Assembly: GCA_024274785.1 (NCBI GenBank)
Contig: JAJSAM010000035.1
Location: 85,613 to 149,612, forward strand
Source: Planctomycetota bacterium
GTDB lineage: Bacteria > Planctomycetota > JAJSAM01
Reading direction: 5' to 3'
Length of the DNA: 64,000 nt
In this document: positions 1 through 64,000 of the stretch, one piece after another
Layout: every line of letters begins with the position of its first letter
How positions within the stretch are numbered: position 1 is the stretch's first letter
The notes under the pieces: model-generated
The model's input: the letters and a program-made list of their open reading frames with translations, nothing else
Told to the model about the DNA's origin: nothing
Database searches by the model: none
Program-made: the position numbers and the translations under genes

Positions 1-1628
1 GGCCAGAAGAAGATCAGCACCCCGGCGGAGCGGATCGCGGTGAGCAGCCCGGTCAGGCTCTCGCCCTCCATCCGCGCGAGGACGAGGAGGTTTCGGAAGA
101 AGGTCTGCGGGCGCTCCCTGGTGCTGACGAGATCCCGGCGCTCCTCTGCCCTGATGCCACCGTAGGTTTCACGGACGAACCGCACCCGGCGGGGTTCGAG
201 CAGGAGGTGGAGTCGCTCCGGTTCCAGGCGGGGGGGATCCGGCGCGATGCGTTGAAGCCGCTCGGCGAGGAGGCCGGGGTCGGTCGAGGCCGTCTCGCCC
301 GCGAGAAACCACGAGCGCTCCCCGGGAGAGACCAGCACCCGCGTGAATTCCGTCGAAAGCGTCGCCAGCACCGAGGTCCCGTAGCGGGTCAGCTCGGAGC
401 CGAAGTAGTTCTCGGCGGACGTGATCGCCGTGGCGAACGTTCCTCCCGGCCCGAGGCGGGTCCGGATCCAATCGTAGAATTCCCGCGTGAAAAAGCGTCC
501 GGCGAGAGCGGTGTCCGGATCGCCGACATCCACGACGATCAGGTCGAAGGGGGGCTCGGCCGGGAGTTTTTCGAGGGCGCCGGACACCACCCGCAGCCGA
601 TCGTCCTCGAGCGCCTTGCGCTCCTCCTCCGGCATCGCGGCGAGCAGGAAGTCGCGGCCGGCTCTGTCGGGGACGTAGCGGACGACCTCCCGGACCGGGT
701 AGCGCAGGAGCTCCCTTGCCAGCGTGTCGGTTCCGGAGCCGATGAGCAGGGCGCGCTGCGGATGCGTGCCCTGCGTGAGCAGCAGCGCGGCGTCCATCAC
801 GGCGGCGTCAAAGGAGGGCCAGGTGGCGAGGATCGAGCCGTTCTCGACGGCGATGGTCCGGTCGTCGATCCGTCCGATCTCGAGCCTCCGGTAGGGCGTT
901 TCGGTCCGGGCGACCGGCTCCGCGCCCGGATAGAGGCTCTGCCATTGACGCCGGGCGAGGCGATCCTCGAGCTGCGCTCCGACGGGGGTGAAGAGCAGCA
1001 CCAGGGAGCCGGCGAGCAGCATCGCATGGGCCCGGGCGGCGTGTTTCTGCTTCCCGTTCACGGCGGCGGCGAGGCCCGCGAACGCCAGCAGCGCGGTGAG
1101 GACCGGCAGCGCGGGCAGGGCGCCGTGTCCGAGCAGCAGGAAGGCGGTGATCGCCGCCGCTCCCAGGGCCGCGCCGGCGCATTCGCAGAGGTAGACGAAC
1201 GACACCGCCCCCCTGCTCTTCCGATGCCCCCTGCCCTTTCGAAACCACGCCACCGCCAGCGGGAACAGCGCCCCGGTGACGAAGCTCACCGGGGAGTTCG
1301 TGAGGAAAGTGGCGAGAAACAGGTCGCGGGTCCCGAAGAGGTCGGTGGGGGCCACGCCGGCCAGCGACCGGAGCTGCCGGATCAGGAGGAGCTGGAAGAG
1401 CAGGGCGACCGGGTAGAGCGCGAGCGCACTCGGAAACCACCGATGCCTTCTGCGCAGGCGCAGCGCGACCAGCGCCCCGACCCCGACCCAGAGGAGCCAG
1501 GAGGAGAAGAAGATCCCCGCACCCAGTTCGTTCCCCTCGTAGACGACCAGGTATTCGCGGAAGAGAGCGGTCTGCGCCGCGAGGGCGAAGGCGCCCATGA
1601 GCGCGAAGATCAGTGCGCGCCTACTCAT
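1..1628 (-). CDS. Polyamine aminopropyltransferase (spermidine-synthase/PABS family)-like membrane protein; 3' end lies beyond window start
   Basis: Not in ORF track (no stop in window). Reverse-complement translation from ATG (rc of 1626-1628) gives a continuous protein with an N-terminal hydrophobic region (MSRRALIFALMGAFALAAQTALFREYLVVYEG...) and PABS-like motifs (LLIGSGTDTLARELLRYP; DLIVVDVGDPDTALAGRFFTREFYDWIRTRLGPGGTFA). 8-bp overlap with upstream Memo/AMMECR1 gene end. Translated by eye, so exact frame continuity not machine-verified. Confidence 0.55.
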   Translation of the reverse strand, partial: MSRRALIFALMGAFALAAQTALFREYLVVYEGNELGAGIFFSSWLLWVGVGALVALRLRRRHRWFPSALALYPVALLFQLLLIRQLRSLAGVAPTDLFGTRDLFLATFLTNSPVSFVTGALFPLAVAWFRKGRGHRKSRGAVSFVYLCECAGAALGAAAITAFLLLGHGALPALPVLTALLAFAGLAAAVNGKQKHAARAHAMLLAGSLVLLFTPVGAQLEDRLARRQWQSLYPGAEPVARTETPYRRLEIGRIDDRTIAVENGSILATWPSFDAAVMDAALLLTQGTHPQRALLIGSGTDTLARELLRYPVREVVRYVPDRAGRDFLLAAMPEEERKALEDDRLRVVSGALEKLPAEPPFDLIVVDVGDPDTALAGRFFTREFYDWIRTRLGPGGTFATAITSAENYFGSELTRYGTSVLATLSTEFTRVLVSPGERSWFLAGETASTDPGLLAERLQRIAPDPPRLEPERLHLLLEPRRVRFVRETYGGIRAEERRDLVSTRERPQTFFRNLLVLARMEGESLTGLLTAIRSAGVLIFFW

Positions 1629-3168
1629 CCTCTCCGAATACCTGTGCGGTAAAGACCTCGAAGCTCGCGCGGGGGGAGGTGAAGGCGTCGGAGGCCAGCC
1701 CGCCCTTTCGCGAGAGGTGGATCAGCGTCTCTTCGAGGTCCCAGCCCTGCTCCGGGGCGACCTGGGGCAGGTAGACGGAGCGCCTTCGCCCGTCATAGGA
1801 GAGCAGGATGCCGTGCCTGCCGATCTCGATCTCCCGGAAGGACCCGATCTTCACCGGCGGCGTCAGGACCGAGATCTCGATGTGGATCTTCTCGAGTTCA
1901 TCCTCCTGGACGCGAGGGAAACGGCGGTCCTCCGCGGCCGAGGAGATGGCGCGTTTCAGAATCGACCTGTAGAGCGGGCGGACCGGGAGGATGTCGCCGA
2001 TGCATCCGCGCAGGCGGCTGTCGATCGTGAGGGTCACGAAGGACCCCGCGTCCGGGCGGAGGCCTTCGGGGATCGATACGCCCTCTTTCTCCAGGTCGTA
2101 GACTTCGCCCTCGCGGATGAATCGCTCCATGCTCTCCCGGGCGATCTCGAGCGCGAACTGCTGCTCCGCTTCGGTGAGTGCGCGGAACTTCGTCTCTTCA
2201 GGCGCCTCCCGGGCCGGACCGGTGAAGGCGATTCCGACGTAGGAGACGGAGTTGGTGTAGTCGCCGCCGCCCGCGCCGGAGGTGTCGTAGCCGGTGAGCT
2301 TCGCTTCGGTCTCCGGCGGGAGCAGGGAGAGCAGCACGCAGATCGGGGCGAAACCGCAGATGGTGATCCCGGTGTCGCGCTTGAAGTCGACGAAACCGTC
2401 GAAGTCGAGATCGAGGAGGTGCTTTGCGGCGCCGAGATCGAGTTTTCTCAGGTTCTCGGCGATGTGGTCGTCAACGGGGAACGGCTGGTAGCCGAACCGG
2501 GGGCCGTAGTGGGCGCTGTCGGAGGAAGCGATCACCAGGTCGCCCGGGCGAAGCTCTTTTTTCAGGGCCGCGGCCACCGCGCGGGAGGCTTCCGGACTCG
2601 TGCCGACGAGCATCGGAACGAGGAAGAAATCGCCGAGGATCCGCTGCAGGAACGGGAGCTGGATTTCCACCGAGTGCTCGGTCTGGTGGGCGGTGGGATG
2701 GACGCTGAACGGGCCGCCGGAAGCAAGGAGTCGGTCCGCCGCGGCCCGGTCGAGCGGGACTTTGCCGAGGGGCGTTTCGTAGTGCGTGACCGCGGGGATG
2801 GAGACGCCGTCCACCGCGGCGCGATGGGGAACCGCCAGGATGAAGACCCGGGTGTAGGAACGCCCGCGGATGGCTGCGTAGACCGCGGCCTGCATCGGGC
2901 CGGCAAAGTTGTACCCGGCGTGCGGGACGATCAGGGCGGTGGGGGCCCCGCCGTCCCACTTCGGGGCGTTGGCGAGGAGAGAGTCGACCTTCTTCGCCAG
3001 CTCTTTCGCGGTGCCCGGGTACCAGCCGCGTCCGGCGAGCGCGGCCTTCCGCACGAGGTGGGGTTCGGGCGCCTCGACCGGTTGCGGGACTGGATTCCCG
3101 GTCGGCGGCGGATCCTGGTCGCAGGCCGGCAGGGCCAGCAGGACGAGGAGCAGGGAGATCGATTTCAT
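1621..3168 (-). CDS. AmmeMemoRadiSam system protein B (Memo1-like) fused to protein A (AMMECR1 domain); predicted lipoprotein
   Basis: 515-aa ORF. N-terminal lipobox MKSISLLLVLLALPAC. Memo-like region (ALIVPHAGYNFAGPMQAAVYAAI...). C-terminal AMMECR1-like region (GSFVTLTI...LRGCIG). Directly downstream of the partner radical SAM gene. Confidence 0.8.
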   Translation of the reverse strand: MKSISLLLVLLALPACDQDPPPTGNPVPQPVEAPEPHLVRKAALAGRGWYPGTAKELAKKVDSLLANAPKWDGGAPTALIVPHAGYNFAGPMQAAVYAAIRGRSYTRVFILAVPHRAAVDGVSIPAVTHYETPLGKVPLDRAAADRLLASGGPFSVHPTAHQTEHSVEIQLPFLQRILGDFFLVPMLVGTSPEASRAVAAALKKELRPGDLVIASSDSAHYGPRFGYQPFPVDDHIAENLRKLDLGAAKHLLDLDFDGFVDFKRDTGITICGFAPICVLLSLLPPETEAKLTGYDTSGAGGGDYTNSVSYVGIAFTGPAREAPEETKFRALTEAEQQFALEIARESMERFIREGEVYDLEKEGVSIPEGLRPDAGSFVTLTIDSRLRGCIGDILPVRPLYRSILKRAISSAAEDRRFPRVQEDELEKIHIEISVLTPPVKIGSFREIEIGRHGILLSYDGRRRSVYLPQVAPEQGWDLEETLIHLSRKGGLASDAFTSPRASFEVFTAQVFGEDE

Positions 3169-3172
3169 GGCA

Positions 3173-3340
3173 TTACCCCGCGAGGTCGTTTCTATCTCTC
3201 AGGCGCCGCCGGTCGAGGGGCTTCACCGGGATCAGGATCCGCCTCCCGGTCCTGGCAAGCAGGCCGAGGGCGGTGAGCGCGGCGGCGCCGGACAGCGTCA
3301 GGGCGGAGAGCAGGAAGCCGCGCCGGGTCGGGCCGTTCAT
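3173..3340 (-). CDS. Small ORF (55 aa) with twin-arginine-like N-terminus
   Basis: MNGPTRRGFLLSALTLSGAAALTALGLLA... Its ATG overlaps the TGA stop of the rSAM gene (ATGA at 3337-3340). Stop TAA at 3173-3175, 5 nt upstream of the Memo/AMMECR1 start. Short ORFs are common by chance in GC-rich DNA. Confidence 0.2.
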   Translation of the reverse strand: MNGPTRRGFLLSALTLSGAAALTALGLLARTGRRILIPVKPLDRRRLRDRNDLAG

Positions 3341-4311
3341 TCAAAGACTCCTTCCGTCGGACGGTCGCAGGAGAGGCAGCGTCCTTCGCGTATCCGGATT
3401 TCGCCGAGCCGGTAACCGACGCGCGGGATCAGCTCCGCACCGCACCCGGGACAGCGGGTGGTCTCTCCGCCGGAACCCGGGACGTTACCGACATAGACGT
3501 AGTGCAGGCCGACCTCGCGGGCGATCTCCCTGGCGCGGAGGAGCCGCTTCGGGGAGGTCGGCGGGAGGTTTTTCAGTCGGTAACGCGGGAAGAAACGGGA
3601 GAAGTGGAGGGGTGTCTCGGGACCCAGGTGGTCATGCACGAAGCGCGCGAGGCATCGGATGCTCCTCTCGTCGTCGTTCAGCGTCGGAATGACGAGGTTG
3701 GTGACCTCCACCCAGACGCCCTCCTCCTTCGCGATCACGAGGGCGTCCTGCACCGGCTTCAAGGTCGCTCCGCACACTTCCCGGTAGAGGCGGTCGGAGA
3801 AGAACTTCAGGTCGATGTTGGCGGCGTCGGTCACCCTGCAGAGGCGGCGCCAGGGATCCTCGTTCACGTAGCCGGCGGTGACGAGGACGTTGCGGAGTCC
3901 CGCTGCGCGCGCCTGCAGGGAGGTCTCGAGCGCGAATTCGTAGAAGACCACCGGGTCGGTGTAGGTGAAGGCCACCGAGCGGCAACCCTCCTCTCCGGCG
4001 AGCGCGATCACCTGCTCCGGGGGGCAGAGGTAGGCCGGCTCCTCTTCCGGGTTGGCCTGCGAGATCTCCCAGTTCTGGCAGTTGGTGCAGTGCAGGTTGC
4101 AGCCGACGGTGGCGATGGAGAAGATCGCCGACCCCGGCAGGAAGTGGAAGAGGGGTTTCTTCTCGATGGGATCGACGTGGAGCGAGCAGGGCCGCCCGTA
4201 GGTGACCGCGCGAAGCCTGCCGTCCAGGTTGATCCGGATCCGGCACTCCCCACTCTGCCCCGGAGCAATCCGGCATTGCTTCGGACACAACTGGCAGGTC
4301 ACGAAGCTCAT
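3337..4311 (-). CDS. AmmeMemoRadiSam system radical SAM enzyme (PFL-activating-enzyme-like)
   Basis: 324 aa. CNLHCTNCQNW radical-SAM CxxxCxxC motif. C-terminal CPGCGAEL...CLSC cysteine cluster. Operon with the Memo/AMMECR1 gene. Confidence 0.85.
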   Translation of the reverse strand: MSFVTCQLCPKQCRIAPGQSGECRIRINLDGRLRAVTYGRPCSLHVDPIEKKPLFHFLPGSAIFSIATVGCNLHCTNCQNWEISQANPEEEPAYLCPPEQVIALAGEEGCRSVAFTYTDPVVFYEFALETSLQARAAGLRNVLVTAGYVNEDPWRRLCRVTDAANIDLKFFSDRLYREVCGATLKPVQDALVIAKEEGVWVEVTNLVIPTLNDDERSIRCLARFVHDHLGPETPLHFSRFFPRYRLKNLPPTSPKRLLRAREIAREVGLHYVYVGNVPGSGGETTRCPGCGAELIPRVGYRLGEIRIREGRCLSCDRPTEGVFE

Positions 4312-4354
4312 TGCCGGATTCTACACGACGAGGCCCTTCGGCGACATTGGACAA

Positions 4355-4364
4355 GGGGGGGGGG
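4355..4364. repeat. G10 homopolymeric tract 44 bp upstream of AmmeMemoRadiSam operon start
   Basis: acaaGGGGGGGGGGcggg read directly in the sequence. Confidence 0.9.
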
Positions 4365-4647
4365 CGGGATGTCCCCATCGACCACTGGGGTGAGTTGGGA
4401 CTGCTTGATCGGAGGGCGGTGCGCCTGCGCCACCACGATGGTCCTGGTGCGTTCGCGTTCTCCGTTGCGCGGACGAGGCGGCCGACCTCTCTGCCGGATT
4501 GCTCGCAGGATCCAGGGCGAGTCGCTGCCGGTCACCAACCTGTCCGGCTGGCTGAGGAGCTTGCGTACCTGACGGTCTTCTGCCTCACTGCTTCACCGAC
4601 CTGTCCGCTCTGCCATTTTTGTCACCATCGTCCGGTAACCTCTTCGC

Positions 4648-6345
4648 ATGGAAGGACGGACTCTCCACATCCACGAGGCGCGGATCGGGATCGGTCTGCC
4701 TACCCGCACCGTTCGGCCGCACGGGCGGAAGGGCGATGAGATTCTGGCGGCGCTGCACACGGCGCTCGGGGAACCGGCGGACCGGATCGTTCTCACCGGC
4801 CGGTTGTTCGAGCGGCCGGATCCGGCGGCCCACCTGGTGGACCGGGTCGTGGCGCCGCTCGCGGATCTCGTCGCTCGGGGTATTGCGGTCACCGCTCCGT
4901 CCCACACGTCTCGTGCCCTGCTGTTCCTCGCGGCCGGAATCGGCCTCGCCGACGTGGACCTCCCGGGTCCTCCGGTCGAGTTCTGGCGGGTGGGGCGGTT
5001 TCGGGTGCTCAGCGGGGGGGAATCGGAGGTGCGCCAGGTCCGCCTTCCCGGCATCGCCGAAGTGACGATCGACCTGACCGGTCTGGCCATCGGTGAGGCT
5101 CTCGAGGCCATCCGCACCCGGCTGCGCCCGATTCAGGCGGTGCGGATGGTTCGGCTCACGCTTCACGGCCGGACCGCCGAGCGGGAACTGCTCACCTTCG
5201 GGCATCGGGAGATCCGCCACTACCTGCCGGGCGGCGTGGACGGCGCGGTGGTGAACGAACTGACCGGCCGCCGACCCGGAAACGGGCAGTTCGAGAGTGA
5301 CGACGCGCGGAAGGCCGCGCTCGCCGAGCGCCGGAAGCGCCTGCCGGACCTCCCCGAGACCACCGGGGTCTACGAGTTTCAGGACGATCGCGGTCGGCCG
5401 CTCTATGTCGGCAAGGCCGTGAACATCCGCCGGAGGGTAGCCTCGCACTTCACCGCCGAGGCCCGGGAGGAATCGCCGCGCGGCCCCATGCTTCTCGCTG
5501 CCCGGAACCTGGTCTTCTCCGAAATGCCGACCGAGGTGGAGGCCCTCCTCCGGGAGGCGGAGCGGATCCGGGAAGCCCGCCCCCCGTACAACCGGCAGAT
5601 GCGTGAGACCGAGAACTACCGGTATCTTCGCGCCGATGTCGACGCCGTTGTGCCGGGCATCACCTCGGTTCCGGAGACGAAGAAGGACGGCGCGGTCTAC
5701 ATCGGCCCGTTTCCAAAACGCTGGCCGGTGGAACGGTCCATCCGGACGCTGATGGTGATCTACGGCCTGAAGTCGTGCAAATGGAAGCCTTCGGAAGAGG
5801 CGCCCCCGATCTGCACCGATCGCGACCTCGACCTCTGCACCGCGCCATGTACCGGCCGGGTATCGCTCCCGGAGTATCGCGAGCGGGTGATGATGGCCCT
5901 CGACGACCTGCTCGGCACCGGACTCGGCGAGCCTGCGTTCGGTGCCCTGAACTCGCCGTCGGCCGGCCTGTTGGCCACCGGGGATCTGCGCATTCTGGAC
6001 AGGTTCCGGGGCAGTGTCCGCTACCTGCTCGACAACCTGCGCTCCGCCTGCGGGACCCTGCCGCTTTCCGATGGCCGAACGCTCCTCGTGCTGGGAGGCC
6101 TGCGTGCCGGCGTTCGGCGGGTGAGCGAAACCGAAGCTGACGAATGGCGCCGCCGGTCCCTCAGGGCCTTCTCCCGTCATCCGCCCCGCACCGCCGTCTC
6201 GGTATCGCGGGTGAACGAGGTGCGCATCCTCTCCCGGGCGCTGCGGGAGCAGGGGGCTTGCATCGTTCCCTCCACCGAGCGGCCCTGCCGCAATGGAGGG
6301 TCGACCTCCGGGCGACTGTGCTGGCAGTCCGGCAGCGTCATGTAG
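4648..6345 (+). CDS. GIY-YIG nuclease (Cho/UvrC N-terminal-half-like) with N-terminal degenerate calcineurin-like (SbcD/Mre11-like) region
   Basis: 565 aa. GIY-YIG motif TGVYEFQDDRGRPLYVGKAVNIRRRVASHF. UvrC-like Cys-rich segment (EAPPICTDRDLDLCTAPCTGRVSLPEYRERVMMALDDLL). N-terminus TLHIHEARIG / RIVLTGRLFERPD resembles the SbcD phosphoesterase motifs (LHTSDWHLG / VLIAGDLFD) with metal ligands substituted. The last 19 codons are supplied by repeat copy A. Confidence 0.6.
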   Translation: MEGRTLHIHEARIGIGLPTRTVRPHGRKGDEILAALHTALGEPADRIVLTGRLFERPDPAAHLVDRVVAPLADLVARGIAVTAPSHTSRALLFLAAGIGLADVDLPGPPVEFWRVGRFRVLSGGESEVRQVRLPGIAEVTIDLTGLAIGEALEAIRTRLRPIQAVRMVRLTLHGRTAERELLTFGHREIRHYLPGGVDGAVVNELTGRRPGNGQFESDDARKAALAERRKRLPDLPETTGVYEFQDDRGRPLYVGKAVNIRRRVASHFTAEAREESPRGPMLLAARNLVFSEMPTEVEALLREAERIREARPPYNRQMRETENYRYLRADVDAVVPGITSVPETKKDGAVYIGPFPKRWPVERSIRTLMVIYGLKSCKWKPSEEAPPICTDRDLDLCTAPCTGRVSLPEYRERVMMALDDLLGTGLGEPAFGALNSPSAGLLATGDLRILDRFRGSVRYLLDNLRSACGTLPLSDGRTLLVLGGLRAGVRRVSETEADEWRRRSLRAFSRHPPRTAVSVSRVNEVRILSRALREQGACIVPSTERPCRNGGSTSGRLCWQSGSVM

Positions 6346-6377
6346 AATCTGCGACCGCCGCGAAGATTTCGAACGTC
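6278..6377 (+). repeat. Dispersed ~100-bp intergenic repeat, copy A
   Basis: gcggccctgccgcaATGGAGGGTCGACCTCCGGGCGACtGTGCTGGCAGTCCGGcagCGTCAtgtagaatctgcgaccgccgcgaagatttcgaacgtc. Near-identical to copies at 8083, 48887 and (reverse complement) 32390. Contains a GGAGG-GTCGAC-CTCC hairpin. Confidence 0.85.
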
Positions 6378-6419
6378 AGTCGTTCCGAGGCCGATGATCA
6401 TGATATGGATTAGGTCCAT

Positions 6420-7076
6420 ATGAAGATCGAGTCAGTGACAGAGCTCGCGCTCCCCGAGGTCAAGATCCTCCGCTTCGCACGTTTCCCCGATGAGCGGGGA
6501 TACTTCACGGAGGTCTTCCGGAGCACGCAGGTGGCCGAAGCCCTGGGGATGGACGTCTTCGAAGTCGTCCAGGTGAACGAGAGTTCTTCCCATGCGGGAG
6601 TGGTCCGCGGCCTGCACGCGCAGTGGAATCCCTGGCAGGGGAAGCTGGTCCGGCCCCTGCACGGGAAGTTCATCGATCTCGCGGCCGACATCCGCAAGGG
6701 TTCTCCGAGCTTCGGGAAGGTCGTGGCCTGCCAGTTGCGCCAGGATCCCGCCGCGATGGCGGACGAGTGGATCTGGGTGCCGCCGGGGTTCGCCCACGGG
6801 GTGGTGTTCAACGACCGGGGGACGATTCAGTACGTCTGCACGTCCGCCTGGAGCCCCGGCTGTGAACTGTCCATCAGGCCGGATTCCGGGGATCTCGACT
6901 GGTCTTCCTGCGATCCGGAGCTTCGCGAGGAGATCCAGGGGTTCCTTTCACTCGAGGTCGTGGTGAACGAGAAGGACCAGGCCGGTCTGACGCTCGAGGG
7001 CTGGGCGGCCGACCCGCGATCCGGCGCCTTCACCTACGCCCCCGGCGAGCCCTTCGAGGTCCGCACCGCATTCTGA
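6420..7076 (+). CDS. dTDP-4-dehydrorhamnose 3,5-epimerase (RmlC)-like cupin
   Basis: 218 aa. ILRFARFPDERGYFTEVFR ... GLHAQW ... WVPPGFAHGV: the RmlC cupin signature. Confidence 0.7.
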   Translation: MKIESVTELALPEVKILRFARFPDERGYFTEVFRSTQVAEALGMDVFEVVQVNESSSHAGVVRGLHAQWNPWQGKLVRPLHGKFIDLAADIRKGSPSFGKVVACQLRQDPAAMADEWIWVPPGFAHGVVFNDRGTIQYVCTSAWSPGCELSIRPDSGDLDWSSCDPELREEIQGFLSLEVVVNEKDQAGLTLEGWAADPRSGAFTYAPGEPFEVRTAF

Positions 7077-7107
7077 GCGCAACCCGACAGATCAACGGAG
7101 GAATCCG

Positions 7108-8076
7108 ATGCAATACACGCACCTCGGCCGTACCGGCCTTTCCGTTTCCCGCTTGTGCCTCGGCACCATGAACTTCGGCCCCCTGACGACGGGGGAGGAC
7201 AGCTTCGCGATCATGGACCGGGCCCGCGAAGAGGGGCTCAACTTCTTCGACACCGCGAACGTCTACGGGCGGGAGATGGGCGTCGGCGCCACGGAAGAGA
7301 TCGTCGGCAACTGGTTCGCCGAGGGTGGCGGGCGCCGTGAGGACACCGTGCTGGCGACCAAGGTCTACGGCCAGATGGGGGAGAAACCGAACGAGAGCCG
7401 GCTCTCCGCGCTGCACATCCGCCGTGCCTGCGAGGAGAGCCTGCGGCGCCTGAAGACGGACACCATCGACCTCTACCAGATGCACCACGTCGACCGGAAC
7501 ACTCCCTGGGAGGAGATCTGGCAGGCGATGGAGCGGCTCGTCGCGGAGGGCAAGGTTCTCTATGTCGGCAGCAGCAACTTCGCCGGCTGGCACATCGCCA
7601 CCGCCAACCAGGTGGCCGCGAAGCGCAACTTCCTCGGGCTGGTCTGCGAGCAGAGCAAGTACCACCTCGCCGAGCGGAGGATCGAGATGGAGGTCATCCC
7701 GGCCTGCGAGGAGTACGGTCTGGGCGTCATCCCCTGGAGCCCGCTGGCCGGCGGCGCCCTCGGCGGTGTCCTCGGAAAGCTCGAAGAGGGCCGCCGTGTC
7801 TCGGAGTGGACGCAGAAGACGGTGGAGAAGCTCCGCCCGCAGATCGAACGCTACGAGGCGCTCTGCGAGAAGATCGGCGAGTCCCCGGCCATCGTGGCCA
7901 CGGCCTGGCTTCTCTCCCGCCCGGCGGTCACCGCTCCGATCATCGGTCCGCGAACGATGGAGCAACTCGAGGACGCGATCCACGCGCTCGAGGTGACGCT
8001 GACCGAGGAGCACCTGGCCGCGCTGGATGAGATCTGGCCGGGCCCGGGCACGGCGCCGGAGGCGTACGCCTGGTAA
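7108..8076 (+). CDS. Aldo/keto reductase (AKR, Tas/YajO-like)
   Basis: 322 aa. GTMNFG...FFDTANVYG...IDLYQMHHVD...GSSNFAGW. Good RBS (caacGGAGGaatccgATG). Confidence 0.85.
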   Translation: MQYTHLGRTGLSVSRLCLGTMNFGPLTTGEDSFAIMDRAREEGLNFFDTANVYGREMGVGATEEIVGNWFAEGGGRREDTVLATKVYGQMGEKPNESRLSALHIRRACEESLRRLKTDTIDLYQMHHVDRNTPWEEIWQAMERLVAEGKVLYVGSSNFAGWHIATANQVAAKRNFLGLVCEQSKYHLAERRIEMEVIPACEEYGLGVIPWSPLAGGALGGVLGKLEEGRRVSEWTQKTVEKLRPQIERYEALCEKIGESPAIVATAWLLSRPAVTAPIIGPRTMEQLEDAIHALEVTLTEEHLAALDEIWPGPGTAPEAYAW

Positions 8077-8082
8077 ACGGAG

Positions 8083-8152
8083 CAGCGCTCTCCAGCCGCA
8101 ATGGAGGGTCGACCTCCGGGCGACCGTGCCGGCGGTCCGGGAGCGTCACGTG
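8083..8152 (+). repeat. Dispersed intergenic repeat, copy B (shorter)
   Basis: agcgctctccagccgcaATGGAGGGTCGACCTCCGGGCGACCGTGCcGGCgGTCCGGgagCGTCAcgtgg, beginning 7 bp after the AKR stop. Confidence 0.8.
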
Positions 8153-8292
8153 GACGATCACTCGTTCCGGCCCCCTGGACTGGACCGCATCGGCCATGGT
8201 GCGGGCGCCGTCGAGAGGGCCGGCGAGGTCCGGAGGATCCGGCCGCCGCCCTCGCCCCTGGAGCCGTCGATCGTGATCATCGGTCGCGCCTC

Positions 8293-8896
8293 CTCATCCC
8301 TTGACGCAGATGACCTGGCGAAGCTCGTGCACGCCGGCCTGGTTCCCATCGACCTCGAGGGGATCGTGCTGGTGGCCGACTCCGGAGCCGAGGTCGCGTT
8401 GCCGGTGGAGGCGAGCCCTCTGCAGCCGCGGAGATACCTGGCCATCACGATTCCGCTGCTCGCGAGCGCGGCCCCCGGGCCGCTCTTCAACCGGAGCTAT
8501 GGCATCACGACTCTCGGAACCTGGCGCATCCAGCCGGTGTCCACTCGGGAGCGAAGAACAAGGATCCGGTGCACGAATTCCACCTGAACGAGGTCTGCGC
8601 GGACAACGATACGAGCTGGGAGAATCCCGACATTCCCGGGAGCTACGACGACTGGATCGAAATCCACAACCCCGGCCTGGCCGATGACGCAGCGGATTCT
8701 CGACCTGAACGAACTGCTCGCGCCCGATGTGATCGGTCTGAACGGAGAGCGTGCCCCGTATACCCTGCTCCTGAATGCGGGGGATTTCGACCGCGGGGTC
8801 ACCAACCTCGTGAGCTATGCCCCGGGGGTGACGATCCCCGGCCTGTTCCCGTTCCTGTCCTCCCGTCGGTTGTACATCGAGGCGACCCTGAAGTAG
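8293..8896 (+). pseudogene. Possible degraded lamin-tail-domain (LTD)-like gene remnant; reading frame switches 2->1->2
   Basis: Protein-like segments in three consecutive frame pieces: ...VHEFHLNEVCADNDTSWENPDIPGSYDDWIEIHNPG (frame 1) and RILDLNELLAPDVIGLNGERAPYTLLLNAGDFDRGVTNLVSY (frame 2). They recall the LTD pattern xINEv...eWIELyNPg..vDLsgw. No intact ORF with a plausible start. Confidence 0.25.
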
Positions 8897-9016
8897 AGCC
8901 GGCCGTCTCCCGGAGGTCGTTCGCCGCCGGATGGTGCGCCTGCGCGGCCACGATGGATCGAGCGCGCCTCCTCCGGGATTCGCGGGCACGGTCGGAATCG
9001 CTGGTGATGGAACAAT

Positions 9017-10375
<1,359 letters not shown>

Positions 10376-10387
10376 GGGCGCCCTTCG

Positions 10388-11343
10388 CTATGGACGCCGC
10401 AGCACGCTCACCAGGCACCGCAGGCTTCCGAAACTCCGGTAGGTATCGGTGCAGTCCACCCGGCTGACCTCGAAGCCCATGCTCTGCCAGACTCGTTCAG
10501 CCTGGTCGTTCAACCCCGGGACCGGGCGGTAGACCGGCATGTAGACCACCTTCCGGTCGCCCTCGTGATCGATGACGACGTTGACGAACGTCATCCAGGT
10601 GCGGCCGTCCCGGCCCGGAACCACCTTGATTCTGCGCACCTCGCAGCCCTCTTCGATCGGGCGTTTCGCCACCGCGTCGAAGGGCGCCCGGTCGGTGTCT
10701 TCGCTGCCTTGAACGGGATCCGCGACGGGTTCTCCGACGATGGCGGTGCGGTGGCCGGTCAGCATCATGAACATGCCCGCGTGGTAGGGGGGCGCCTCCT
10801 CGAGGAGCACCGCCTTGCGTCCGAGCAGCCTCTCGAACTCCGCTTCCAGGGCGGCCCTCGTCTCGGGCGTCGTGGCCCCGTTTCGCTTCGCCACCCGGGG
10901 GGTGATGAAGACGGTCTCGCGGTCCGCCACGAAGTCGCCGCCGTCGAATCCAAGCCGGCTCCGGATCTGCGTGACGAACCGCGTGGATTCCGCGAGGTCG
11001 CGGCCGACTCGTCCATCGCCCGCCCGGTTCGGCCAGACCTCGCCGCCGCGAGCTCGTCGAAAGCGTTTCGGTCCGGGCAGATGACGTGGACCGTGCGACC
11101 CGCCGGAAGCTGTCGCAGGAAGTCGCGATAGGCCGGCATGACGAGCGGCGCCGCCGGGGCGGGAAACTGAATGACGTAGTCCCAGACCGCTCCCTCCGCG
11201 GCGGAGAGCAGGGTGGGGACGGCGCCCCCGGTATCAGAGCGAGATGCTCCACCCCACACGCCGGCGGCCCCTCCGCGTTGGAGGAGCCAGAGCGTTGCGG
11301 TGAGTCCGAGGGCGACCCCGATCAGGATCCGCCGATCCCTCAC
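10388..11343 (-). pseudogene. Secreted agmatine-deiminase / Porphyromonas-type peptidylarginine-deiminase family protein, frameshifted
   Basis: N-terminal part with signal peptide (MRDRRILIGVALGLTATLWLL...VIQFPAPAAPLVMPAYRDFLRQLPAGRTVHVICPDRNAFDELAA) is in one frame. The rest (GGEVWPNRAGDGRVGRDLAESTRFVTQIRSRLGFDGGDFVADRETVFITPRV...FGSLRCLVSVL, guanidino-group-modifying-enzyme-like C-terminus with Cys) is in the -1 frame. Switch at a gcggcggcg run near 11040-11060. Confidence 0.5.
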
Positions 11344-11608
11344 TTTTCGGTGACCCGCGTGGTCTTGACCGCTTCATCGGCCGGAACCGCTGCGGCCATG
11401 GCGAAGAAACCGGCGTGCTGGAAGAGCTTGCCGACGGAGATCGTCAGGTTGAAGGTGCTGCCCGCGGTGACGGCGATCCGGTCTCGAGCGGGAGCTTCCG
11501 GGTCTTGCCCGGCTCGACCTCGGAGCGGGCGTGTTCATCTCGGTCGCCGGATCGTTCCGAATGTTCACAAACCTGGACGGCGATCGGCTGCAAGTGCCCG
11601 AAAACGGG

Positions 11609-11625
11609 TTGGCACATGTTGTGCG
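11609..11625 (+). promoter_or_regulatory. Candidate sigma-54 (-24/-12) promoter
   Basis: tTGGCACatgttGTGCg: GG and GC at canonical spacing, one mismatch to TGGCAC-N5-TTGC. 55 bp upstream of small ORF 11680 and about 1.2 kb from the sigma54 activator gene. Confidence 0.3.
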
Positions 11626-11679
11626 AATACCCCTAGCGTTGGCAATGAGTTGGATGAACGCGATGCGAGGGGCCTGATC

Positions 11680-11862
11680 ATGAGCAAGGCGGTTGTTTTC
11701 CTGCTGGCGTCACTGGCGATCCTGATGGTCTATGCCTGTGCCACCGGGAACACGGTCCTCGACCACGACATCCCCCGCGGTGCGGTGGGTAACCTGGCCT
11801 TCCTGGGGTCGCTCGGCCTCCTCCACCGGTCCCGGAGGCTGAGGCACAACCAGGCGATCTGA
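11680..11862 (+). CDS. Small hypothetical membrane/lipoprotein-like protein (60 aa)
   Basis: MSKAVVFLLASLAILMVYACATGNTVLDHD... RBS GAGGGG 7 nt upstream. Confidence 0.3.
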   Translation: MSKAVVFLLASLAILMVYACATGNTVLDHDIPRGAVGNLAFLGSLGLLHRSRRLRHNQAI

Positions 11863-12005
11863 TCAGGCGAGCCGATTGCTCGCGTTTCACATAGAGATGG
11901 CCGCTCCCGCGCAAGCGGGGGCGGCCTTCTTCGCTTGCGGGTCCCGACGCCAGATTCCCATTCCACCGGGTAGGATAGCTGCGTCATCGAGTGAGGAGCA
12001 CGGTC

Positions 12006-12692
12006 ATGAGTCTCATTGCCAATCTGATCATCGACGAGAAGGCCGGGGCGCGGTTCGACGAGGTCGTCGTCCCGAGGCTGGCCGGATTCAGCGAAGGGCC
12101 GGTTTCGGTGGTGCACCTTTCCGATCCGGCGCCGCTCCCCGATCCCTCCGGACACCGTCATGTGGTCTTGTCCGGATCGGAGCTTTCCGCCGCGGCCGGC
12201 GCCCCGCGGGATGCGGAACTGGTTCGTTTCATCCGCCGGGCGGCCTTCTCCGGAGCGGCGATCCTCGGCATTTGCTACGGCCACCAGATGATCGCTCGGG
12301 CGCTCGCTGCGGATACCGCCTGCCGGAAGGCCGAAACGCCGGAGTTCGGCTGGCGCCGGTTGACCCTCCTGCCAAACCCGCTGTTCGACGGCATCGACGA
12401 ATTGGTTTCCGCCCAATTCCATCACGACGAGGTGGTGGACCTCCCCGAGGGGTTCGAGGTGATCGCCAGCACGCCCGGCTGTGCGGTCCAGGGTTTTCAG
12501 GTCAGCGACCGGCCGATCTGGGGGGTCCAGTTTCACCCCGAAGTGACCTTCGACCGCGGGGAGGGGATGTTCGCTCGGAACGTGGCCCGGGACGAACGAG
12601 CGCGGGCGAACTTCGCCAATGAGCTCGAGGACCCGGCGGCCCTCGAGAAGAACGATCTCATCTTCAGGAACTTCTTCGCACCAGCCGGGTGA
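12006..12692 (+). CDS. Class I glutamine amidotransferase-like protein (GATase1)
   Basis: ILGICYGHQMIARAL ... GVQFHPE: catalytic Cys-His signature. RBS GAGGAG upstream of ATG 12006. Confidence 0.75.
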   Translation: MSLIANLIIDEKAGARFDEVVVPRLAGFSEGPVSVVHLSDPAPLPDPSGHRHVVLSGSELSAAAGAPRDAELVRFIRRAAFSGAAILGICYGHQMIARALAADTACRKAETPEFGWRRLTLLPNPLFDGIDELVSAQFHHDEVVDLPEGFEVIASTPGCAVQGFQVSDRPIWGVQFHPEVTFDRGEGMFARNVARDERARANFANELEDPAALEKNDLIFRNFFAPAG

Positions 12693-13585
12693 CTTTCAGC
12701 GCCGACGCTATTTCAAGCCTGGATGGCTTGTCGGTGCACGGGTGGCCGCCTATGATGTCCGCTCGTCGAGAGGGGCTGCCGCAAGCTCGCGCACTACCCG
12801 GGGTGTCTGGAGGGACTGTTGTGAAGAGGCTCTTGCAGGTCGAAGCAGGCGAGATCATCATCAAGGAAGGCGATGTCGGTGAGTCGGCCTACCTGATCGA
12901 GGATGGCGAGGTTGAAGTCAGCCGGACGAAGGACGATCAGGTGGTCGTGCTGGCCACGCTCGGCGAGGGTGAGATCTTCGGTGAGATGAGCATGATCGAT
13001 GATTGCCCCCGGGGCGCGACGATCACCGCGACGACCGCGACGACCTTGTCCGAACTCCATCGCGACGAGTTCCTCGACAACCTGAAGACCGAGCCCGAAT
13101 TCGCCATTCGCTTTCTGCGCACGATCTTCGAGCGGCTTCGCGACGCCAACGTCAAGGTCCTGCAACTCGAGCAGGCCGGCACGGCCACGGCCTCCGCCCC
13201 GGCTGCGGATCGGAAACTCGTGATCACCCTGACCGGCGAGACGCCGGAGGCCCGGGACTCACTTCCTTCGAACCCCTACCGCGTCGAACACCTGCCGCTC
13301 CTGATCGGGCGCAGGACGGACGACCCGCTGGTCAACAATCACTGGAACATCGCCGATGACCGTCCCTGGCAGATCTCCCGCCATCACCTGAAGCTGGTGA
13401 AGGAGGCGGGCCGCGTCTGCGCGGTGGACCGGGGCAGCACTCTCGGCTCGCTGGTGGATGGCAAGGTGATGGGCGGTCGCAGCGGTCCTCCCGGGCCGAT
13501 CGAATGCAAGGAGCCGGAGGGTTTTCTGGTGCTCGGCAACGACTCCTCGCCGTACCGCTACCAGGTGACCATCGAGGAGGTGTAG
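12689..13585 (+). CDS. Cyclic-nucleotide-binding domain plus FHA domain protein
   Basis: cNMP-binding (IIIKEGDVGESAYLIEDGEVEV...GEGEIFGEMSMIDDCPRGATITA). C-terminal FHA (LLIGRRTDDPLVNNHWNIADDRPWQISRHHLKLVKEAGRVCAVDRGSTLGSLVDGKVM). GTG start overlaps GATase stop (GTGA). ATG at 12752 is an alternative start. Confidence 0.8.
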   Translation: MTFSADAISSLDGLSVHGWPPMMSARREGLPQARALPGVSGGTVVKRLLQVEAGEIIIKEGDVGESAYLIEDGEVEVSRTKDDQVVVLATLGEGEIFGEMSMIDDCPRGATITATTATTLSELHRDEFLDNLKTEPEFAIRFLRTIFERLRDANVKVLQLEQAGTATASAPAADRKLVITLTGETPEARDSLPSNPYRVEHLPLLIGRRTDDPLVNNHWNIADDRPWQISRHHLKLVKEAGRVCAVDRGSTLGSLVDGKVMGGRSGPPGPIECKEPEGFLVLGNDSSPYRYQVTIEEV

Positions 13586-13635
13586 GCCGCCCCGCTGGTC
13601 CGGAAGCCGTTCGCCTCTGGTGATCCGCGGCGCCC

Positions 13636-14967
13636 CTACCTCTCCCAGGTGATGTCTCCGGTGGCGTAGCGATCTTTCCGACCATCCGTGCCCTGGTCGT
13701 CTCCCCGGTTCGGGCCGACGCTGAAGATGATGTAACCGCCAGCCTCGGTTCTCCGGAAGCGGTAGTCCCGGCCCGAGAACGGGTCGATCGAGCCGCGTTT
13801 GCTCTCGGTTCCCGGGATGAGGATGGTATCGGGAAACTGTCCCGTGACTTTCTTCGCGTGCTCGAGATCGAGGGCGATCCGGGCGAGGTCCAGGCGGGCC
13901 CGGTGCGCTTCGACGGCCTCGTGCGTCTTCCGCATGTGGACGAGCGAGAACCCGCTCAGGAGGGCGTACCACGGTTTGTCATCGAGATCCCGCTCGAGCG
14001 CTTCCCAGTCGTCCTCCGTCTCGAAGGGAGGCCGGCCGGAGAGGTCGATCATCTCGCTCATCAGGCTCAGGTAGCGGGCCTGGTCCAGGCGGATAAACGG
14101 TGTGGGGGCGAGATGGATCCAGAGCATCTGAAGTCCAGCGCCGGCGGAGGACATCGCTCCGGTGAAGCCCCCCGTATCCCGGTCGTCCGGGAACAACTCG
14201 AACATCGAGTTACCGAAGCACCGTTCCCCGAGCAGGGCCTGGCGGAAAACCCCGCGGATGTCGATGGAGTCCAGCGCGGCGAGGAGCTTCTCGCGCCGCT
14301 CCTGGTCGGGCGCTTCCCGCTCGAGGGCGGCATGGAGGAGGGTCAGCGCCTTCTCTTCACACGCAGTTCGCACCATGGCATGAAGCAGCATGGGGTCGGA
14401 ACTCGCGAACCGGGCCAGCCGGAGCGTGTGGAGCACGTCATCGAAGGCGGCGGGCACCTCGCTGTCCCGGACGGAGAGGCTCCCGCGTGTGGTCAGGAGG
14501 TCGGCGCATCTCAGAAAGTCGGAGGCGCCGAAATCGCTCTCCTGGAGCAGGCCGACCGCGGATGAGTAGTCATGGTCGAACCGGCAACCCGGACGTTGCA
14601 GGGCCGCTTCGATGGCCTCGAGCGCGGGCTGCCCGCGGGTAATCCAGTTCCGTGCGATCTCCGCAGCCTCATCACTGCAACCCCGGGGATCCTCCCGGAG
14701 GCTCTCCATCGAGGTGGATTCTTCATCGGTCTCGTCCACGAGAAGCCCTGAAGCTCTCTGGAGGGGTTCCGCGGCGTTCTGCTCGCCGGGCACCGGCGGC
14801 GGCGCCATCTCGGTCAGGAAAAGCGGTTCACCCTTCTCACGAATTGCTGCGAGTTCGGTCTCGAGCCGCCGGTTCGCCACCCGCCCGATGATGGTGAGCG
14901 AGATGAAGGTGAACGCTCCCAGCGAGAGCAATCCGACGGCAATCCTGATCAGCCACTTTCTAGCCAT
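13636..14967 (-). CDS. Hypothetical membrane-anchored protein (443 aa), last gene of ECF sigma operon
   Basis: N-terminal TM (LIRIAVGLLSLGAFTFISLTIIG). Coding-like composition throughout. 8-bp overlap with the upstream anti-sigma-like gene. Confidence 0.6.
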   Translation of the reverse strand: MARKWLIRIAVGLLSLGAFTFISLTIIGRVANRRLETELAAIREKGEPLFLTEMAPPPVPGEQNAAEPLQRASGLLVDETDEESTSMESLREDPRGCSDEAAEIARNWITRGQPALEAIEAALQRPGCRFDHDYSSAVGLLQESDFGASDFLRCADLLTTRGSLSVRDSEVPAAFDDVLHTLRLARFASSDPMLLHAMVRTACEEKALTLLHAALEREAPDQERREKLLAALDSIDIRGVFRQALLGERCFGNSMFELFPDDRDTGGFTGAMSSAGAGLQMLWIHLAPTPFIRLDQARYLSLMSEMIDLSGRPPFETEDDWEALERDLDDKPWYALLSGFSLVHMRKTHEAVEAHRARLDLARIALDLEHAKKVTGQFPDTILIPGTESKRGSIDPFSGRDYRFRRTEAGGYIIFSVGPNRGDDQGTDGRKDRYATGDITWER

Positions 14968-15343
14968 GGTCTTCTCCCGCCCTGAACCGCGCCATCATGT
15001 ACCGGGCCCATCTCTGGTCGGACTTTCGCCGGGTTTCGAGTCGAAGCCGGGCCTGGAGTTGCTCGGATGCCGGGTAGGGTGACAATTCCCGCATGACCCG
15101 TTCGATCCGCGGATTGGATCCTCTGGCGAGGATGGCCTCCACCCGCCGACGATGACCGAACTCTTCGAACCGGCTCGCGAGGAGCGCGGCGATCAGCAGG
15201 CCGGCCGCCACGGCGAACCGGGCCAGGGGGACTGCCCGAAGCCGATCGTGGACCCTCCCGAGAAGCTCGTCGCGGAGGTCGGACCGCGGGACCGAGGGGA
15301 TCTGGCGGGCCAACCTGTCTTCGAGATCCCTGTATTCACTCAT
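14960..15343 (-). CDS. Putative anti-sigma factor (single-pass membrane protein)
   Basis: 127 aa, one TM (FAVAAGLLIAALLA). Overlaps the ECF sigma gene end by 8 nt. Confidence 0.5.
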   Translation of the reverse strand: MSEYRDLEDRLARQIPSVPRSDLRDELLGRVHDRLRAVPLARFAVAAGLLIAALLASRFEEFGHRRRVEAILARGSNPRIERVMRELSPYPASEQLQARLRLETRRKSDQRWARYMMARFRAGEDHG

Positions 15344-15868
15344 TCGAACCCTCCGCGCCCTGCAACTTCCCCCTGAGATCTTGCAGGGCGTCCCGATACC
15401 GGCTCGCCGCAGTGTTCCGCGAGATGCCGAGCACCTCGCCGATCTCCGAGAACGTGAGCCGCTGCCAGGTCTTGAGCGAGATCACCTCGTGGTGTTCCGG
15501 AGAGAGCCGGGCAACGGCCCGGCGGAGCGCCTCGCCGTCCTCCGTCTCCTGGTCCGGTGGCGCCGCGAGCAGCAGCGGATCCACCGCGGCCGATTCCGGC
15601 AGGCCGGTCTTCCCGTGTTGCCGCCTCGTCTCGTTTCGAGCCAGGGTGAACAGCCAGGCGCGCAGGTTGTCGATGCTCCGGAGCTTCCGTCGATACCGGA
15701 CCACCCGCAGCATCACCGTCTGCAGGAGGTTCTCCGCGGCGTCGGCCCGCCTGGTCCGGGAGAGCAGGTAGGCGTACAACCGCCCGCCGTACTCGTCGTA
15801 GAGTTCGGCAAAGGCCTGCTCCTCGCCCTTCGCCAGCCGGGCCGCCAGTTTCGCGCCCACCGCACTCA
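15336..15868 (-). CDS. ECF (sigma-70 family group 4) RNA polymerase sigma factor
   Basis: Region 2 (LLQTVMLRVVRYRRKL...LRAWLFTLARN). Region 4 (LSPEHHEVISLKTWQRLTFSEIGEVLGISRNTAASRYRDALQDLR). Start taken at MSAVGAK (ATG rc 15866-15868). The longer track ORF upstream looks non-coding. Confidence 0.8.
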
Positions 15869-16212
15869 TGCCGGTGTCTCGTCGATCACAGCGCGGTTGA
15901 GGGGAAGCCACGCTTGGAGGGCCGGGCGCCGTCCGGAGCAGACCCAACGCCGCATCAGCTCCGGGAGTTCCGCCTGTGCCTGGCAATCGTTCACCTTTCC
16001 TGGCGCCGGAGAGCATCGGTCGCCCCGGCCCCGGGTCGAGTGCCGCGGAGAATCTGCAAACGCCGCGAGGATCCCGGAGGTCAGTGGCAAAAAGGTCGAT
16101 GGCACAGCCGAGTAGATTCCGGCACCGCCATGGATTTGTCTCGAAATCTCGATAAATCGGAAGTGGCTCATCGCCGGCCGTCCTAAGCTCTTCACCTCTG
16201 AAGGGAGAAACC

Positions 16213-17886
<1,674 letters not shown>

Positions 17887-18163
17887 TTCACCCGGCCCGA
17901 ACGCCGTCCATTCAATCTGTGGTTTCGAAAGTGAATGGGGGGCGCCGCTCCGTCGGCACCGCGGTTGCGCATCTGCGCCGACGTCAGCCGGCAGGCCTTA
18001 TCCTACGCGTAGAGGTTGCCCTTGCCACAGTCGTGGGTGAATTCCACCCACTGCGGGTTCACCACCTTGTCGAAGGCGTAGTCGAAGCCGGCAGAGATGC
18101 TCGAGCCGGAGTTCTCGTGGTCGATTCTTGTCCGGGCACCAGGGCTGTCGGTGCTCCTTTATG

Positions 18164-18961
18164 CTACGGGAGATGAATCTGTTTTGGCGGCCAGGCGGGT
18201 GAGGGGCTTCGGGACTGGATCGGCTCGCCGGCCCGGCCGCGCCTCGCCAGCAGGAACGCCAGCGGCAGCGGGAGGAGCGACAGCAGCAGCATCGGGATCG
18301 CCACCGTCGCCAGCTTCAGGTCCAGGTGCGCGGCCACCCGCAGGAGGTCGTTGACCATCCCGAAGGAGCCGCCCCTCGCATAGGCCTGCCTTCCGGCCTC
18401 GGTGAAGACCAGACTGCCGAAGAGGATCATGCACCGGCCCATCAGGAGCCAGGCCCAGGCGGAGTAGAAGGGGCGTTCCCCCTCCTTCTGCACGAACCCG
18501 CCGGTCAGCGCCCGCCAGAAGAAGATCGTGGCGAAGACCAGCTCGGCCAGGTGTCCGGCGAGAAGGTGGAAGACCTCCTTCGCGTCGGTGAACGCGAGAG
18601 CCGGGTAGAGGAGCAGCATGGGGCTCAGGACGCTGAGCACCAGTCTGTTCGTGCGGAAGCGCCAGGCCGCCGCGCCGATGCCCGCAAAGGCGAGCAGGCA
18701 GAGGAAGAAGACCTGGTCCTGGTGGAACGCCGCAGCGTGGCCGGAGAGCTTGATGGCCGGGTAGGCCGGGCAGCCGAGGAACCAGGCGGCGACGGTGTGG
18801 CCGAGCTCGTGGACGAGGGCCGAGAGGAACCGACCCATGAATCCGATCGGCCCCCACGAGAGGATGAGGGCAATGGGGAGGCCGACGGCGAGGAAGATCC
18901 AGGCACGGGGAATGCCGTGGAACTCCGCCTCTGCGGATGATGAGTGGGCCGTGAATCGCAC
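18164..18961 (-). CDS. M50-like (HExxH) integral membrane metalloprotease family protein
   Basis: Multiple TM segments and LVHELGHTVAAWFLG motif. Start uncertain (internal M at MGRFLS possible). Confidence 0.5.
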   Translation of the reverse strand: MRFTAHSSSAEAEFHGIPRAWIFLAVGLPIALILSWGPIGFMGRFLSALVHELGHTVAAWFLGCPAYPAIKLSGHAAAFHQDQVFFLCLLAFAGIGAAAWRFRTNRLVLSVLSPMLLLYPALAFTDAKEVFHLLAGHLAELVFATIFFWRALTGGFVQKEGERPFYSAWAWLLMGRCMILFGSLVFTEAGRQAYARGGSFGMVNDLLRVAAHLDLKLATVAIPMLLLSLLPLPLAFLLARRGRAGEPIQSRSPSPAWPPKQIHLP

Positions 18962-19256
18962 GGTCTTCTATCGGCAAGTCGGCCGGGGAGAAGTGAGTGC
19001 TCTTCGCTCATCCGGCAGGAGTTCGCGCAGTGCCGTGCTCGCCACCGCCGCGACCCGCCCCGCTCCGGCGGCCACATCGCTCCCGAGAATCGGAGTCGCC
19101 GGGAAGCTGCCGAGTGGCTCGATGCTCCTGACCTCGAGGCCAAGATCGATCTTCCGCTCGCTCGTCGTGCTCTCACGAACCAGCACATCCCGCCCGGCCA
19201 CATCTTTCCACCCCGCGAAACTTGCGGGGCTCCCCGGCATGCTGTCTGCTTCCGCC

Positions 19257-19511
19257 ATGAGCTGTCAATTCACCATCGACGTGGACGGAGATCCCGCGGA
19301 CCTGATCGCGAAGGCGCGGGAGGCCCTCGCCGGCATCGGGGGAAAGATGATCGGGGACGACCAGGCGGGGGAGGTCGAGGCGGATTCGCCTTTCGGCCGC
19401 ATCGAGGGAAGCTACTCGGTTTCCGGCCAGGCGGTCAGCTTTGTCATCACGAAGAAGCCGATGCTCGTTTCCTGCTCGATGATCGAGTCACAGCTCCGCC
19501 AGCTCGTCTGA
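19257..19511 (+). CDS. Small hypothetical protein (84 aa)
   Basis: MSCQFTIDVDGDPADLIAKAREALAGIGGKMIGDDQAGEVEADSPFGRIEGSYSVSGQAVSFVITKKPMLVSCSMIESQLRQLV: globular-looking. 3' end overlaps the convergent TPR gene by 24 nt. Confidence 0.4.
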   Translation: MSCQFTIDVDGDPADLIAKAREALAGIGGKMIGDDQAGEVEADSPFGRIEGSYSVSGQAVSFVITKKPMLVSCSMIESQLRQLV

Positions 19512-21767
19512 GCCCATCGCGACCGAGTGGTTGTCGGCCGCCGTCTTGAGCTGTTCTCCCAGGAGTCGGTACTCCGTCTCGAGGGCCTGCTTCGCCGGGG
19601 CATGGCCGGGCTCGATGTGCAGGACGCGCAGTGCCACGTCGAGGGCGCCGATGTGGTCGCCCCTGGCGCGTAGCTTGGTCAACAGATTGTCGTAGATATC
19701 GATCGACTTTCTCGTCCGGAGAACGCGGGCGAGGCAGTCGGCCAGCGCCCGGAAATGCCGGGGATTGGCGGGATCCAGCCGGCAGGCCTCATCCAGGCTC
19801 TCCACGGCCCCATCCAGGTTTCCGGAGGCGAGGTGCAGGTAGCCCAGGCGGTGCAGCAGCTCCGCCGCCTCTGTGGACTTCCCGAGGTCGGACTTGAGCC
19901 GGGCGAGCTCCCGGAGCGCGTCGGGGGAGTAGGGGTTCAGGCCGAGGATTTCGCGAATGGCTTTCTCCGCCCGCGCCAGCTCGCCGTTCTCGATCAGAAG
20001 CTGAGCGATGGCGGTGAGCCGGGCGATGGCGTGGCCGCGGTCGCCCAGCCGGGCGTGGATCAGGGCGAGCGTCTCCGAGAGGTCGACGTCATCCGGCTGG
20101 AGATCGGTTGCCTGGGTGAATGCCTTGCGCGCCTCGGCCCACATCCCCGCCGCGATTCGCGCCTCACCCGTGCGTACGAAGGTGGCGAGGGCGCGCTTCT
20201 TCTCCCCCAGTGCGAGGTAGTGCTCTCCGATGCGGTCCATCGCCGCCGAGGGGACCGCGCCCATGCCGGCCAGCCTCTCGACGAGAGAGTCGAGGACCAG
20301 GTTGGCGCGAGACGGCCGGTCCCGCAGCCGCCGGAAGGCCACGTCGCTCAGTGCCCCGACCTCGGAAGAGGCCGTGCTCCGGTCACCCATGCGGAGCAGA
20401 AGATCGATGTGGGCGGTGCGGGCCCGAAAGGATTCCGGCGCAATTCCCACCGCTCGACGGATGGCGGTGAGTGCGCCCTCGGGGTTGCGAAGCTGTTCCT
20501 GGCGCCGGGCCAGGGCGATTGCGGAAGAGGAGGCGAGGCGTTTCTTGCCGAGGTTTCGCAGAATGTCGATCCGTGCCAGGAGCAGGTCCTCGTTTCCGGG
20601 GACCCTGGCGAGGGCCGCTCTGAGCAGGCGGTCCGATTCCTCCGGACGACCGGCCTTGGCGTGGAGCGCAGCGGTGGCGAGCACCTCGGCGACCATCTCC
20701 TCGTCGGCGTCGTTCTCGGAGAGCAGGCGGGCCCGGAACTCCCGAACGACGGTGTTCGCGGGATCCGCGTGCACCGCGCGAGTGGCGGATTGGCAGGCGG
20801 CGCTGTGGTTGCCCCGGCGGATCATGTCCCGGGCGGATTCGATGAACCGGGCCGCCGCTCGCGGGCCGTCGCCCATCTCCTCGTAGATCTCCGCGAGCCG
20901 GTGGGCCAGGTCGAAGCCTTCCACGCCGAGTTCCATCGCCCGCTCGAGCAAGCGGACCCGCTTGGTCGGGGAGAGCGCACTCTGCTGATTCTCTGCGAGC
21001 ATGAGCAGCTCGAAGGCGTTCTTGGAGCGGATGATGCCCGCGCTCTTCAGGCGATAGAAGAGCCCCCGTACCTCGAACCGGGTCATCCGGGCGTCCCGCA
21101 CCACTTCGGATAGATCCCGTACGCCGTCCAGGAGGAGAGTCGTTTCCCTCTCGCGGGCCGGTGCGCCCTCCTCCTGAAGGTAGACCACCGGATCGCCGAC
21201 CGATTCGTAGACGTCGTGCATGGAAGGGGTGGCCGACCGGTACTTGTCCGTCTCGTCGAGAACCCGGGTAACTTCGAGCAGGAGGCCCTGGGCGTCGCGC
21301 GGGCCGCCGACCGGGGTCAGACTATCCTTGTCCTTCAGGATCTCCCGCTCGGCATCGCCCTCGAAGAAATCGAACTTGGGATCTTTCCAGTGGAAGACGT
21401 CCAGCAGTTCCTCCACCATCTGGAACTCGAGGGCCGCCTCCAGTTCCGAGCGGGTGATGAGGTCACGTTCGAGGAGCGCCTCTCCGATGCGCACGCCGAT
21501 GTCTTCGACCTCCGCCAGCACCCTCTTCAGGTCCACAATCTCCAGTGCACCCAGGTTGTAGAGGATCCGGCCGATTCGAAACCGGGATCGGGGCGTGAGA
21601 ATCCGGGTGATTCGCCCTTTCTCGAGCGAGATGAGTTTCAGGCGTGATCCGCTCGACACCGCAAGCGTACCCACCCGGTTGGTCTGGGCCAGAACCTGCA
21701 GCAGCGTGCCGAACTCGAGCACGTCGAGGGACTGGCTGCTCTCCTGAGATACGGTGGTGGACGCCAT
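19488..21767 (-). CDS. DUF4388-like N-terminal domain protein with long TPR-repeat region
   Basis: About 760 aa. N-terminal LLQVLAQTNRVGTLAV... (DUF4388-like) followed by many TPR-like helical repeats. Start at MASTTVSQ. Confidence 0.7.
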   Translation of the reverse strand: MASTTVSQESSQSLDVLEFGTLLQVLAQTNRVGTLAVSSGSRLKLISLEKGRITRILTPRSRFRIGRILYNLGALEIVDLKRVLAEVEDIGVRIGEALLERDLITRSELEAALEFQMVEELLDVFHWKDPKFDFFEGDAEREILKDKDSLTPVGGPRDAQGLLLEVTRVLDETDKYRSATPSMHDVYESVGDPVVYLQEEGAPARERETTLLLDGVRDLSEVVRDARMTRFEVRGLFYRLKSAGIIRSKNAFELLMLAENQQSALSPTKRVRLLERAMELGVEGFDLAHRLAEIYEEMGDGPRAAARFIESARDMIRRGNHSAACQSATRAVHADPANTVVREFRARLLSENDADEEMVAEVLATAALHAKAGRPEESDRLLRAALARVPGNEDLLLARIDILRNLGKKRLASSSAIALARRQEQLRNPEGALTAIRRAVGIAPESFRARTAHIDLLLRMGDRSTASSEVGALSDVAFRRLRDRPSRANLVLDSLVERLAGMGAVPSAAMDRIGEHYLALGEKKRALATFVRTGEARIAAGMWAEARKAFTQATDLQPDDVDLSETLALIHARLGDRGHAIARLTAIAQLLIENGELARAEKAIREILGLNPYSPDALRELARLKSDLGKSTEAAELLHRLGYLHLASGNLDGAVESLDEACRLDPANPRHFRALADCLARVLRTRKSIDIYDNLLTKLRARGDHIGALDVALRVLHIEPGHAPAKQALETEYRLLGEQLKTAADNHSVAMGSDELAEL

Positions 21768-22012
21768 CGAGTCTCTATCGGCTTGCCGATGCTCCGGGCT
21801 GAGCCGATTCCCGCACCTCCCGGGCCAGTTCATTCGATCAGTGGATTGCGGCTGTTGAGATTGAGGTGAGACGAGGCTCGGTGCATTCGCCGGTGGTGAT
21901 GCGCGGACGCTCGGAGGGCGGCGCTCCGGTGGCGGATGAAGAACAAGGCGCCGAAGCCCATGGCTTCGACGCCCTGTGAAAAAACAGCTTGAGGAACGGT
22001 CCGCGGGTCGGG

Positions 22013-22981
22013 CTAGTCGCCGCCCTCGGCCCGGGCCTTCAAGTCCGCCAGTTGCTTCTCCTTCGCTTCGAAGAAACGAGCAGCCTGCGGCTTCTCCCCG
22101 AAGACCGCCTTCATCTTGGCGAGTCCCTTCTCGTAGAGCGCGACATTGTTCGTCTGGAAGGCGTGCTCCATGATCAGGATGTAGAACATCTGGAACGACC
22201 GCGTTTCGCCTTCCGCGGGCTCGCGGCCGTTCGCCATCATCTCCGCGTAGGCTTTGCCGGAAGCCGCGGCAGCTTCGGGGCCGCGGGATTTCGGCGCCAG
22301 GCTCGCGATCTCCATGCCGAGCAGCGCATCGTCGATCTTCGCCTGGTCTTCGTCAGAGACCTCGGTGAGCTTCGCCGCTTCGGCCTTGGCCTGCTCGAAG
22401 TCGTACCTGCCCATGCCGAGCTTGATCAGGAAGAGCTTCGAGGCTTCCGCCGGAGTCAGATCTTCCTTGTTCGCCAGAGCCTGAAAGTCCGCGGCGTCTT
22501 GCATCGTGGCCGCGAAGCCCTCGGTGGTTCTGGGTCCTTTGTGGACGGCGATGACTTCGCCTTCGGCGTCCATTGCCACGAGATATGGAAATCCTGTGCC
22601 GCCTTTTTCCTGAAGGAGCTTACCGTACTTCTCACCCTCCACCCTGCTGGTGATGTGGCAGAAGAGAATGTACTCCTTCGCGAACTCCCTGAACTCCGCT
22701 GTGGAAAGCGCACCGCGCTCCATTTGGATGCAGGGGGGTCAGGGCGTGTAGGTCCGGGTGAAGTACGCGAAGATGAGCTTGCCGCTCTCTTTCGCCTTCT
22801 CCCGGGCCACGTCGTAGTCGTCGATCCAGCCGGCATCGGTGAACCATTCCTCGGCCACCTTGTCCGCTCGGTTCTGCTTCAACGTCTCCTGGCTCGGCGG
22901 GGTTCTGCCCTGCGCCAGAGCCGAAGTCGCGAAGAGAACGGCGATCAGACCGGCCAGGATCACAGTCCTGGCAATCTTCAT
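22013..22981 (-). pseudogene. Secreted thioredoxin-fold protein, interrupted by a 1-nt frameshift (or sequence error) near 22740
   Basis: Signal peptide (MKIARTVILAGLIAVLFATSALAQG) and ...GKLIFAYFTRTYTP* in one frame. Continuation ...DPPCIQMERGALSTAEFREFAKEYILFCHITSRVEG...GFPYLVAMDAEGEVIAV in the adjacent frame. Together they align as a Trx-like fold (xFxAxWCxxC-FSxPEVxxLxxNFVxxKVD pattern) with a non-canonical active site. Confidence 0.45.
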
Positions 22982-23060
22982 ACTGCCTCCTTGATGTGAA
23001 TCGCTGCGATCACGAAGCGAGGAGTATATACGGATGCGGTTCGAAACCTCTGAAACTCAA

Positions 23061-24278
23061 TCACCCGATGCGTCCGTACTCCAGCACCAGGATGCTGACG
23101 TCGTCCTCCGGGCGGCGGCGGCGGCCGAAGGTCTGGACGGCCTCCCAGACGCCATCGGCGGTGTCCTGCACCGATCGTCCGTCGTGGGCGGTCAGCACCT
23201 CAATCAGCCTCTCTTCACCGAAGAACTCTCCGTCCGGGCTTCGGGTGTCGAGGATGCCGTCGGTGTAGAGCACCACCCGGTCGCCGTCGCGGAGCAGGAT
23301 CTCGTCTTCGGTAAAGCCCTGCGCGGCGCCGAGGCCGATGATCGGGCCGTGGTGGGAGAGAGGCGAAACCGATCCGTCCGCCTCGATCAGGATCGGCGGT
23401 GGATGGCCGGCGCAGGCGTAGGTGAACTTCCCCTCGCCGAGTTCGAGAGTAGCGCACGCGATGGTCATGTAGCTGCCGAACCGCTCGAACGGGAATGCGG
23501 CCTCCAGGCTGTTCAACACGCTTGCCGGAGCACGCACGCCGCCGCCCCGGCCCATGATGCCCTGCCGGGAGAGCAGGAACTGGGACGCGGTGGTGGCCAT
23601 GAACGCGGCCGAGACGCCGTGCCCGCAGACATCGAGCATGTACAGGCCGAGTCGTTCGTGGTCGGGGCAGTGGAAGTTGAAGAAGTCGCCGCCGATCTGC
23701 CCGGAGGGGCGGAATCGCCAGGCGAGTCGCACGGAGTCGAGGTCGAGGCGGTCCTTCGGCAGGAGATTTCGCTGGATGCCGGCCGCGGCGGCCAGGTCGT
23801 CGTTGATCTGACGGCTCTTTCTCTCGAGCTCTTCCCGCTGGGTGACCTCTCCGGTGACGTCGTGGATGATCACCAGCACCATGTCCCGGCCCTTGAAGGC
23901 GAGCTTGCGGGTGCTGAGTTCGAGGTGCCGGGTGCTGGCCTGGCCCCCTCGGAAGAACTCCCGGGTGAGTGGCTGCCTGTCCACCGGAACGTCCTTCGTG
24001 AGCGTCTCGACGAGGGTTTGCCGGAGCACGCAGTTTCCGCAGTGGGTCGTCTCCCCGCACGGCCGTCCCTCCTCGCCGTGGTATCGGCAGCGCATGGCTT
24101 CGCCGAACCGGGTTTCGGTGGGATCGCGCTGGGGACTGTCGAAGAGGTCGAGGAACGATCGGTTGAAGCGGTGGATGCGCCCGCCCCCGTCGGCGATCAG
24201 CACCGCGGCGGTGATGTTGTCGAGGAGGAGGTTCAGGAAGTCGTTCGACTCGTGCAGGTCTTCGAGATCCGTGAACAT
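23061..24278 (-). CDS. PP2C-type Ser/Thr phosphatase (SpoIIE/RsbU-like) with N-terminal Cys-rich PAS-like sensor
   Basis: 405 aa. C-terminal PPM motifs (GGDFFNF...LGLYMLDVCGHGVSAAFM...LYTDGILD). N-terminal HGEEGRPCGETTHCGNC. Confidence 0.8.
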   Translation of the reverse strand: MFTDLEDLHESNDFLNLLLDNITAAVLIADGGGRIHRFNRSFLDLFDSPQRDPTETRFGEAMRCRYHGEEGRPCGETTHCGNCVLRQTLVETLTKDVPVDRQPLTREFFRGGQASTRHLELSTRKLAFKGRDMVLVIIHDVTGEVTQREELERKSRQINDDLAAAAGIQRNLLPKDRLDLDSVRLAWRFRPSGQIGGDFFNFHCPDHERLGLYMLDVCGHGVSAAFMATTASQFLLSRQGIMGRGGGVRAPASVLNSLEAAFPFERFGSYMTIACATLELGEGKFTYACAGHPPPILIEADGSVSPLSHHGPIIGLGAAQGFTEDEILLRDGDRVVLYTDGILDTRSPDGEFFGEERLIEVLTAHDGRSVQDTADGVWEAVQTFGRRRRPEDDVSILVLEYGRIG

Positions 24279-24492
24279 GACGGGCCAAGGTTACCATCCA
24301 GAGCCGGGGAACCGGCATCGCCCCCCGGGCGGGGCTCGCCCGGCCGACAAGCAACCCGACGCGCACTGTTACCTCTCGAGCAGGCAAAGCCACTCCCCTG
24401 AAGCAGGTGGAAACGGTGGCGGTCTCCTGCGAGACTGCTCTGTGGCTGAGCCGGATGGACTTGCGGAGGGAAGGGATGGGAGGATCCTGGAA

Positions 24493-27400
24493 GTGCCACT
24501 GACCAAGAAGTTGCTCTTCGACCTCGAGATCGACCGGAGGGGAGGGATTCGGCAGATCGGTGCGGTGCTCGACCGGGTGGAGTTCTATCGTGAGGTGTCC
24601 GGTAGCCCCGGGGCGGCGCTCGCGGAGTTGGATGCCTTCGCCCGGGGGGCGGCGTGCGTGCTCGGGCACAACGTCCTCGCGCACGATCTCCCGCATCTTC
24701 TGCGGGTGGCGCCGAACCTTCGGCTTCTGAAGCTGCCGGTGGTCGATACCCTTTTTCTCTCCCCTCTGGCCTTTCCCGAGAACCCCTATCACAGCCTGGT
24801 GAAGGACTACAAGCTGCTCTCCGCCTCGCTGAACGACCCCGTGGCGGATGCGCGGCTCGCCGGTCGGGCATTCTCCGAGCAATGGGAGGCCCTGGCCCTT
24901 GTCGCGACGGGTACTCCTCCGCTCATGGATCTCCTGCAGTTCTGTTTCCAGGGCGTCTCCTTCGTGGAGGGCGGCAGCGGGGACGGCATCGCCCGGGTCT
25001 TCTGCTCCCTCGCTGGCAGGCAGCCCCACGACGCGATCAATGCCGACAAAGCACATCAGATCTTCGCCGACCAGGCGCGGGATCTGTGTTGCCGGAGTGC
25101 GATCAACGAAGTTGGACGGGAGCTGATCGACGACGCCGTCCGGCGGCCCGAACTCGCCTTCATCGCCAGTTGGCTCCGGGTGGCCGGTGCGAAGTCGGTG
25201 TTACCGTCGTGGGTGCGGCATCGGTTCCCCGGTATCCGGACTGCCATCCACCGACTTCGCGATGCTCCCTGCGGCAACTCGGAGTGTTGCTACTGCAAGG
25301 GCACCCAGGATCCCGAGGAGCAGCTGAGACGGTTCTTCAAGTTCGACGGCTTCCGCTTGACCGGGGGCAAGCCGCTCCAACGGAAGATTGTGCTTGCGGG
25401 AATGCGCAACGAATCGCTGGTCGCCCTTCTGCCCACCGGTGGAGGCAAGTCCCTCAGCTTTCAACTCCCCGCCCTCGTGCGATACGTCCGACGCGGTGCG
25501 CTGACCGTCGTGATCTCGCCGCTGCAGGCGCTGATGAAGGACCAGGTGGAAGGTCTCGTCAAACGAACCGGCTCGCCCCACGCCGGTGCGATCTACGGGA
25601 TGCTCACCCCTCCTGAACGCCGCGAGCAACTTGAGCGCATCCGGCTCGGGGACACCGCGATCGTCTACGTCTCCCCGGAACAACTGCGCAACCGTTCGTT
25701 CCGGCAGACCATCCTCTCCCGAGAGATCGGTTGCTTCGTCTTCGATGAAGCCCACTGCATTTCGAAGTGGGGCCACGACTTCCGGCCGGACTACTTCTAT
25801 GCTTCCCGCTTCGTCCGTGAACTGGCCTCCGAGCAGGGCACGGAGATCCCGCCCGTGGCCTGTTTCACCGCCACGGGAAAACCGGACGTGATCGAGGAGA
25901 TCAAGGACCACTTCCGCACCGTCCTCGGCCACGAACTGGAGGAGTTCCGGGGACCCATCGCCCGTGAGGAGCTCGTCTACTCGGTGCGGGACACCACCGG
26001 GCCGCAGAAACTCGAGCAGGTGGCCGGCGTGCTTCGCGAGAAGCTCTTTTCGAACGGAGGTGGCGCGGGGATCGTGTACCGGGCCACCCGGAAGCGGACG
26101 GAGGAGACCGCCGAGTACCTGAAGAAGCGCGGGATCGTCGCCCGGGCGTTCCACGCCGGTCTCCGGGCGCCGACGAAACGCGAAGTCCAGGACGAGTTTC
26201 TCGCGGGAAAGGTGCCGGTGATCTGCGCCACCAACGCATTCGGCATGGGGATCGACAAGTCCGATGTCCGGGTGGTGGTGCATGCGGACATCCCGAGGTC
26301 GATCGAGAGTTACCTGCAGGAGGCTGGCCGCGCCGGCCGCGACCGCAAGCGGGCCGACTGCATCCTGCTCTTTGATGAGCACGACGTCGAGACGCAGTTC
26401 CGCCTGGCAGCTTTCGGAAAGATCACCCGGCACGATATCGTGCAGATCCGCCGCGCCGTGAAACGTGCCACTGATCGGCAGAAGGGGGCGGCCGTGATCA
26501 CTACCGGGGAGCTTCTGCGGGATCAGTATCTTGAGACTTCCATCGACGCGGAGGATCGCTCCGCGGACACCAAGGTAAAGATGGCGCTGTCCTGGCTCGA
26601 GCGGGCCGGATTCCTCGAGCGTAACGAGAACCGAACGACTGTTTTCCAGGGTGTGCCCCGGGTGAAGGACCTGGAGGAGGCCCGGTTGAAGATCAGCAGC
26701 AAGCAGGTTCCGGAGCAGACGGCGAGGCGGTGGATCGCCGTCCTCGAAGCGCTCCTCAACGCCGACCCGGATCAGGCGTTGACCTTTGACCAACTCGCGG
26801 GGCACCGGGCCTACGAGCATTTCTGGGCGACCTGTGACGGCACGATCGTGACCCGCCAGGTCCGCAAGGATCTCCATGAGATGGCTGAGGTCGGGCTGAT
26901 CGACCAGGGGCTCGTCTTCAGTGCGTTCGTCCGTCCCAGAGGGCAGAGGACTTCGAAGCGTCTCTTCGAGCAGGCGAGGGATAGCGAGGTCAGTCTGCTC
27001 GACCTGATCAGGAAGACCGCTCCCGACGCGGAACAGGGACAGTGGCAACTCCTCGAATTAAACAAGCTGCATCAGAGGCTCAAGTCCGGTGATACCGACT
27101 GCAGTCCGGAATCGATCCGGCTCCTCCTGAAGAGCTTGAGCATGGATGGGCGGGGCCTGGCCGGGAGCGGAGGCAGCCTGGAACTGGCGCAGACCTCACG
27201 GTTTCGCTATCGCGTGAAGGTCTCCCGAAAGTGGGACGCCCTCGAGGCGACCGCGAAGATCCGCCGTGAGGTCGCGTGGAAGGCACTGGCGGTGATGCTT
27301 GAAAAAGCGAAGCACGTTGGGGAGGAGGAGCAGCTCGTCTCGTTCACCGCGGCAGAGGTCGTGGCGGCAATTCACAAGGATCCCGCACTCGCCCGCAAGG

Positions 27401-29676
27401 TGAAGAGCCCCTTGGATGCCGTCGACCGCGGGCTGATGTTTCTCCACGAGCAGGGTTCGATCATCCTGCGCCAGGGCCTTGCGGTGTTCCGGCAGGCCAT
27501 GACCATCGAACTCTCGAAGGAGATGAGGGGGAGAACCTACTCGAAGAAGCACTACGACGCCCTCGATCGCCATTACGGAGAGCGCGTCGCGCAGGTCCAT
27601 GCCATGAACGAGTACGCCCGCCTGGCGCTGAAAGAACAGCGGGCGGCCGATCGATTCGTCAACGACTGCTTCAGCCTTGAGCGCGATGCGTTCTTCACGA
27701 AGTACTTCGGGGATCGGCAGGAGGTGCTGCGTCGGGCGACGGGGGTTGAGTCCTACCACCGGATCGTCACCGGGCTCGAGAACGACCACCAGATCGAGGT
27801 GGTGACCGCTCCCCTCGAGGGGAACATGCTGGTCCTGGCGGGACCGGGTTCCGGCAAGACCCGCGTGGTGGTGCACCGCTGCGCCTTCCTGCTCAGAGTT
27901 CAGAGAGTGCGTCCGGAGGAAGTGCTGATCCTCTGCTTCAATCACAACGCCGCGGTGGAGCTCCGAAAGAGGCTTGGCGACCTGATCGGCATGGACGCGC
28001 GAGGTGTCACCGCGCTGACCTACCACGGCCTGGCCATGCGGATCACCGGGACCTCGTTTGCGGAAAGGGCGGAATGCGATCAGGACGGGGAGATCAAGTT
28101 CGATGAGATCCTGCAGGACGCGGTGCGGCTGATCCGGGGGGATGTCGAGATCCCCGGGATCGAGCCCGACCAGGTGCGGGAGCGCCTGCTGGCCGGGTAC
28201 CGCTACCTGCTGGTGGACGAGTATCAGGATATCGACGAAGTGCAGTACGAGTTGGTCTCGGCGATCGCCGGCCGAACAGAGCAGGACGGGGAGAACAGAC
28301 TCCGGATTCTCGCGGTGGGGGACGACGACCAGAACATCTACACCTGGCGCGGCGCGGACGTGAGCTTCCTTCGGCGGTTCGAGGAGGACTATCAGGCCAG
28401 ACGGTTCCGACTGCTCCACAACTACCGCTCCTCGAAGAACATCATCGAAGTGTCCAACCGCTTCATCGCCACGAACCCTGGTCGCTTGAAAGTTTCCGAT
28501 CCCATCCGGGTCAACGAGCAGCGGGTGCTCTACGCGGCGGGGGGGCGCTGGGAGGGCCTGGATCCGGTCTCGCGGGGCCGGGTGAGGCAGATCATCATTT
28601 CGAGTCCGGCGGAAGAGGCTTCGGCGATCGTGGCAGAACTGCGTCGGGTGAAGGAGTTGGACTCCAATACCTCCTGGCATGAATTCGCCGTCCTGGCCCG
28701 GACCCGGAATACCCTGCAGCCGATCCGGTCGCTCCTCACGCACTACGGGATCCCCGTCTCGCTGGTGGTGCCGCGCGAGCAGGCCCCGCCCCTCAACCGC
28801 ATCCGCGAGATCGAGACATTGCTCAATTCGCTGAGGGAGAAGGCGGAGCAGAGTGTCCGGCCGACGGAGCTGCTGAAAGATGTCCACCGCGATCTCAAGA
28901 TGCGGCCCGGGCACTACTGGCTCGACCTCCTTCGCGAACTGCTGACGGCGTTCAAGGAGGAAACCTCGAACGCGGATCAGCCCCGCGGCCATGCGGTGGA
29001 GTATCTGTACGAGGCCCTCGTGCAGCGGCGCCGCGAGAGCCGGATCGGCGCGGGTGTCTACCTCGGGACCGTGCACTCGGCCAAGGGGATGGAGTTTCAG
29101 CACGTGATCATCCCCGCGACCGGTTGGGCGGAGTTGCGGGAAGATGCCACCGTGGGCGAGGAGCGCCGGACCTTCTATGTCGGCATGACTCGCGCGAGGG
29201 AGATGCTGACCGTGATCCACTGCCCCGGACTGTCTCCGTCCCACGTCGGACTGGTGGATGGCAAGGAGATCCTGTCCACCGGGCCGGCGGAGCAAGCGGC
29301 GGTGCCCGAGGGGATCCTCACGCGCCGGTACGAGGCCCTCGGCCTTTCCGACCTCTTCATCGACCTCGCCGGGCAGCGGGCCGCGTCGGACCCCATACAC
29401 AACGCGCTGATGCACCTGGATTGCGGATCGAGACTCACCGTGCGGGAGCAGTCCGGGAACGTGGTGCTCCTCGATGGGGGTGGATGCCCGGTCGCCAGGC
29501 TTTCGGCCTCGGCGAAGGAGCGCTGGCTGGCCCGGCTTCGGGATGTCGAATCAGTGTGCGTGCTGGCGATGATCAAGCGGCGACGTGGGGACACCGGTGA
29601 GGAGTACGAGGACCGCATGCGCGTCGATGCGTGGGAAGTCCCGTTCTGCGAGCTGATCTACCGGGAGCAGTGCTGA
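24493..29676 (+). CDS. Three-module DNA helicase/nuclease: DnaQ-like 3'-5' exonuclease, RecQ-family helicase, long linker, UvrD/PcrA-family helicase (1727 aa)
   Basis: Exo I motif (LLFDLEID) at N-terminus. RecQ motifs (LLPTGGGKSLSFQLPAL, VVISPLQALMKDQV, FVFDEAHCISKWGHDFRPDY, ATNAFGMGIDKSDVRVVVH, QEAGRAGRD). UvrD motifs (LVLAGPGSGKTRVVVHRCAFLL, LLVDEYQDIDEVQYELV, VGDDDQNIYTWRGADV, HNYRSSKNIIE, GTVHSAKGMEFQHVII, VGMTRAREML). GTG start at 24493 preceded by GGGAGGA RBS. The track ORF extends upstream without support. Confidence 0.85.
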   Translation: MPLTKKLLFDLEIDRRGGIRQIGAVLDRVEFYREVSGSPGAALAELDAFARGAACVLGHNVLAHDLPHLLRVAPNLRLLKLPVVDTLFLSPLAFPENPYHSLVKDYKLLSASLNDPVADARLAGRAFSEQWEALALVATGTPPLMDLLQFCFQGVSFVEGGSGDGIARVFCSLAGRQPHDAINADKAHQIFADQARDLCCRSAINEVGRELIDDAVRRPELAFIASWLRVAGAKSVLPSWVRHRFPGIRTAIHRLRDAPCGNSECCYCKGTQDPEEQLRRFFKFDGFRLTGGKPLQRKIVLAGMRNESLVALLPTGGGKSLSFQLPALVRYVRRGALTVVISPLQALMKDQVEGLVKRTGSPHAGAIYGMLTPPERREQLERIRLGDTAIVYVSPEQLRNRSFRQTILSREIGCFVFDEAHCISKWGHDFRPDYFYASRFVRELASEQGTEIPPVACFTATGKPDVIEEIKDHFRTVLGHELEEFRGPIAREELVYSVRDTTGPQKLEQVAGVLREKLFSNGGGAGIVYRATRKRTEETAEYLKKRGIVARAFHAGLRAPTKREVQDEFLAGKVPVICATNAFGMGIDKSDVRVVVHADIPRSIESYLQEAGRAGRDRKRADCILLFDEHDVETQFRLAAFGKITRHDIVQIRRAVKRATDRQKGAAVITTGELLRDQYLETSIDAEDRSADTKVKMALSWLERAGFLERNENRTTVFQGVPRVKDLEEARLKISSKQVPEQTARRWIAVLEALLNADPDQALTFDQLAGHRAYEHFWATCDGTIVTRQVRKDLHEMAEVGLIDQGLVFSAFVRPRGQRTSKRLFEQARDSEVSLLDLIRKTAPDAEQGQWQLLELNKLHQRLKSGDTDCSPESIRLLLKSLSMDGRGLAGSGGSLELAQTSRFRYRVKVSRKWDALEATAKIRREVAWKALAVMLEKAKHVGEEEQLVSFTAAEVVAAIHKDPALARKVKSPLDAVDRGLMFLHEQGSIILRQGLAVFRQAMTIELSKEMRGRTYSKKHYDALDRHYGERVAQVHAMNEYARLALKEQRAADRFVNDCFSLERDAFFTKYFGDRQEVLRRATGVESYHRIVTGLENDHQIEVVTAPLEGNMLVLAGPGSGKTRVVVHRCAFLLRVQRVRPEEVLILCFNHNAAVELRKRLGDLIGMDARGVTALTYHGLAMRITGTSFAERAECDQDGEIKFDEILQDAVRLIRGDVEIPGIEPDQVRERLLAGYRYLLVDEYQDIDEVQYELVSAIAGRTEQDGENRLRILAVGDDDQNIYTWRGADVSFLRRFEEDYQARRFRLLHNYRSSKNIIEVSNRFIATNPGRLKVSDPIRVNEQRVLYAAGGRWEGLDPVSRGRVRQIIISSPAEEASAIVAELRRVKELDSNTSWHEFAVLARTRNTLQPIRSLLTHYGIPVSLVVPREQAPPLNRIREIETLLNSLREKAEQSVRPTELLKDVHRDLKMRPGHYWLDLLRELLTAFKEETSNADQPRGHAVEYLYEALVQRRRESRIGAGVYLGTVHSAKGMEFQHVIIPATGWAELREDATVGEERRTFYVGMTRAREMLTVIHCPGLSPSHVGLVDGKEILSTGPAEQAAVPEGILTRRYEALGLSDLFIDLAGQRAASDPIHNALMHLDCGSRLTVREQSGNVVLLDGGGCPVARLSASAKERWLARLRDVESVCVLAMIKRRRGDTGEEYEDRMRVDAWEVPFCELIYREQC

Positions 29677-29751
29677 GTTCACCCTGATCCCATTCCTTCG
29701 GGTTCTGCCCAATCGAAAGGCTCCCGCTCATCAGGGCGTTCCGGGGAGCGA

Positions 29752-30675
29752 CTACGATCCCTTCGGAACGGCGGGCCGTGCCTGAACCACCCTCGGCTGG
29801 GTGTCCTTACCAAGTTGGACCAGTACGTTCGCGCTATCTGGCAGGATGTCGACCGTGGGGCGGGCCGAGAGCAGTTCCTCCGCCTCCAGGACTTCGAGCA
29901 CCGCGCCGAGCAGCTCGGGATCTTCCCCGGAGATCTCGTTCAGGGCGCGGCCGACGACCGTGGGGCGTGTCGAGTTCGCCTCGGCCATGGTCTGCGAGAC
30001 CTTGTTGGCCGTTTCGCTCCGGATCAGGCCCACGCGGTTCTCACCATCCTGCTTCATCGCACTCGTGACCTGCACCAGGCGCTTTACCACCTTTTCGGTG
30101 ATGTTTCTCACCATCTGTACGTCGGTGAAGAAGACCTTGCGGATGTAGACCGACCCCAGCCGATAGCCCCACTTCTCGGACATCGGCGATACGGCCCGGC
30201 GCACCGTGCGACTCAGGCTGTGGCGGTCCTCCAGCATCTTGTCCATCTCGAGGTTGCTGAGCGTGGAGATCGCCGAACTGGCCACGTTCGCCTGGAGCGA
30301 CCCTTCGGGATTGGTGTTGATGAACAGGTAGGCGACCGGGTCGTTGACCTGCATCTCGTACCAGATGCCGACTCCCATGGGTGTGCCTTCCTCGGAGTTG
30401 ATCATCTGGCCGCGCAGGTAGTGCTGCCGGAGCGCGGTGCGCACCATCTGCCGCTTTCCGAAGAATGGCAGCAGGAGGGCGCGGGGTCCGAACTCGACGA
30501 TGGGAAAGCCTATGCCGGGTTCGTCCATGGTGCCGATGACCTTGCCGAACAGGGTGAAGACCATCGCCCTGCACTCGGGAATGATGGCGTAGAGCCCCAG
30601 GCCACGGGAGATCGCGAGCACGAGCGGGATGGTGGCCAGACCGACGACCGCAGCGACGATGCATTCAGGTTTCAT
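29752..30675 (-). CDS. SPFH/band-7 (stomatin/HflK/C-like) domain protein
   Basis: N-terminal TM then SPFH-like core. RBS GGAGGA before ATG at MKPECIV. Confidence 0.75.
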   Translation of the reverse strand: MKPECIVAAVVGLATIPLVLAISRGLGLYAIIPECRAMVFTLFGKVIGTMDEPGIGFPIVEFGPRALLLPFFGKRQMVRTALRQHYLRGQMINSEEGTPMGVGIWYEMQVNDPVAYLFINTNPEGSLQANVASSAISTLSNLEMDKMLEDRHSLSRTVRRAVSPMSEKWGYRLGSVYIRKVFFTDVQMVRNITEKVVKRLVQVTSAMKQDGENRVGLIRSETANKVSQTMAEANSTRPTVVGRALNEISGEDPELLGAVLEVLEAEELLSARPTVDILPDSANVLVQLGKDTQPRVVQARPAVPKGS

Positions 30676-30700
30676 GATCCAATCCTCCACTGGTTCGGTC

Positions 30701-31690
30701 TCAGGAGTCCTCGGAGACGAGAATCAACCGCCGGGTTCGCGCGAGCAGCGGAACCCGCATGTTGCGGATGTAGGCCACGAGTGCCTCTTTGCCTCCCGCC
30801 GCCTTGATGGTCCGTAGCGAAGTCGCCAGTTCCCGCAAGGGGGCGACCTCGGCCTCCGCGTTGTTGATCGCGATCTCGATGGCTCGCTTGCTCATCGTGA
30901 TCTGTTGCTCGGAGTCGGCCCGGGCCGTGCTGATATCCGCCGCCACCTGGTTGCGCGTGCTGTTGATCGCCGAGAGGGCCCGATCGACATCCTCCGGCGG
31001 ATCGATCGTCGTGATCAGGGCCGCATCGAGTTCGATCCCGTAGCGCCCCGCGGTCGAAGCGCACTGTTGTTCCATGAAGGTGTTCAGCGTCGGGAGGTTA
31101 TTTCGAAGGTCGTTGATCGAGACTCCCTCGGAGAGTCCGACGGCAGATCCCGTGGGGTCCGCTTCGATCTCGGTGTCGTCGATCAGGCTCGGGCCTCTCG
31201 GATCGACGAAATTGGCGATCCGCTCTCGAAGCACGGAGACGAAATAGCCCATCACGTGCTCCAGCGGGCTGACAACTCCGAACAGGTAGGGGTAGAGGTT
31301 GTCCTCGCAGACCCGGAAGCGGATCTGCCCATTGACCCCGATGGTCAGGTTGTCCTTGGTGACCGCCTCGACCGTCGACTGGTCCTTGGTCGGGTCCCAG
31401 GCGAGATCGACCGCCTGCGTCGCGACGCTCACCTTGTGGACCTGCTGCCACGGCCACTTGAAGTAGGGGCCACCGGGACCGATCACGCGCACCGCCGGGT
31501 ATTGGTAGCGTTCGTGCTCCTCCTCGCTCATGGGCGGTCCGGCGGACTCCTGAAGCGGAAGCCGATCGGCGCGGCCGAAACTCGTGAGCACCGCACGCTG
31601 GTCGGGGCGAACGGTATAGAAGCCGGTCATGAGCACGCGGATCACGGCAAAGACGCCGAGTCCGGACAGGAAGAAAATGGCCATCGTCAT
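30701..31690 (-). CDS. SPFH/band-7 domain protein (second paralogue)
   Basis: TM (MAIFFLSGLGVFAVIRVLMTGF) then SPFH-like region with coiled-coil tail. RBS GGAGGG before ATG. Confidence 0.75.
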   Translation of the reverse strand: MTMAIFFLSGLGVFAVIRVLMTGFYTVRPDQRAVLTSFGRADRLPLQESAGPPMSEEEHERYQYPAVRVIGPGGPYFKWPWQQVHKVSVATQAVDLAWDPTKDQSTVEAVTKDNLTIGVNGQIRFRVCEDNLYPYLFGVVSPLEHVMGYFVSVLRERIANFVDPRGPSLIDDTEIEADPTGSAVGLSEGVSINDLRNNLPTLNTFMEQQCASTAGRYGIELDAALITTIDPPEDVDRALSAINSTRNQVAADISTARADSEQQITMSKRAIEIAINNAEAEVAPLRELATSLRTIKAAGGKEALVAYIRNMRVPLLARTRRLILVSEDS

Positions 31691-31844
31691 CGTTCTACCC
31701 TCCGTTACCTGCAACACTGCCGGTTGTTGCGAATCGTCAGCCTACACGGCGCGTCGCCTTGCGCAAGGCGCGATACGCTTTGAATAGCCACCTTGGCAGG
31801 AGCGTACACTGGGGAGCATCCATCCTGCTGAGATCTAGGAAGCC

Positions 31845-32330
31845 ATGCTCTACCGCGTCAAGGAGAAGTTCTGGTCCTGGGGAAACGACTTTTCGATCAC
31901 GGACGCCGACGGCAAACCCTGCTTCCTGGTCGACGGCGCCGCGTTCTCCTGGGGCGACGACCTTTCGGTGCAGGATCCCGACGGGCGCGAGCTGGCCCGG
32001 ATCACTCAGAAGCTGTTCTCCTTCATGCCTCGCTACCGCATCTACATCGGTGGAGAGTTTTTCGCGGAGGTCATCAAGGAGTGGACCTGGTTCAAGAAGA
32101 ACTTCACTCTGGATGTTCCGGGCCCGAACGATTACGCGATCGAGGGCTCGTTCTGGGAGCACGAGTTCGAGTTCGTGCGCGGCCGCCACGTGGTCGCTCG
32201 AGTGAGCAAGGACTACTGGAACTGGACGGACAGCTACGGCGTTTCGATCGAGGAAGGCGAAGACGACATCTCGATCATCTGCGCCTGCATCGTCATCGAC
32301 CAGGTCCTGCACGACGACAAGAACGACTGA
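31845..32330 (+). CDS. LURP-one-related (LOR/DUF567) tubby-C-terminal-like protein
   Basis: 161 aa. MLYRVKEKFWSWGNDFSITDADGKPCFLVDG...YRIYIGGEFFAEVIKEWTWFKKNFTLD: typical LOR/scramblase-like beta-barrel pattern. Confidence 0.6.
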   Translation: MLYRVKEKFWSWGNDFSITDADGKPCFLVDGAAFSWGDDLSVQDPDGRELARITQKLFSFMPRYRIYIGGEFFAEVIKEWTWFKKNFTLDVPGPNDYAIEGSFWEHEFEFVRGRHVVARVSKDYWNWTDSYGVSIEEGEDDISIICACIVIDQVLHDDKND

Positions 32331-32350
32331 TCACGTTACTCCGCCCCTGT

Positions 32351-32379
32351 GCAATCTGAATTCCACATATTCAGATTGC
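32351..32379 (+). terminator. Perfect 11-bp AT-rich inverted repeat (hairpin) downstream of the LOR gene
   Basis: GCAATCTGAAT-tccacat-ATTCAGATTGC. No U-tract follows. Lies at the left edge of the lower-GC island. Confidence 0.3.
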
Positions 32380-32389
32380 GGAGAGCCAT

Positions 32390-32497
32390 CATCAAATCGC
32401 CGTGCACGCCGCCGTCACAGAAATACATCTGACGCTCCCGGACCGCCAGCACGGTCGCCCAGAGATCGACCCTCCATTGCGGCTGGGCCGCGCTGTG
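32390..32497 (-). repeat. Dispersed intergenic repeat, copy D (reverse orientation)
   Basis: Reverse complement of ...gccagcacggtcgcccagagatcgaccctccattgcggctgggccgcgctgtg matches copies A-C, including the tail (gtcacagaaatacatctgacgctcccggaccgcc vs rc of copy A). Confidence 0.8.
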
Positions 32498-32623
32498 GCG
32501 GTAGGAATCTGATCACGGCGAGCTTCACCCGGTCGGTCCCAACTCCGGGTCTTGGTCGCATCCATACGATCGCTTGACACGGTCCCATGCTGTGCTCCAA
32601 TGAGAGATGAGAGGAGCATTGGG

Positions 32624-33649
32624 ATGAGTGTCGGACCGAGGGTGCCTCCGGAAGTTTGCGGACTTCTCCGGGCGATCGAATGTTCTCTGGCCGGGAACGA
32701 GACGTACCTTGATGCCTGGTACCGAACGAAGCGTGTAAGCCTCGGGCGTACGCTCTATTCCTGGACGAGAAAAAGCCAATCTGCAGATGAGATCCTTCAG
32801 GCCATCCTGATCGCTGCGCTGCACGCGTCACGCGCGCGGACCACCGTGAAAAACGAGGCGGGGTGGATGTCTCGCGTCGCCGCGAATACCCTCGCAGACA
32901 TCAGGCGCGAGGATCGCCTTCGCAGATGCCAGTCCCATGAATTGTGCGACCTGCCCGATGAATCGAGTCTGGCCGACCCTTTCCGGGTCATCGCCGCAAA
33001 GGACGCCTTGTGCCGTATGATCATCATTGCCGCAACTTTCGGATCACCGGAGCGCGAAGCACTTCTGCTTCGTCTCAAATACCGTTGGGACCAGGGAGAG
33101 ATCGACCTATGGCTCACGAACTGGCTCGGGATAGGCAAAGACCGGGCTCGCAAGATCAGACGGAGTGGCCGGAAACTGCTGCGGAAGGTGGTTTCCGGCA
33201 AGTGCGCTGGGCGGGTTGGTCCTCGGCACAGAGTTTTGACGCCCCCCCCCCCCGTTTTCCTGACTAATACTACAGTCAAGCCGCGACCTCATGAAACGCC
33301 GAAGTCTCGGCAGATCGCAGAGGCCGCAAACCAAAGGAGGAAGGGATGGGAGTCTCCGTCAAGTCTGTATTGCTCGCCGCATTGCTCTACGTGTGCATCT
33401 TTGCGCTCGCCCAGCAGGTTGAGGCGACGGAATGCACCGGGGTTGGGCAAAACCGCAAGAGTTCCTTGGACCAATTCGGCAGTTGTCCCTCCAACGAAGA
33501 CTGGTGCTGCACCTTTGCACGCTTCGAGGGCCTCGGTGTCCCGGACAGTGCGAGTTGCGACCCGGTGGAGCGGTCAGCGACTCTGGATAATCCTGATCCC
33601 AACCAGAACAGCATTGACCCGATGCTTTCCAACGAGGTACCTACCGTGA
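32624..33649 (+). CDS. Divergent ECF-like sigma-70 family protein; true 3' end uncertain (C12 tract at 33242-33253)
   Basis: Strong RBS (GAGGAG) before ATG 32624. Region-2-like (ADEILQAILIAALHASRAR) and region-4-like (SPEREALLLRLKYRWDQGEIDLWLTNWLGIGKDRARKIRRSGRKLLRKV) segments. Several Cys (CGLLRAIEC, CQSHELC). After the polyC (PPPP) the frame runs a further about 130 codons overlapping the next gene and looks non-coding. A tract of C11 or C13 would terminate within 5 codons. Confidence 0.5.
   Translation: MSVGPRVPPEVCGLLRAIECSLAGNETYLDAWYRTKRVSLGRTLYSWTRKSQSADEILQAILIAALHASRARTTVKNEAGWMSRVAANTLADIRREDRLRRCQSHELCDLPDESSLADPFRVIAAKDALCRMIIIAATFGSPEREALLLRLKYRWDQGEIDLWLTNWLGIGKDRARKIRRSGRKLLRKVVSGKCAGRVGPRHRVLTPPPPVFLTNTTVKPRPHETPKSRQIAEAANQRRKGWESPSSLYCSPHCSTCASLRSPSRLRRRNAPGLGKTARVPWTNSAVVPPTKTGAAPLHASRASVSRTVRVATRWSGQRLWIILIPTRTALTRCFPTRYLP
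33242..33253. repeat. C12 homopolymeric tract inside the 3' end of the ECF-like sigma ORF
   Basis: gaCCCCCCCCCCCCgttttcc read directly in the sequence. Confidence 0.9.
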
Positions 33650-33798
33650 TTACACACTACGGTTCAGGGATCGGCCACCAGTGGGTCGTTAAGGTGTGCG
33701 GACCGGCGGGAATCCCAGTCCACATCACCGTTTCGTTCCGCAATTCGTTCGGACTATCGACAGCCTCTTGGGCGATCATTATTAAACCAGAGTGCTGA
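33346..33798 (+). CDS. Secreted cysteine-rich small protein (150 aa)
   Basis: Strong RBS (AAAGGAGGAAGGGATG). Signal peptide (MGVSVKSVLLAALLYVCIFALAQQVEA). Mature part has 8 Cys (TECTG...GSCPSNEDWCCTFARF...SCDP...VCGP...PEC). Lower-GC region. Confidence 0.65.
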   Translation: MGVSVKSVLLAALLYVCIFALAQQVEATECTGVGQNRKSSLDQFGSCPSNEDWCCTFARFEGLGVPDSASCDPVERSATLDNPDPNQNSIDPMLSNEVPTVITHYGSGIGHQWVVKVCGPAGIPVHITVSFRNSFGLSTASWAIIIKPEC

Positions 33799-33864
33799 GC
33801 ATTTTCATGGCGATTGAAGATGTGCCATTCCCCGGCCATTTGCATTCCCGGAAGGTCGCCTCAA

Positions 33865-36339
33865 ATGACGAATTCGAGATGGCTGCTATTGGTGATCTCA
33901 ATCGCCATAGTTTGCGCGGCAGTTGGCGCACTATCCGTCGATAATGAAGCCAAACCGCCGCACCAGGTGGTCGAAAGCTACGCCTCGTCTGAGGTCAAGG
34001 AACTCCCAACTGTCGAGAGGGCGCAGGCTGCAAATGGCGTGGGGATTGATGTCCAGCCACCACTGCAGCACGGCGAAGAAATCAAGGCAACCTGGCTGAT
34101 CGGGGGTGTAGATCGCCAGGTTGCCGCAGTGCCCTCTGTTGCTGGGCTGGATCACATCGATCTACCGTATCCTTCAGAAACGCCAGAGTCGCTGACTCTC
34201 GCGCGGGATGGATTCGCTTCCGCCCGGATCGATCACACGGTGAACGGTGGGCGGTACGCTGTTGAGTTCGTACGCTGCGGTTCGGCGTTGGTCTGCGTAG
34301 AATCCACCACTGGAGCATACGACCCGGAAACTGCCGCCGTTCGCCTCGAGTGCAATGGCCTTCGCCATTCCCCGGTTGAACAGCATGGTGGGGAGTTCAG
34401 GTTTGAAGATCTGTCTCCCGGTCGATATGGGGTCGATCTCGACCCGGACGGTTCTGGCTTCATCACTTTCGGGTATCTCCCCGTTAACGCAGGACAGCCA
34501 TCGAGATTCGGCATCGACCTCCGGGGGCAGTCTGACATTGCCGGGCGGATCCTCATGCACGGTAGACCGCTTGCGGATTCCAGCGCGCTTACCGTGAGGA
34601 TGACGGAAGCTCAACTGAAGGTGGCAAGGCCCCAGTATGTACTCCCCGTGAATCCGGATGGGTCGTTTCAGGGCCAGGTGCGGCGGGGCGACTACTCGGT
34701 CACGGTGGTGAGAGGCGAGCAACTGGTCGGGACTTTCGCCTGGATGGTGTCAACCAGGGAGGAGAGCCGGGACTTTGACCTGGCGGAGGTTCTCCGGGTC
34801 TCGGGGCGAATTCTGGATGCCGAGGGGCAAACACTTCCGAACGTGGACCTGGTCTTCGCGGAGCCCCGAGAGGGTGGAGGAGTTCACAGCTGTCGGAGCG
34901 ATGATTCGGGCGAGTTCAGAGCACTTCTTCCCGCTGGAGTGCGCCACAGTGTTCAGATTCGGGGGAAGTCTTTCGGAGTGATGACCCTGGGTTCCATCAC
35001 TCTCACCGAGGACACGACGATCGACTTTCAGATTCCATGCGGAAGCAAGGTGCATGGCCGGATTTCTTCCGCAAATGGTGAACCTCTGGCCGGTGTCATC
35101 ATCAGTCTGATGAACTGGCGGGTGCGTACGGGAGATTCTGGTGAGTTCGAGATTGCGGATGTGCCCGCCGGTCGATTCAAGATCTACGCCTACAGACAAC
35201 CTGGCAACATTCTCATCAATTTCAGTGATCTGATTGTAGTGGGTGGGGAAGACCTTTGGTTGGAACTCGTGGAGGATCTTCCCCCAGCGGGGTTTGTCGC
35301 CGGGAAGGTGGTTTCTGCCGACGGAAAGCCGATATCGGGTATCCGAGTTCAGGCCGCGGGTGTCGCCGGCGGGCTGACCGGATGCATCACGAAGCGCGAC
35401 GGGAAGTTCAAGTTCAAGGTTCACGGTGATGTGGTCAATGTGTGGGCAAATGGCCCGGAGGAGAAGGGGCTTTGCAGGGCGGTGGCCAAGGTACCGCTCG
35501 GGACTCAGGATATCGTTCTGGTTCTCCTGGCCCCGGTCGAGTTGAAATTCGTGTTCATGCTGGATCAGAAGCGATTCTTGGGCCCGATTGACGGTCTGTT
35601 GGCGCTCAAGGATGAGAGTGGTAAGTCAACTGCGTTGGGAGTGGGCTCATCTGCGAGGGCCATGGAACGTTTCCGGCGCATACCCGCAGGTCGCTATAGG
35701 ATGATGTTCCTGTTCAGTCAGTCATTTGCGAACACCGACTGGTTCGAGGTCGACCTCCGGGAGAGTCAACGCTCGGAGGTGCAGGTTGAACTGGTGGCCG
35801 GTTCGCAGCCTGCGCTTGATTTCGATTCGCCATTCTCCGGCAGGTTCGCCGTGCGGTCCGGAGATGGGCGGATTGTGTACGCCGTGGATCTGCTCAACGC
35901 CAGGTCATCATTCCGGATTGGCCGGATCCTCCCGGCCGGGAGCTACGAGGTGCTTGCGTTCTCCCGATACGGTGAGGTTGCAGTGGGTCAGCTCGAGGTT
36001 CTCGCCGACCACTCTGAACCGGTCTCCTGGGAGGTCTTTCGGGGCAGTATCCAGATCAAGGTGATGGATGCGGCCGGGAACCCCGTGGTCGGTCGGCGGA
36101 TCCGGGTCTGTGCGGCTGAGAACTGCCGGGACGTGCCCCTGGGCATCGCTGTGGAGAAGTTGCAGATGGGCTCCGTCCTTACGGAGCGACAAGCACTGAC
36201 CGACGATGGAGGACGATGTTGTTTCGCGGGGCTGCTTCCGGCGAGCTACGTCCTTACCGGCCATGGAGGAGATGCGGTAACCGTCATCGTTGGCGAGGGA
36301 GATGCCAGCCACCCTGCGGTACTCCTCACATGCGAATGA
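33865..36339 (+). CDS. N-terminally anchored 824-aa protein made of carboxypeptidase-regulatory-like (CarbopepD_reg/Ig-like) beta-sandwich repeats
   Basis: TM/signal anchor (WLLLVISIAIVCAAVGALSV). Repeated about 80-90-aa units with G-x-hydrophobic motifs, e.g. GRISSANGEPLAGVIISLMNWRVRTGDSGEFEIADVPAGRFKIYA and GKVVSADGKPISGIRVQAAG...DGKFKFKV. ATG 33865 has GGAAGG RBS. The track ORF start at 33814 is TTG. Confidence 0.65.
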   Translation: MTNSRWLLLVISIAIVCAAVGALSVDNEAKPPHQVVESYASSEVKELPTVERAQAANGVGIDVQPPLQHGEEIKATWLIGGVDRQVAAVPSVAGLDHIDLPYPSETPESLTLARDGFASARIDHTVNGGRYAVEFVRCGSALVCVESTTGAYDPETAAVRLECNGLRHSPVEQHGGEFRFEDLSPGRYGVDLDPDGSGFITFGYLPVNAGQPSRFGIDLRGQSDIAGRILMHGRPLADSSALTVRMTEAQLKVARPQYVLPVNPDGSFQGQVRRGDYSVTVVRGEQLVGTFAWMVSTREESRDFDLAEVLRVSGRILDAEGQTLPNVDLVFAEPREGGGVHSCRSDDSGEFRALLPAGVRHSVQIRGKSFGVMTLGSITLTEDTTIDFQIPCGSKVHGRISSANGEPLAGVIISLMNWRVRTGDSGEFEIADVPAGRFKIYAYRQPGNILINFSDLIVVGGEDLWLELVEDLPPAGFVAGKVVSADGKPISGIRVQAAGVAGGLTGCITKRDGKFKFKVHGDVVNVWANGPEEKGLCRAVAKVPLGTQDIVLVLLAPVELKFVFMLDQKRFLGPIDGLLALKDESGKSTALGVGSSARAMERFRRIPAGRYRMMFLFSQSFANTDWFEVDLRESQRSEVQVELVAGSQPALDFDSPFSGRFAVRSGDGRIVYAVDLLNARSSFRIGRILPAGSYEVLAFSRYGEVAVGQLEVLADHSEPVSWEVFRGSIQIKVMDAAGNPVVGRRIRVCAAENCRDVPLGIAVEKLQMGSVLTERQALTDDGGRCCFAGLLPASYVLTGHGGDAVTVIVGEGDASHPAVLLTCE

Positions 36340-36788
36340 GCAGGAGCATCCACCTGGCGATTTCGTTGACCCAGAGAGTGGTTGGAGTCCTTCTGATCTA
36401 CTCGGGTGTCGCCAAGACGGTCCTGCCGGAAGCCAGGTGTGGATTCGGCGCGGTCGTCCGCTCGCTCAATCTTCCGGACTCCATGCGGGCCGTGCTGCAG
36501 AGCGGACTCGGGCCCCTCGAGGTTGCCGTCGGGATCTGCCTGCTGGTCGGTTTCCTGCGCAAGGTCCATCTGAGTGTGAGCGTCTGCCTCATGGCCGCCT
36601 TCGTGGGCGCTACTGCCATGCAGAGCGCTTCGGGCTTCCAGGACAGGGCGTGCGGGTGCGGGCTGGGCATTGCGGTGAGTGTCGGCGCAGCTCTGGTACG
36701 CAACTCGATCCTGCTTGCGCTACTCTGCGGCTGCCTGCTGCACGAGTTCTGGGCGGGGAGGTCTCCGGTGCAGCTTTCAGGATCTTGA
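36330..36788 (+). CDS. MauE/DoxX-family membrane protein
   Basis: About 150 aa, 4 predicted TM. LTQRVVGVLLIYSGVAKTVLPE matches the MauE/DoxX N-terminal helix pattern. Overlaps the stop of the upstream gene (ATGA at 36336). Confidence 0.55.
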   Translation: MRMSRSIHLAISLTQRVVGVLLIYSGVAKTVLPEARCGFGAVVRSLNLPDSMRAVLQSGLGPLEVAVGICLLVGFLRKVHLSVSVCLMAAFVGATAMQSASGFQDRACGCGLGIAVSVGAALVRNSILLALLCGCLLHEFWAGRSPVQLSGS

Positions 36789-36813
36789 GGAGGCGCTTGA
36801 CGGACCTGGCCAC

Positions 36814-37716
36814 TCAGGCCGACATTTTCGCCATCATCGCTTCGAAGTTCTCATCCACACCGCGCTGGATTTCGGCGATGGCCTCTTCGTCGCCGATGAC
36901 GTGCTTGAAGCGCGACTGGTACTTGAGGTACTCCCCGATCGGCTTGCGCTTGCTGACCTTCTTCGTCACCTTGCGGACGCCGTCGACCATCTCGTAGAGG
37001 ACGATGCAGCCGGTGGTGACCGCCAGCTTCGCGACCTTGACGATGTCCCTGGTGTCGATCCCCCAACCCGTCGGGCAGGGGCTGTGGCAGTGGATGTAGC
37101 TCGGGCCCCGGACCGCCGCGGCCTTCTGTACCTTCTCCATCAGGTCGAGGGGGTAGCCGATGGAGGCCGACGCGGCGTAGGGGATGTGGTGGGCGGCGAC
37201 GATCTCCACCATGTCCTTCTTGAGTTCAGGGGGGCGGTCCTCGCCTTTGGTCACCGAGCCGATCGGCGTCGTGGAGGTGCGGGCGCCGAAGGAAGTGGTG
37301 CCGCTCCGCTGCCCTCCGGTGTTCATGTAGGACTCGTTGTCGTAGCAGAGGTAGATGAAGTCCTGGTTGCGCTCGATGGCGCCGGAGAGCGACGACAATC
37401 CGATGTCCGCGGTTCCGCCATCGCCCGCGACCACGAGCAGGTTCATGTCCTCGCGTTTGCCCATCGCTTTCAGGGCGTCGTCGATGCCGGAGATCACCGC
37501 CGGCGCGTTCTCGAAGAGCACGTGGAAGTGAGGGACCTTCGGAACCCCCATCTGCATCACCACCGCCAGGCAGCCGGTGGCGTTGATGACGATGGTGTTT
37601 TTCCCGAGCACCTTCAGGGTGTGCCGGAAGCCGAGCATCTCCGGGCAGCCGGCGCAGGCGAGGTTGCCGAGGGAGAGGTGCTCTTCTCGCGAGACGTCTT
37701 TGAGTTTCATGGCCAT
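36814..37716 (-). CDS. porB: 2-oxoacid (pyruvate):ferredoxin oxidoreductase beta subunit (TPP-binding)
   Basis: GNLACAGCPE...VVAGDGGTADIGLSSL...ESYMNTGGQRS: TPP-binding PorB signature. Start MAMKLKDV. The track ORF upstream extension looks non-coding. Confidence 0.85.
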   Translation of the reverse strand: MAMKLKDVSREEHLSLGNLACAGCPEMLGFRHTLKVLGKNTIVINATGCLAVVMQMGVPKVPHFHVLFENAPAVISGIDDALKAMGKREDMNLLVVAGDGGTADIGLSSLSGAIERNQDFIYLCYDNESYMNTGGQRSGTTSFGARTSTTPIGSVTKGEDRPPELKKDMVEIVAAHHIPYAASASIGYPLDLMEKVQKAAAVRGPSYIHCHSPCPTGWGIDTRDIVKVAKLAVTTGCIVLYEMVDGVRKVTKKVSKRKPIGEYLKYQSRFKHVIGDEEAIAEIQRGVDENFEAMMAKMSA

Positions 37717-38921
37717 TACGCTGTCAGTCCTTCGGAGTAGGGAATGCCCTCTTTCGGTCCTCGCGCATCCGGCCAGAAGACGCTCTGCCCGGTGAAGCCC
37801 GGTTTGCCGAGTTCCAGGCAGCGCTCGATCGTCTTCGGCGTGATGTCCTTCCCGCCGAGCCCGATGATGAAGTTGAGAAGCTCCGGGCGCTGCTCCTGGT
37901 GATAGAAGGTGCGGGTCACGTCCTGGTAGACCATGCCGGAGGTGCCGTAGCCGATGTCCCGGTCGAGGACGAGGACCGTCTTCGCGTGGCCGACCGCCTT
38001 GACCAGTTCTTCCTCCGGGAACGGCCGGAAAGTCCGCAGGTTCGCGACGCCCACCTTCTCGCCCCGCTTGCGCATTTCCGACGCCGCATACCGGGCGGTT
38101 TGCATCATCGAGCCGATGCCGATGATGACCACTTCGGCGTCCCCGGTGCCTTCGGTCTCGACGACGTGGTACTCGCGTCCGAACTGCTCCTTGAACTTCC
38201 GGAACGTCCGATCGATGACCGTGAGGGAGTCCGCGAGCGCCCGGTGCTTCTTGTACTCGTAGTCCGGGTACCACTCCGGGAAGAGCACCTCGCCGAACTG
38301 CAGCGGGTTCTCCGGGTCGAGAATGGCGCGGTCGGTCTGCCCCGGCGGTTGGATGAACTGGTCCGCTTCTTCCTGGGTGATGGTCACCACCGGCTCCGAG
38401 GCGTGGGAGAGGATGAACCCGTCGTAGGAGATCAGCAGCGGCAGGTTCACTTCCGGATCCTCGGCGATGGGGTAGGCCATCAGCATCAGGTCGTAGACTT
38501 CCTGCACGCTCACCGCGTAGATCTGTAGCCAGCACGAGTCGCGGTTGACCAGCGTGTCCTGGTGATCCGGCCAGATGTTCACCGGGACGGAGAGCGTCCG
38601 GTTGGCGATCGCCATCACCACCGGGAAGCGCATCCCGGAGGTGAAGTACATCACCTCGCTCATGAGCTGGATGCCCTGCGAGCAACTCGCGGTGAACGAC
38701 CGGGCGCCGACCGCGGCGGCTCCGGCGCAGGCGGAGAGCGCGGAGTGTTCGGACTCCACCTTCACCATTCGCGCGTCGAGTTCCCCGTCGTTCACGAACT
38801 GGGAGAGATACTCCACGGTGTGCGTCTGCGGAGTGATCGGGTAGGCGGCGATGAGCTGGACCCGGGCGCGCTTCACCGCCTGGGCGGCGGCCATGTTGCC
38901 GTTCCAGAATTCGGTGGTCAT
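37716..38921 (-). CDS. porA: 2-oxoacid:ferredoxin oxidoreductase alpha subunit
   Basis: 401 aa. MTTEFWNGNMAAAQAVKRARVQLIAAYPITPQT...: typical PorA N-terminus and length. Confidence 0.85.
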   Translation of the reverse strand: MTTEFWNGNMAAAQAVKRARVQLIAAYPITPQTHTVEYLSQFVNDGELDARMVKVESEHSALSACAGAAAVGARSFTASCSQGIQLMSEVMYFTSGMRFPVVMAIANRTLSVPVNIWPDHQDTLVNRDSCWLQIYAVSVQEVYDLMLMAYPIAEDPEVNLPLLISYDGFILSHASEPVVTITQEEADQFIQPPGQTDRAILDPENPLQFGEVLFPEWYPDYEYKKHRALADSLTVIDRTFRKFKEQFGREYHVVETEGTGDAEVVIIGIGSMMQTARYAASEMRKRGEKVGVANLRTFRPFPEEELVKAVGHAKTVLVLDRDIGYGTSGMVYQDVTRTFYHQEQRPELLNFIIGLGGKDITPKTIERCLELGKPGFTGQSVFWPDARGPKEGIPYSEGLTA

Positions 38922-39211
38922 GCCCCCTCCCCCGTCTCTTCACGCTGCATCTCGATCGCGCCGGGACGGCACTCCTCGGCGCAGATCCCGCAGCCCTTGC
39001 AGTAGTCGTAGTCGATGTCGAAGGATTCGGAGTCGATGCACGCCTCCGGGCAGTAGAGCCAGCAGAGCCCGCACTCGGTGCAGCGCTCGTGGTCGAGGAC
39101 CGGCTTCGTCGCCCGCCAGGCGCCGGTCTTGTTGTCCAGCGACCAGCCGGGGGGATAGGTCAGGACATCCTTTGCATCTTTGACGAACTTCTCGTACTTC
39201 TCCATGCCCAT
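38918..39211 (-). CDS. porD: 2-oxoacid:ferredoxin oxidoreductase delta subunit (2x[4Fe-4S] ferredoxin)
   Basis: 97 aa with CTECGLCWLYCPE and CKGCGICAEECRP cluster motifs. Confidence 0.85.
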   Translation of the reverse strand: MGMEKYEKFVKDAKDVLTYPPGWSLDNKTGAWRATKPVLDHERCTECGLCWLYCPEACIDSESFDIDYDYCKGCGICAEECRPGAIEMQREETGEGA

Positions 39212-39215
39212 GCCG

Positions 39216-39845
39216 TCAGTCTCCGATCTTCCGGATGCCTGCTGCCGCCGCCTTCGCCGCCTGGATGTTCAGGGCCGCCTTCTCGCCGAAGCGCTCCTCG
39301 AGCACCCTGGCCAGGGAGTCCATCGAGATGATTCCGGTGGCTCCGACGAACGCTCCCATCATCGAGGTGTTGGTGATGGGCCGGCCGAGGATCTCCATCG
39401 CGATCGAGGTGGCGTCCACGGTGAGGACCTCAAAGTCATCGATTCCGGGCTGGTAGCCGTACTTTCCACCGCGGAGTTCCGCGTCGATCTCCGCGGGAGG
39501 CCGGGTGGAGTTGAAGATCAGGCGGCCCCCCGGTACCAGCCCGAGCGTGATGGGCGCGAAGTGCCAGATGCTCGAATCGAGGACGACCAGCACCCCGGGA
39601 CTCGTGGACGAGCACTTCAGCAGGATCTCGTCCTTGCTGACCCGGACCGTGCATTGCGAGAGGGCGCCGCGTCGTTCCGGCCCGAAGGTGGGAATCGACT
39701 GCGCGTAGCGCCCCTCGAGGACGGCGGCCTTCCCGAGGAGATCCCCGGCGGTGACGACTCCCTGGCCGCCCCGGCCGACGAGACGAACCTCGTGCATGTC
39801 CGTACCGGTCACGCCGGGGGCGAGATTGATCGATGTTGAATCCAT
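39216..39845 (-). CDS. porG: 2-oxoacid:ferredoxin oxidoreductase gamma subunit
   Basis: VRLVGRGGQGVVTAGDLLGKAA: PorG signature. Start at 39845 (MDSTSI) or 39797 (MHEVRLVG). Track ORF start 39899 is unlikely. Confidence 0.8.
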   Translation of the reverse strand: MDSTSINLAPGVTGTDMHEVRLVGRGGQGVVTAGDLLGKAAVLEGRYAQSIPTFGPERRGALSQCTVRVSKDEILLKCSSTSPGVLVVLDSSIWHFAPITLGLVPGGRLIFNSTRPPAEIDAELRGGKYGYQPGIDDFEVLTVDATSIAMEILGRPITNTSMMGAFVGATGIISMDSLARVLEERFGEKAALNIQAAKAAAAGIRKIGD

Positions 39846-40365
39846 ATGGGCTCCGTGCGGCGACTCCCCCATTGTCTTCGAACGGTCGTTCGGAATCAAT
39901 GTAAGGGGCCGCGCAAGAATACTTCGCAGGACGGAGAGCGCTGATGCGTCCGCCCGGCAAGACGCGAGGAGGGCGCAACCATACTGGTTTCAACAGACGA
40001 GCAACGCGGCTCAAGGGGATGCGGCTGTCCGTGATCTGAGGGGCGGCTGCGGTGCATCGAGGCGGGTCCGGCCGTCACCGTCGATCCGGGTGCGGAAAGC
40101 GAGGATGATTCCGGAATCCGAAGTTCTCAGAAAAACTCCGGAATCTGTGCAACCCACCCACCCGGTTTAACGACTTCTGGGGTGACGGAGCAGAGTTCCG
40201 CTGGATGAAGGGTTACCCGGCGGGGGGGAAGAAGCTCTGTCATCGACCCGGAGGCAAGGGGAGATTGGGCCTTAGGGCCTCCGAAGCGGGCGAGTGTGGC
40301 CGACCCTGACGCCGAGCCGGCGTGCCACCTCGCACCGGACCGGATTACCCGGTATCCTCACCCCC

Positions 40366-41925
40366 ATGTCCACCTGGCAAAAGGACATCCGTGTGCCCCT
40401 TCCGGACGGGACCTGGCTGGCGGGGGATCTCGCCCTGCCCGACGGGGACGGTCCGTTTCCATCGGTCCTCATCCAGAGCCCCTACGGCAAGGAGCGGCTC
40501 GGGGCGGCCCTGCCACGCGAGTCGGCGCGGACCTGGCTCGACTTCTGGGATCGGGATCGGTACGCGCTGCTGATCGTCGACTGGCGAGGGTTTCATGGTT
40601 CGGCTCCGGCCGGTGGATCCGGGGCACGGAAGCCGGCGCATCGGGGTGAGGACGGCGTGGCGGTCCTGTCGTGGATGGCGTTGCAACCGTGGAGCAACGA
40701 GCGAGTGGCCGCCTGGGGACCGTCGGCACTCGGTCGGGCGGTCCTTCGCACCGCGGCGCAGCAGCCCTTGCCCCTCGTCTGCGGGATCCCGCTCGTCTGC
40801 CACATGGGGCACTTCTACGATGACCTCTACGAGGGAGGCGTGCTCGAGGAATCCCACGATCGATCGATCCGCGCACTCGGCTTCGGCCTCCCCGACTCCG
40901 TCCGGGACGAGCCGTATTCCGGGACGCCCTTCTGGCGGGAGGGCGAGAAGGAGTGTCGGCCGGAGGACATCAACATCCCCCTCCTGCTGGTCACCGGATG
41001 GTTCGATCTCGTTACGGCCCGGACGCTTCGCTTCTTCTCGATGCTCCAGACGGTCGGCGGCCAGCGCGCGATGGCCCACTCGCGGCTCCTGGTCGGGCCC
41101 TGGCATCACACCGCCATCGACCACCGCCGCCAGGGCGGAATGAAGTTCCCCGGAGCGGCCGGGGCGGGCGCGAAGGAGATGCGCGACTTTCTCGCCCACT
41201 GGGTGCTCCGCGAGCAGGACCGCGGGTGGCCGGAGTTCACCGGAGTCCGGTACTGGCAGATGGGGGAGGAACGGTGGGTGGATGTGCCGAGTTGGCCGCC
41301 GAGAACGACCGACCGGACGCTACACCTCACTCCCGATGGCGGCCTGGCCGACGATCCGTCCGGGCGGGGCGAACTCTCCTTTACCGCCGACCCGGAGAAC
41401 CCGGTTCCCACCCGCGGCGGCGCGAACCTGCCCATGGGGCTGAAGGCCGGTCCCATCGACCAGCGTCCGCTCGAGGAGAGGGAAGACGTCCTGGTCTTCT
41501 CAACCGGACCGCTCGAAGAACCCGTCGCCATCACCGGCGCGGCGCGCGTCACCCTGACCGTGGTGACCGACGCCCCCGACTGCGACATCGCCGTTCGCCT
41601 GACCGACGTTCACGAAGACGGCCGGAGTATGCTCCTCGCCGACTCGATCCGCCGGGCGAAGCTCCGCGGCGGAACCGATCGTCCGATGCCGGTCACACCG
41701 GGGTTGCCGTTCGAGATCACGGTCACCCTGCCGCCCCTGGCCCAGACCTTCCTCCCCGGCCACCGCATTCGCATCTCGGTGGCGGGCTCCAACTGGCCGC
41801 GCTACGAGCGGAACGCCCACACCGGGGCGGATCACTTCGACGGGGGCGAGGCCTTCCCGGCGCAGATCACCCTGCGCTTCGGAACCGGTTCTCCCGCTCG
41901 CCTGGTCCTGCCCATCAAGCGCTGA
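40366..41925 (+). CDS. CocE/NonD-family (X-Pro dipeptidyl-peptidase S15-like) alpha/beta hydrolase
   Basis: IRVPLPDGTWLAGDLALPDG...PSVLIQSPYGKE...LLIVDWRGFHGS. C-terminal beta-sandwich domain. Start taken at MSTWQKD. Confidence 0.75.
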   Translation: MSTWQKDIRVPLPDGTWLAGDLALPDGDGPFPSVLIQSPYGKERLGAALPRESARTWLDFWDRDRYALLIVDWRGFHGSAPAGGSGARKPAHRGEDGVAVLSWMALQPWSNERVAAWGPSALGRAVLRTAAQQPLPLVCGIPLVCHMGHFYDDLYEGGVLEESHDRSIRALGFGLPDSVRDEPYSGTPFWREGEKECRPEDINIPLLLVTGWFDLVTARTLRFFSMLQTVGGQRAMAHSRLLVGPWHHTAIDHRRQGGMKFPGAAGAGAKEMRDFLAHWVLREQDRGWPEFTGVRYWQMGEERWVDVPSWPPRTTDRTLHLTPDGGLADDPSGRGELSFTADPENPVPTRGGANLPMGLKAGPIDQRPLEEREDVLVFSTGPLEEPVAITGAARVTLTVVTDAPDCDIAVRLTDVHEDGRSMLLADSIRRAKLRGGTDRPMPVTPGLPFEITVTLPPLAQTFLPGHRIRISVAGSNWPRYERNAHTGADHFDGGEAFPAQITLRFGTGSPARLVLPIKR

Positions 41926-42320
41926 GGATCTCCAGCCGGCGCCCGGCATGATGCGGTGCAGGAAGCAGTCCACTCCCCTGAAGACGCGGATCTCCTCCCC
42001 GCCCGCTCGGAGGGTCGAGCACCGTCTCGAGCAGTCACAACGCCGCACTGTTCGCGGCAGTTACGCCTGTGCCGGAGAACCTCGATCTCCTGAAGGTCGC
42101 TCCCAAAGCTGCTGCAACCGGCCAGGGTCCGGAGGGCGCGCCTTGCCGGACGGACGCAGCGGCGCTCTCCGTCCCGCGAGCTGTTTCCTGTGCGAGCCCG
42201 GAGCGGGATCATGTGGGCCGAGTCGCCTCAAACATTTGTTTGAATTTCGCCCGGATTTCCCGGCCGCTTGCCCCGGAGTGTGATAAACAGTTGTTTGAAA
42301 CGATCGATTGAGAGGTGGCG

Positions 42321-42971
42321 ATGGCACCGACCGACCCGAGGGACACGAAGGAGAGGCTGATCGACGCGGCGGAGTCGCTTTTCGGCGATCGCGGGATCGC
42401 GGCGGTCTCCGTCCGGGACATCACCGCCAGGGCCGAGGCGAACATCGCGGCGGTGAACTACCACTTCGGGAGCAAGGATGCGCTTTTTCTCGCCGTGCTG
42501 AAGCGCCGGATGGAGCCTCTGAACGCCGAGCGCCTGCGTCTGCTCGATATCGTCGAAGAGACGGCCGGAGGCGAACCGCCCGCCCTCGAAGAGATCCTGA
42601 GCGCTTTCGTCGAGCCGACCTTCCGGGTGTTTCGCAGCAATCCCGACTTCATGAAGTTCGTCGGCCAGTTGCACCACGAGTGTGGAAGTCTGGCCGACAG
42701 CCTGCTGGCCACGTCCCGGTTCGGGGAGCTGATTGCCAGGCTCCGTATCGCGCTCCTCCGGGCATTGCCCGGTTCACAGCCGGCCTCCTCCTGGTGGGGC
42801 ATGAACTTTCTCATGGGGGCGATGATCCACACCTGGATGGGGGGGCACGAGATCGAGGCCATCTCGGGTGGAGAAGCGGTCTACGGCAGCGATGAGATCA
42901 TGGTGGAACGTCTGACGAAGTTCGCCGCCGCCGGACTTCGCGCCATCGCCGATGTCGGAGAGGAGGAGTGA
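42321..42971 (+). CDS. TetR/AcrR-family transcriptional regulator
   Basis: N-terminal HTH (KERLIDAAESLFGDRGIAAVSVRDITARAEANIAAVNYHFGSKDALF). First gene of the efflux operon. Confidence 0.85.
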   Translation: MAPTDPRDTKERLIDAAESLFGDRGIAAVSVRDITARAEANIAAVNYHFGSKDALFLAVLKRRMEPLNAERLRLLDIVEETAGGEPPALEEILSAFVEPTFRVFRSNPDFMKFVGQLHHECGSLADSLLATSRFGELIARLRIALLRALPGSQPASSWWGMNFLMGAMIHTWMGGHEIEAISGGEAVYGSDEIMVERLTKFAAAGLRAIADVGEEE

Positions 42972-44374
42972 TGAGCCCCTGGCCGTCCCTTCTTCTGCTG
43001 GTCTTTCTGATCGGCTGCAGGAGCGTGGCCGAGCCGGAACTTCCGGCGCTGCCGGTCACACCCCCGGACGCATTTGCCGGCGGCGCCGCCGAGGATGCCT
43101 TCCCGCTGCGCGAGGACTGGTGGATGGACTTCGGCGACCCCCGCATCGACGAACTGGTCCGCGAGGCCATTCTCGGAAACCCGGGCCTCGATGAGGCGGA
43201 GGCGCGGCTCCGCTCCGCGTTCGCGCTCGCCGACATCGCCGGGGCTCCGCTCGCTCCGTGGCTCTCCGCCGGCCTCGTCACCTCCCGCGACAATCGCTAT
43301 ATCGGCGGGACCAGCTCTCTCTTTCCCGCCACCAACACCAGCAACGCCTTCGGCGCCTCCCTGAACCTCTCCTGGGAGGCCGACCTCTGGGCCCGGATCC
43401 GCTCCGGCCAGGCCGCGGCGATCGCGGATGTCGAGTTGCAGGACGCGCTCGTTCGCGGCGCCTATCTGTCCCTCGCGGTGCAGACCGCCAAGGTGGCCCT
43501 GACCGCTACCGAGGCGGGGCAGCAGGCGGAGGTGGCCCGGCAGAATCTCCAGAGCGCCAAACGGCTCGCGGCGCGAATAGAGGAGCGCTACGAGTTGGGC
43601 CTTCGCCAGATCCTCGAGGTCAAACTCGCCCGCACCGAGGTGGCCGACGCGAAGGCGCAGGTCTATTTCTGGGAGCGGGTGCGCGATGCGACGCGCCGAC
43701 AGCTCGAGAGTCTCCTCGGCCGCTACGCTACCGGCACGGTCGAGGTCTCCGCCGAGCTTCCGGAGTTGCCCGGGGCGGTCGAGGCGGGGATCCCGGCGGA
43801 CCTGATCGCTCGCCGTCCGGACCTGGTCGCCGCCGAAAAGGCCTACGTCTCCGCGTTCTACCGCGAAGAGGAGGCCGATGCTTCGCTCTACCCGCGGCTC
43901 TCTCTCACCGCCTCCGGAGGCGTGGCGAGTTCCGAACTCTCGGACCTGGCGATGGGGAACTTCGCCATCTGGTCGATCGGGGCGAACCTGTTGGCCCCCA
44001 TCACCGAGGGTGGCCGGCTCCGCGCCAATGTGGCGTTCTCCGCCGCCAACAAGGAGCAGGCCGGCGCGGCGTTCGCCTCCGCGGTGCTGCGCGCCTTCAC
44101 CGAGGTGGAGACGACGCTGGCCGCGGAGGGGTTCCTGAACCATCGCGAGGCCGCGCTGGCCGAACTCGTCGCCGAGGCCGGAGACAGCGCGGCCATCTCC
44201 GAGGATCGCTTTCTGGCCGGGCTTCTCGACATCCTGACGGTGCTCGAAGCCCGCCGCCGGCACTTCGGCGCCAGGGCGCAACTCCTCCGAGTGCAGTTGG
44301 AACGACTGACCAACCGTATCGACTTCTACGCCGCTCTGGGGGGGGGCATACCAGTTCGGCCGGATGCCGACTGA
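42971..44374 (+). CDS. RND efflux outer-membrane factor lipoprotein (TolC/NodT family)
   Basis: Lipobox (LLVFLIGC). Two OEP repeats. RBS AGGAGGAG. Overlaps TetR stop. Confidence 0.85.
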   Translation: MSPWPSLLLLVFLIGCRSVAEPELPALPVTPPDAFAGGAAEDAFPLREDWWMDFGDPRIDELVREAILGNPGLDEAEARLRSAFALADIAGAPLAPWLSAGLVTSRDNRYIGGTSSLFPATNTSNAFGASLNLSWEADLWARIRSGQAAAIADVELQDALVRGAYLSLAVQTAKVALTATEAGQQAEVARQNLQSAKRLAARIEERYELGLRQILEVKLARTEVADAKAQVYFWERVRDATRRQLESLLGRYATGTVEVSAELPELPGAVEAGIPADLIARRPDLVAAEKAYVSAFYREEEADASLYPRLSLTASGGVASSELSDLAMGNFAIWSIGANLLAPITEGGRLRANVAFSAANKEQAGAAFASAVLRAFTEVETTLAAEGFLNHREAALAELVAEAGDSAAISEDRFLAGLLDILTVLEARRRHFGARAQLLRVQLERLTNRIDFYAALGGGIPVRPDAD

Positions 44375-44386
44375 CGAGGTAGGGAC

Positions 44387-45559
44387 ATGCCGAGCACCAT
44401 CTTGAAAATCCTGCTTCCGCTGGTCGTACTGGCCGGCGGAGGCTTCGCCGCACTGAAGATCAGGCAGAGCGAGAAGATGCCGGAACCGCGGGAGACGACC
44501 GTGCACGATCCCGTGGTCCGCGTCGTGCCGGTGCGGAGGGACGACGTGACGCTCGACGTCACGACCTATGGCACGGTGCGCTCCCGAACCGAGATCCAGG
44601 TGGTCCCGCGCGTCACCGGCCGCGTCGAATACGTCGCCCCCGGGTTCCGGGACGGCGGTTTCTTCAAGAAGGGCGAGGTCCTGGTCCGGATCGAGAGAGA
44701 GGACTACGAGCTGGCGAAGACGCGTGCCGGAGCTTTCGTCTCCCAGGCTGAAGCGCGGCTCGAGCGGGAACTCGCCGAGGCCGAAGTCGCGAAGAAGGAG
44801 TGGGATGAGTTCGGCAAGGGCGAAGCACCCGCACTGGTCCTGCGGGAGCCGCAACTCGCCGAGGCCCGCGCCGCTCTCTCCTCCGCCAAAGCGACTCTCG
44901 CCGCGGCGGAACTGGACCTCGGTCGGACCGAGATCCGGGCCTGGTTCGATGGCCGTGTCCGGCAGGAGAGCGTGGAAGTCGGCCAGTTCCTGATGGCGGG
45001 CTCCCGCATCGCCACGGTCTACGGCACCGACTTCGCCGAAGTGAGGCTCTCCATTCCCGACGACCAGCTCGGCTACCTGGATCTCCCCGTATTGCGCGAC
45101 ATCGCGGCCGGCTCCCACGCCGGCAACCTGATTCCGGTGCGACTCTCAACGACCATGTCCGGCACCCGGTTTCAGTGGGACGGCGAGATCGCCCGCACCG
45201 AGGCCGAGGTGGATCCGAGGACGCGAGTCATCTACTGCGTGGCCCGGGTTCGGGATCCCTACGCTGTCGGCGAGAATGGGCGTCCACCGCTGATGATCGG
45301 CATGTACCTGAAGGCGGTGATCCCCGGTCGAAGGGTCGAGGGAGTGGCGTCGGTGCCGCGCTCCGCCCTTCGCGGCCGCAACCGGGTCCTGGTGGTGGAC
45401 GCGGATGACCGGATTCGCTGGCGCACCGTCGAAATCCTCCGCAAGCAGAGTGCGCGGGTCCTGATCAAGTCCGGACTCGAAGTCGGCGAGCGGGTCTGCC
45501 TGACCGATCTCGAGACGCCGATCGAGGGGATGAAGGTTCGCGTCGAGACCAGGCGATGA
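44387..45559 (+). CDS. RND efflux periplasmic adaptor (membrane fusion protein, HlyD family)
   Basis: N-terminal TM, coiled-coil hairpin, beta-barrel pattern. RBS before ATG. Confidence 0.85.
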   Translation: MPSTILKILLPLVVLAGGGFAALKIRQSEKMPEPRETTVHDPVVRVVPVRRDDVTLDVTTYGTVRSRTEIQVVPRVTGRVEYVAPGFRDGGFFKKGEVLVRIEREDYELAKTRAGAFVSQAEARLERELAEAEVAKKEWDEFGKGEAPALVLREPQLAEARAALSSAKATLAAAELDLGRTEIRAWFDGRVRQESVEVGQFLMAGSRIATVYGTDFAEVRLSIPDDQLGYLDLPVLRDIAAGSHAGNLIPVRLSTTMSGTRFQWDGEIARTEAEVDPRTRVIYCVARVRDPYAVGENGRPPLMIGMYLKAVIPGRRVEGVASVPRSALRGRNRVLVVDADDRIRWRTVEILRKQSARVLIKSGLEVGERVCLTDLETPIEGMKVRVETRR

Positions 45560-48500
45560 GAGCCCTGATCGACTGGTTCATCGAGAGCAAGGTCGCCGCG
45601 AACCTGCTGATGCTGTTCATCCTGGTCGGTGGCGGCATCACCATGATGGGACTCAAGCAGGAGGTCTTCCCCAACGTCGACCCCGACATGATCACCGTCT
45701 CCGTGATCTACCCCGGTGCCACTCCGGAAGAGATCGAGGAGGGAATCTGCATCAAGATCGAGGAGGAAGTGGAGGGGCTCGACGGCGTGAAGAAAGTCAC
45801 CTCCAACGCTTCCGAGAACGTCGGGGTGGTCTCCATCGAGTTGTTCGAGGGGGAGGACAAGCAGGCGGTGCTGGACGACGTGAAGGTCAAGGTGGACGCC
45901 ATCTCGACTTTTCCGGAAGACGCCGAGAAGCCGGTCATCCAGGCGCTCGAGATGATGAAGCAGGCCATCAACCTGATCCTCTCCGGCCCGGCCGATCCGC
46001 TGACGCTGCGCAAGCTGGCCCAGGAGATCCGCGACGACATCGCCGACCTGCCCGAGGTCTCCCGCGTCGAGCTGACGAATGCCGTCGACTACGAAATCTC
46101 CATCGAGGTCGCCGAGGATGCCCTGCGACGGTACGGCCTGACCTTCGACGATGTCAGCCGTGCGGTCCGCCAGAGCTCGCTGAATCTCTCGGGGGGCACG
46201 GTGAAGACCAGAGGCGGGGAGATCCTGCTGCGCTCCGACACCCAGGCCTACGTCGGGGAGGACTTCGAGGAGATCCTGCTGATTCGCTCTCCGGACGGCA
46301 CCCGCGTCAAGCTCGGTGATGTGGCCACGGTCCGGGATGAGTTCGAGGACGTGGACCTGTGGAGTACCGAGGACGGCCGGCCGGCGATGACCCTGACCGT
46401 CTATCGCATCGGGGACCAGAGCGCTCCCACCGTGGCCGGCGCGGTCTACGATTACCTGGACGAAGTGCGACCCACACTCCCGGAAGGCATCACCCTGGGA
46501 ATCGGCAACAACTGGGAGGACATGCTTCGCCAGCGCCGCACGCTGCTGCTGAACAGCGGCGCCTGGGGCCTTGGGCTGATCTTCATCCTGCTGTTGCTGT
46601 TCCTGAGATTCCGGTTGGCGTTCTGGGTCTCCCTCGGCATCCCCACTGCTCTGATGGGTGCGGTCTGGCTGCTCCCCTCCACCGGAGCGACCATCAACAT
46701 GATGTCCCTCTTCGGGTTTATCACCGTGCTCGGGATTCTGGTGGATGACGCCATCGTCGTGGCCGAGAACATCCACTACCAGACCAGGCTCGGGATCGGC
46801 GGCATCCTGGCGGCGAAGCGCGGAACCCGCGAGGTGATGGTGCCGGTCGTGCTCGCCGTCCTGACCACGGTGGCCGCTTTCATTCCGATGCTGAGTTTGC
46901 CGGGCTGGATGGGCAAGTTCGCGCAGGTGATCCCCATCGTGGTGATCTGCGCACTGACCTTCTCGCTCGTGGAGTCCCTCCTGATCCTGCCGCATCACCT
47001 TTCGCGCCTGACCGCGGAGGTCCCGGGGAGGAAGGGGAAGTTCAGGATCATCGGGAGCCTCTCCCTCGTCCTCTTCTGGTGGGTGGACCACGTCTATCGC
47101 CCCATTCTGAGGCTCGCTCTCCAATGGCGATACCTCACTTTCTCCGCGGGCCTGGCAATTCTCATCGTCACCGCGAGCCTCTTCGGCCCGGTGATCAAGT
47201 TCGTCTTCATGCCGGTCATCGAGGGGGACCAGATCATCGTCTCGCTGACGATGCCGGAGGGGACCCCGGTCGCGGATACCACGGCGGCGTTGAAGCGCAT
47301 CAGCGATGGCGTCGAGATGCTCTCGAAGAAGTACGAAGGGGACCAGCCCGGCAGCGTGTTCATCCGGACGCTCGTGTCCGTGGGCAGCCAGCCGCAGTCC
47401 GGGCAGGATCCCACCAGTTTCGGCCTGGGCCGCATCAACAGCCCGAACATCGGCGAGGTCTTCGTGCAGCTTCGCCCCCCCGAGGAGCGGGGGGAGATCC
47501 ACTCGGAGGCGCTGATGCATGAACTTCGGGGCCTGGTGGGGGATGTGCCGGGGGCCCGGGAACTCCGTTACGACGTGGCGATCAACCGCAGCGACTCCCC
47601 GATCAGCCTGGAACTCAAATCCGGAGACCTCGCCGCATTGCGCGGCGCCGCGGACAAGGTCAAGGCGCGCCTGGCGGAGTTCAACGGGACGTATGACATC
47701 GCCGACGACCTGGTGGCCGGCAAGCGGGAGATCCGGCTCTTCGTCACTCCGCAGGCGGAAGCGCTCGGCATCACCCAGGCCGATCTCGCCCGGCAGGTAC
47801 GCCAGGCGTTCTACGGCGACGAGGCCCAGCGCATCCAACGCGGTCGCGACGACGTCAAGGTGATGGTCCGCTATCCGGAGGAGGCCCGCCGATCCCTGGC
47901 CGACCTCGAGGACATGCGGATCCGCATGCCCGGCGGGGGAGAGGTTCCCTTTTCGACGGTGGCCCGGGTTACGGAGGGGCGGGGGCCTTCGGTGATCCGC
48001 CGGACCGATGGCCGCCGCACCGTGACTGTGACCGCCGAACTCGACCTGGCCGTGGCCAACGCCAACGACATCGTGACCGAGCTGAAGAAGCCCGGCGGTT
48101 TCCTCGCGGAGCTCAAGACGGAGTTTCCGCAGGTGGACTGGTCCTTCGAGGGGGAGCAGCGGGAGCAGGCCGAGACCCTCTCCGGGTTGTTCAAGGGCGC
48201 GGTGATCGCACTGCTGCTGATCTTCACGCTCCTCGCGCTGGTCTTCGGCTCCTTCAGCCAGCCGCTCATCGTGCTGCTGGCCATCCCCTTCGGATTCGTC
48301 GGCGCGGTGCTGGGGCATGTGCTGATGGGGCTCGACTTCACCATGCTCTCGGCTATCGGTGTGCTGGCCATGGCCGGCGTGGTGGTGAACGACTCGATGA
48401 TCCTGATCGACTTCGTGAACCGCCGGAGAGCCGAGGGAGCCACCGCCTGGGAGGCGGTGTTGGAATCCGGTCCGAGGCGTTTCCGCGCGATCCTGCTGAC

Positions 48501-48690
48501 CTCCCTGACGACCTTCGCCGGTCTGACGCCCCTCCTGCTGGAGAAGGCCGTCCACGCCCAATTTCTGATCCCGATGGCCACCTCCCTCAGCTTCGGAGTG
48601 ATCTTCTCGACGGCGGTGATCCTGCTGGTGGTCCCCGCGACCTACCTGATCTTCGATGATGTGGCGAAGCTGTTTCGGGGGGCGCGGTGA
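45556..48690 (+). CDS. RND multidrug/heavy-metal efflux permease (AcrB/CzcA-type, 1044 aa)
   Basis: 12-TM topology with two large periplasmic loops. Typical AcrB-family length. ATGA overlap with the MFP gene. Confidence 0.9.
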   Translation: MRALIDWFIESKVAANLLMLFILVGGGITMMGLKQEVFPNVDPDMITVSVIYPGATPEEIEEGICIKIEEEVEGLDGVKKVTSNASENVGVVSIELFEGEDKQAVLDDVKVKVDAISTFPEDAEKPVIQALEMMKQAINLILSGPADPLTLRKLAQEIRDDIADLPEVSRVELTNAVDYEISIEVAEDALRRYGLTFDDVSRAVRQSSLNLSGGTVKTRGGEILLRSDTQAYVGEDFEEILLIRSPDGTRVKLGDVATVRDEFEDVDLWSTEDGRPAMTLTVYRIGDQSAPTVAGAVYDYLDEVRPTLPEGITLGIGNNWEDMLRQRRTLLLNSGAWGLGLIFILLLLFLRFRLAFWVSLGIPTALMGAVWLLPSTGATINMMSLFGFITVLGILVDDAIVVAENIHYQTRLGIGGILAAKRGTREVMVPVVLAVLTTVAAFIPMLSLPGWMGKFAQVIPIVVICALTFSLVESLLILPHHLSRLTAEVPGRKGKFRIIGSLSLVLFWWVDHVYRPILRLALQWRYLTFSAGLAILIVTASLFGPVIKFVFMPVIEGDQIIVSLTMPEGTPVADTTAALKRISDGVEMLSKKYEGDQPGSVFIRTLVSVGSQPQSGQDPTSFGLGRINSPNIGEVFVQLRPPEERGEIHSEALMHELRGLVGDVPGARELRYDVAINRSDSPISLELKSGDLAALRGAADKVKARLAEFNGTYDIADDLVAGKREIRLFVTPQAEALGITQADLARQVRQAFYGDEAQRIQRGRDDVKVMVRYPEEARRSLADLEDMRIRMPGGGEVPFSTVARVTEGRGPSVIRRTDGRRTVTVTAELDLAVANANDIVTELKKPGGFLAELKTEFPQVDWSFEGEQREQAETLSGLFKGAVIALLLIFTLLALVFGSFSQPLIVLLAIPFGFVGAVLGHVLMGLDFTMLSAIGVLAMAGVVVNDSMILIDFVNRRRAEGATAWEAVLESGPRRFRAILLTSLTTFAGLTPLLLEKAVHAQFLIPMATSLSFGVIFSTAVILLVVPATYLIFDDVAKLFRGAR

Positions 48691-48886
48691 CGATACGGAG
48701 CGACGAACGCATGAACGAGGAGCCTCTCACGGTGGTGTTCCCGGGCGAGATGAGACCGGTTGAACCGCACTCCGCCTGGTTCGTCTTCGCGGTTCCTTCG
48801 GCGCATGATCACCTCCCGGGAGAGGAAGACGCATGAGATCAGCATGGGGCGCGGTAAAACCGGGGGAGAAGTGCCCTCGACTGTTC

Positions 48887-48990
48887 ACAGCGCGGCCCTG
48901 CCGCGATGGAGGGTCGATCTCCGGGCGACCGTGCTGGCAGTCCGGGAACGTCACGCAGGTTCTGCGAGTGCCGCGAAGGTTTTGAACGTC
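48887..48990 (+). repeat. Dispersed intergenic repeat, copy C
   Basis: acagcgcggccctgccgcgATGGAGGGTCGAtCTCCGGGCGACCGTGCTGGCAGTCCGGgaaCGTCAcgcaggttctgcgagtgccgcgaaggttttgaacgtc: full-length match to copy A. Confidence 0.85.
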
Positions 48991-49031
48991 CATGGTACAG
49001 AGGCCAGCCGAGCCAGGGGAGCGGGAGCGAG

Positions 49032-50048
49032 TTGAGGACGAATTGCCCTGACACCGTATCGGTCATCCTGTGCATCGCCGCCATTCTGCTCGCGTCCTGC
49101 AACGGTCCCCCGATATCGGATTCTCCGGTGAGTCTCGACGGTGTCGCGACCTGGGCCATCCAGCTCCAGGGGCTCGACCGCGCCGGCGCTATCGACCGCC
49201 TGGCCCGGGCGGACGTCGACCTGGTGGTGATCGAATCGATGAACACCATGCGTGACCACGCTGACTTCCCCATCGTCCCCGTGGTCCGCCAGGTGAAGGC
49301 CACTCCGGGCGCCATGCTTCCGCGAAAGCTCTGCCTGGCCTATCTGAACGTCGGGCAGGCCGAGGACTACCGGGAGTACTGGGGCGAAGACTGGGTTTCA
49401 CCACGCTCCGATGCGCCGGGGTCTCCCGCGTTCCTGCTCGCCGCGGACCCGGATGGGTGGGCCGGCAACTGGCCGGTGGCGTACTGGGACCGGAGGTGGC
49501 GGGCGATTCTCTTCGGTTCCCCGGAGGCGCTCCTCGAACGCGCGATCGAGCAAGGTTTCGACGGGGTGATGCTCGACTGGGTGGCGGGTTGGTCGCGCCC
49601 GCTCGTCTCCGCCGCCGCCCGAGAGGCCGGAGTCGATCCGGCGGCGGCGATGGCCGACCTGATTCGCGAACTCGGCCGCCGCGCGCGGACCCTGCGGCCG
49701 GGCTTCCTGCTGCTCCTGAACGACGGCGCCCCCCTGCTCGAGCGCATCCCGTCCCTTTCGGAGTGCGTGGACGGAGTCGTACGGGAATCGGTCTGGTTCA
49801 CCGGCCGGTCATCGGACCGTTGGGATGACCCCGCCAACGCGGATGTCCGAGTCGCGGACCCGGAACCCGTGATCCGAAGCCTGGCCCACGCGCGGCGTCT
49901 CGGCGTGCGGGTCTTCACTCTCGACTATGCATCCCGACCTTCACGGCGCGAGGAAGCGGTCCGGCGCGCTCATCGAAACGGCTTCGTGCCCTTCGTCAGC
50001 CGCACTCCCCTGGACCGCCTGCCAAAGTACGGGGCCGCGCAAGAATAA
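49032..50048 (+). CDS. GH114-like (endo-alpha-1,4-polygalactosaminidase / TM1410-family TIM-barrel) lipoprotein
   Basis: Lipobox (VILCIAAILLASC). WAIQLQGLD...DLVVIE...CLAYLNVGQAEDYREYW...GFDGVMLDW matches the GH114/TM1410 pattern (the PelA hydrolase-domain family). TTG start 49032 inferred. Convergent with pelG. Confidence 0.55.
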   Translation: MRTNCPDTVSVILCIAAILLASCNGPPISDSPVSLDGVATWAIQLQGLDRAGAIDRLARADVDLVVIESMNTMRDHADFPIVPVVRQVKATPGAMLPRKLCLAYLNVGQAEDYREYWGEDWVSPRSDAPGSPAFLLAADPDGWAGNWPVAYWDRRWRAILFGSPEALLERAIEQGFDGVMLDWVAGWSRPLVSAAAREAGVDPAAAMADLIRELGRRARTLRPGFLLLLNDGAPLLERIPSLSECVDGVVRESVWFTGRSSDRWDDPANADVRVADPEPVIRSLAHARRLGVRVFTLDYASRPSRREEAVRRAHRNGFVPFVSRTPLDRLPKYGAAQE

Positions 50049-50195
50049 CCTCGCCCCTCCGGAGGGAATTCCGGCACTCAGCCCGAGTTGGCTCGATACC
50101 CCTCTTCACCGCAGCGACCCGCCAGGACACCACACATCCTCTGATGGTTTCCACGGTTACGGAAACGCGGCGTGCGCCCTCACGAGAAAGGCGGG

Positions 50196-51572
50196 CTAGT
50201 CCGAGGTGATGGGCTGTCCGGTGAACACGTAGTAGTCGAGGTGCCGGGTAGCTCGAGCCAACAGTACGTATCCGGTGATCAGCGAGAGCATGGCGGCAAT
50301 TGCATAGCCGAAACCGTAGGTCGCCGGACCGAGCCACACACTCGCCAGGGCCAGGCCGCCGTTCAGGACCAGGAAGAGGAGTGACGTGGTGAACGCCTGC
50401 CAGCGCAGGTCGAAGTATAGCTGCATCAGAATGGTGATGAGCAGCATCACGTGGCAGAAAGCACCGATACAGACCGCACGAAAGACCCTCACCGCCGTCG
50501 GGGGCAAACCCAGCTTCTCCAGCAGAACGGGAGCGAAGATCAGGGCCAGGGCCGTGATGGCTCCCTGGATGCGCAGGAGCCGGATCATGCCCTCCTTCAG
50601 GTTGCCGAGCATGGCCATCCGCTTCTGTTCGATGATCGCGAGCGGACGTCCGCCGAGGATCGCACCGAAGTACGATCGATAGCAATCGTAGAAGCCGGTC
50701 TCCACCCGCACCAGGTTCACTGCCAGAGCGGGGATGACCGTCAGGTAGGCGAGGAAGCAGCAGGTGTCGTAGAGCGGATGGTAGAGGATCAACGGGTGCG
50801 GGCCGATGCCGTCCGCCACCCAGAAGATGATCTTGTCGATCCAGATCCCGGCGTTGTAGGCCACCCCCACGACCAGCAGGCGCGGAAACTCGGAAACGCT
50901 CGCCAGAACCGCGAAATCGCGGTCTCCTTCGGTGTGGAGGCCCCGGACGATGGCTCGCACCAGGTAGACCAGGGCCAACCCCTGTCCGGCGGTGTAGGCG
51001 GCCATCAGGCCGAGGGTGCCACAGGGTCTCTCGAGGGCGGCGACCAGGCCGAAGACCAGGAGAGCGCCCAGGCCGTAGCCTTTCAGCACCGTGTCGAACT
51101 CCCGCGTCACACCGAGCCAGATCAGTGCCAGCCAGGTGATCCCGAGCACCATGAACAGCGTCACCGCGACGAGAGAGAGGGCCGCCGGAAGACCGGCCGC
51201 GATGCAGAAGATGCTCCCCACCACGAGGTGCGCGACTCCGACGACGAGAAAGCACGCATTGAAGGCCGGGAGGATCTCCCGGTACTGTTTGGTGTAGAGC
51301 CAGTCCGCGACCTTGCGCGTCACCGTGAGTTGCAGCACGCCGACCAGGATCAGGCTGAACGCGAAGGCGTAGGTCACCATGGCCCGGAAGAGATCGTAGG
51401 CCGGGGCGGTGGTCAGGTACGGCGCGAATCCGCTCAGAATCCCCAGCGTGAAGATGGTCACGAGCCAGGGACCTGAGGAGATCAGTCCGGCGCAGGCGTA
51501 CCCGCGGACCCGCGAGATCAGTCCTCGCCGCGTATCGATCATCCGCCGGAGTTCGAACCCGATGCCGGCCAT
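50196..51572 (-). CDS. pelG: Pel polysaccharide exporter PelG (MATE-like, 12 TM)
   Basis: 458 aa. N-terminus MAGIGFELRRMI matches the PelG signature start. Polytopic membrane protein. Confidence 0.85.
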   Translation of the reverse strand: MAGIGFELRRMIDTRRGLISRVRGYACAGLISSGPWLVTIFTLGILSGFAPYLTTAPAYDLFRAMVTYAFAFSLILVGVLQLTVTRKVADWLYTKQYREILPAFNACFLVVGVAHLVVGSIFCIAAGLPAALSLVAVTLFMVLGITWLALIWLGVTREFDTVLKGYGLGALLVFGLVAALERPCGTLGLMAAYTAGQGLALVYLVRAIVRGLHTEGDRDFAVLASVSEFPRLLVVGVAYNAGIWIDKIIFWVADGIGPHPLILYHPLYDTCCFLAYLTVIPALAVNLVRVETGFYDCYRSYFGAILGGRPLAIIEQKRMAMLGNLKEGMIRLLRIQGAITALALIFAPVLLEKLGLPPTAVRVFRAVCIGAFCHVMLLITILMQLYFDLRWQAFTTSLLFLVLNGGLALASVWLGPATYGFGYAIAAMLSLITGYVLLARATRHLDYYVFTGQPITSD

Positions 51573-51573
51573 G

Positions 51574-53079
51574 TCAGACTCCCACTCCGGTGGACGTCAG
51601 GTGTTTGGTGTAGATCTCCCGATAGGCGCCGATCATGTCCTCCTGGTCGTAGAAGCGATTCACGCGCTTCATCAGATTGCGGCCGAGCTGCTTGCGGCGC
51701 TCCGGATCCCGGTAGAGCTTCAAGAGCGCCTCCGCCGTCGCCCCCGGACTCGCGATCGGAGTGATGAGCCCGCCTCCGCCGATCATCTTGTCCTCGGGCA
51801 GGCGTCCGAAGAGCAGCTCGGAGCAGGAGCCCACATCGGTCGCGACATTCGCCAGACCCATGGCCCCCGCTTCGAGGATCACCAGCGGCTGGGCCTCCGA
51901 GATGCTGGTCAACACCACCACATCGACCTTCGGCACTTCCTCGAGGACGTTGACGGCTCCCTCGAGGATCACGTTGTCGTCGAGATCGAGCAGGGAGATC
52001 AGCTCGTGGCATTCCCGGGCATAATCGGGATCCTCATCCGCGGGCCCCATGACCCGCACCAGGACGTCCGGGACCTCCTCCGCCACGAGGCGGCTGGCGT
52101 AGATCAGGGTCTTGACGTCCTTGATGGGACAGACGCGGCCCACGAAACCGATGGTGTATCGATCATTCTCCGGCCGGCCGAAGTACGCTTTGGAAGCCTC
52201 TCCGAATCGTTTCAGGTCGATGCCGTTCGGCACGACATGCACCTTCTGGCGGTCGGCGCCGTCCCTCACCTGCATCTCCCGGTTCCCCTCGTAGAGGGTG
52301 AAGATCTCATCCGCCAGCTAGTAGCAGACCCCGGCCATCATCTGGAACTGGCGGACCCAGAACCGCTTGAAGTAGGGAGCGGTGCGCTCCGCGACGAGTT
52401 CCCCCGATTCCCAGTCCTCGATCCAATCCGCGCGGTTGATCTCGATGCGCCGTTCCTTGGTGTAGATCCCGTGCTCGGTCAGCAGCATCGGCCTCTGATG
52501 ACGGACCTTGCACGCCGCGGCGAGGATTCCGGCGTAGCCCGTGGAGATGGTGTGGTAGAGACCCGCCGCGGGCGCATTTGCGGCCAGCACGTTGAAGAGC
52601 GGCATATTCGAGTAGCGCCAGGTCCAGAAGAAGTTCAGGAAGCTCTCCTCCTCCGCCTCCGCCCGGTACGTATCCACCAGCACTTCCCAGCTCTCCCGGG
52701 TCTGGAGGAGGTCGTAGGAGTTCATCCCCGCGCCGCCGTCCTCCTCGAGCGATCGGATGAAGTCGGCGAACGCTCCGATCCTGCCCGCGCACATGTCCTC
52801 GACCAGGTCCCGGAACCGATCCACCTTCTCCCGGTTGTCGCCCTCTCCCCGATTCTCGGACATCGTGTACTCGTGCAGGCAGACCTCCTCCAACCCCACG
52901 ACGTTCTTCGGCATTTCGTAGGCCGGCCCCTTCGGGTAGTACCCGCGCTTGGGGCTGACGTGCATGATCGTGAAGGTGAGCTCCGGCAGTTGCCGGATGA
53001 TCTGGTGCACCCAGGAGGAAACTCCTCCCTTCACGAACGGATAGGTGCCCTCCAGGAGCAGGCAGATATCGGGGGTCAT
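51574..53079 (-). CDS. pelF: Pel glycosyltransferase PelF (GT4), interrupted by an in-frame TAG at 52318-52320 (possible pseudogene)
   Basis: N-terminal part (52318..53079) and GT4 C-terminal part (51574..52275, ...FVGRVCPIKDV...EAQPLVILEAGAMG) are in the same frame. Reading through gives ...FQMMAGVCY*LADEIFTLYEGNREMQVRD... continuous with PelF. Confidence 0.8.
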
Positions 53080-54188
53080 GGTCTCGCTCCCGCGGGCACG
53101 CCGTCTCCGGCCCGCTCTGTTTCTTCCGTCACCTCGTCCCCGTCCCCGTCTTCACCTTCATCCTCGCCCGTGTCCCGCAACGCCTCGAGCCAGCCGGGCA
53201 GCTCGACCCCCCGCTCGGCGAGTTGTTCCGCCTCCTCGCGGGCGTGTGCGAAGTCCCGATCGACAAAGGCGATCTCGGCCGTGGTCAGGTGGATCTCCGT
53301 CATCGTCCGGATCTCCTCCGGGAGAGAGAGGAGACAGTCGTAGGCCTTCGCGAACTCGCCGATCTTCGCGTGTGACCTGGCTTCGAGCGTGGCGCCCTCG
53401 ACGCTCTCCGGGTCAATCTTCCTCGCGTCACCGGCGGAACCGGCCGCCGCCCTCAGGTGGAATCCGGCCGTCGCCTGATCCAGGACGCCGCTGCTGGCCA
53501 GATCGAAATGGGCCCCGGCCAGCTCGAGATGGGAATCCGCGTCTCCCGGGGCTTCCCGCACCCGTACCCGTCCTCCGGCCACCCGGTCCTCGTGTTCTCG
53601 CACCAGCCGCTCCAGCTCGCCGTAGGCATACAGGCGCACTTCCTGGTCATCATCCTCGAGGCAGTTTCGAATCAGCATCAGGTGGTGCGGTTGCCCCAGC
53701 TCCGCCAAACGGACCAGGGCGCTCCGCTTCTGGTCGGTGCCGCCGTGCCGCAGCACATCCCGGTAACTCTCCAGGTCCAGCTTGCGGGCGAGATCCCGAT
53801 CGAAGTTCCCGGTGAACAGACTCCGCTCGTACTCCGGAATCCTGGGCTTGACATGGTTCTTGTAACGCTCCATGGCCTGGTGGGAGTTCTCCACTCCTTC
53901 CCCCCGGCCCTTGCGGGGCAGTCCAACCGACAAGGCCGGGCCCATGAAGGGCAGGAGCACCGCGATGAGCATCATGGCGTCGCGTTCCGCCGGAGCCAGC
54001 GGTTCGCCACGACGGTGGCGGGCCGCGAAAGTCGCGGGCAGGACGGCCGTGAAATGGCAGAGGAGCCCCCCCATGAACGCGAGGAAACCCGTGCCGAAGA
54101 ACATGAAGCGTGCCCCGGCCGCACCAAGGGCCATGGACAGAAGCGTCAGAGCGATGACGATCAGCCCTCTCCTCGACAATCTCTTCAT
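53076..54188 (-). CDS. pelE: Pel biosynthesis inner-membrane TPR protein PelE
   Basis: 370 aa. Two N-terminal TM segments then TPR-like helical region. Positioned between pelD and pelF. Confidence 0.7.
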   Translation of the reverse strand: MKRLSRRGLIVIALTLLSMALGAAGARFMFFGTGFLAFMGGLLCHFTAVLPATFAARHRRGEPLAPAERDAMMLIAVLLPFMGPALSVGLPRKGRGEGVENSHQAMERYKNHVKPRIPEYERSLFTGNFDRDLARKLDLESYRDVLRHGGTDQKRSALVRLAELGQPHHLMLIRNCLEDDDQEVRLYAYGELERLVREHEDRVAGGRVRVREAPGDADSHLELAGAHFDLASSGVLDQATAGFHLRAAAGSAGDARKIDPESVEGATLEARSHAKIGEFAKAYDCLLSLPEEIRTMTEIHLTTAEIAFVDRDFAHAREEAEQLAERGVELPGWLEALRDTGEDEGEDGDGDEVTEETERAGDGVPAGARP

Positions 54189-56098
54189 CGATAGCCTCCC
54201 GCCACCGGGATGTCCCGCAGCGGCCGAATGTCGGAAAGTGCGTCGATAAACGGCACGTAGTAGGGGAAGTCGGGACCGAAGCTCAGGATCTCGGTCGCCA
54301 ACGGGCCATAGGGCGGATCCGCCTCCGCTTCACCGACCAGGGCCAGCAGACGTTCGGAGATCTCTGTTCCCTGTTCCGGATCGGTCTTGGGGAGAACGGC
54401 CACCACGTGCCCCTCTCCCAGGGCGAAGAGGCTGTCGGTCTGTCGCAGCCCACCCTCCGTCGCCTGCCGGATGTGGAATGCCAGAAGTCCCGGCTCGACT
54501 CCGACGGTCTCTTCGCTCCGGATGGAGATCACCTGCAAGGGGTATTCGTTTCGCATCGCGAGGCCGATCTCCCCGATCAGAGTTCGGAGGAACTCCCGGA
54601 TCGTGCCGATGTGGCGGCCCGCCGGAAGCTCGAAGGCCCGGCCGGGGCCGCAGACGCCTTCGCCGCCCGCAAACAGTCCGGTCATCTGCTCCACCAGGCT
54701 GTCCGGGTCCGGCGTTCCGGGGGCCGGCTCGAAAACGTCGACCTCGATCTCCCCCGGGACCTCCCACTCCTCCCGCTGTTCGGGCACCAGGCGTCGCCGC
54801 AGGGCCTGAGCCCCGTCGGCCGGCGTACCGGGCAGGACCATCAGGTAGCAGCCGGCCTGGGGGAAGCGATAGAGAGCGTCGGAGGCGCGCGTGCGCGTGG
54901 CGAAGCGGTCCACCATGAACTCGTCCACCTCCGCCATGCGCGGAGCGGGGAGGCCGACGGTCCCCCGGATGCGGATCGCGAGGAAGGACAACGGCAACCC
55001 ATGGCGGACCGTTCGGTCGTATTCCAACCCGAGACGCACGCCCAGATCCCCGGCGCTGCCGATCCACTTCGGAGAGGGTTCGAGGTGCGAGAACTCATCG
55101 CTTCCACCCGAGACCGGCGCCCCGTCCTGGTAGGACCGCGTGAGCAGCGCGGAAGTCCACCTGGCAATCGCCTTGAAGGTGCGGATCGTGGATCCGTTGA
55201 GGACCGAAGCCGGAACATCATCCAGACAGAGCAGTGCATCGATGACACCCGGAGCGCCGGTCAGGGGAGTCACGACGAGGGGCCCATTCTCGGGCGGTTC
55301 CTCGGCGGACGAGAATCCGTTGATCTCACGTCCCTCGCGGATCGCGCGTTGTACGTATTCGCTTTCTCGCGAAACCTCGAGCCGGGCCTCCGTCTCCCCG
55401 GCGGGCCAGCCCCGCTGGCACAGAAGCTCGAGCTGTCCATCCAGCCGGGGCATCAGGACCGAGGCGGACGCGCCGCAGTACTCCTCCACCAGTTCGAGGG
55501 CGATCTCACGGATCTCCGCGGGCGAGGCCAGCTCGGTCCGGCTGGCGGTCTCGATCAGGTTGCCGAAGTGACTGTTCTGATCCACGAGCCGGCGCTCCAG
55601 GACCCGGCCGGCCGCGGAGAGCACATCCCGCTGCTGCCGGACCCGTTCGTATTCGGTGCCGGCCTTGGCCAGTTCATCGGTGAGCACTGAAAGCCGATCC
55701 CGCGCGATGTCCCTGAACTCCCCGATCAGGAAGCTCACCGCAAAGAACAGGATCGGCTCCAGCATGATCTTGAAAGTCAGGAGCTCGCGAAGATCCTCGA
55801 TGCCTGATTCCCGCTGCGCGCCGAAAACGACAAGCAGAGTGGCGCAGGCCGCGGCGGTGAGGCCGGCGGTGAGACCCCGACCCGCGGCCATGGGCAGGAT
55901 CACCAGCCAGTAGGGGTGGGGATGCACGCCGAAGGCGCCGATGCGGCCGTCTCCGGTGAAGAACTCGATGAGAACGATCACTCCGTAGAGCGCGGCGACT
56001 TCGGCAAGGACGAGGAACCACCCTCCCCGGCGGCTCATGGCCTCGGGCGGGCTTTCGTTCCCGGCGGTTCCCTGCTTGTCTTGCACCGAAGTTACCAT
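54185..56098 (-). CDS. pelD: Pel c-di-GMP receptor PelD-like (TM region, GAF and degenerate GGDEF-like domains)
   Basis: 637 aa (longer than P. aeruginosa PelD). 4 N-terminal TM segments, coiled coil, then cytosolic domains. Operon context. Confidence 0.65.
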   Translation of the reverse strand: MVTSVQDKQGTAGNESPPEAMSRRGGWFLVLAEVAALYGVIVLIEFFTGDGRIGAFGVHPHPYWLVILPMAAGRGLTAGLTAAACATLLVVFGAQRESGIEDLRELLTFKIMLEPILFFAVSFLIGEFRDIARDRLSVLTDELAKAGTEYERVRQQRDVLSAAGRVLERRLVDQNSHFGNLIETASRTELASPAEIREIALELVEEYCGASASVLMPRLDGQLELLCQRGWPAGETEARLEVSRESEYVQRAIREGREINGFSSAEEPPENGPLVVTPLTGAPGVIDALLCLDDVPASVLNGSTIRTFKAIARWTSALLTRSYQDGAPVSGGSDEFSHLEPSPKWIGSAGDLGVRLGLEYDRTVRHGLPLSFLAIRIRGTVGLPAPRMAEVDEFMVDRFATRTRASDALYRFPQAGCYLMVLPGTPADGAQALRRRLVPEQREEWEVPGEIEVDVFEPAPGTPDPDSLVEQMTGLFAGGEGVCGPGRAFELPAGRHIGTIREFLRTLIGEIGLAMRNEYPLQVISIRSEETVGVEPGLLAFHIRQATEGGLRQTDSLFALGEGHVVAVLPKTDPEQGTEISERLLALVGEAEADPPYGPLATEILSFGPDFPYYVPFIDALSDIRPLRDIPVAGGYR

Positions 56099-59000
56099 CT
56101 CAATGTGAATCTCAGCTCGAGGCTGGATGCTCCTTTCCCCACGTCCGCTCTTCCGAACGCATAGCCGTAGGTCCCACGGAATCCGACCTCGAAGTCGGGA
56201 CCGGGCCGCCAGGAGAGCCCCAGCAGGGCGCCGCCGAAGGGGCCGGGGTCGGCCAGGTCGGTGCCGAGATAGGTCTCCACCTCGACGACCAGCCCCGGAC
56301 CCAGGCTCTCCTCGAGGCGGCCGGTCGCGGTCACGTAGTGCGCCACATCCCGAATGGGCAGAGAGTCGGCGAGTTCCGCGCCGTCGAGGAGCGCCATGCC
56401 CGTGTATCCCAGCCAGGCGCCGATGCGGGGGCCTCGCGATTCGGGAGGCTCACCGGCGACCGTCGATCCGGCTCGCGCCGGCTCGGCTCGGCGGGCCAGG
56501 AGCCCTTCCTGCACCTGCGGCCCCTCGCCACGGAACCACGTACCGAAGGACCCCTCGAGGATGACCATGTCGTCGGAGAGCCGGCCATCCCGTGCCGTTT
56601 CGATGGAGAGGTTCGAGTATCGCAATCGGCCATAGGCCCACCAGTCGGCCTCCTTGCCCGACCGGTAGCCGGTGAGTTCAACTCCGCTGCTGCGTCCGGC
56701 CAGACCCGCCGCCGCCGCGGGATAGGCCAGGGTTTCCAGAACATGCAACCGCAGCTCGTATCGGGCGTACGGGTTCTGCTCCCGCTTCGACACCTCGATC
56801 CAGCCGCCCAGAGGATCGCCGCCCGGGCGGTCCGGATAGAAGTCCGTCCCCAGAGCCAGCTCCCAGTCTCGGCTGAGACGCCGGGACACCGACAGCCCGA
56901 GGCTGGTCAGTTCGGTGTCGAGAAGCTCGAGACCAGATCGGTAGGCCTGGGCCCGTCCCCGGTACGACCCACGCTCCAGGTAGCCGGAAACCCTCGTCTC
57001 CTCCACATCGAGGAGGAGAGAGCCCGAAAGGAGCATCCGGGTGATCCGGTCATCCGCCGCGGTCTCCGTACGGACCAGGAGATTCGCCACCGGAGACGCA
57101 AGCTGGTCGCAAAGGACCCTGCGGGTCTCCCGTGCGGTTCGGTTTTCGGGTTGGAGCGAGAGCAACTCGTCGAATGCGTCCCGCGCCCGGGCCAGGCGCC
57201 CCAGGCCCAGGAACGCTTCGGCACTGGACGCGGCATAGCCGGGATCCTCGCCGTAGAGTTCGATGGCCCGTTCGATGCCGGCGAGGGCTTCTTCATAACG
57301 CCCCTCGAGAATCTTCAACTGCGCGTCCATCCGCAGGGCGCGGGGACTCTCCGCTCCGAGCAACCGGGCCTGTTCCACGACCCGCCTCGCCGCCTCCCCG
57401 CGGTTGAGAATCACCAGGGCGTCGGCGTAGTCGAGCAGCAGATCCTGGTTTCCGGGAACGAGCGCGAGCAGGCGGTCGAAGATCGCCCGGGATTCTTCCT
57501 CCCGACCGAAACGAGCCAGGATCCTGGCCTCCATGGAGCTTCGCGGAACGCTGGCGAAGCCGGCCTCCCGCAACAACACCAGAGCCTGCTCATGCACGGT
57601 CCGGCCCAGATCCTCCTGCCGGCAGGACCAGTAGGCCTCGCCGAGGTAGAAGAGAAGTTCTCCCTCACCGTCCCCTCCCACCGCCAGGGCCCGCTCGAAG
57701 CTGACGATGGCGCCATAGGGGTCGTTGCTCCAGGAGGCGATCTGTCCGATCCTGGTCCAGGATTTCGCCTCTTCGGGATTCTACTCGGCCAGGGACTCGT
57801 AGAGCACCAGCGACAGATCCAGCCAACCTGCCGCGAAGAACCGGTCCGCGAGCCAGGGGACCCAGTCGTTCTTCACATCCGGCCCTTCGAATTCTCCGAG
57901 CGCGACCGGCGCGGGCCTCTCGTAAAGGGCGGGGAAACGCTGCATGAGATCCGCAGCGATCGCTTCGTAGCCCGGATAGCGGTCCATTCCCGCGACCACC
58001 GCCAGGATCTCCGCCGCCTCCTTCGCATCCAGTTCGGGAGATTTCGAGAGCAGGGTGGCCTTGTCGAGGAGCCCTTCGATTCCGGCGCCGGCGTATCCCT
58101 TCAGGCCGCGGAAGAAGAGCAGCGGGTCTTTCGCCCGTTCGACCCTCCTGACCATCAGGGTTCGCACCTGGTCGATTCGCCCGAGAGAGATGCAGAGGGC
58201 CATCGCCTCGGCTTCCAGCTCCGGATCCGGATCCGTTTGCAGCCGCAGGAGCAGGATTTCCGCCAGTTCATCCTGCCGGTTCGCCCGTTTGAGCAGGTCG
58301 TACCGGCGATCGTCGTAGCCGCCCTCCGGCCAGCGCTTCGCGAGATTTTTCAGTTCGGCCAGCGCCGCGTCCACCTGCAGATCCTGGAGGTAGAACTCCA
58401 CGAGCCGTTCGCGCCAGGGACGTGGGTCGTCGGCGACGGTGGAGGCTTCCTCGAAGAGCTCGGCGGCCCGTTCGAGATCCCCTCCCGACAGCGCCAGGTC
58501 CGCCGCCTCTCCGAGACCAGTGGCGTCCCCGGCGGCGCGGGCCAGCTCCGCGACGTGCAGCGACGCTTCGTCGGGCCGACCGAGGTAGCGATACAGTTCG
58601 ATCAGGCGCCGGCGCACCGTGAGCGGCTCTTCCTCGTCCTCGAGCACCCCCTCCAGAGCCTCCAGCTCCTCTTCGTACCGTGACAGCCACGCGGCGATCT
58701 CGGCCCGGCGCTTCTGCACGGTGATGTCGCCGGCGCCGGCCCGGGCGGCGGCGGAGAGCACCAGCAGCGCCCCCTCGCGGAGGCCGGCATCGAGACAACC
58801 CTCCGAGAGGGCGAGAGCGCTCTCGGACGAGGTCGGATCGGCTTCGAAAGCACGGAGCAGCCATCGCATCCGGGCTCGCGGCCGGTAGGCCAGGCGGAAG
58901 TGCTCGGCCAGGATCAGACCGTCTTCGGGATCCACGGCCCCGGCCTGGCCGCCCGCCGAAACCATCGCCACCGCCGCCAGGCGATCAGGAGCGCAATCGG

Positions 59001-59565
59001 CCCCGCAGAGCGCTCCGAGATCGACCACCTTCCGGCTCTTCCCTCCCAGGTGCAGGAAGAACGCCTCCAACTCCCTTGCCCCTCGTTCGTTCATCTCGAT
59101 GGTGCGCAACAGGCGAACCGCCTCGTGTGGCCCCATCGTCCCGCCCCGGTCGTCGGCGAGGGTGGCGAGGGCGCTTCGGCGTGCGACCAGTGCGGGGATG
59201 GTCGCACCGATCAACTCCAGCCTCTTTGCGGCTTCCGCCGGTGAGTAGAGCTCCTCTTCCAGGAGGAAGGCCACGCGGGCCAGGTTCGCCGGATCGCGCA
59301 CCTGCACCTGTTTCGCCCGGAGCAGATCGAGCGCCAGTCTCGCATCTCCGAGATTCCGAGCCTGCTCGATCAGGAATCTGCTCGCCATCGACGGATCCGT
59401 CGCACTCCCCTCCGACGACGGCTCGCTCGGAATGAAGGGTTCGGATCCCGCGGCGGGCAGCGAACTCAGGATCTGCCCGGGGGGCTCGTAGCAGACCGCG
59501 ATCAGGGTGAGCGCCGAACTGGCGATGAGCGTGAAGACGATGATGCCGCTCCAGGAAACCGTCAT
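56092..59565 (-). CDS. pelB: Pel outer-membrane export/scaffold protein PelB (N-terminal TPR array plus C-terminal beta-barrel), with an in-frame TAG at 57781-57783
   Basis: Two track ORFs (57781..59565 TPR part with signal/TM; 56092..57681 TPR plus C-terminal beta-barrel ending ...LELRFTLRW) share one frame. Read-through: ...LYESLAE*NPEEAKSWTRIGQIASWSNDPYGAIVSFERALAVGG... Confidence 0.8.
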
Positions 59566-61676
59566 GGCCGCCTCACTTCCACCCGGTTCGGTCCGGCCGG
59601 GGGCAGCTCGAGGCGAAACTCGCCGTTCTCATCGGCGGCGACTTCCTGCTGCACTGAATCGAGGCGGAGGATCAAGGGCCCGTCCGGTGGGAAGCCGGCA
59701 AAGACGATCAGTCGAGGGGCGAGGGAGGTGGAGGTCACCGCCACACCGGTCGCATCGCGCGAGGCTTTCGTGAGAACGTGGTTCGCCTCGAGGACATGCG
59801 GCGCCGGCGTGGCCTTTTTCACGAGCGTCACCTCCGCATCCGGCTTTGCCAGGTGAAGGTGAAGCGATCCCTGAAGGACGCGCGCGCCGAGGATCCCCGG
59901 GCTGCGGCTCCAGTCGATTTCTCCGGCGGGATCGTCGAGTCGAACGGTGCGGCAGTCGCCGAAATCGCGGAAGGCCCAACCGTTCGGGGTCCGGAGGATT
60001 CGGGCGGTGCCGAGGGCGGAACGAACCGATCGAATGTAGGTGGAAGCGAAGACCGGGGCGGTCGGCTCCGACTTGCCCCAGCGATCGAGCAGCCGCCGGA
60101 AGACCCGGATCCGCCCGCGTCGCTCCACGCTGAAGAGGTGGACGTAGACGTTTGCGGGTTTGAGGATCTTCCCGCGTCCGGTCCGCTCGATGGTGGTGTC
60201 CACGTGGCGGAACGAGAGAGGGTTCGTTGTGAAATAGCCATCGTAGACGACTTCGTTCGACGACCCGCAGTAGACCTGCACGTGTCCGTTGACGATCCGG
60301 CCCAGGGGCGGAACGTAGCTGACGGAGTCGTTCAGGGCATCCCACCGATAGATCCCACCGTTCAGATTCAGGAGTCCGAGCCGGTCGGCCTCGGCAATGG
60401 CGTCCACCTGGGGGCACGCATTGCCGCTCCAGAGCATGACCTCACACCGCTTGGTGGGAGGAAGCAGGTAGTCATTGATGAACCGGATGCTGTCCCGCAC
60501 TTCCCCGACCAGGGTCTTGTCGAAGTGCTTCGGACCAGGGAAGACGAAAGTCGCCGAACTCCGCTCCGGCGATTCGCCCACCATTCCCCAGTTCAGCGGG
60601 TGGCGGACCGAGTGGGAAGCGGCTTCGACCCGGGGATGACGGAGCAGGCGGGATGCCGCTTCGATCATCGGGGTGCGGACCGTCGGCTTCAGGTCGTCCG
60701 TGATGGAGTTGGCGATGATGCTGACGGTGAACGGGAGTTCGTACTTCTCTATGATCTCATCGAGGAACACCTCCCCGCAATTGGCGCCGCGCCGGATTGT
60801 GGACAGGCTTTCGAATCCGTCTCCGTCCACGTGGCAGAAGAACATCCGGCGCCCGTTGATGACGCAAGGTTGGGGCGCCGGTACTCCGGTGAGACCGAGT
60901 GCGGTTCGCAGGAAAGCGAACAGGTCGAGGTACAACCGTCGACCGCCTTCCCCGGCTCCCTCGCGATAGACGTAGGGAGCCAGGGCGATCCCCCCCCAGG
61001 GACCGGTCACGATGGGCGTACGTGCACGCCCCGGATCGGCCGAGCTCCGGGTGGAGATCCAGGCGGTGTTTGCGCCAGACTCGATCCAGGGCCCACGGTG
61101 GATGGAATGCCCGGTGGGATCGGCCTCGATGGCGCAGGGAAGTCGGTCTGAGAGAGTCACCTTCACGCCGAGTGGTATGTCGACGTAGGCAGGATCGAAA
61201 CCCAGACCGAAGGAGGCGAGCCAGCGGGCCAGTCGGCCCGTGTTCTCGCGACGGTTGACAAAACGGAGGGGACCCCATTCGCCGAAGTGCACGAAGCGGA
61301 TGCCGCCTTCACGGCGGCGGGCTTCGAGCCAGGGCCACAGCCACTCGACCGGATCATCAGTGTACTCGAATGCAGTGAGTACCGCTCTGAGGTCGGTGAG
61401 CAGGCGTGCGGGAGGAGGTCCATCGCGCACATCGTGGCGTAGGACGACCATACCCAGGTAGTTCAGCGGAAGCTCGTAGAGCTGGTGGACGGGATCCTCG
61501 ATGCCGAGGGATTGGCTGCCTGCGCCGCCGTCATAGAGGGCGAGCACGTGTCGTGCGACGGGCTCCTGACCTTCGCTCCCGGAGCCGGCCGGTGATCGGC
61601 CGACCAGCATTCCGAGAAGAGCGATTGTCAGCAGGAGCACCAGCCGCTTTGCAGCCGGGGTCCTTCCATCCACCAT
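59562..61676 (-). CDS. PelA-like secreted polysaccharide-modifying protein (putative deacetylase-type domain; lacks recognisable GH114 hydrolase domain)
   Basis: 704 aa, signal peptide. Central ...VINGRRMFFCHVDGDGFESL... segment resembling polysaccharide deacetylase/PelA-type folds. First gene of the pel operon (ATGA overlap with pelB). Domain assignment by eye only. Confidence 0.45.
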   Translation of the reverse strand: MVDGRTPAAKRLVLLLTIALLGMLVGRSPAGSGSEGQEPVARHVLALYDGGAGSQSLGIEDPVHQLYELPLNYLGMVVLRHDVRDGPPPARLLTDLRAVLTAFEYTDDPVEWLWPWLEARRREGGIRFVHFGEWGPLRFVNRRENTGRLARWLASFGLGFDPAYVDIPLGVKVTLSDRLPCAIEADPTGHSIHRGPWIESGANTAWISTRSSADPGRARTPIVTGPWGGIALAPYVYREGAGEGGRRLYLDLFAFLRTALGLTGVPAPQPCVINGRRMFFCHVDGDGFESLSTIRRGANCGEVFLDEIIEKYELPFTVSIIANSITDDLKPTVRTPMIEAASRLLRHPRVEAASHSVRHPLNWGMVGESPERSSATFVFPGPKHFDKTLVGEVRDSIRFINDYLLPPTKRCEVMLWSGNACPQVDAIAEADRLGLLNLNGGIYRWDALNDSVSYVPPLGRIVNGHVQVYCGSSNEVVYDGYFTTNPLSFRHVDTTIERTGRGKILKPANVYVHLFSVERRGRIRVFRRLLDRWGKSEPTAPVFASTYIRSVRSALGTARILRTPNGWAFRDFGDCRTVRLDDPAGEIDWSRSPGILGARVLQGSLHLHLAKPDAEVTLVKKATPAPHVLEANHVLTKASRDATGVAVTSTSLAPRLIVFAGFPPDGPLILRLDSVQQEVAADENGEFRLELPPAGPNRVEVRRP

Positions 61677-61761
61677 GTTTCAAAAATCGAACATTCCGGG
61701 CCTGGAACTTGACCCTAAACCGATTTCCTGAAGTGAAATGGGAGGCGCTCCCGGGAGGAAA

Positions 61762-63126
61762 CTACGCGTTTATGGATTTCGACAGGGCCTTCCGGGAATT
61801 GGCCACTCCGGCGAGGATCTCTCTCATGGCCACGGCCAACTTCAGACTGTCGTGTCGGACCAGCGAGGCTTCCGAAGCCACATCCGCCCGTACGATCCTG
61901 GCGCGTGTGAGTTCAGAGAGCCGCTCTCCCGCCCGCTCGATGACCGGAAACTGACCCCGCTTCGAGTAGTACCGCAGCGCATCCGCGGAGAAGTCCGTCA
62001 GCGAGGTGAGGATGAAGTCCAGGCAGTCTCCCCCCAGGTACCCGACCATCTCCCGCACGTGCTCGTAGACCGAGAATCCGCAGGTTTCGCCGGGTTCGGT
62101 CATCACGTTGCAGACGAAAACTTTCGCCGCCCTGCTCGACCGGATCGCCTCCGGGATGCCGCCGATGACCAGATTCGAGATCAAGCTGGTGAAGAGATCT
62201 CCGGGGCCGAGGACGATCAGTTCGGCATCGCCGAGCGCTCGAAGGGCGTCCTCATTCGCCACGGCCGGTGGAGCGCACCACAGGTGCTCGATGCGCCCGT
62301 CCCGATCTGCCGCCTCGTAAACGTCGATCCGGTTCTCACCCTCGATGGTTCTACCGTTTCCGAGACGCGCAAAGAGGGTCGTATCGGTGTCGGTCACGGG
62401 AATGACTTCCCCCTGGATGCTCAGGATCTCTCCGAGCGCTCCGACCGCCGCCGCCATGGACCCGCGCATTTCGGAGAGGGCGGTGAGAATCAGGTTCCCG
62501 AGGTTGTGGCCCTCGAGCTCCTCGCCGCGGACGAACCGGTATTGCATGAGCTGGTTCAGGAGGTGGGGCGCACCGGAAAGTGCGATCAGGCTGCGGCGCA
62601 CGTCGCCGGGCGGGAGAATGCCGAACCGATCCCGCAATCGACCGGTGGAACCTCCATCGTCACTCATGCTTACGATCGAGGAAAGATGCAGCCCGGGTAT
62701 GGTCTTCAGCCCCGAGAGGAGGGTGAAGAGACCCGTACCGCCGCCGAGGCACACCACCCGCGTCGGCTTCTTCAGGACCCGCACCATCTTTTCGACCAGG
62801 ACGCGTGGCTGAACCGGAACGGGCAGCACATCGACATTTCTGAGCTCCGCGGCCTCCATCTGGGTGCGCTGGCGATCTGAATGGGTGAGAACGATCGCCG
62901 GAGGCATCTCGACGGAACGCAGTCCGAAGATTCGTTGCAGAAGGTCCGGCGCGGTCGTGGGGGGAAGGTCGAAGTCGATGAGCACGAGATCGAACGGTCC
63001 CTGCATCAGGAGGTGGAAGGCGGTCAATCCGTCTTCCGCAACCGCGAAAGAAAACCCGAAACGGCTCGTGGACTCCCGGATCAGCGATCGGAGGGCCGCA
63101 TCGGCGGTGCCGAGGAGAATCTTCAT
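61762..63126 (-). CDS. Response-regulator receiver domain fused to YvcK/GlmR (UPF0052, CofD-like) gluconeogenesis-factor domain
   Basis: REC-like N-terminus (DLVLIDFDLP). YvcK signature (VVCLGGGTGLFTLLSGLK...IVSMSDDGGSTGRLR). ATGA overlap with the upstream kinase gene. Confidence 0.8.
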   Translation of the reverse strand: MKILLGTADAALRSLIRESTSRFGFSFAVAEDGLTAFHLLMQGPFDLVLIDFDLPPTTAPDLLQRIFGLRSVEMPPAIVLTHSDRQRTQMEAAELRNVDVLPVPVQPRVLVEKMVRVLKKPTRVVCLGGGTGLFTLLSGLKTIPGLHLSSIVSMSDDGGSTGRLRDRFGILPPGDVRRSLIALSGAPHLLNQLMQYRFVRGEELEGHNLGNLILTALSEMRGSMAAAVGALGEILSIQGEVIPVTDTDTTLFARLGNGRTIEGENRIDVYEAADRDGRIEHLWCAPPAVANEDALRALGDAELIVLGPGDLFTSLISNLVIGGIPEAIRSSRAAKVFVCNVMTEPGETCGFSVYEHVREMVGYLGGDCLDFILTSLTDFSADALRYYSKRGQFPVIERAGERLSELTRARIVRADVASEASLVRHDSLKLAVAMREILAGVANSRKALSKSINA

Positions 63127-63986
63127 TCGAACGACTCGTCCGGAAGCGATGCGAGGTCGTCCAGCAGTTCCCGGGCGTCCCGATGCCGCCCGCTCGGTTT
63201 CTTGGCCAGAAGCCGCATGATGATCCCGTTGAGCTCCTCCCCGAGGGTCGGAACCAGTTCCATCGGCGGCACCGGAGACTCCGTCAGGTGCTTCACCAGG
63301 ATCTCCGCGGGAGTGGAGCCTTCGAACGGCCGCCGCCCGGTGAGCGCGAAGTAGAGCGTCACTCCGAGCGAGTACAGGTCCGCCCGCTCATCGACCACTC
63401 CACCCGAGATCTGCTCCGGGGGGATGTAGAAGGGCGTGCCGGCGATTTCGGAGCGGCCGCTGGACTGCCGGGCTTCGCTCAATTGGAGCGCCAGGCCGAA
63501 GTCGGCGACCTTCACGCGGTTTCGGGAGTCGAGCAGCAGGTTCGAGGGCTTGATGTCACGGTGCACGATGCCGGCGTCATGAGCCTCAGCGAGCGCCGCG
63601 GCCGTCTCGATGGTGATCCGCACCGCTTCTCGTGCGTCGATTTGCCCCTCCCGCTCGATCAGATCCCCCACCGTCTCTCCCTCGACGTACTGCATGACGA
63701 GGTAGTAGAGCCCCCGCTCCTGGCCCACGTCGTGGACCGCCACCACACCGGGATGTTCCAGACAGGCCGCGGAACGGGCTTCCCGAAAGAACTGTTCCAC
63801 GTGCCGGCGCAGGTAGAAGAGCGCCGGATTCAGGATCTTGACCGCAACATCCTTTTGCAGGGCCAGGTGGCGGGCCAGGAAAACGGACCCCACCGCTCCC
63901 CTGCCCAGGCGCGCATCCATCAGGCATCCCGCCAACGTGCTCCCCAGAATCCCCCGCTCGAAGTTGAGCGTCTGCTCCGGTGTCAT
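63123..63986 (-). CDS. Hanks-type Ser/Thr protein kinase (kinase domain only, 287 aa)
   Basis: GRGAVGSVFLARH...VAVK (G-loop/VAIK), HRDIKPSNLLL, DFGLA, GTPFYIPPE motifs. Start ATG at 63984-63986 near window end. Confidence 0.8.
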   Translation of the reverse strand: MTPEQTLNFERGILGSTLAGCLMDARLGRGAVGSVFLARHLALQKDVAVKILNPALFYLRRHVEQFFREARSAACLEHPGVVAVHDVGQERGLYYLVMQYVEGETVGDLIEREGQIDAREAVRITIETAAALAEAHDAGIVHRDIKPSNLLLDSRNRVKVADFGLALQLSEARQSSGRSEIAGTPFYIPPEQISGGVVDERADLYSLGVTLYFALTGRRPFEGSTPAEILVKHLTESPVPPMELVPTLGEELNGIIMRLLAKKPSGRHRDARELLDDLASLPDESFE

Positions 63987-64000
63987 GCAGGGAGGGGGCA

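What the first reader, a model, noticed from the sequence alone, without database searches (positions are those of the whole stretch)
32500..36800. Lower-GC (about 55%) four-gene island: Cys-containing ECF-like sigma, secreted Cys-rich protein, giant CarbopepD_reg-repeat surface protein, MauE/DoxX
Composition falls sharply between about 32.5 and 36.4 kb relative to flanks. The island is bounded on the left by repeat copy D and the AT-rich hairpin. It encodes a highly divergent ECF-type sigma factor with an unusually strong RBS. It also encodes a 150-aa signal-peptide protein with 8 cysteines, an 824-aa N-terminally anchored protein built of about 7-8 beta-sandwich repeats, and a MauE/DoxX membrane protein (a family linked to disulfide/thiol chemistry of exported proteins). 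This looks like a horizontally acquired, self-regulated surface/secreted-protein system of unknown function.
Basis: partly seen in the sequence, partly recalled or inferred. Interest (0 to 1): 0.75.

Follow-up and report, generated by a model that had tools for sequence, protein, structure and literature searches.

The report
Rare sigma, secreted-protein and MauE operon
A planctomycete genome carries a compositionally foreign-looking four-gene operon: a divergent ECF-like sigma factor, a small cysteine-rich secreted protein of a new family, a long membrane-anchored beta-sandwich protein and its own disulfide-forming MauE enzyme; it is real and very rare, but built mostly from known parts.

Summary
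Window 32.57-36.79 kb has the lowest GC in the window: 59.7% against 66.2 +/- 1.2%. Third-codon-position GC (GC3) of the sigma, Cys-rich and 824-aa genes is 0.66-0.68 against 0.845 +/- 0.04, about 4 SD low. MauE is only mildly atypical.

All four genes are under purifying selection (dN/dS 0.17-0.63). The sigma is ECF-like but below curated thresholds. The 150-aa protein founds a tiny new family, with five members among 1.84 billion representative proteins. In two distant members its gene is also followed by an N-terminally anchored protein; one of these aligns to the 824-aa protein. MauE has the CGC motif at the reported active-site position and overlaps the 824-aa gene.

My reading: a lineage-restricted envelope module with a dedicated DsbB-like oxidase, possibly driven by its own sigma.

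Horizontal origin is plausible but unproven. There are no mobility genes and no empty site, and the right junction (PorB) is the same in a relative that is 84% identical.

It runs through a C12 tract that is C9 or at least C17 in relatives. A strongly conserved 92-nt leader follows the tract.

AlphaFold models failed.

The parts
32351..32379 (+). Perfect 11-bp hairpin (GCAATCTGAAT / ATTCAGATTGC, 7-nt loop) just after the LOR/YxjI-like gene. It is probably that gene's terminator and lies outside the conserved unit.
   Evidence: Read from the sequence. It was not flagged by the terminator scan because it has no T-run.
32430..32501 (-). It lies left of the unit and is not matched by a copy on the right.
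   Evidence: It is 88-93% complementary to the copies at 6269-6342, 8083-8150 and 48886-48955 (alignment). It has no Rfam match.
32571..32623 (+). Conserved upstream region of the sigma gene. It holds TTGACA (32574-32579), TCCAAT 16 nt downstream, and AGGAG 7 nt before the ATG. It also marks the left limit of homology with the relative L082.
   Evidence: 46 of 53 positions are identical to L082, and homology starts at 32571. The 64 nt upstream in L082 have no counterpart in the window. The promoter assignment is an inference; the consensus scan did not flag it.
32624..33649 (+). Divergent ECF-like sigma gene. The sigma-like part is 32624 to about 33241 (about 205 aa). As assembled, the ORF continues through the C12 tract for about 130 more codons into the next gene (341 aa in total).
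   Evidence: Pfam Sigma70_r2 gives E 0.003 and 17.7 bits, below the gathering score of 24. NCBIfam ECF models give E 7.5e-7 to 1e-3, far below their cut-offs. In the PDB search, M. tuberculosis SigL matches with E 7.5e-4 over residues 21-175, and CnrH with E 0.02. dN/dS is 0.49 against L082. The public 341-aa call P0007 is identical.
33242..33253 (+). C12 homopolymer tract at the end of the sigma-like coding part. Its length differs between lineages. One C more or less gives a stop in the TGACTAA that directly follows the tract.
   Evidence: The tract is C12 here, C9 in L082 and L083 (two independent samples), and at least 17 C at the broken start of contig L081. Runs of 12 or more expected by chance in this window: 0.14.
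33254..33345 (+). Conserved 92-nt leader between the poly-C tract and the cys150 start codon. It ends in a strong SD (AAGGAGG, 5 nt before the ATG).
   Evidence: It is 90-91% identical to L081 and L082, against 58% for the cys150-big824 spacer and dS of 0.27-0.39 in the genes. The binomial probability is 6e-5 to 2e-4. A 1-nt deletion in L081 argues against coding. The predicted pairing of poly-C/GUUUUCC with the SD and AUG has no covariation and z -1.1.
33346..33798 (+). cys150: a 150-aa secreted protein with a signal peptide (probable cleavage after VEA at residue 27). It has 8 Cys, of which 4 are invariant in the family, including the very last residue. It founds a new family with no Pfam, NCBIfam or PADLOC match.
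   Evidence: Searches found no family. The only homologues are P0005 (82%), P0006 (70%), P0009 and P0010 (about 28%), found in word-indexed and exhaustive searches. dN/dS is 0.39-0.63. C55 and C118 are lost together in P0010. The AlphaFold model is unusable (pLDDT 48).
33865..36339 (+). big824: an 824-aa protein with an N-terminal signal-anchor (or long signal peptide), followed by tandem CarboxypepD_reg/transthyretin-like beta-sandwich domains. Nine extracytoplasmic Cys are conserved, and the protein ends in ...LLTCE.
   Evidence: CarboxypepD_reg gives E 1.7e-34 and 118 bits. Domains are detected at about residues 157-219, 224-285 (weak), 312-389, 396-446, 478-520 and 728-800. A hydrophobic segment covers residues 1-28. 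The only orthologue is P0001 (81% identical, same length, same MTNSRW start). dN/dS is 0.27. There is no PDB sequence match.
36330..36788 (+). MauE-family membrane protein (152 aa) whose start overlaps the big824 stop codon (ATGcgaATGA). It is convergent with porB, 25 nt away.
   Evidence: PF07291 gives E 1.2e-16 and 61.6 bits, above the gathering score of 27. C108-G-C110 lies between the third and fourth hydrophobic segments. It is 88% identical in L081, with dN/dS 0.17. The overlap is read.

Best explanation
The region is a lineage-restricted accessory operon of a Pirellulaceae-type planctomycete, about 4.2 kb long (32571-36788).

Its conserved core is a two-gene envelope module:
- a small secreted protein of a new Cys-rich family (cys150);
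- directly downstream, a long protein held in the cytoplasmic membrane by an N-terminal hydrophobic segment, whose ectodomain is a string of transthyretin-like (CarboxypepD_reg) beta-sandwich domains (big824).

In this lineage the module carries two additions:
- Downstream is its own MauE, a four-helix membrane enzyme with a periplasmic CGC motif. It is translationally coupled to big824.
- Upstream is a very divergent ECF-type sigma factor with its own conserved promoter-like region.

Proposed mechanism:
1. The sigma, or housekeeping RNA polymerase acting at the TTGACA region, transcribes the four genes as one unit.
2. cys150 and big824 are exported by Sec.
3. MauE acts like DsbB. It takes electrons from their cysteines, directly or through a thioredoxin-fold partner encoded elsewhere, and passes them to quinone.
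4. This installs the 2-3 disulfides of cys150 and those of big824.
5. The folded proteins form a periplasmic or cell-envelope structure. cys150 probably binds or caps the extended beta-sandwich stalk.

What is shown: gene content and order; purifying selection; atypical codon usage; rarity; conservation of the cys150/anchored-protein pair in distant lineages; the MauE motif; the gene overlap.

What is inferred: co-transcription; sigma dependence; MauE acting on these two proteins; any physical complex; the final biological role.

The atypical composition together with the absence of mobility signatures fits an old acquisition that is now fixed next to the por operon.
For: Composition and codon usage:
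- GC is more than 5 SD below all other windows of the same size.
- GC3 and a CAI-like index are about 4 SD below 39 background genes for three of the four genes.

The genes are real:
- dN/dS is 0.49 for sigma, 0.39-0.63 for cys150, 0.27 for big824 and 0.17 for MauE.

Rarity:
- Among 5.8 billion clusters, big824 has one orthologue, cys150 two and the sigma one.
- An exhaustive profile search of 1.84 billion representatives adds only two distant cys150 relatives.
- Two metagenome scans and two plasmid searches found nothing.

The module is conserved:
- L081 carries cys150, big824 and MauE, followed by the PorB C-terminus.
- In L084 and L085 a ~28%-identical cys150 homologue is followed, 15 nt and 4 nt later, by an N-terminally anchored protein.
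- The L084 protein aligns collinearly to big824 residues 139-303 (hhalign probability 85%, E 6e-6).

MauE:
- Pfam score is above threshold.
- Its start overlaps the big824 stop.
- The preprint 10.64898/2026.03.05.709764 shows that two MauE proteins complement E. coli dsbB deletion, and that the CXC motif is required.

Disulfide logic:
- Four Cys are invariant in the cys150 family.
- C55 and C118 are lost together in P0010, as expected of a bonded pair.

Sigma:
- ECF-like motifs are visible (ADEILQAILIAA; GWMSRVAANTLADIRR; SPEREALLLRL).
- It matches SigL and CnrH in the PDB search and 22 NCBIfam ECF models weakly.

No terminator-like site lies inside the unit.
Against: - No transcript data exist, so the operon structure and sigma dependence are untested.
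- The sigma fails every curated threshold. No region-4 Pfam domain is detected, and as assembled the gene lacks a proper stop.
- No sigma gene is seen upstream of the two distant modules, although those contigs are very short.
- No thioredoxin-fold partner (DsbA or MauD) is in the unit.
- The Phe-Gly that usually follows the CXC motif is Gly-Leu-Gly here.
- MauE is less atypical in composition than the other three genes, so it might be native or of separate origin.
- Both structure predictions failed (pLDDT 48 and 34). Neither the fold of cys150 nor the domain count and Cys pairing of big824 could be checked.
- Low GC3 could reflect weak expression or relaxed selection rather than foreign origin.
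Confidence: 0.5

Rival explanations
1. The unit is a poly-C contingency (phase-variable) locus. Slippage in the C tract between the sigma-like coding part and cys150 switches the unit between states. It could do this in three ways:
(a) by setting where the sigma ORF stops: a normal ~210-aa sigma in two frames, or a 341-aa protein with a basic tail that is translated across the cys150 ribosome-binding site in the third frame;
(b) by changing the spacer between a TTGACG/TTAACG hexamer just before the tract and an ACTAAT/ACTAAC hexamer after it (18 nt with C9, 21 nt with C12);
(c) by changing the pairing of poly-C/GUUUUCC with the SD and AUG of cys150.
This adds a regulatory layer to the best explanation rather than replacing it.
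For: - Tract length is 12, 9, 9 and at least 17 in four assemblies, while the flanks are 90% conserved.
- TGACTAA follows the tract, giving stops in two frames.
- Runs of 12 or more expected by chance in this window: 0.14.
- The leader is under selection.
- RNAalifold pairs the tract with the SD and AUG region.
- One assembly breaks inside the tract.
Against: - No read-level evidence exists for variation within a population.
- Both fully assembled states (C12 and C9) are in the same frame.
- The two C9 assemblies come from different samples and agree, which suggests stability.
- Homopolymers are error-prone in sequencing.
- Other G/C runs of 8-10 occur in the window.
- The fold is not better than shuffled sequence (z -1.1) and shows no covariation.
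- The hexamers are my own reading and were not flagged by the scan.
- I found no report of phase variation in Planctomycetes.
Confidence: 0.2
2. There was no transfer. The four genes are native, fast-evolving, weakly expressed accessory genes, and relaxed codon selection explains their low GC3. The 'island' look is then an effect of selection regime, not of origin.
For: - dN/dS is high for sigma and cys150 (0.4-0.6).
- There is no integrase, tRNA or direct repeat, and no plasmid match.
- The right junction is the same in a relative that is 84% identical.
- Local synteny is poor throughout this family.
- The neighbouring LOR gene also changes context between relatives.
Against: - GC3 is shifted by about 4 SD in three adjacent genes, including the 824-codon gene that is under fairly strong constraint (dN/dS 0.27). 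No other gene among the 39 in the window is comparable.
- The strong SD sites and the extreme rarity in databases fit a foreign or very young origin better.
Confidence: 0.25
3. The sigma-like gene is a decaying or non-functional remnant, or not a sigma at all. The functional unit is then only cys150, big824 and MauE, expressed from a promoter in or after the 3' end of the sigma ORF.
For: - It scores below threshold on every model.
- It has no in-frame stop after region 4.
- dN/dS is relatively high at 0.49.
- The distant modules show no sigma immediately upstream.
- The leader and the 3' end of the sigma ORF are the most conserved DNA in the unit.
Against: - dN/dS is below 1 over 205 codons.
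- The ORF is intact in two lineages that are 18% diverged at the DNA level, and its upstream region and SD are conserved.
- The canonical region 2 and region 4 motifs are kept.
Confidence: 0.15
4. The unit is a mau-like quinoprotein system. cys150 would be a small, cross-linked, cofactor-bearing subunit like the MauA light chain, matured with the help of MauE, and big824 would be its large partner.
For: There is only an analogy: a small Cys-rich exported protein next to MauE, with conserved Trp residues (W53, W113).
Against: - cys150 and big824 match no MauA, MauB, MauD or MauG family, and the unit encodes no cytochrome or radical-SAM enzyme.
- Only about 10% of species with MauE also have MauA (preprint).
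- W53 and W113 are not invariant across the five family members.
Confidence: 0.03

Closest known systems
[quoted passage not shown]
   Same: A small membrane protein with four hydrophobic segments and a CGC motif in the loop between TM3 and TM4. It is encoded beside small Cys-rich exported proteins that need disulfides.
   Different: - No MauA, MauB, MauD or MauG is present, and no thioredoxin-fold partner is in the unit.
- The CXC motif is followed by Gly-Leu-Gly rather than Phe-Gly.
- The gene is translationally coupled to a giant beta-sandwich protein.
- Activity is untested.
ECF (group 4) sigma factors, such as M. tuberculosis SigL and C. metallidurans CnrH
   Same: Its size of about 205 aa, the two-domain region 2 and region 4 layout, recognisable region 2.1-2.4 and region 4 motifs, and its position at the head of an envelope-protein operon.
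   Different: - It scores below every curated threshold and cannot be placed in a described ECF group with the tools available here.
- No anti-sigma factor lies adjacent.
- The ORF ends in a poly-C tract and, as assembled, runs on into the next gene.
Multi-domain CarboxypepD_reg / transthyretin-like repeat proteins, such as eukaryotic NOMO (PF22904 is among the precomputed hits of the orthologues P0001 and P0002)
   Same: A single membrane anchor plus a long string of prealbumin-like beta-sandwich domains in an extracytoplasmic compartment.
   Different: - The anchor is N-terminal rather than C-terminal.
- The protein is bacterial.
- There is no detectable sequence relation beyond the domain family.
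- The idea that it acts as a spacer or stalk comes from my own knowledge and was not tested.
Homopolymeric-tract phase variation in promoters or ORFs, such as Neisseria opc/porA and Bordetella fim (from my own knowledge)
   Same: A G/C homopolymer of 9 to 17 or more bases at a gene boundary, with length differences between related lineages and frame-dependent stops.
   Different: Variation within a population has not been shown, the organism is a free-living planctomycete, and the target is a sigma gene and leader rather than a surface-antigen ORF.

Membership tests
ECF sigma factor (sigma-70 group 4) | Sigma-70 region 2 domain detected at family threshold | tested here: inconclusive
   PF04542 gives E 0.003 and 17.7 bits, below the gathering score of 24. 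TIGR02937 sigma70-ECF gives 16.3 bits against a cut-off of 42.9. The motifs DEILQAILIAA and WMSRVAANTLADIRR are visible.
ECF sigma factor (sigma-70 group 4) | Sigma-70 region 4 (helix-turn-helix that reads the -35 element) | tested here: inconclusive
   No Pfam r4 hit. The profile alignment to SigL (6dv9_F) extends through residues 122-175 onto its region 4, with E 7.5e-4. The SigZ model covers residues 46-195.
ECF sigma factor (sigma-70 group 4) | Adjacent cognate anti-sigma factor (common but not universal) | tested here: not met
   Neither downstream protein has a cytoplasmic anti-sigma domain. big824 has at most about 5 cytoplasmic residues, and the 17-codon upstream extension from the TTG start is not conserved in L081 or L083.
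ECF sigma factor (sigma-70 group 4) | Binds core RNA polymerase and directs transcription from a cognate promoter | not testable with these tools
   Needs biochemistry or transcriptomics.
MauE (PF07291), DsbB-like disulfide-forming protein | Family HMM above the gathering score | tested here: met
   61.6 bits against a gathering score of 27, E 1.2e-16, covering profile positions 4-127 of 128. The orthologue in L081 scores 62.6 bits.
MauE (PF07291), DsbB-like disulfide-forming protein | CXC motif (X is usually Gly) in the loop between TM3 and TM4 | tested here: met
   C108-G-C110 in FQDRACGCGLG lies between the hydrophobic segments at about residues 79-97 and 111-138. The criterion comes from the preprint.
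MauE (PF07291), DsbB-like disulfide-forming protein | Conserved Phe-Gly directly after the CXC motif | tested here: not met
   The sequence after the CGC is G-L-G.
MauE (PF07291), DsbB-like disulfide-forming protein | Conserved Lys on TM1 and Glu on TM2 (proposed quinone ligands) | tested here: inconclusive
   K28 (GVAKTV) and E63 (GPLEVAVG) lie at plausible positions. They were not aligned to the characterised proteins B8FLW7 and H1XRV2, which I could not fetch.
MauE (PF07291), DsbB-like disulfide-forming protein | Oxidase activity (complements dsbB deletion) and a thioredoxin-fold partner | not testable with these tools
   Needs an experiment. No thioredoxin-like gene lies in 32.3-36.8 kb.
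CarboxypepD_reg (PF13620) repeat protein | Several PF13620-type domains above the gathering score | tested here: met
   The whole protein scores 118.4 bits against a gathering score of 32.3, with 4 stretches. Scanning by fragment detects 5 such domains plus one weak DUF3823_N. Three fragments have no match.
Horizontally acquired genomic island | Composition and codon usage deviate from the host genome | tested here: met
   about 4-5 SD for three genes, and -1.5 to -2.4 SD for MauE.
Horizontally acquired genomic island | Mobility signatures (integrase or transposase, tRNA target, flanking direct repeats, or a plasmid or phage copy) | tested here: not met
   There is no tRNA, no boundary repeats, no mobility-gene domain in any of the four proteins and no plasmid match. 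The REP-like repeat is present on the left side only.
Horizontally acquired genomic island | Absent from the same site in close relatives (an empty site) | tested here: inconclusive
   - Eighty related genome loci share only the SPFH gene pair with the window.
- LOR homologues sit in other contexts.
- The PorB and PorA clusters have no long relative contigs.
- The only informative relative, L081, has the unit at the same porB junction.
Methylamine-utilisation (mau) cluster | MauA light chain, MauB heavy chain, MauD and MauG present | tested here: not met
   No such family hit in any island protein.
Anti-phage defence system | Match to a known defence protein model | tested here: not met
   PADLOC gave no hit for any of the five proteins tested.
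Phase-variable contingency locus | Homopolymer tract whose length differs between related lineages and alters frame or spacing | tested here: met
   C12, C9, C9 and at least C17. One C more or less gives stops in TGACTAA.
Phase-variable contingency locus | Length heterogeneity within a population, with an effect on expression | not testable with these tools
   Needs raw reads and reporter assays.

The most novel reading that the evidence does not exclude
The unit is a self-contained, phase-variable envelope organelle cassette. A hypermutable poly-C tract would toggle the C-terminus of a dedicated ECF-like sigma and the accessibility of the downstream ribosome-binding site. This would switch on or off a new two-protein periplasmic or surface structure (the cys150 family plus a beta-sandwich stalk) that brings its own MauE oxidase. 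It would be the first contingency locus described in Planctomycetes and the first substrate-dedicated MauE outside mau clusters.
Probability: 0.12. Interest if true: 0.65.

Novelty: new variant of a known kind. Interest (0 to 1): 0.38.

Why it matters
- It would give a concrete, testable case of MauE acting as a substrate-dedicated oxidative-folding enzyme. MauE has only just been shown to work like DsbB. Here it is encoded with, and translationally coupled to, its likely client proteins, in a phylum whose envelope biology is poorly understood.
- It defines a new small secreted protein family. The family has five members, four invariant Cys and a Cys as the last residue. Its gene is always followed by an anchored protein.
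- It flags errors in the public gene calls on the source contig. The cys150 gene is missing, the sigma is over-extended and big824 is truncated.
- The poly-C tract and the conserved leader form a compact candidate regulatory switch that could be checked directly in raw reads.

The biological role remains unknown and most of the parts are familiar, so the value is moderate.

Tried and rejected
- Empty-site and synteny test. Eighty genome loci were fetched around the SPFH flank gene. They share only the SPFH pair with the window. LOR-cluster relatives L086 and L087 sit in unrelated contexts. The PorB and PorA 90% clusters hold no useful contigs. No conclusion was possible.
- Metagenome scans. 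The scans with the cys150-family alignment and with the big824 alignment found nothing.
- Structure prediction. AlphaFold2 gave pLDDT 48 for cys150 and pLDDT 34 for big824. Both models are unusable, so no fold searches were run.
- PDB sequence search with big824 found nothing.
- Known-system and mobility checks all came back empty: Rfam, tRNA, PADLOC and plasmid tblastn.
- Dual coding in the sigma/cys150 overlap. Substitutions show no codon-position bias for either frame. L081 has a 1-nt deletion in the leader that breaks the read-through frame. I therefore rejected the tail as a conserved coding extension.
- An upstream ATG at about 33291 as a leader ORF or alternative cys150 start. Its frame differs between lineages, so I rejected it.
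- The TTG start at 33814 for big824, which would give a CH..C-containing N-terminal extension. The spacer is only 58% conserved and the orthologue starts at MTNSRW, so I rejected it.
- Consensus promoter scan: no hits in 31.7-37.0 kb. I found no convincing ECF-type (AAC...CGT) motif by eye.
- Literature searches linking ECF, MauE, CarboxypepD_reg proteins and Planctomycetes found nothing relevant. The one exception was the MauE preprint.


Full report

Composition
- The window averages 65.6% GC.
- The stretch 32571-36788 is 59.7% GC, against 66.1% on the left and 66.0% on the right.
- Windows of the same length that do not overlap it average 66.2 +/- 1.2%, with a minimum of 63.7%. The trough is therefore more than 5 SD deep and is the lowest in the window.

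Codon usage
- The drop is not an effect of amino-acid composition.
- Third-position GC (GC3) is 0.673 for sigma, 0.682 for cys150 and 0.664 for big824.
- For 39 other genes of the window it is 0.845 +/- 0.040, giving z of -4.1 to -4.5. A CAI-like index trained on those genes gives z of -3.9 to -4.2.
- MauE is only mildly atypical (GC3 0.784; z -1.5 and -2.4).
- The LOR/YxjI-like gene to the left has low total GC but native GC3 (0.88). The compositional unit therefore starts after it.

Left-border features
- A copy of a ~70-nt REP-like repeat lies at 32430-32501 on the minus strand. The three other copies in the window are on the plus strand.
- A perfect 11-bp hairpin lies at 32351-32379.

**2. 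What is encoded?**

Sigma
- Translation starts at the ATG at 32624, preceded by AGGAG.
- It scores below every curated threshold. Pfam Sigma70_r2 gives E 0.003 and 17.7 bits against a gathering score of 24. The 22 NCBIfam ECF models that match all fall far below their cut-offs.
- A two-sequence profile matches M. tuberculosis SigL over residues 21-175 (E 7.5e-4) and CnrH (E 0.02). The canonical region 2 and region 4 motifs are visible in those alignments.
- I accept 'ECF-like', but membership is not proven.

cys150 (33346-33798)
- It has a signal peptide and 8 Cys.
- It matches no family in Pfam, NCBIfam or PADLOC.

big824 (33865-36339)
- It has an N-terminal hydrophobic segment.
- CarboxypepD_reg scores 118 bits.
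- Scanning by fragment detects five such domains and one weak DUF3823_N. Three of the nine ~90-aa fragments match nothing.

MauE (36330-36788)
- It scores 61.6 bits against a gathering score of 27.
- Its start overlaps the big824 stop codon, in the sequence ATGcgaATGA.
- It is convergent with porB, 25 nt away. The por genes were confirmed.

**3.

- The sigma reading frame has no stop after region 4. It passes through a C12 tract (33242-33253) and stays open to 33649, overlapping cys150 by 304 nt.
- The public gene call for the source contig is this 341-aa ORF (P0007). On that same contig cys150 is not on record, and big824 appears only as a 594-aa truncation.
- One C more or less would end the protein within 3-5 codons, in the TGACTAA that follows the tract.
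- The tract is C9 in two independent assemblies of a related lineage (L082, L083). In a third lineage it is at least 17 C, and contig L081 breaks inside it.
- The tail is not conserved as coding sequence. L081 has a 1-nt deletion downstream of the tract, and substitutions in the overlap favour neither frame.
- The 92 nt between the tract and the cys150 ATG are 90-91% identical in both relatives. The next intergenic spacer is only 58% identical, and dS in the genes is 0.27-0.39. The binomial probability is 6e-5 to 2e-4.
- Together with the signal-peptide-coding DNA, this leader is the best-conserved block of the unit.
- RNAalifold pairs poly-C/GUUUUCC with the Shine-Dalgarno (SD) site and the AUG. 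There is no covariation, and the fold is no better than shuffled sequence (z -1.1).
- The leader is therefore a functional non-coding element of unknown mechanism. The tract is a candidate switch, not a demonstrated one.

**4. Relatives and distribution**

- Flank genes place the window in Pirellulaceae-like Planctomycetota. The SPFH proteins are at most 77% identical to those of metagenome-assembled genomes.
- Among 5.8 billion protein clusters, big824 has one orthologue (P0001, 81% identical, same length), cys150 has two and the sigma has one.
- An exhaustive profile search of 1.84 billion representatives adds only two ~28%-identical cys150 relatives, P0009 and P0010.
- Two metagenome scans and two plasmid searches found nothing.
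- L081 is 84% identical at the DNA level. It carries cys150, big824 and MauE, followed by the PorB C-terminus. The unit is thus at the same right junction in a different lineage.
- L082 carries the sigma and the start of cys150. Its homology with the window begins at 32571, just before a TTGACA.
- dN/dS is 0.49 for sigma, 0.39-0.63 for cys150, 0.27 for big824 and 0.17 for MauE. All four are real genes, and the first two evolve fast.

In both distant contigs, L084 and L085:
- the cys150 homologue is followed, 15 nt and 4 nt later respectively, by a protein with an N-terminal membrane anchor;
- the L084 protein aligns collinearly to big824 residues 139-303 (hhalign probability 85%, E 6e-6);
- no sigma gene is seen in the 300-355 nt upstream.

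The conserved core is therefore the pair of cys150 and the anchored protein.

**5. Mechanism**

- A 2026 preprint (10.64898/2026.03.05.709764) shows that MauE from two phyla complements E. coli dsbB deletion.
- The island MauE has C108-G-C110 in that position. It lacks the usual Phe-Gly after the motif.
- The cys150 family keeps four invariant Cys, including the very last residue. C55 and C118 are lost together in P0010, as expected for a disulfide pair.
- big824 keeps nine extracytoplasmic Cys between the two orthologues.

From these facts I infer the following. The unit exports two Cys-containing proteins. Its own, translationally coupled MauE oxidises them, possibly through a thioredoxin-fold partner encoded elsewhere. 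The products form an envelope structure in which the small protein associates with the beta-sandwich stalk. Sigma dependence is plausible but untested.

**6. Origin**

- Atypical codon usage, strong SD sites and extreme rarity favour a foreign origin.
- Against this, there is no integrase, tRNA or boundary repeat.
- No empty site could be found, because no sufficiently close genome with long contigs is available.
- If the unit was acquired, that happened before the window and L081 lineages split.

**7. Novelty and score**

- The domain families are known, and the MauE-plus-client logic echoes mau clusters.
- What is new is the cys150 family, the conserved pairing with an anchored protein, the dedicated MauE and the poly-C/leader element.
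- I rate it a new variant of a known kind, with interest 0.38.
- The failed structure predictions leave the fold of cys150 and the true domain count of big824 open.

Noticed in passing
window 32624-33798 (public gene calls for the source contig): The public gene calls on the 163,050-nt NCBI source contig appear wrong here. The sigma is called as a 341-aa read-through ORF. The cys150 gene is not on record. big824 is present only as a 594-aa truncation. The 152-aa MauE form is not on record.
   Followed up: partly
window 6269-6342, 8083-8150, 48886-48955 (+) and 32430-32501 (-): A dispersed intergenic repeat of about 70 nt (up to 120 nt for two copies), with a central GGAGGGTCGACCTCC palindrome. 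It looks like a REP element and has no Rfam match.
   Followed up: partly
window 39924-39966 and 42137-42179: A 43-nt inverted repeat (88% complementary) brackets the GC-rich (~70%) S15 X-Pro dipeptidyl-peptidase gene at 40294-41925.
   Followed up: no
window 23842-29676 (+): A 1944-aa ORF fuses a DEAD/Helicase_C module (about residues 510-835) with a UvrD-like helicase (about residues 1320-1795). This is an unusual giant double helicase.
   Followed up: no
window 31845-32330; L086, L087: The LOR/YxjI-like gene has native codon usage. Its 85%-identical relatives sit in quite different neighbourhoods: next to a ParE/RHH toxin-antitoxin pair in L086 and next to an AI-2E transporter in L087. The whole area seems to be a variable region.
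   Followed up: partly
window 4355-4364, 44338-44346, 60990-60997: Further G/C homopolymer runs (G10, G9, C8). About 3.8 runs of 9 or more are expected by chance, so these alone are unremarkable.
   Followed up: no
window 36726-36734 (MauE residues 133-135): MauE has a second CGC motif (LLCGCLL), lying inside the fourth hydrophobic segment, in addition to the loop CGC at residues 108-110.
   Followed up: no
L085 742-926: The anchored protein downstream of the distant cys150 homologue starts MNRTAQASRRWGLAAAA..., which resembles a twin-arginine (Tat) signal. The window's big824 has only a single Arg there.
   Followed up: no

What the first reader, a model, noticed from the sequence alone, without database searches (positions are those of the whole stretch)
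33230..33270. C12 homopolymer sets the C-terminus of the island sigma factor: candidate phase-variable switch
With 12 C the sigma ORF reads through PPPP into about 130 further codons that overlap the downstream gene and look non-coding. With 11 or 13 C it terminates within 2-5 codons (…PPPRFPD* or …PPPPFS*). Slipped-strand mispairing at a C12 tract is frequent. The tract would toggle a compact sigma factor against an extended, probably non-functional one, or alter read-through into the Cys-rich protein gene. Equally it may be a homopolymer sequencing error.
Basis: seen in the sequence. Interest (0 to 1): 0.55.

Follow-up and report, generated by a model that had tools for sequence, protein, structure and literature searches.

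The report
Slippery C-run ending a sigma-factor gene
A run of 12 C's at the very end of a planctomycete-type ECF sigma-factor gene encodes a conserved four-proline motif; its length differs between relatives and decides whether the protein stops normally or runs on into the next gene, but real switching is unproven.

Summary
C12 lies at 33242-33253 and is the longest homopolymer in the window. As assembled, the ORF 32624-33649 (341 aa) runs 132 codons past the tract and overlaps the next gene. With 11 C's it ends PPPPFS*; with 13 it ends PPPPRFPD*.

- **Origin of the tract.** The gene is a divergent ECF-type sigma factor of a rare family whose named members are Planctomycetota. The C-run encodes a family-conserved Thr-Pro-Pro-Pro-Pro motif. 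Distant members use mixed Pro codons and mostly stop 4-16 codons later.
- **The run-on tail is not coding.** dN/dS in that frame is about 1. One relative carries a 1-nt indel in it. GC3 follows the overlapping Cys-rich secreted-protein gene instead.
- **The tract varies.** Relatives have 9, 9 and at least 17 C's, and the last contig breaks inside the tract. An unrelated family member (L012, C9) is also in a run-on frame, one C short of a canonical ...TPPPPLEVLI* end.

This fits "C-terminal phase variation" by a 3' homopolymer, not an ON/OFF switch, because the whole conserved protein lies upstream of the tract. Reversible switching, a functional effect and a one-base assembly miscount could not be tested without reads.

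Verdict: interpretation partly supported; a new member of a known kind; moderate interest.

The parts
32624..33241 (+). Conserved body of the ECF-type sigma-factor gene (codons 1-206). It covers sigma2, the linker, sigma4 and a family-specific C-terminal tail up to Thr206.
   Evidence: Identical to the first 206 aa of P0001. The family profile hits PDB ECF sigmas SigL, SigH and SigE at 1e-12 to 1e-10. The AF2 model has pLDDT 89 with helices 14-108 and 119-190. Foldseek top hits are all ECF sigma factors. dN/dS against L001 is 0.49.
33242..33253 (+). C12 homopolymer, four CCC codons, encoding Pro207-Pro210 of the family-conserved Thr-Pro4 motif.
   Evidence: Pro207 is invariant in 21 family members. 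Remote homologues encode the motif with mixed codons. Close relatives have C9, C9 and at least C17.
33261..33263 (+). TGA stop reached when the tract has 3n+2 C's (11 or 14), giving ...TPPPPFS*.
   Evidence: Present in the window and L002, absent in L001 and L003.
33265..33267 (+). TAA stop reached when the tract has 3n+1 C's (10 or 13), giving ...TPPPPRFPD*. GACTAA is conserved in all four related sequences.
33254..33649 (+). Run-on part of the assembled 341-aa ORF: 132 codons that are not a real coding sequence.
   Evidence: dN/dS in this frame is 0.94 and 1.12, against 0.31 and 0.54 in the overlapping Cys-rich frame. L002 has a 1-nt deletion in it. GC3 drops to 0.57-0.58. Family members mostly stop 4-16 aa after the motif.
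33283..33327 (+). Conserved GC-rich hairpin (GCGACCUC...GAGGCCGC with an inner GCCGA/UCGGC stem) in the leader of the next gene.
   Evidence: Predicted in the MFE and centroid folds of the window and L001. 33283-33345 is 98% identical to L001, while the sigma body is 70-87%. No Rfam match.
33336..33348 (+). Shine-Dalgarno GGAGG and the ATG of the Cys-rich gene. Ribosomes cross it out of frame in the run-on state.
   Evidence: Invariant in all relatives. Predicted to pair with the 3' end of the C-run plus GUUUUCCU.
33346..33798 (+). Gene for a 150-aa secreted protein with 8 Cys and a signal peptide. It is overlapped by the run-on ORF.
   Evidence: Homologues P0003 (82%) and P0004 (70%) exist, but the window's own protein was not among the database hits. 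dN/dS is 0.31-0.54. The L012 sigma gene is likewise followed by a Cys-rich secreted protein, and L006 and L009 by other proteins with signal peptides.
33865..36339 (+). 824-aa protein with four CarboxypepD_reg repeats; same operon.
   Evidence: Pfam PF13620 at 1.7e-34. The same gene order occurs in L002 and L006.
36330..36788 (+). MauE-like membrane protein; last gene of the cluster.
   Evidence: Pfam PF07291 at 1.1e-16. Same position in L002.

Best explanation
The C12 run is the all-CCC encoding of a conserved Thr-Pro-Pro-Pro-Pro motif. That motif closes the family-specific C-terminal tail of a rare ECF-type sigma-factor family whose named members are Planctomycetota. In most family members the gene stops 4-16 codons after the motif.

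In this lineage codon homogenisation has turned the motif into a pure homopolymer that slips during replication, so its length differs between relatives (9, 12, at least 17).
- A change of 3 bases adds or removes a proline.
- A change of 1 base moves the ribosome between three endings: two short ones (FS* at TGA 33261, RFPD* at TAA 33265) and a 132-codon run-on.
- The run-on is non-coding sequence and crosses the ribosome-binding site and the first 101 codons of the next gene, which encodes a secreted Cys-rich protein.

The assembled state is the run-on state. Sigma2, sigma4 and the conserved tail lie upstream of the tract and are intact in every state. The expected effects are therefore a junk basic C-terminal extension on the sigma factor, plus out-of-frame ribosome traffic over the downstream start site. 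Loss of the protein is not expected. This is C-terminal-type simple-sequence-repeat variation.

Shown: the tract, the three frames, the conserved protein motif, the non-coding nature of the run-on, and length differences among relatives.
Inferred: that the differences arise by slippage at high rate, that the states interconvert within a population, and that they matter for sigma activity or for the downstream gene.
For: - **Tract and frames:**
- **ECF sigma identity:**
- **Conserved motif:** remote homologues (62 at E<1e-3) share ...WPRRY...W.TTPPPP followed by a short tail, and Pro207 is invariant.
- **Codons at the motif:** CCG CCA CCG CCG in L004; CCG CCG CCC CCT CCG in L005; CCT CCA CCC in L011; C7-T-C6 in L007; C10 in the canonical frame in L006/L008 and L009.
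- **Length differences:** close relatives have C9 (L001, L003) and at least C17 with the contig starting inside the run (L002).
- **Recurrence:** L012, an independent distant member, has C9 in a run-on frame that breaks the motif (TPPHP...) and overlaps a downstream Cys-rich secreted ORF. C10 would give LTPPPPLEVLI*.
- **Run-on is not coding:** dN/dS 0.94 and 1.12 against 0.31 and 0.54 for the overlapping gene. Synonymous/non-synonymous counts are 4/14 against 9/8. L002 has a 1-nt indel. GC3 switches frame. The 29 nt after the tract are the least conserved stretch, at 76%.
- **Assembly quality:** every other 7-9-nt homopolymer that falls within a gene lies in an uninterrupted ORF, so there is no sign of general homopolymer miscalling.
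- **Known kind:** tracts at 3' ends that only alter the C-terminus are a described class, C-terminal phase variation (PMC2823697).
Against: - No reads were available, so within-population length heterogeneity and reversibility are unshown.
- The relatives compared are different lineages (sigma 73% aa identity, dS 0.33), not strains. Length differences could have accumulated slowly.
- The C10 run in the P0020 cluster gives the same C-terminus in all three member proteins, seen on at least five contigs. Runs of this size are therefore not wildly unstable.
- The window, L001 and L012 are each exactly one C short of a canonical ending. That is also the pattern expected from under-called homopolymers.
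- The residues after Pro4 are unconserved in the family, so the two short endings are probably equivalent. The effect of the run-on tail is unknown.
- L001 and L003 differ by 1 base in 419 and may come from the same population or even the same sample. They may not be independent counts.
Confidence: 0.48

Rival explanations
1. Homopolymer miscount. The real genome has 13 C's (or 11), the sigma factor is an ordinary 213-215-aa protein ending ...TPPPPRFPD* or ...TPPPPFS*, and the 341-aa ORF is an assembly and annotation artefact.
For: - One extra C puts the window, L001 and L003 into the frame that ends at the GAC TAA stop conserved in all four relatives.
- One extra C restores the canonical TPPPP plus short tail in L012.
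- Most family members have short endings.
- The L002 assembly breaks in the tract, so this site is hard to assemble.
- L001, L003 and L012 come from metagenome assemblies. The L001 and L003 contigs are only 1100 and 634 bp, probably from low coverage.
Against: - Every other 7-9-nt run that falls within a gene in the window lies in an uninterrupted ORF.
- C10 runs at the homologous site are assembled in frame in L006/L008, L009 and the P0066/P0067 contigs.
- Two different assembly pipelines both give C9 for the L001/L003 organism.
- The sequencing platform of the window is unknown.
Confidence: 0.3
2. Fixed, tolerated frameshift. A one-off slippage event put the gene in the run-on frame. It persists because everything after Pro4 is dispensable. 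There is no frequent or reversible switching and no regulatory meaning.
For: - The tail after the motif is unconserved in length and sequence across the family.
- Some members have long junk tails without any C-run. L011 is an example (CCT CCA CCC): it keeps the FREHRG ending, which is followed by a stop in its homologue P0009, but runs on for about 60 more codons.
- Planctomycete ECF sigmas are known to acquire unrelated C-terminal extensions by fortuitous read-through (PMC7671368).
- The window and L001 share the same phase despite dS of 0.33.
Against: - Lengths of 9, 12 and at least 17 at one site show repeated length change.
- A pure run of 12 or more C's is intrinsically unstable in every organism tested (general knowledge of simple-sequence-repeat slippage).
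- The contig break in L002 occurs at the tract.
Confidence: 0.12
3. Programmed recoding. The genomic 3n state is the normal one. The canonical short sigma factor is made by slippage on the C-run, either -1 or +1 ribosomal frameshifting at the CCC codons or RNA-polymerase stuttering. This would tie the sigma isoform ratio, and ribosome traffic into the next gene, to tRNA-Pro and EF-P status.
For: - The two close lineages keep a multiple of three (C9 and C12) despite dS of 0.33.
- L012 is also in the run-on phase.
- C CCC CCC fits the X XXY YYZ pattern.
- A small hairpin (UGACU...AGUCA, 33261-33278) starts 7 nt after the tract.
- tRNA-Pro is documented to slip +1 on CCC-C (PMC7577736, PMC4519876).
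- Both shifted frames stop within 2-4 codons in the window and within 4-6 in L001.
Against: - Three run-on states among five run-bearing loci is not unusual by chance (own binomial estimate, p about 0.2), and two of these loci were examined because of their long ORFs.
- L006 and L009 carry C10 in the canonical frame.
- The hairpin is weak, and the fold of the tract region is no better than shuffles.
- G:C-rich slippery sites and rC:dG hybrids are poor for -1 frameshifting and for transcriptional slippage (general knowledge).
Confidence: 0.06
4. The run acts at the DNA or RNA level on the downstream gene, either as a variable promoter spacer or as an anti-Shine-Dalgarno strand whose length tunes translation of the Cys-rich protein.
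For: - TTGACG lies directly 5' of the run and CTAATA lies 3' of it.
- Folding predicts that the last C's plus GUUUUCCU pair with AGGAGGAAGGG. The SD is unpaired with probability 0.01 with the run and 0.58 without it. The same pairing appears in L001 and L002.
Against: - The promoter scan finds nothing.
- The implied spacers are 19, 22 and at least 27 nt, none near 17.
- Predicted SD occlusion is the same for 6-15 C's, so length would not tune it.
- There is no covariation.
- Fold z-scores are not significant for the window.
- Any C-run will be predicted to pair with a purine-rich SD.
Confidence: 0.04

Closest known systems
[quoted passage not shown] 2010, PMC2823697)
   Same: A long G/C homopolymer sits in the last part of a CDS. 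Length changes do not abolish the protein but swap its C-terminal sequence and length between three frames. Two of the frames differ by only a few residues.
   Different: In that work, read data showed tract-length variation within the sequenced population; here no reads are available. The host there is a low-GC pathogen with dozens of such tracts; here it is a high-GC environmental, probably planctomycete, genome with one such tract in 64 kb. The tract here encodes a family-conserved proline motif, and one frame runs 132 codons into the next gene.
Classical translational phase variation / contingency loci, including high-GC examples such as the M. tuberculosis glpK 7C tract (10.1101/717272; PMC10334774)
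   Same: Slipped-strand mispairing in a homopolymer gives reversible frameshifts. It occurs in GC-rich genomes too.
   Different: Those tracts lie early or inside the gene, so a shift truncates the protein (ON/OFF). Here the entire conserved protein precedes the tract.
Fortuitous C-terminal extensions of Planctomycetes ECF sigma factors (Pinto et al., PMC7671368)
   Same: A minimal sigma2-sigma4 ECF factor in Planctomycetes is extended at its C-terminus by translation of whatever sequence follows. The extensions are unrelated to each other and poorly conserved.
   Different: There the extensions arise from duplication and insertion and are stable parts of the gene. Here the extension depends on the phase of a homopolymer, overlaps a real gene in another frame and evolves neutrally (dN/dS about 1).
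tRNA-Pro slippage on CCC-C and polyproline stalling relieved by EF-P (PMC7577736, PMC4519876)
   Same: Four consecutive CCC codons form both a strong polyproline stall and the best-known +1-slippery codon context.
   Different: No evidence here that slippage is used. It is relevant only to the recoding rival.
Poly-C or poly-G tracts in promoter spacers (Bordetella fim, Neisseria porA and opc; own knowledge)
   Same: A variable C-run lies just upstream of a gene for a secreted or surface protein.
   Different: No -35/-10 pair at workable spacing flanks the run. The run lies inside an ORF.

Membership tests
ECF (group 4) sigma-70 family | Sigma2 and sigma4 domains only, recognisable by sequence profile | tested here: met
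   The single sequence is sub-threshold: Pfam Sigma70_r2 at 18 bits against a cut-off of 24, and 22 NCBIfam ECF models all far below cut-off. The 21-member family profile hits solved ECF sigmas (SigL 7.6e-13, SigH, SigE, AlgU, CnrH, SigW) over profile positions 28-194. Seven of 21 members hit Sigma70_r4_2 and six hit Sigma70_r2.
ECF (group 4) sigma-70 family | Two-domain helical fold like solved ECF sigma factors | tested here: met
   AF2 model with mean pLDDT 89.4, helices 14-108 and 119-190, and a coil tail at 191-214 with pLDDT 60-70. The Foldseek PDB top 8 are all ECF sigmas with probability 0.99-1.0. Global TM is low (0.3) because the domain orientation differs.
ECF (group 4) sigma-70 family | Cognate anti-sigma factor or other known regulatory partner next to the gene | tested here: not met
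   The neighbours are a LURP-one-related protein upstream, then a secreted Cys-rich protein, a CarboxypepD_reg protein and MauE downstream. None matches an anti-sigma family. This feature is common but not obligatory for ECF sigmas.
SSR-mediated phase variation (contingency locus) | Repeat tract long enough to slip (about 8 or more for G/C runs) | tested here: met
   C12, the longest run in the window.
SSR-mediated phase variation (contingency locus) | Tract length polymorphic among close relatives | tested here: met
   Lengths are 12 (window), 9 (L001, L003) and at least 17 (L002). Caveat: these are distinct lineages (sigma 73% identical), not strains.
SSR-mediated phase variation (contingency locus) | Mixed tract lengths within one population and reversible switching at high frequency | not testable with these tools
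   No read data. The only hint is that the L002 contig terminates inside the run.
SSR-mediated phase variation (contingency locus) | Tract placed so that a shift turns expression on or off (5' part of the ORF, or promoter spacer) | tested here: not met
   The tract starts at codon 207, after sigma2, sigma4 and the conserved tail. No promoter hexamers flank it.
C-terminal phase variation (Snyder 2010) | Homopolymer in the last part of the CDS; the three frames give different C-termini without abolishing the protein | tested here: met
   The frames give +2 aa, +4 aa or +132 aa after Pro4.
C-terminal phase variation (Snyder 2010) | Read-level length variation at the tract | not testable with these tools
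   No reads.
Programmed frameshift / transcriptional slippage site | Out-of-frame arrangement conserved among relatives, with a slippery run and a downstream stimulator | tested here: inconclusive
   The window (C12), L001 (C9) and L012 (C9) are all in the run-on phase, but L006 and L009 (C10) are in the canonical phase. Only a weak 5-bp hairpin lies 7 nt downstream, and the fold is no better than shuffles.
Intrinsic terminator | GC-rich hairpin followed by a U-run | tested here: not met
   The terminator scan finds none. Folds of the G-rich and C-run region have z-scores of +1.2 and +1.7.

The most novel reading that the evidence does not exclude
The run-on phase is the maintained genomic state in this clade: C9 and C12 are both multiples of three in lineages separated by dS 0.33, and a distant family member is in the same phase. 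The canonical short sigma factor would then be produced only through slippage on the poly-C / poly-Pro run, by ribosomal or transcriptional slippage. The C-run would be a recoding site. It would set the ratio of short to extended sigma factor and gate ribosome traffic across the start of the downstream secreted-protein gene, according to tRNA-Pro, EF-P and translation status.
Probability: 0.06. Interest if true: 0.75.

Novelty: new member of a known kind. Interest (0 to 1): 0.4.

Why it matters
If the tract really switches, it would be an example of simple-sequence-repeat variation acting on a transcription factor in an uncultivated, probably planctomycete, bacterium. It would also show a contingency-type tract arising from a conserved polyproline motif simply by codon homogenisation.

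Three results stand regardless of switching:
- The database protein P0001 (341 aa), held from NCBI, is the run-on ORF, and the real secreted Cys-rich gene beneath it was not among the database hits. The same masking occurs in L012.
- A small, previously undescribed ECF sigma subfamily has a conserved C-terminal ...WPRRY...W.TTPPPP tail. Its gene is usually followed by genes for secreted proteins.
- C-runs at this motif are repeatedly found out of frame in assemblies. Annotation pipelines and users of metagenome-assembled genomes should check this site.

Tried and rejected
- **Real C-terminal domain in the run-on tail: rejected.** dN/dS is about 1, L002 has a 1-nt indel, GC3 switches frame, and the family norm is a short tail.
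- **Intrinsic terminator made of the G-rich stretch, the C-run and TTTT: rejected**.
- **Promoter-spacer tract: rejected.** No hexamer pair was found, and the implied spacers are 19-27 nt.
- **Known RNA family in 32300-34000: none**.
- **Anti-SD pairing tuned by tract length: rejected.** The pairing is predicted but is insensitive to 6-15 C's.
- **Shared ECF-type promoter motif upstream of family members: none seen by eye**.
- **Searches that found nothing:**
  - Protein-pattern scans of genome contigs and metagenome contigs for close sigma relatives.
  - An exact 26-mer of the conserved SD region in metagenome contigs.
  - Exact look-up of P0001.
  - Cluster look-up, which gave no names.
- **First attempt at a family scan of genomes:** failed for lack of a conserved block. 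A narrower alignment gave three loci and the Planctomycetota assignment.
- **Other long runs in the window.** G9 at 44338 simply encodes the GGG of a C-terminal ...ALGGG... sequence (a motif I recall as typical of this family) in an outer-membrane efflux protein. G10 at 4355 is intergenic and was not pursued.
Full report
**1. The observation.** The + strand carries twelve consecutive C's at 33242-33253.
- It is the longest homopolymer in the window. The next longest are G10 at 4355-4364, G9 at 44338-44346 and C8 at 60990-60997.
- Dinucleotide-preserving shuffles yield a C12 in 6 of 100 trials, mean 0.08. The run alone is only mildly improbable.
- As assembled, the ORF starting at ATG 32624 runs to 33649 (341 aa). 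This is the database protein P0001, whose source is NCBI.
- I rebuilt the region with other tract lengths. C11 or C14 ends the protein at ...TPPPPFS* (TGA 33261-33263). C10 or C13 ends it at ...TPPP(P)RFPD* (TAA 33265-33267). C9, C12 or C15 gives the run-on.

**2. What the gene is.**
- On its own, the 206-aa part before the tract scores below threshold. Pfam Sigma70_r2 gives 18 bits against a cut-off of 24. NCBIfam gives 22 hits, all ECF sigma models and all far below their cut-offs.
- An exhaustive HMMER search of 1.84 billion representatives found 62 relatives at E<1e-3, most of them 200-270 aa long.
- A profile of 21 of them matches solved ECF sigma factors (SigL 7.6e-13, SigH, SigE, AlgU, CnrH, SigW) over positions 28-194.
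- AlphaFold gives a confident two-domain helical model with pLDDT 89. Its best PDB matches are all ECF sigma factors.
- Genome hits name the carriers as Planctomycetota.
- This is a divergent ECF-type sigma factor of a rare family whose named members are Planctomycetota.

**3. The key finding: the C-run encodes a conserved protein motif.**
- The remote homologues are 23-32% identical to the window protein. They share a family-specific C-terminal tail after sigma4...G..PR..WPRRY......W.(T)TPPPP. A short and variable ending follows in most: 4-16 residues in 11 of 14 motif-bearing members and 29 to about 100 in the other three. Examples are TPPPPFPEHRG*, TTPPPPFDAPT*, TSPPPPVRGHA* and TPPPPVPALAALLGAASPSGS*.
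- The first proline is invariant in 21 sequences.
- At the DNA level the motif is written with mixed codons in L004 (CCG CCA CCG CCG), L005 (CCG CCG CCC CCT CCG) and L011 (CCT CCA CCC). It is C7-T-C6 in L007. It is a C10 run in the canonical frame in L006/L008 and L009.
- The motif is therefore conserved as protein. The window lineage has homogenised it to CCC codons.
- CCC makes up 34% of Pro codons in a sample of six ORFs from the window.

**4. The run-on tail is not a gene.**
- In the stretch shared with the downstream gene, dN/dS in the run-on frame is 0.94 (against L001) and 1.12 (against L002). In the frame of the overlapping gene it is 0.31 and 0.54.
- Synonymous/non-synonymous counts are 4/14 in the run-on frame against 9/8 in the overlapping frame.
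- L002 has a 1-nt deletion between the tract and the next start codon, which would change the tail completely.
- GC3 falls to 0.57-0.58 in the run-on frame and rises to 0.71 in the other frame.
- The 29 nt after the tract are the least conserved part of the locus, at 76%.
- The real downstream gene (33346-33798) has a GGAGG ribosome-binding site and encodes a 150-aa protein with a signal peptide and 8 Cys.
- Homologues of that protein exist (P0003, P0004), but the window's own copy was not among the database hits. I infer that the 341-aa call masked it.
- The cluster continues with a CarboxypepD_reg repeat protein and a MauE-like protein. The same order occurs in L002. A sigma gene followed by a secreted-protein gene recurs in L006, L009 and L012.

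**5. Is the tract variable?** Only a handful of close relatives exist in the public collections searched, and two scans found nothing.
- L001 (sigma 73% identical, dS 0.33) has C9 followed by A, again in the run-on phase.
- L003 is nearly the same organism, with 1 mismatch in 419 nt, and also has C9.
- L002 begins inside the run with 17 C's. The tract there is at least 17, and the assembly graph ended there. That is what length heterogeneity or coverage loss would cause. This is my inference.
- A distant family member, L012 (P0037, 346 aa), carries C9 at the homologous site in a phase that breaks the motif (TPPHP). It then runs on for more than 100 junk codons over a downstream Cys-rich secreted ORF. 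C10 would give ...LTPPPPLEVLI*.
- The C-run at this motif is therefore repeatedly found out of frame.
- As a counterweight, the three member proteins of the P0020 cluster, seen on at least five contigs, all end identically. A run of about 10 C's is thus stable enough to give a consistent consensus.

**6. What cannot be decided.**
- In the window, L001, L003 and L012 the assembled run is exactly one C short of a canonical ending.
- In the window clade that ending uses GAC TAA, which is conserved in all four sequences. The TGA of the other frame is present only in the window and L002.
- Three readings fit this: a deletion-biased biological hotspot, systematic under-calling, or a maintained out-of-frame state rescued by slippage.
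- Against a general sequencing problem: every other 7-9-nt run that falls within a gene in the window lies in an uninterrupted ORF, and C10 runs are assembled in frame elsewhere.
- Against selection for the run-on phase: three of five run-bearing loci is not unusual by chance (own binomial estimate, p about 0.2), and ascertainment favoured long ORFs.
- Without reads I put about 0.3 on a miscount and about 0.06 on recoding. Most of the rest goes to real slippage variation, about 0.5 as recurrent length variation and about 0.1 as a fixed, tolerated frameshift.

**7. Mechanism.**
- Sigma2, sigma4 and the conserved tail up to Pro4 precede the tract. No phase removes them.
- The two short endings probably behave alike, because the residues after Pro4 are unconserved in the family.
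- The run-on phase adds 132 basic, S/R/P/T-rich residues. It also sends ribosomes out of frame across the conserved leader hairpin (33283-33327), the SD and ATG (33336-33348) and 101 codons of the Cys-rich gene.
- Plausible consequences, all inferred, are a less stable or less active sigma factor and interference with initiation of the next gene.
- Folding predicts that the last C's plus GUUUUCCU pair with the SD. The prediction does not change between 6 and 15 C's, so it does not make the tract a length-dependent RNA switch.
- Terminator, promoter-spacer and known-RNA explanations were tested and failed.

**8. Comparison with known systems.**
- The closest described kind is 'C-terminal phase variation'. 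In Helicobacter canadensis, homopolymeric tracts at 3' ends swap the C-terminus without silencing the gene (PMC2823697).
- Classical contingency loci and the M. tuberculosis homopolymer switches (10.1101/717272, PMC10334774) differ in that the shift truncates the protein.
- Planctomycete ECF sigmas are known to gain unrelated C-terminal extensions by fortuitous read-through (PMC7671368). The run-on here is the same kind of accident, but conditional on tract phase.
- CCC-C contexts are the classic +1 slippery site for tRNA-Pro (PMC7577736, PMC4519876). That keeps the recoding idea alive but unsupported.

**9. Verdict.** This is a new member of a known kind: a 3'-terminal homopolymer giving alternative C-termini. 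Two aspects are new, its origin from a conserved polyproline motif and its spill-over into the next gene. Interest is moderate (0.4). It would rise sharply if reads showed mixed lengths, or if the run-on phase proved to be the maintained state.

Noticed in passing
window 32624-33649 and 33346-33798: The database protein P0001 (341 aa, source NCBI) is the run-on ORF. The overlapped 150-aa Cys-rich secreted protein of this genome was not among the protein-database hits, although homologues from other samples are present (P0003, P0004). This looks like a mis-annotation caused by the tract phase.
   Followed up: yes
L012 1108-2359 (JGI 3300037515): A distant family member shows the same situation. 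C9 at 1811-1819 puts the sigma ORF in a run-on frame (346 aa) that breaks the TPPPP motif. The run-on overlaps an uncalled downstream Cys-rich secreted ORF (signal peptide MRKLLSMAAMFAAFGVTGAAMALG, 12 Cys). One more C gives ...LTPPPPLEVLI*.
   Followed up: yes
family alignments A3 and A5; window codons 191-210: This ECF sigma subfamily has a conserved C-terminal tail, ...G..PR..WPRRY......W.TTPPPP, and a conserved N-terminal GP.LP...GL..A segment. Neither is covered by solved ECF sigma structures. There is no adjacent anti-sigma factor. The genes are usually followed by genes for secreted proteins. The function of the tail is unknown.
   Followed up: partly
window 33283-33345: The leader of the Cys-rich gene is 98% identical to L001, while the sigma gene body is 70-87% identical. 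It contains a GC-rich hairpin (outer stem GCGACCUC/GAGGCCGC, inner stem GCCGA/UCGGC). There is no Rfam match and no clear covariation: the variable stem position is G-C in L001, G-U in L002 and A-C in the window.
   Followed up: partly
window 4355-4364: A second long run, G10 on the + strand (C10 on the coding strand of its neighbours). It is intergenic, 44 nt upstream of the ATG (4311) of a radical-SAM gene (3337-4311, minus strand) and downstream of the ORF 4585-6180. It could be a promoter-region repeat.
   Followed up: no
window 44338-44346: The G9 run encodes the Gly-Gly-Gly of the C-terminal ...AALGGGIPVRPDAD* of an outer-membrane efflux protein (Pfam OEP) and is in frame. This is an ordinary codon-level run and a useful control homopolymer.
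   Followed up: yes
window about 32000-36000: The cluster of sigma, Cys-rich, CarboxypepD_reg and MauE genes has lower GC (0.56-0.60) and lower GC3 (0.66-0.68) than its neighbours (GC 0.63-0.70; GC3 0.88 for the upstream LURP-one-related gene). No tRNA is present in the window. It may have been horizontally acquired.
   Followed up: partly
L002 44-110: A 1-nt deletion in the leader puts an upstream ATG in frame with the Cys-rich gene. Its product was therefore called as 164 aa (P0004) rather than about 150 aa.
   Followed up: partly
window 32624-32800 versus L001: The first 59 codons of the sigma gene have diverged much more than the rest. Nucleotide identity is 70%, dS is 0.87 and dN is 0.28, against dS 0.20 and dN 0.12 for codons 60-206. 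This may reflect a recombination boundary or different histories for the two parts.
   Followed up: no

What the first reader, a model, noticed from the sequence alone, without database searches (positions are those of the whole stretch)
52318..57783. Two independent in-frame amber (TAG) codons interrupt pelF and pelB in otherwise intact frames
In both genes the sequence on either side of the TAG is continuous, conserved-looking protein in the same frame (PelF ...MMAGVCY*LADEIFTLYEG...; PelB ...LYESLAE*NPEEAKSW...). TAG is clearly used as a normal terminator elsewhere (pelG, ettA). So this is either a recently inactivated Pel operon (two nonsense mutations), a strain relying on amber suppression/read-through, or a consensus/assembly artefact. 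Two hits in one operon make chance sequencing error less likely.
Basis: seen in the sequence. Interest (0 to 1): 0.6.

Follow-up and report, generated by a model that had tools for sequence, protein, structure and literature searches.

The report
Two amber nonsense mutations in Pel operon
Two genes of a biofilm-polysaccharide (Pel) operon in a Planctomycetota-like genome each carry one premature TAG stop where relatives have a glutamate codon; this looks like an ordinary recent loss-of-function, not a new genetic code or recoding signal.

Summary
On the minus strand, pelF (51574-53079) has an in-frame TAG at 52318-52320 (codon 254 of 502). The pelB-like gene (56092-59565) has one at 57781-57783 (codon 595 of 1158). 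Both frames keep a coding signature and continuous homology across the stop.

All 63 PelF and 18-19 PelB orthologous loci I could fetch read through these positions. The closest relatives have Glu there: GAG in the 70%-identical PelB, GAA in the 84%-identical PelF. A single G>T change explains each stop, and GAG>TAG is the commonest possible nonsense change in this operon.

TAG terminates 13 other genes in the window. No other gene there shows an internal stop or frameshift. I found no tRNA, Rfam hit or unusual RNA structure.

PelF and PelB show no excess amino-acid change. The stops are therefore recent, or not real.

Best reading: recent nonsense mutations that inactivate or strongly down-tune Pel, like bcsQ TTG>TAG in E. 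coli K-12. A consensus error or dedicated amber suppression cannot be excluded without reads or the rest of the genome. The source genome is in none of the searchable collections.

Ordinary; low interest.

The parts
51574..53079 (-). pelF (GT4 glycosyltransferase), 501 codons plus stop, interrupted by TAG at codon 254
   Evidence: Translation. Pfam DUF3492 plus Glycos_transf_1. NCBIfam PelF equivalog matched in two contiguous halves. 84% identity to the intact 501-aa P0001.
52318..52320 (-). In-frame TAG in pelF, context TAC-TAG-CTG. Orthologues have Glu (most), or Ala/Arg/Ser/Gln; the closest has GAA.
   Evidence: In the AlphaFold model of the 84%-identical orthologue, residue 254 is at the end of helix 235-255. 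It lies before strands 258-261 and 280-282 of the N-terminal Rossmann domain, so it is not at a domain boundary. The change also creates one of only 6 CTAG sites in the window.
56092..59565 (-). pelB-like export protein, 1157 codons plus stop: N-terminal hydrophobic helix, TPR scaffold, predicted 16-strand C-terminal beta-barrel. Interrupted by TAG at codon 595.
   Evidence: Translation. TPR Pfam hits. Intact orthologues of 1157-1167 aa in syntenic operons. AF2 secondary structure of 13 helices plus 16 strands, with long fold matches only to BcsC and PelBC 9h80_M; the barrel part is low confidence.
57781..57783 (-). In-frame TAG in the pelB-like gene, context GAG-TAG-AAT, inside a TPR repeat just before the (D/N/E)P turn. 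The closest orthologue has GAG (Glu).
   Evidence: In L064 the flanking residues FFAAGWLDLSLVLYESLAE are identical and are followed by E (GAG).
50196..51572 (-). pelG, intact, ends with a genuine TAG
   Evidence: Pfam PelG matches model 1-452 of 452. Colinear with L001 PelG.
53076..54188 (-). 370-aa protein in the pelE position, intact
   Evidence: Colinear with the L001 350-aa gene at 60% identity. No Pfam or NCBIfam hit.
54185..56098 (-). 637-aa protein in the pelD position (weak GAF hit), intact
   Evidence: 63% identity over its full length to the L001 642-aa gene.
59562..61676 (-). 704-aa protein in the pelA position, intact, no family hit
   Evidence: 59% identity over 1-704 to the L001 704-aa gene.
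61762..63126 (-). Receiver-domain plus CofD/YvcK-like protein upstream of the operon. Its position is conserved in relatives.
48906..50048 (+). GH114-family glycoside hydrolase convergent with pelG. Its position is conserved in L001.

Best explanation
These are two genuine, evolutionarily very recent nonsense substitutions. Each is most simply GAG (Glu) to TAG, a G>T change on the coding strand and C>A on the window's plus strand, at 52320 and 57783. They sit in a seven-gene Pel polysaccharide operon of a Planctomycetota-like bacterium that is otherwise intact.

Translation of pelF would stop after residue 253. That is before the last strands of the N-terminal Rossmann domain and before the whole C-terminal sugar-nucleotide-binding domain. 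Translation of the pelB-like gene would stop after residue 594. This separates the N-terminal membrane and export helix from the remaining TPRs and the outer-membrane barrel.

All pel genes are needed for Pel production in P. aeruginosa, so the operon is predicted to be non-functional. At most it would be expressed at the per-cent level through ordinary near-cognate read-through of UAG.

Shown here: the stops, their uniqueness to this genome, the sense codons in relatives, and the lack of other decay. Inferred: that the substitutions are real in the DNA, that they abolish Pel, and why they arose. Possible causes are relaxed or negative selection on matrix production, a redundant second pel locus, or a G:C>T:A-biased mutation process.
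For: - **Both stops interrupt conserved sequence.** The PelF profile continues from model position 255 to 258 across the stop. PelB orthologues are continuous there, mostly with Glu.
- **Nearest relatives have Glu codons.** L064 PelB (70% identity) has GAG after 19 identical residues. P0001/L001 PelF (84%) has GAA.
- **No relative carries a stop.** None of 63 PelF-bearing and 18-19 PelB-bearing loci has an in-frame stop. All 120 best PelF hits are single polypeptides covering 76-100% of the query, and none breaks at the TAG site.
- **The change is the expected one.** GAG>TAG is the single most frequent possible nonsense path in the operon, 206 of 1073 (19%). TAG accounts for 54-59% of all paths.
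- **TAG is a real terminator here.** It ends 13 other genes, with no coding signal downstream of them.
- **The assembly does not look error-prone.** About 45 other genes have full-length domain matches and no frameshift or internal stop. All seven operon genes are colinear with the intact L001 operon.
- **The event is young.** PelF has no unique change at any otherwise invariant column and no rate excess in Tajima tests. PelB shows no significant excess either, before or after the stop.
- **The truncation point in PelF is inside a domain**.
- **Precedent exists.** E. coli K-12 bcsQ TTG>TAG abolishes cellulose, and ATCC 8739 has a bcsE nonsense mutation (PMC5944007). Loss-of-function in bcs genes is convergent in ST95 (PMC10881479). 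In-frame stops are widespread and short-lived polymorphisms in bacteria (PMC7918605). All seven pel genes are required for Pel (PMC10269871, PMC12141448).
Against: - No reads, no sister strain and no other part of the genome could be examined. The source is absent from every searchable collection. The reality of the two bases is therefore unverified.
- A second independent knockout in an operon that is already dead has no obvious selective value.
- Under pure neutral decay, indels should be at least as likely as a second nonsense change. With an assumed indel:substitution ratio of 0.1-0.2 (my own knowledge), a nonsense hit precedes any indel only about 13-24% of the time.
- The PelF ancestral codon is inferred from an 84% relative at a variable position (E/A/R/S/Q).
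Confidence: 0.6

Rival explanations
1. Consensus, assembly or sequencing artefact. This includes a MAG or culture consensus that picked up minority alleles, or merged two sub-populations each carrying a different pel knockout. Under this reading the organism's real genes have sense codons, or no single cell carries both stops.
For: No independent copy of this genome exists in the collections to confirm the bases. Apart from the two stops the genes are indistinguishable from functional ones, which is what an error would look like. Both changes are the same type, C>A on the plus strand. That would suit a systematic or oxidative-damage artefact (own knowledge). A mixed population with alternative pel knockouts would explain why there are two hits.
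Against: Only 2.95% of possible substitutions are nonsense. Two random substitution errors that both create stops would therefore imply dozens of other errors in the window. None is visible: PelF has no aberrant residue at invariant columns, and about 45 genes have no frameshift. The two sites share no sequence motif. Alternative alleles that each make up under 50% of a population should not both enter a majority consensus.
Confidence: 0.22
2. The stops are decoded. The organism has an amber suppressor tRNA, weak RF1 activity or another read-through mechanism. Full-length PelF and PelB would then be made at reduced, possibly regulated, levels ('pseudo-pseudogenes' or regulatory nonsense codons).
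For: Both stops are UAG, the codon most often read through in Salmonella pseudogenes. There, C at positions -1 and +4 is enriched (PMC9122581), and the pelF site is C-UAG-C. Both positions tolerate several residues in orthologues. The downstream coding sequence is undecayed. Belinky et al. argue that many bacterial in-frame stops are not dead genes (PMC7918605).
Against: Neither stop is conserved in any relative. The window has no tRNA gene and no Rfam family. RNA downstream of the stops folds no better than shuffled sequence, with z = -0.76 and +0.23. TAG terminates 13 of 44 genes here, about 30%, with no downstream coding signal; the small sample shows no obvious short-range back-up stops. 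An efficient suppressor would therefore be costly. The fourth-base context of the internal TAGs does not differ from that of genuine terminators. Two leaky stops in one pathway would multiply the loss.
Confidence: 0.08
3. Functional split genes. The fragments are translated separately, by re-initiation downstream of each TAG, and assemble into active PelF and PelB. A precedent is the two-polypeptide GT-B enzymes such as Alg13/Alg14 (own knowledge).
For: In-frame starts exist 14 codons after the pelF stop (ATG at 52275) and 33 codons after the pelB stop (GTG at 57681). The pelF stop is near the middle of a two-domain fold.
Against: No orthologue is split at either site. The pelF stop lies inside the N-terminal domain, and a restart at 52275 would delete strand 258-261 from both fragments. 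A PelB C-terminal fragment would lack the only N-terminal hydrophobic export segment, so the barrel could not reach the outer membrane (PMC12141448).
Confidence: 0.02

Closest known systems
E. coli K-12 bcsQ TTG>TAG nonsense mutation, and bcsE nonsense in ATCC 8739 (PMC5944007); convergent bcs loss-of-function in ExPEC ST95 (PMC10881479)
   Same: A single-base amber or nonsense change sits in an otherwise intact synthase-dependent exopolysaccharide operon. Neighbouring genes are undecayed. Matrix polymer loss is predicted, possibly with polar effects.
   Different: There are two hits in one operon here, not one. The phylum (Planctomycetota-like) and the polymer (Pel) differ. No phenotype, repair experiment or strain phylogeny is available here.
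Bacterial 'pseudo-pseudogenes' and short-lived in-frame stop polymorphisms (PMC9122581, PMC7918605)
   Same: UAG in-frame stops in genes that otherwise look constrained. The pelF context C-UAG-C matches the context enriched among translated Salmonella pseudogenes.
   Different: No expression data are available here. The stops are not shared with any other genome, so the conservation argument used in those studies cannot be applied.
Programmed stop-codon recoding (pyrrolysine at UAG; genome-wide UAG reassignment in some phages and uncultured bacteria)
   Same: In-frame UAG within an otherwise open reading frame.
   Different: UAG is a normal terminator in this window (13 genes). The sites are not conserved. 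No recoding element, tRNA or Pyl-type gene context was seen. The affected proteins have ordinary Glu at these sites in relatives.

Membership tests
PelF (NCBIfam NF038011, GT4 glycosyltransferase PelF) | Full-length match to the equivalog model above its cut-off (100 bits) | tested here: met
   The N fragment scores 230.8 bits over model 1-255 and the C fragment 256.6 bits over model 258-489. The sequence is 84% identical to the intact PelF P0001.
PelF (NCBIfam NF038011, GT4 glycosyltransferase PelF) | Single uninterrupted reading frame encoding both GT-B domains | tested here: not met
   TAG at codon 254 lies inside the N-terminal domain, at the end of helix 235-255 in the model of P0001. It is a PelF gene, but as written a pseudogene.
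PelB (Pel export TPR-porin) | Position in a pel operon, between the pelA-position gene and the pelD/E/F/G genes | tested here: met
   Gene order is 704 aa - 1157 aa - 637 aa - 370 aa - PelF - PelG. The same order occurs in L001 and L065.
PelB (Pel export TPR-porin) | N-terminal hydrophobic helix, long TPR scaffold and C-terminal 16-stranded beta-barrel (PMC12141448) | tested here: inconclusive
   A hydrophobic N-terminus is visible, and TPR hits. The AF2 model gives 13 helices plus 16 strands, but the barrel has pLDDT 25-60. The only matches spanning TPR plus barrel are BcsC (9b8a, 9b8h) and PelBC (9h80_M, TM 0.45 on the target), with high rmsd.
PelB (Pel export TPR-porin) | Detectable sequence homology to characterised P. 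aeruginosa PelB | tested here: not met
   phmmer and profile searches of PDB sequences return only generic TPR proteins. The barrel profile returns nothing significant. No NCBIfam PelB hit.
Programmed UAG read-through or recoding | The stop codon is conserved at the same position in orthologues | tested here: not met
   0 of 63 PelF and 0 of 18-19 PelB orthologous loci carry a stop there.
Programmed UAG read-through or recoding | Stimulatory downstream RNA structure or known recoding element | tested here: not met
   Fold z-scores are -0.76 and +0.23 against shuffles. No Rfam hit in the window.
Programmed UAG read-through or recoding | Cognate suppressor tRNA (anticodon CUA), Pyl machinery or altered RF1 in the genome | not testable with these tools
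   The 64-kb window has no tRNA gene. The rest of the genome is not available.
Genome-wide UAG reassignment | UAG is not used as a terminator, and many genes carry in-frame UAG | tested here: not met
   13 genes end in TAG at the ends of their homology, and only these 2 in-frame TAGs occur among about 47 genes.
Nonsense-mutation pseudogene | A stop one base away from the sense codon found in close relatives, interrupting a conserved domain | tested here: met
   GAG in L064 PelB and GAA (Glu) in L001 PelF. The interrupted domains are shown.
Nonsense-mutation pseudogene | The mutation is real in the DNA of the organism (read support) | not testable with these tools
   No reads and no second assembly of this organism are available.

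The most novel reading that the evidence does not exclude
The organism tolerates or exploits amber codons. A natural tRNA(CUA) suppressor or inefficient RF1 would let UAG act as a 'dimmer', so that PelF and PelB are made full-length at low, possibly condition-dependent, levels. That would be regulatory nonsense codons in a biofilm-matrix operon of a Planctomycetota bacterium.
Probability: 0.06. Interest if true: 0.6.

Novelty: new member of a known kind. Interest (0 to 1): 0.15.

Why it matters
If real, the two stops predict that this organism or population cannot make Pel from this locus. That matters for interpreting its aggregation and biofilm phenotype, and for annotation: the genes should be flagged as pseudogenes with an internal stop, not called as four separate ORFs. 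It is one more example of matrix-polysaccharide operons being switched off by point nonsense mutations. It does not bear on the genetic code unless suppression is shown.

Tried and rejected
- **Finding the source genome or a strain-level relative.** Exact-protein look-ups of PelG, the PelF N-fragment, AcrB and EttA found nothing. Scans of genome contigs and metagenome contigs found nothing closer than 84% for PelF and 70% for PelB. Read-level and sister-genome tests were therefore impossible.
- **Genome-wide TAG reassignment.** Rejected: TAG is a normal terminator in the window.
- **Other interrupted genes in the window.** A scan for stops flanked by 80 or more open codons gave many candidates. 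Only the two TAGs have a coding signature on both sides within one homologous protein. The others are adjacent genes or antisense shadows.
- **Read-through signals.** No downstream structure. The fourth-base context is no different from genuine TAG stops. No tRNA or Rfam hit.
- **Long-term relaxed selection.** Relative-rate tests are non-significant for the window lineage. dN/dS was not attempted because the nearest relatives are too divergent and synonymous sites would be saturated.
- **Natural split genes.** Rejected by orthologue lengths and by the domain position of the stops.
- **Sequence-level link of the 1157-aa protein to P. aeruginosa PelB.** Not found. Only a low-confidence fold resemblance.
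- **Literature on pel genes in Planctomycetes.** The search returned nothing.
Full report
**Observation**

The pel genes lie on the minus strand. Plus-strand CTA at 52318-52320 and at 57781-57783 reads TAG in the coding sense.

- Translating 51574-53079(-) gives a 501-residue PelF with one internal stop...QMMAGVCY*LADEIFTLYEG....
- Translating 56092-59565(-) gives a 1157-residue protein with one internal stop...LVLYESLAE*NPEEAKSW....
- On both sides of each stop the GC content per codon position has the coding signature of this genome, roughly 0.65 / 0.45 / 0.85.
- The NCBIfam PelF equivalog NF038011 matches the upstream ORF over model positions 1-255 and the downstream ORF over 258-489.
- Pfam DUF3492 is cut at position 243 of 268.

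**Context**

The operon runs from a receiver-CofD/YvcK-like gene (61762-63126) through six further genes:

| Gene | Coordinates |
|---|---|
| 704-aa protein (pelA position) | 59562-61676 |
| PelB-like protein | 56092-59565 |
| 637-aa protein with a weak GAF hit (pelD position) | 54185-56098 |
| 370-aa protein (pelE position) | 53076-54188 |
| PelF | 51574-53079 |
| PelG | 50196-51572 |

A GH114 hydrolase gene is convergent downstream. The same gene order, with every gene intact, occurs in the closest available contigs: L001 (JGI Ga0675941_001382, matching NCBI SWCD01004848) and L065 (Logan SRR8731049). All seven window genes are colinear with their L001 counterparts, with no frameshift. The best named PelF hits are all Planctomycetota MAGs.

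**What relatives have at the two sites**

- All 120 best PelF homologues are single polypeptides covering 76-100% of the query, and none breaks at the TAG site.
- In an 18-sequence alignment the TAG column holds E in most sequences, and otherwise A, R, S or Q. The 84%-identical P0001 has Glu encoded by GAA.
- For the PelB-like gene the closest relative is P0121/L064 (GCA_030596545.1), 70% identical and also 1157 aa. It is identical over the preceding residues FFAAGWLDLSLVLYESLAE and then has Glu encoded by GAG.
- Sixteen further orthologues are continuous there, with E, Q, R, L, A or G.
- A tblastn of all seven operon proteins against the 65 fetched loci found no in-frame stop in any PelF (63 loci) or PelB (18) orthologue. 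Two alignments contained a '*', but both were at the ends of other genes.

The stops are private to this genome.

**Is TAG special here?**

No.

- TAG ends 13 other genes in the window, TGA 27 and TAA 4. These TAGs sit at the ends of full-length domain matches, and no coding signal follows them.
- A six-frame scan for stops with 80 or more open codons on both sides found no other case with a coding signature on both sides within one protein.
- The remaining roughly 45 genes show full-length Pfam coverage and no frameshift.
- The window contains no tRNA gene and no Rfam family.
- The 123 nt starting at each internal TAG (the stop codon plus the following 120 nt) folds no better than shuffled sequence, with z = -0.76 and +0.23.
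- The base after the internal TAGs (C and A) is also common after the genuine TAG terminators.

**Is 'both TAG' informative?**

No.

- With this genome's codon usage, 54-59% of all possible one-base nonsense changes give TAG.
- GAG>TAG is the single commonest path: 206 of 1073 in the operon, or 19%.
- Only 2.95% of possible substitutions are nonsense.
- The operon holds about 21% of the window's coding bases, so co-location of two hits is only mildly surprising by itself.

**Age of the lesions**

- PelF has no private change at any column that is invariant in the other 17 sequences.
- Tajima relative-rate tests against eight outgroups show no excess on the window branch.
- The PelB-like gene shows no significant excess either, taken whole or split into the parts before and after the stop. 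P values are 0.06-1.0 with L064 as sister. Compared with L001 the window branch is the slower one.

So either the stops are very young, or they are not real, or they are decoded.

**Consequences if real**

- An AlphaFold model of the 84%-identical P0001 (mean pLDDT 83.9, same numbering) places residue 254 at the end of helix 235-255. It lies before strands 258-261 and 280-282 of the N-terminal Rossmann domain. The C-terminal domain begins at about residue 289. A 253-residue product lacks the whole donor-binding domain. A restart at the first in-frame ATG (52275) would drop strand 258-261 from both fragments.
- For the PelB-like protein, the stop separates the only N-terminal hydrophobic segment from the remaining TPRs and a predicted 16-strand barrel. 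The barrel model is of low confidence. Its only long fold matches are E. coli BcsC and the P. aeruginosa PelBC structure 9h80_M.
- In P. aeruginosa, PelB is an N-terminally anchored TPR scaffold plus a 16-stranded barrel, and all seven pel genes are required (PMC12141448, PMC10269871).
- The predicted outcome is loss of Pel from this locus. At best there would be per-cent-level expression by ordinary UAG read-through. Such read-through is documented for Salmonella pseudogenes, preferentially at UAG with C at positions -1 and +4 (PMC9122581). The pelF site has this C-UAG-C context.

**Weighing the explanations**

*Real recent nonsense mutations (0.6).* This fits everything seen and has close precedents:

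- bcsQ TTG>TAG in E. coli K-12 and bcsE nonsense in ATCC 8739 (PMC5944007);
- convergent bcs knockouts in ST95 (PMC10881479);
- the general finding that bacterial in-frame stops are common, short-lived polymorphisms (PMC7918605).

The awkward point is the second hit. Under neutral decay with an assumed indel:substitution ratio of 0.1-0.2 (my own knowledge), a nonsense change would precede any indel only about 13-24% of the time. Three things would ease this: a G:C>T:A-biased mutation process, since both changes are inferred G>T; a mixed population; or redundancy. One MAG (OFTM316) carries two pel loci, L009 and L018.

*Artefact or consensus mixture (about 0.22).* This cannot be excluded without reads. 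Random error is unlikely, because it would imply dozens of other substitutions and none is visible.

*Dedicated suppression or regulatory read-through (about 0.08).* Only generic context arguments support it. Non-conservation of the stops and the heavy use of TAG as a terminator argue against it.

*Functional split genes (about 0.02).* This is effectively refuted.

**Verdict**

This is an accurate observation of an ordinary phenomenon: a Pel operon carrying two private amber nonsense codons, to be annotated as pseudogenes pending read verification. I rate it as a new member of a known kind, with low interest.

Noticed in passing
window 1-64000; CTAG sites at 11633, 14960, 22013, 31835, 50196, 52318: The tetranucleotide CTAG is strongly depleted: 6 observed against 53.6 expected from trinucleotide frequencies (O/E 0.11). 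Other 4-base palindromes are near expectation. Three of the six coincide with TAG terminators of minus-strand genes. One is created by the pelF amber codon itself, which fits a recent change.
   Followed up: partly
window 61762-63998; L001 1-1353; L065 156-2602: A Ser/Thr protein kinase gene and a receiver-domain plus CofD/YvcK-like (UDP-GlcNAc-binding family) gene sit immediately upstream of the pel operon. The CofD-like gene is at the same position in L001 and L065, and the kinase also in L065. This may be a lineage-specific regulatory module for Pel.
   Followed up: no
window 53076-56098 and 59562-61676: No separate pelC-sized gene is present. The pelD-position protein is 637 aa with only a weak GAF hit. 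The pelA-position (704 aa) and pelE-position (370 aa) proteins have no Pfam or NCBIfam match, although they are conserved in relatives. A GH114 hydrolase is encoded separately at 48906-50048(+).
   Followed up: partly
window 56092-59565 (protein residues 1-571 versus 572-1157): Only the C-terminal half of the PelB-like protein, from about residue 572, aligns across Planctomycetota orthologues. The N-terminal half is poorly conserved: 51-60% identity even to the 70% relative, and undetectable in more distant ones. The TAG at residue 595 lies just inside the conserved half.
   Followed up: partly
L009 and L018 (both MAG OFTM316, JAJFFG01 contigs 28 and 50): One Planctomycetota MAG carries two distinct pel loci, each with PelF and PelB-like genes. 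pel redundancy within a genome is therefore possible in this group, assuming the binning is correct.
   Followed up: no
window 32000-36400: A lower-GC stretch (0.58-0.59 against about 0.66 elsewhere). It contains an 841-aa protein with CarboxypepD_reg-like repeats (33814-36339) and a roughly 1-kb region without a confident gene (32330-33346). It may be horizontally acquired.
   Followed up: no
window 23842-29676 (+): A very large (1944 aa) single ORF combines a DEAD/Helicase_C module (about residues 511-834) with a UvrD-type helicase module (about residues 1320-1794).
   Followed up: no
window 1621-4311 (-): A fused Memo-AMMECR1 protein (515 aa) lies next to a radical SAM protein (324 aa), the AmmeMemoRadiSam gene trio in fused form.
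   Followed up: no
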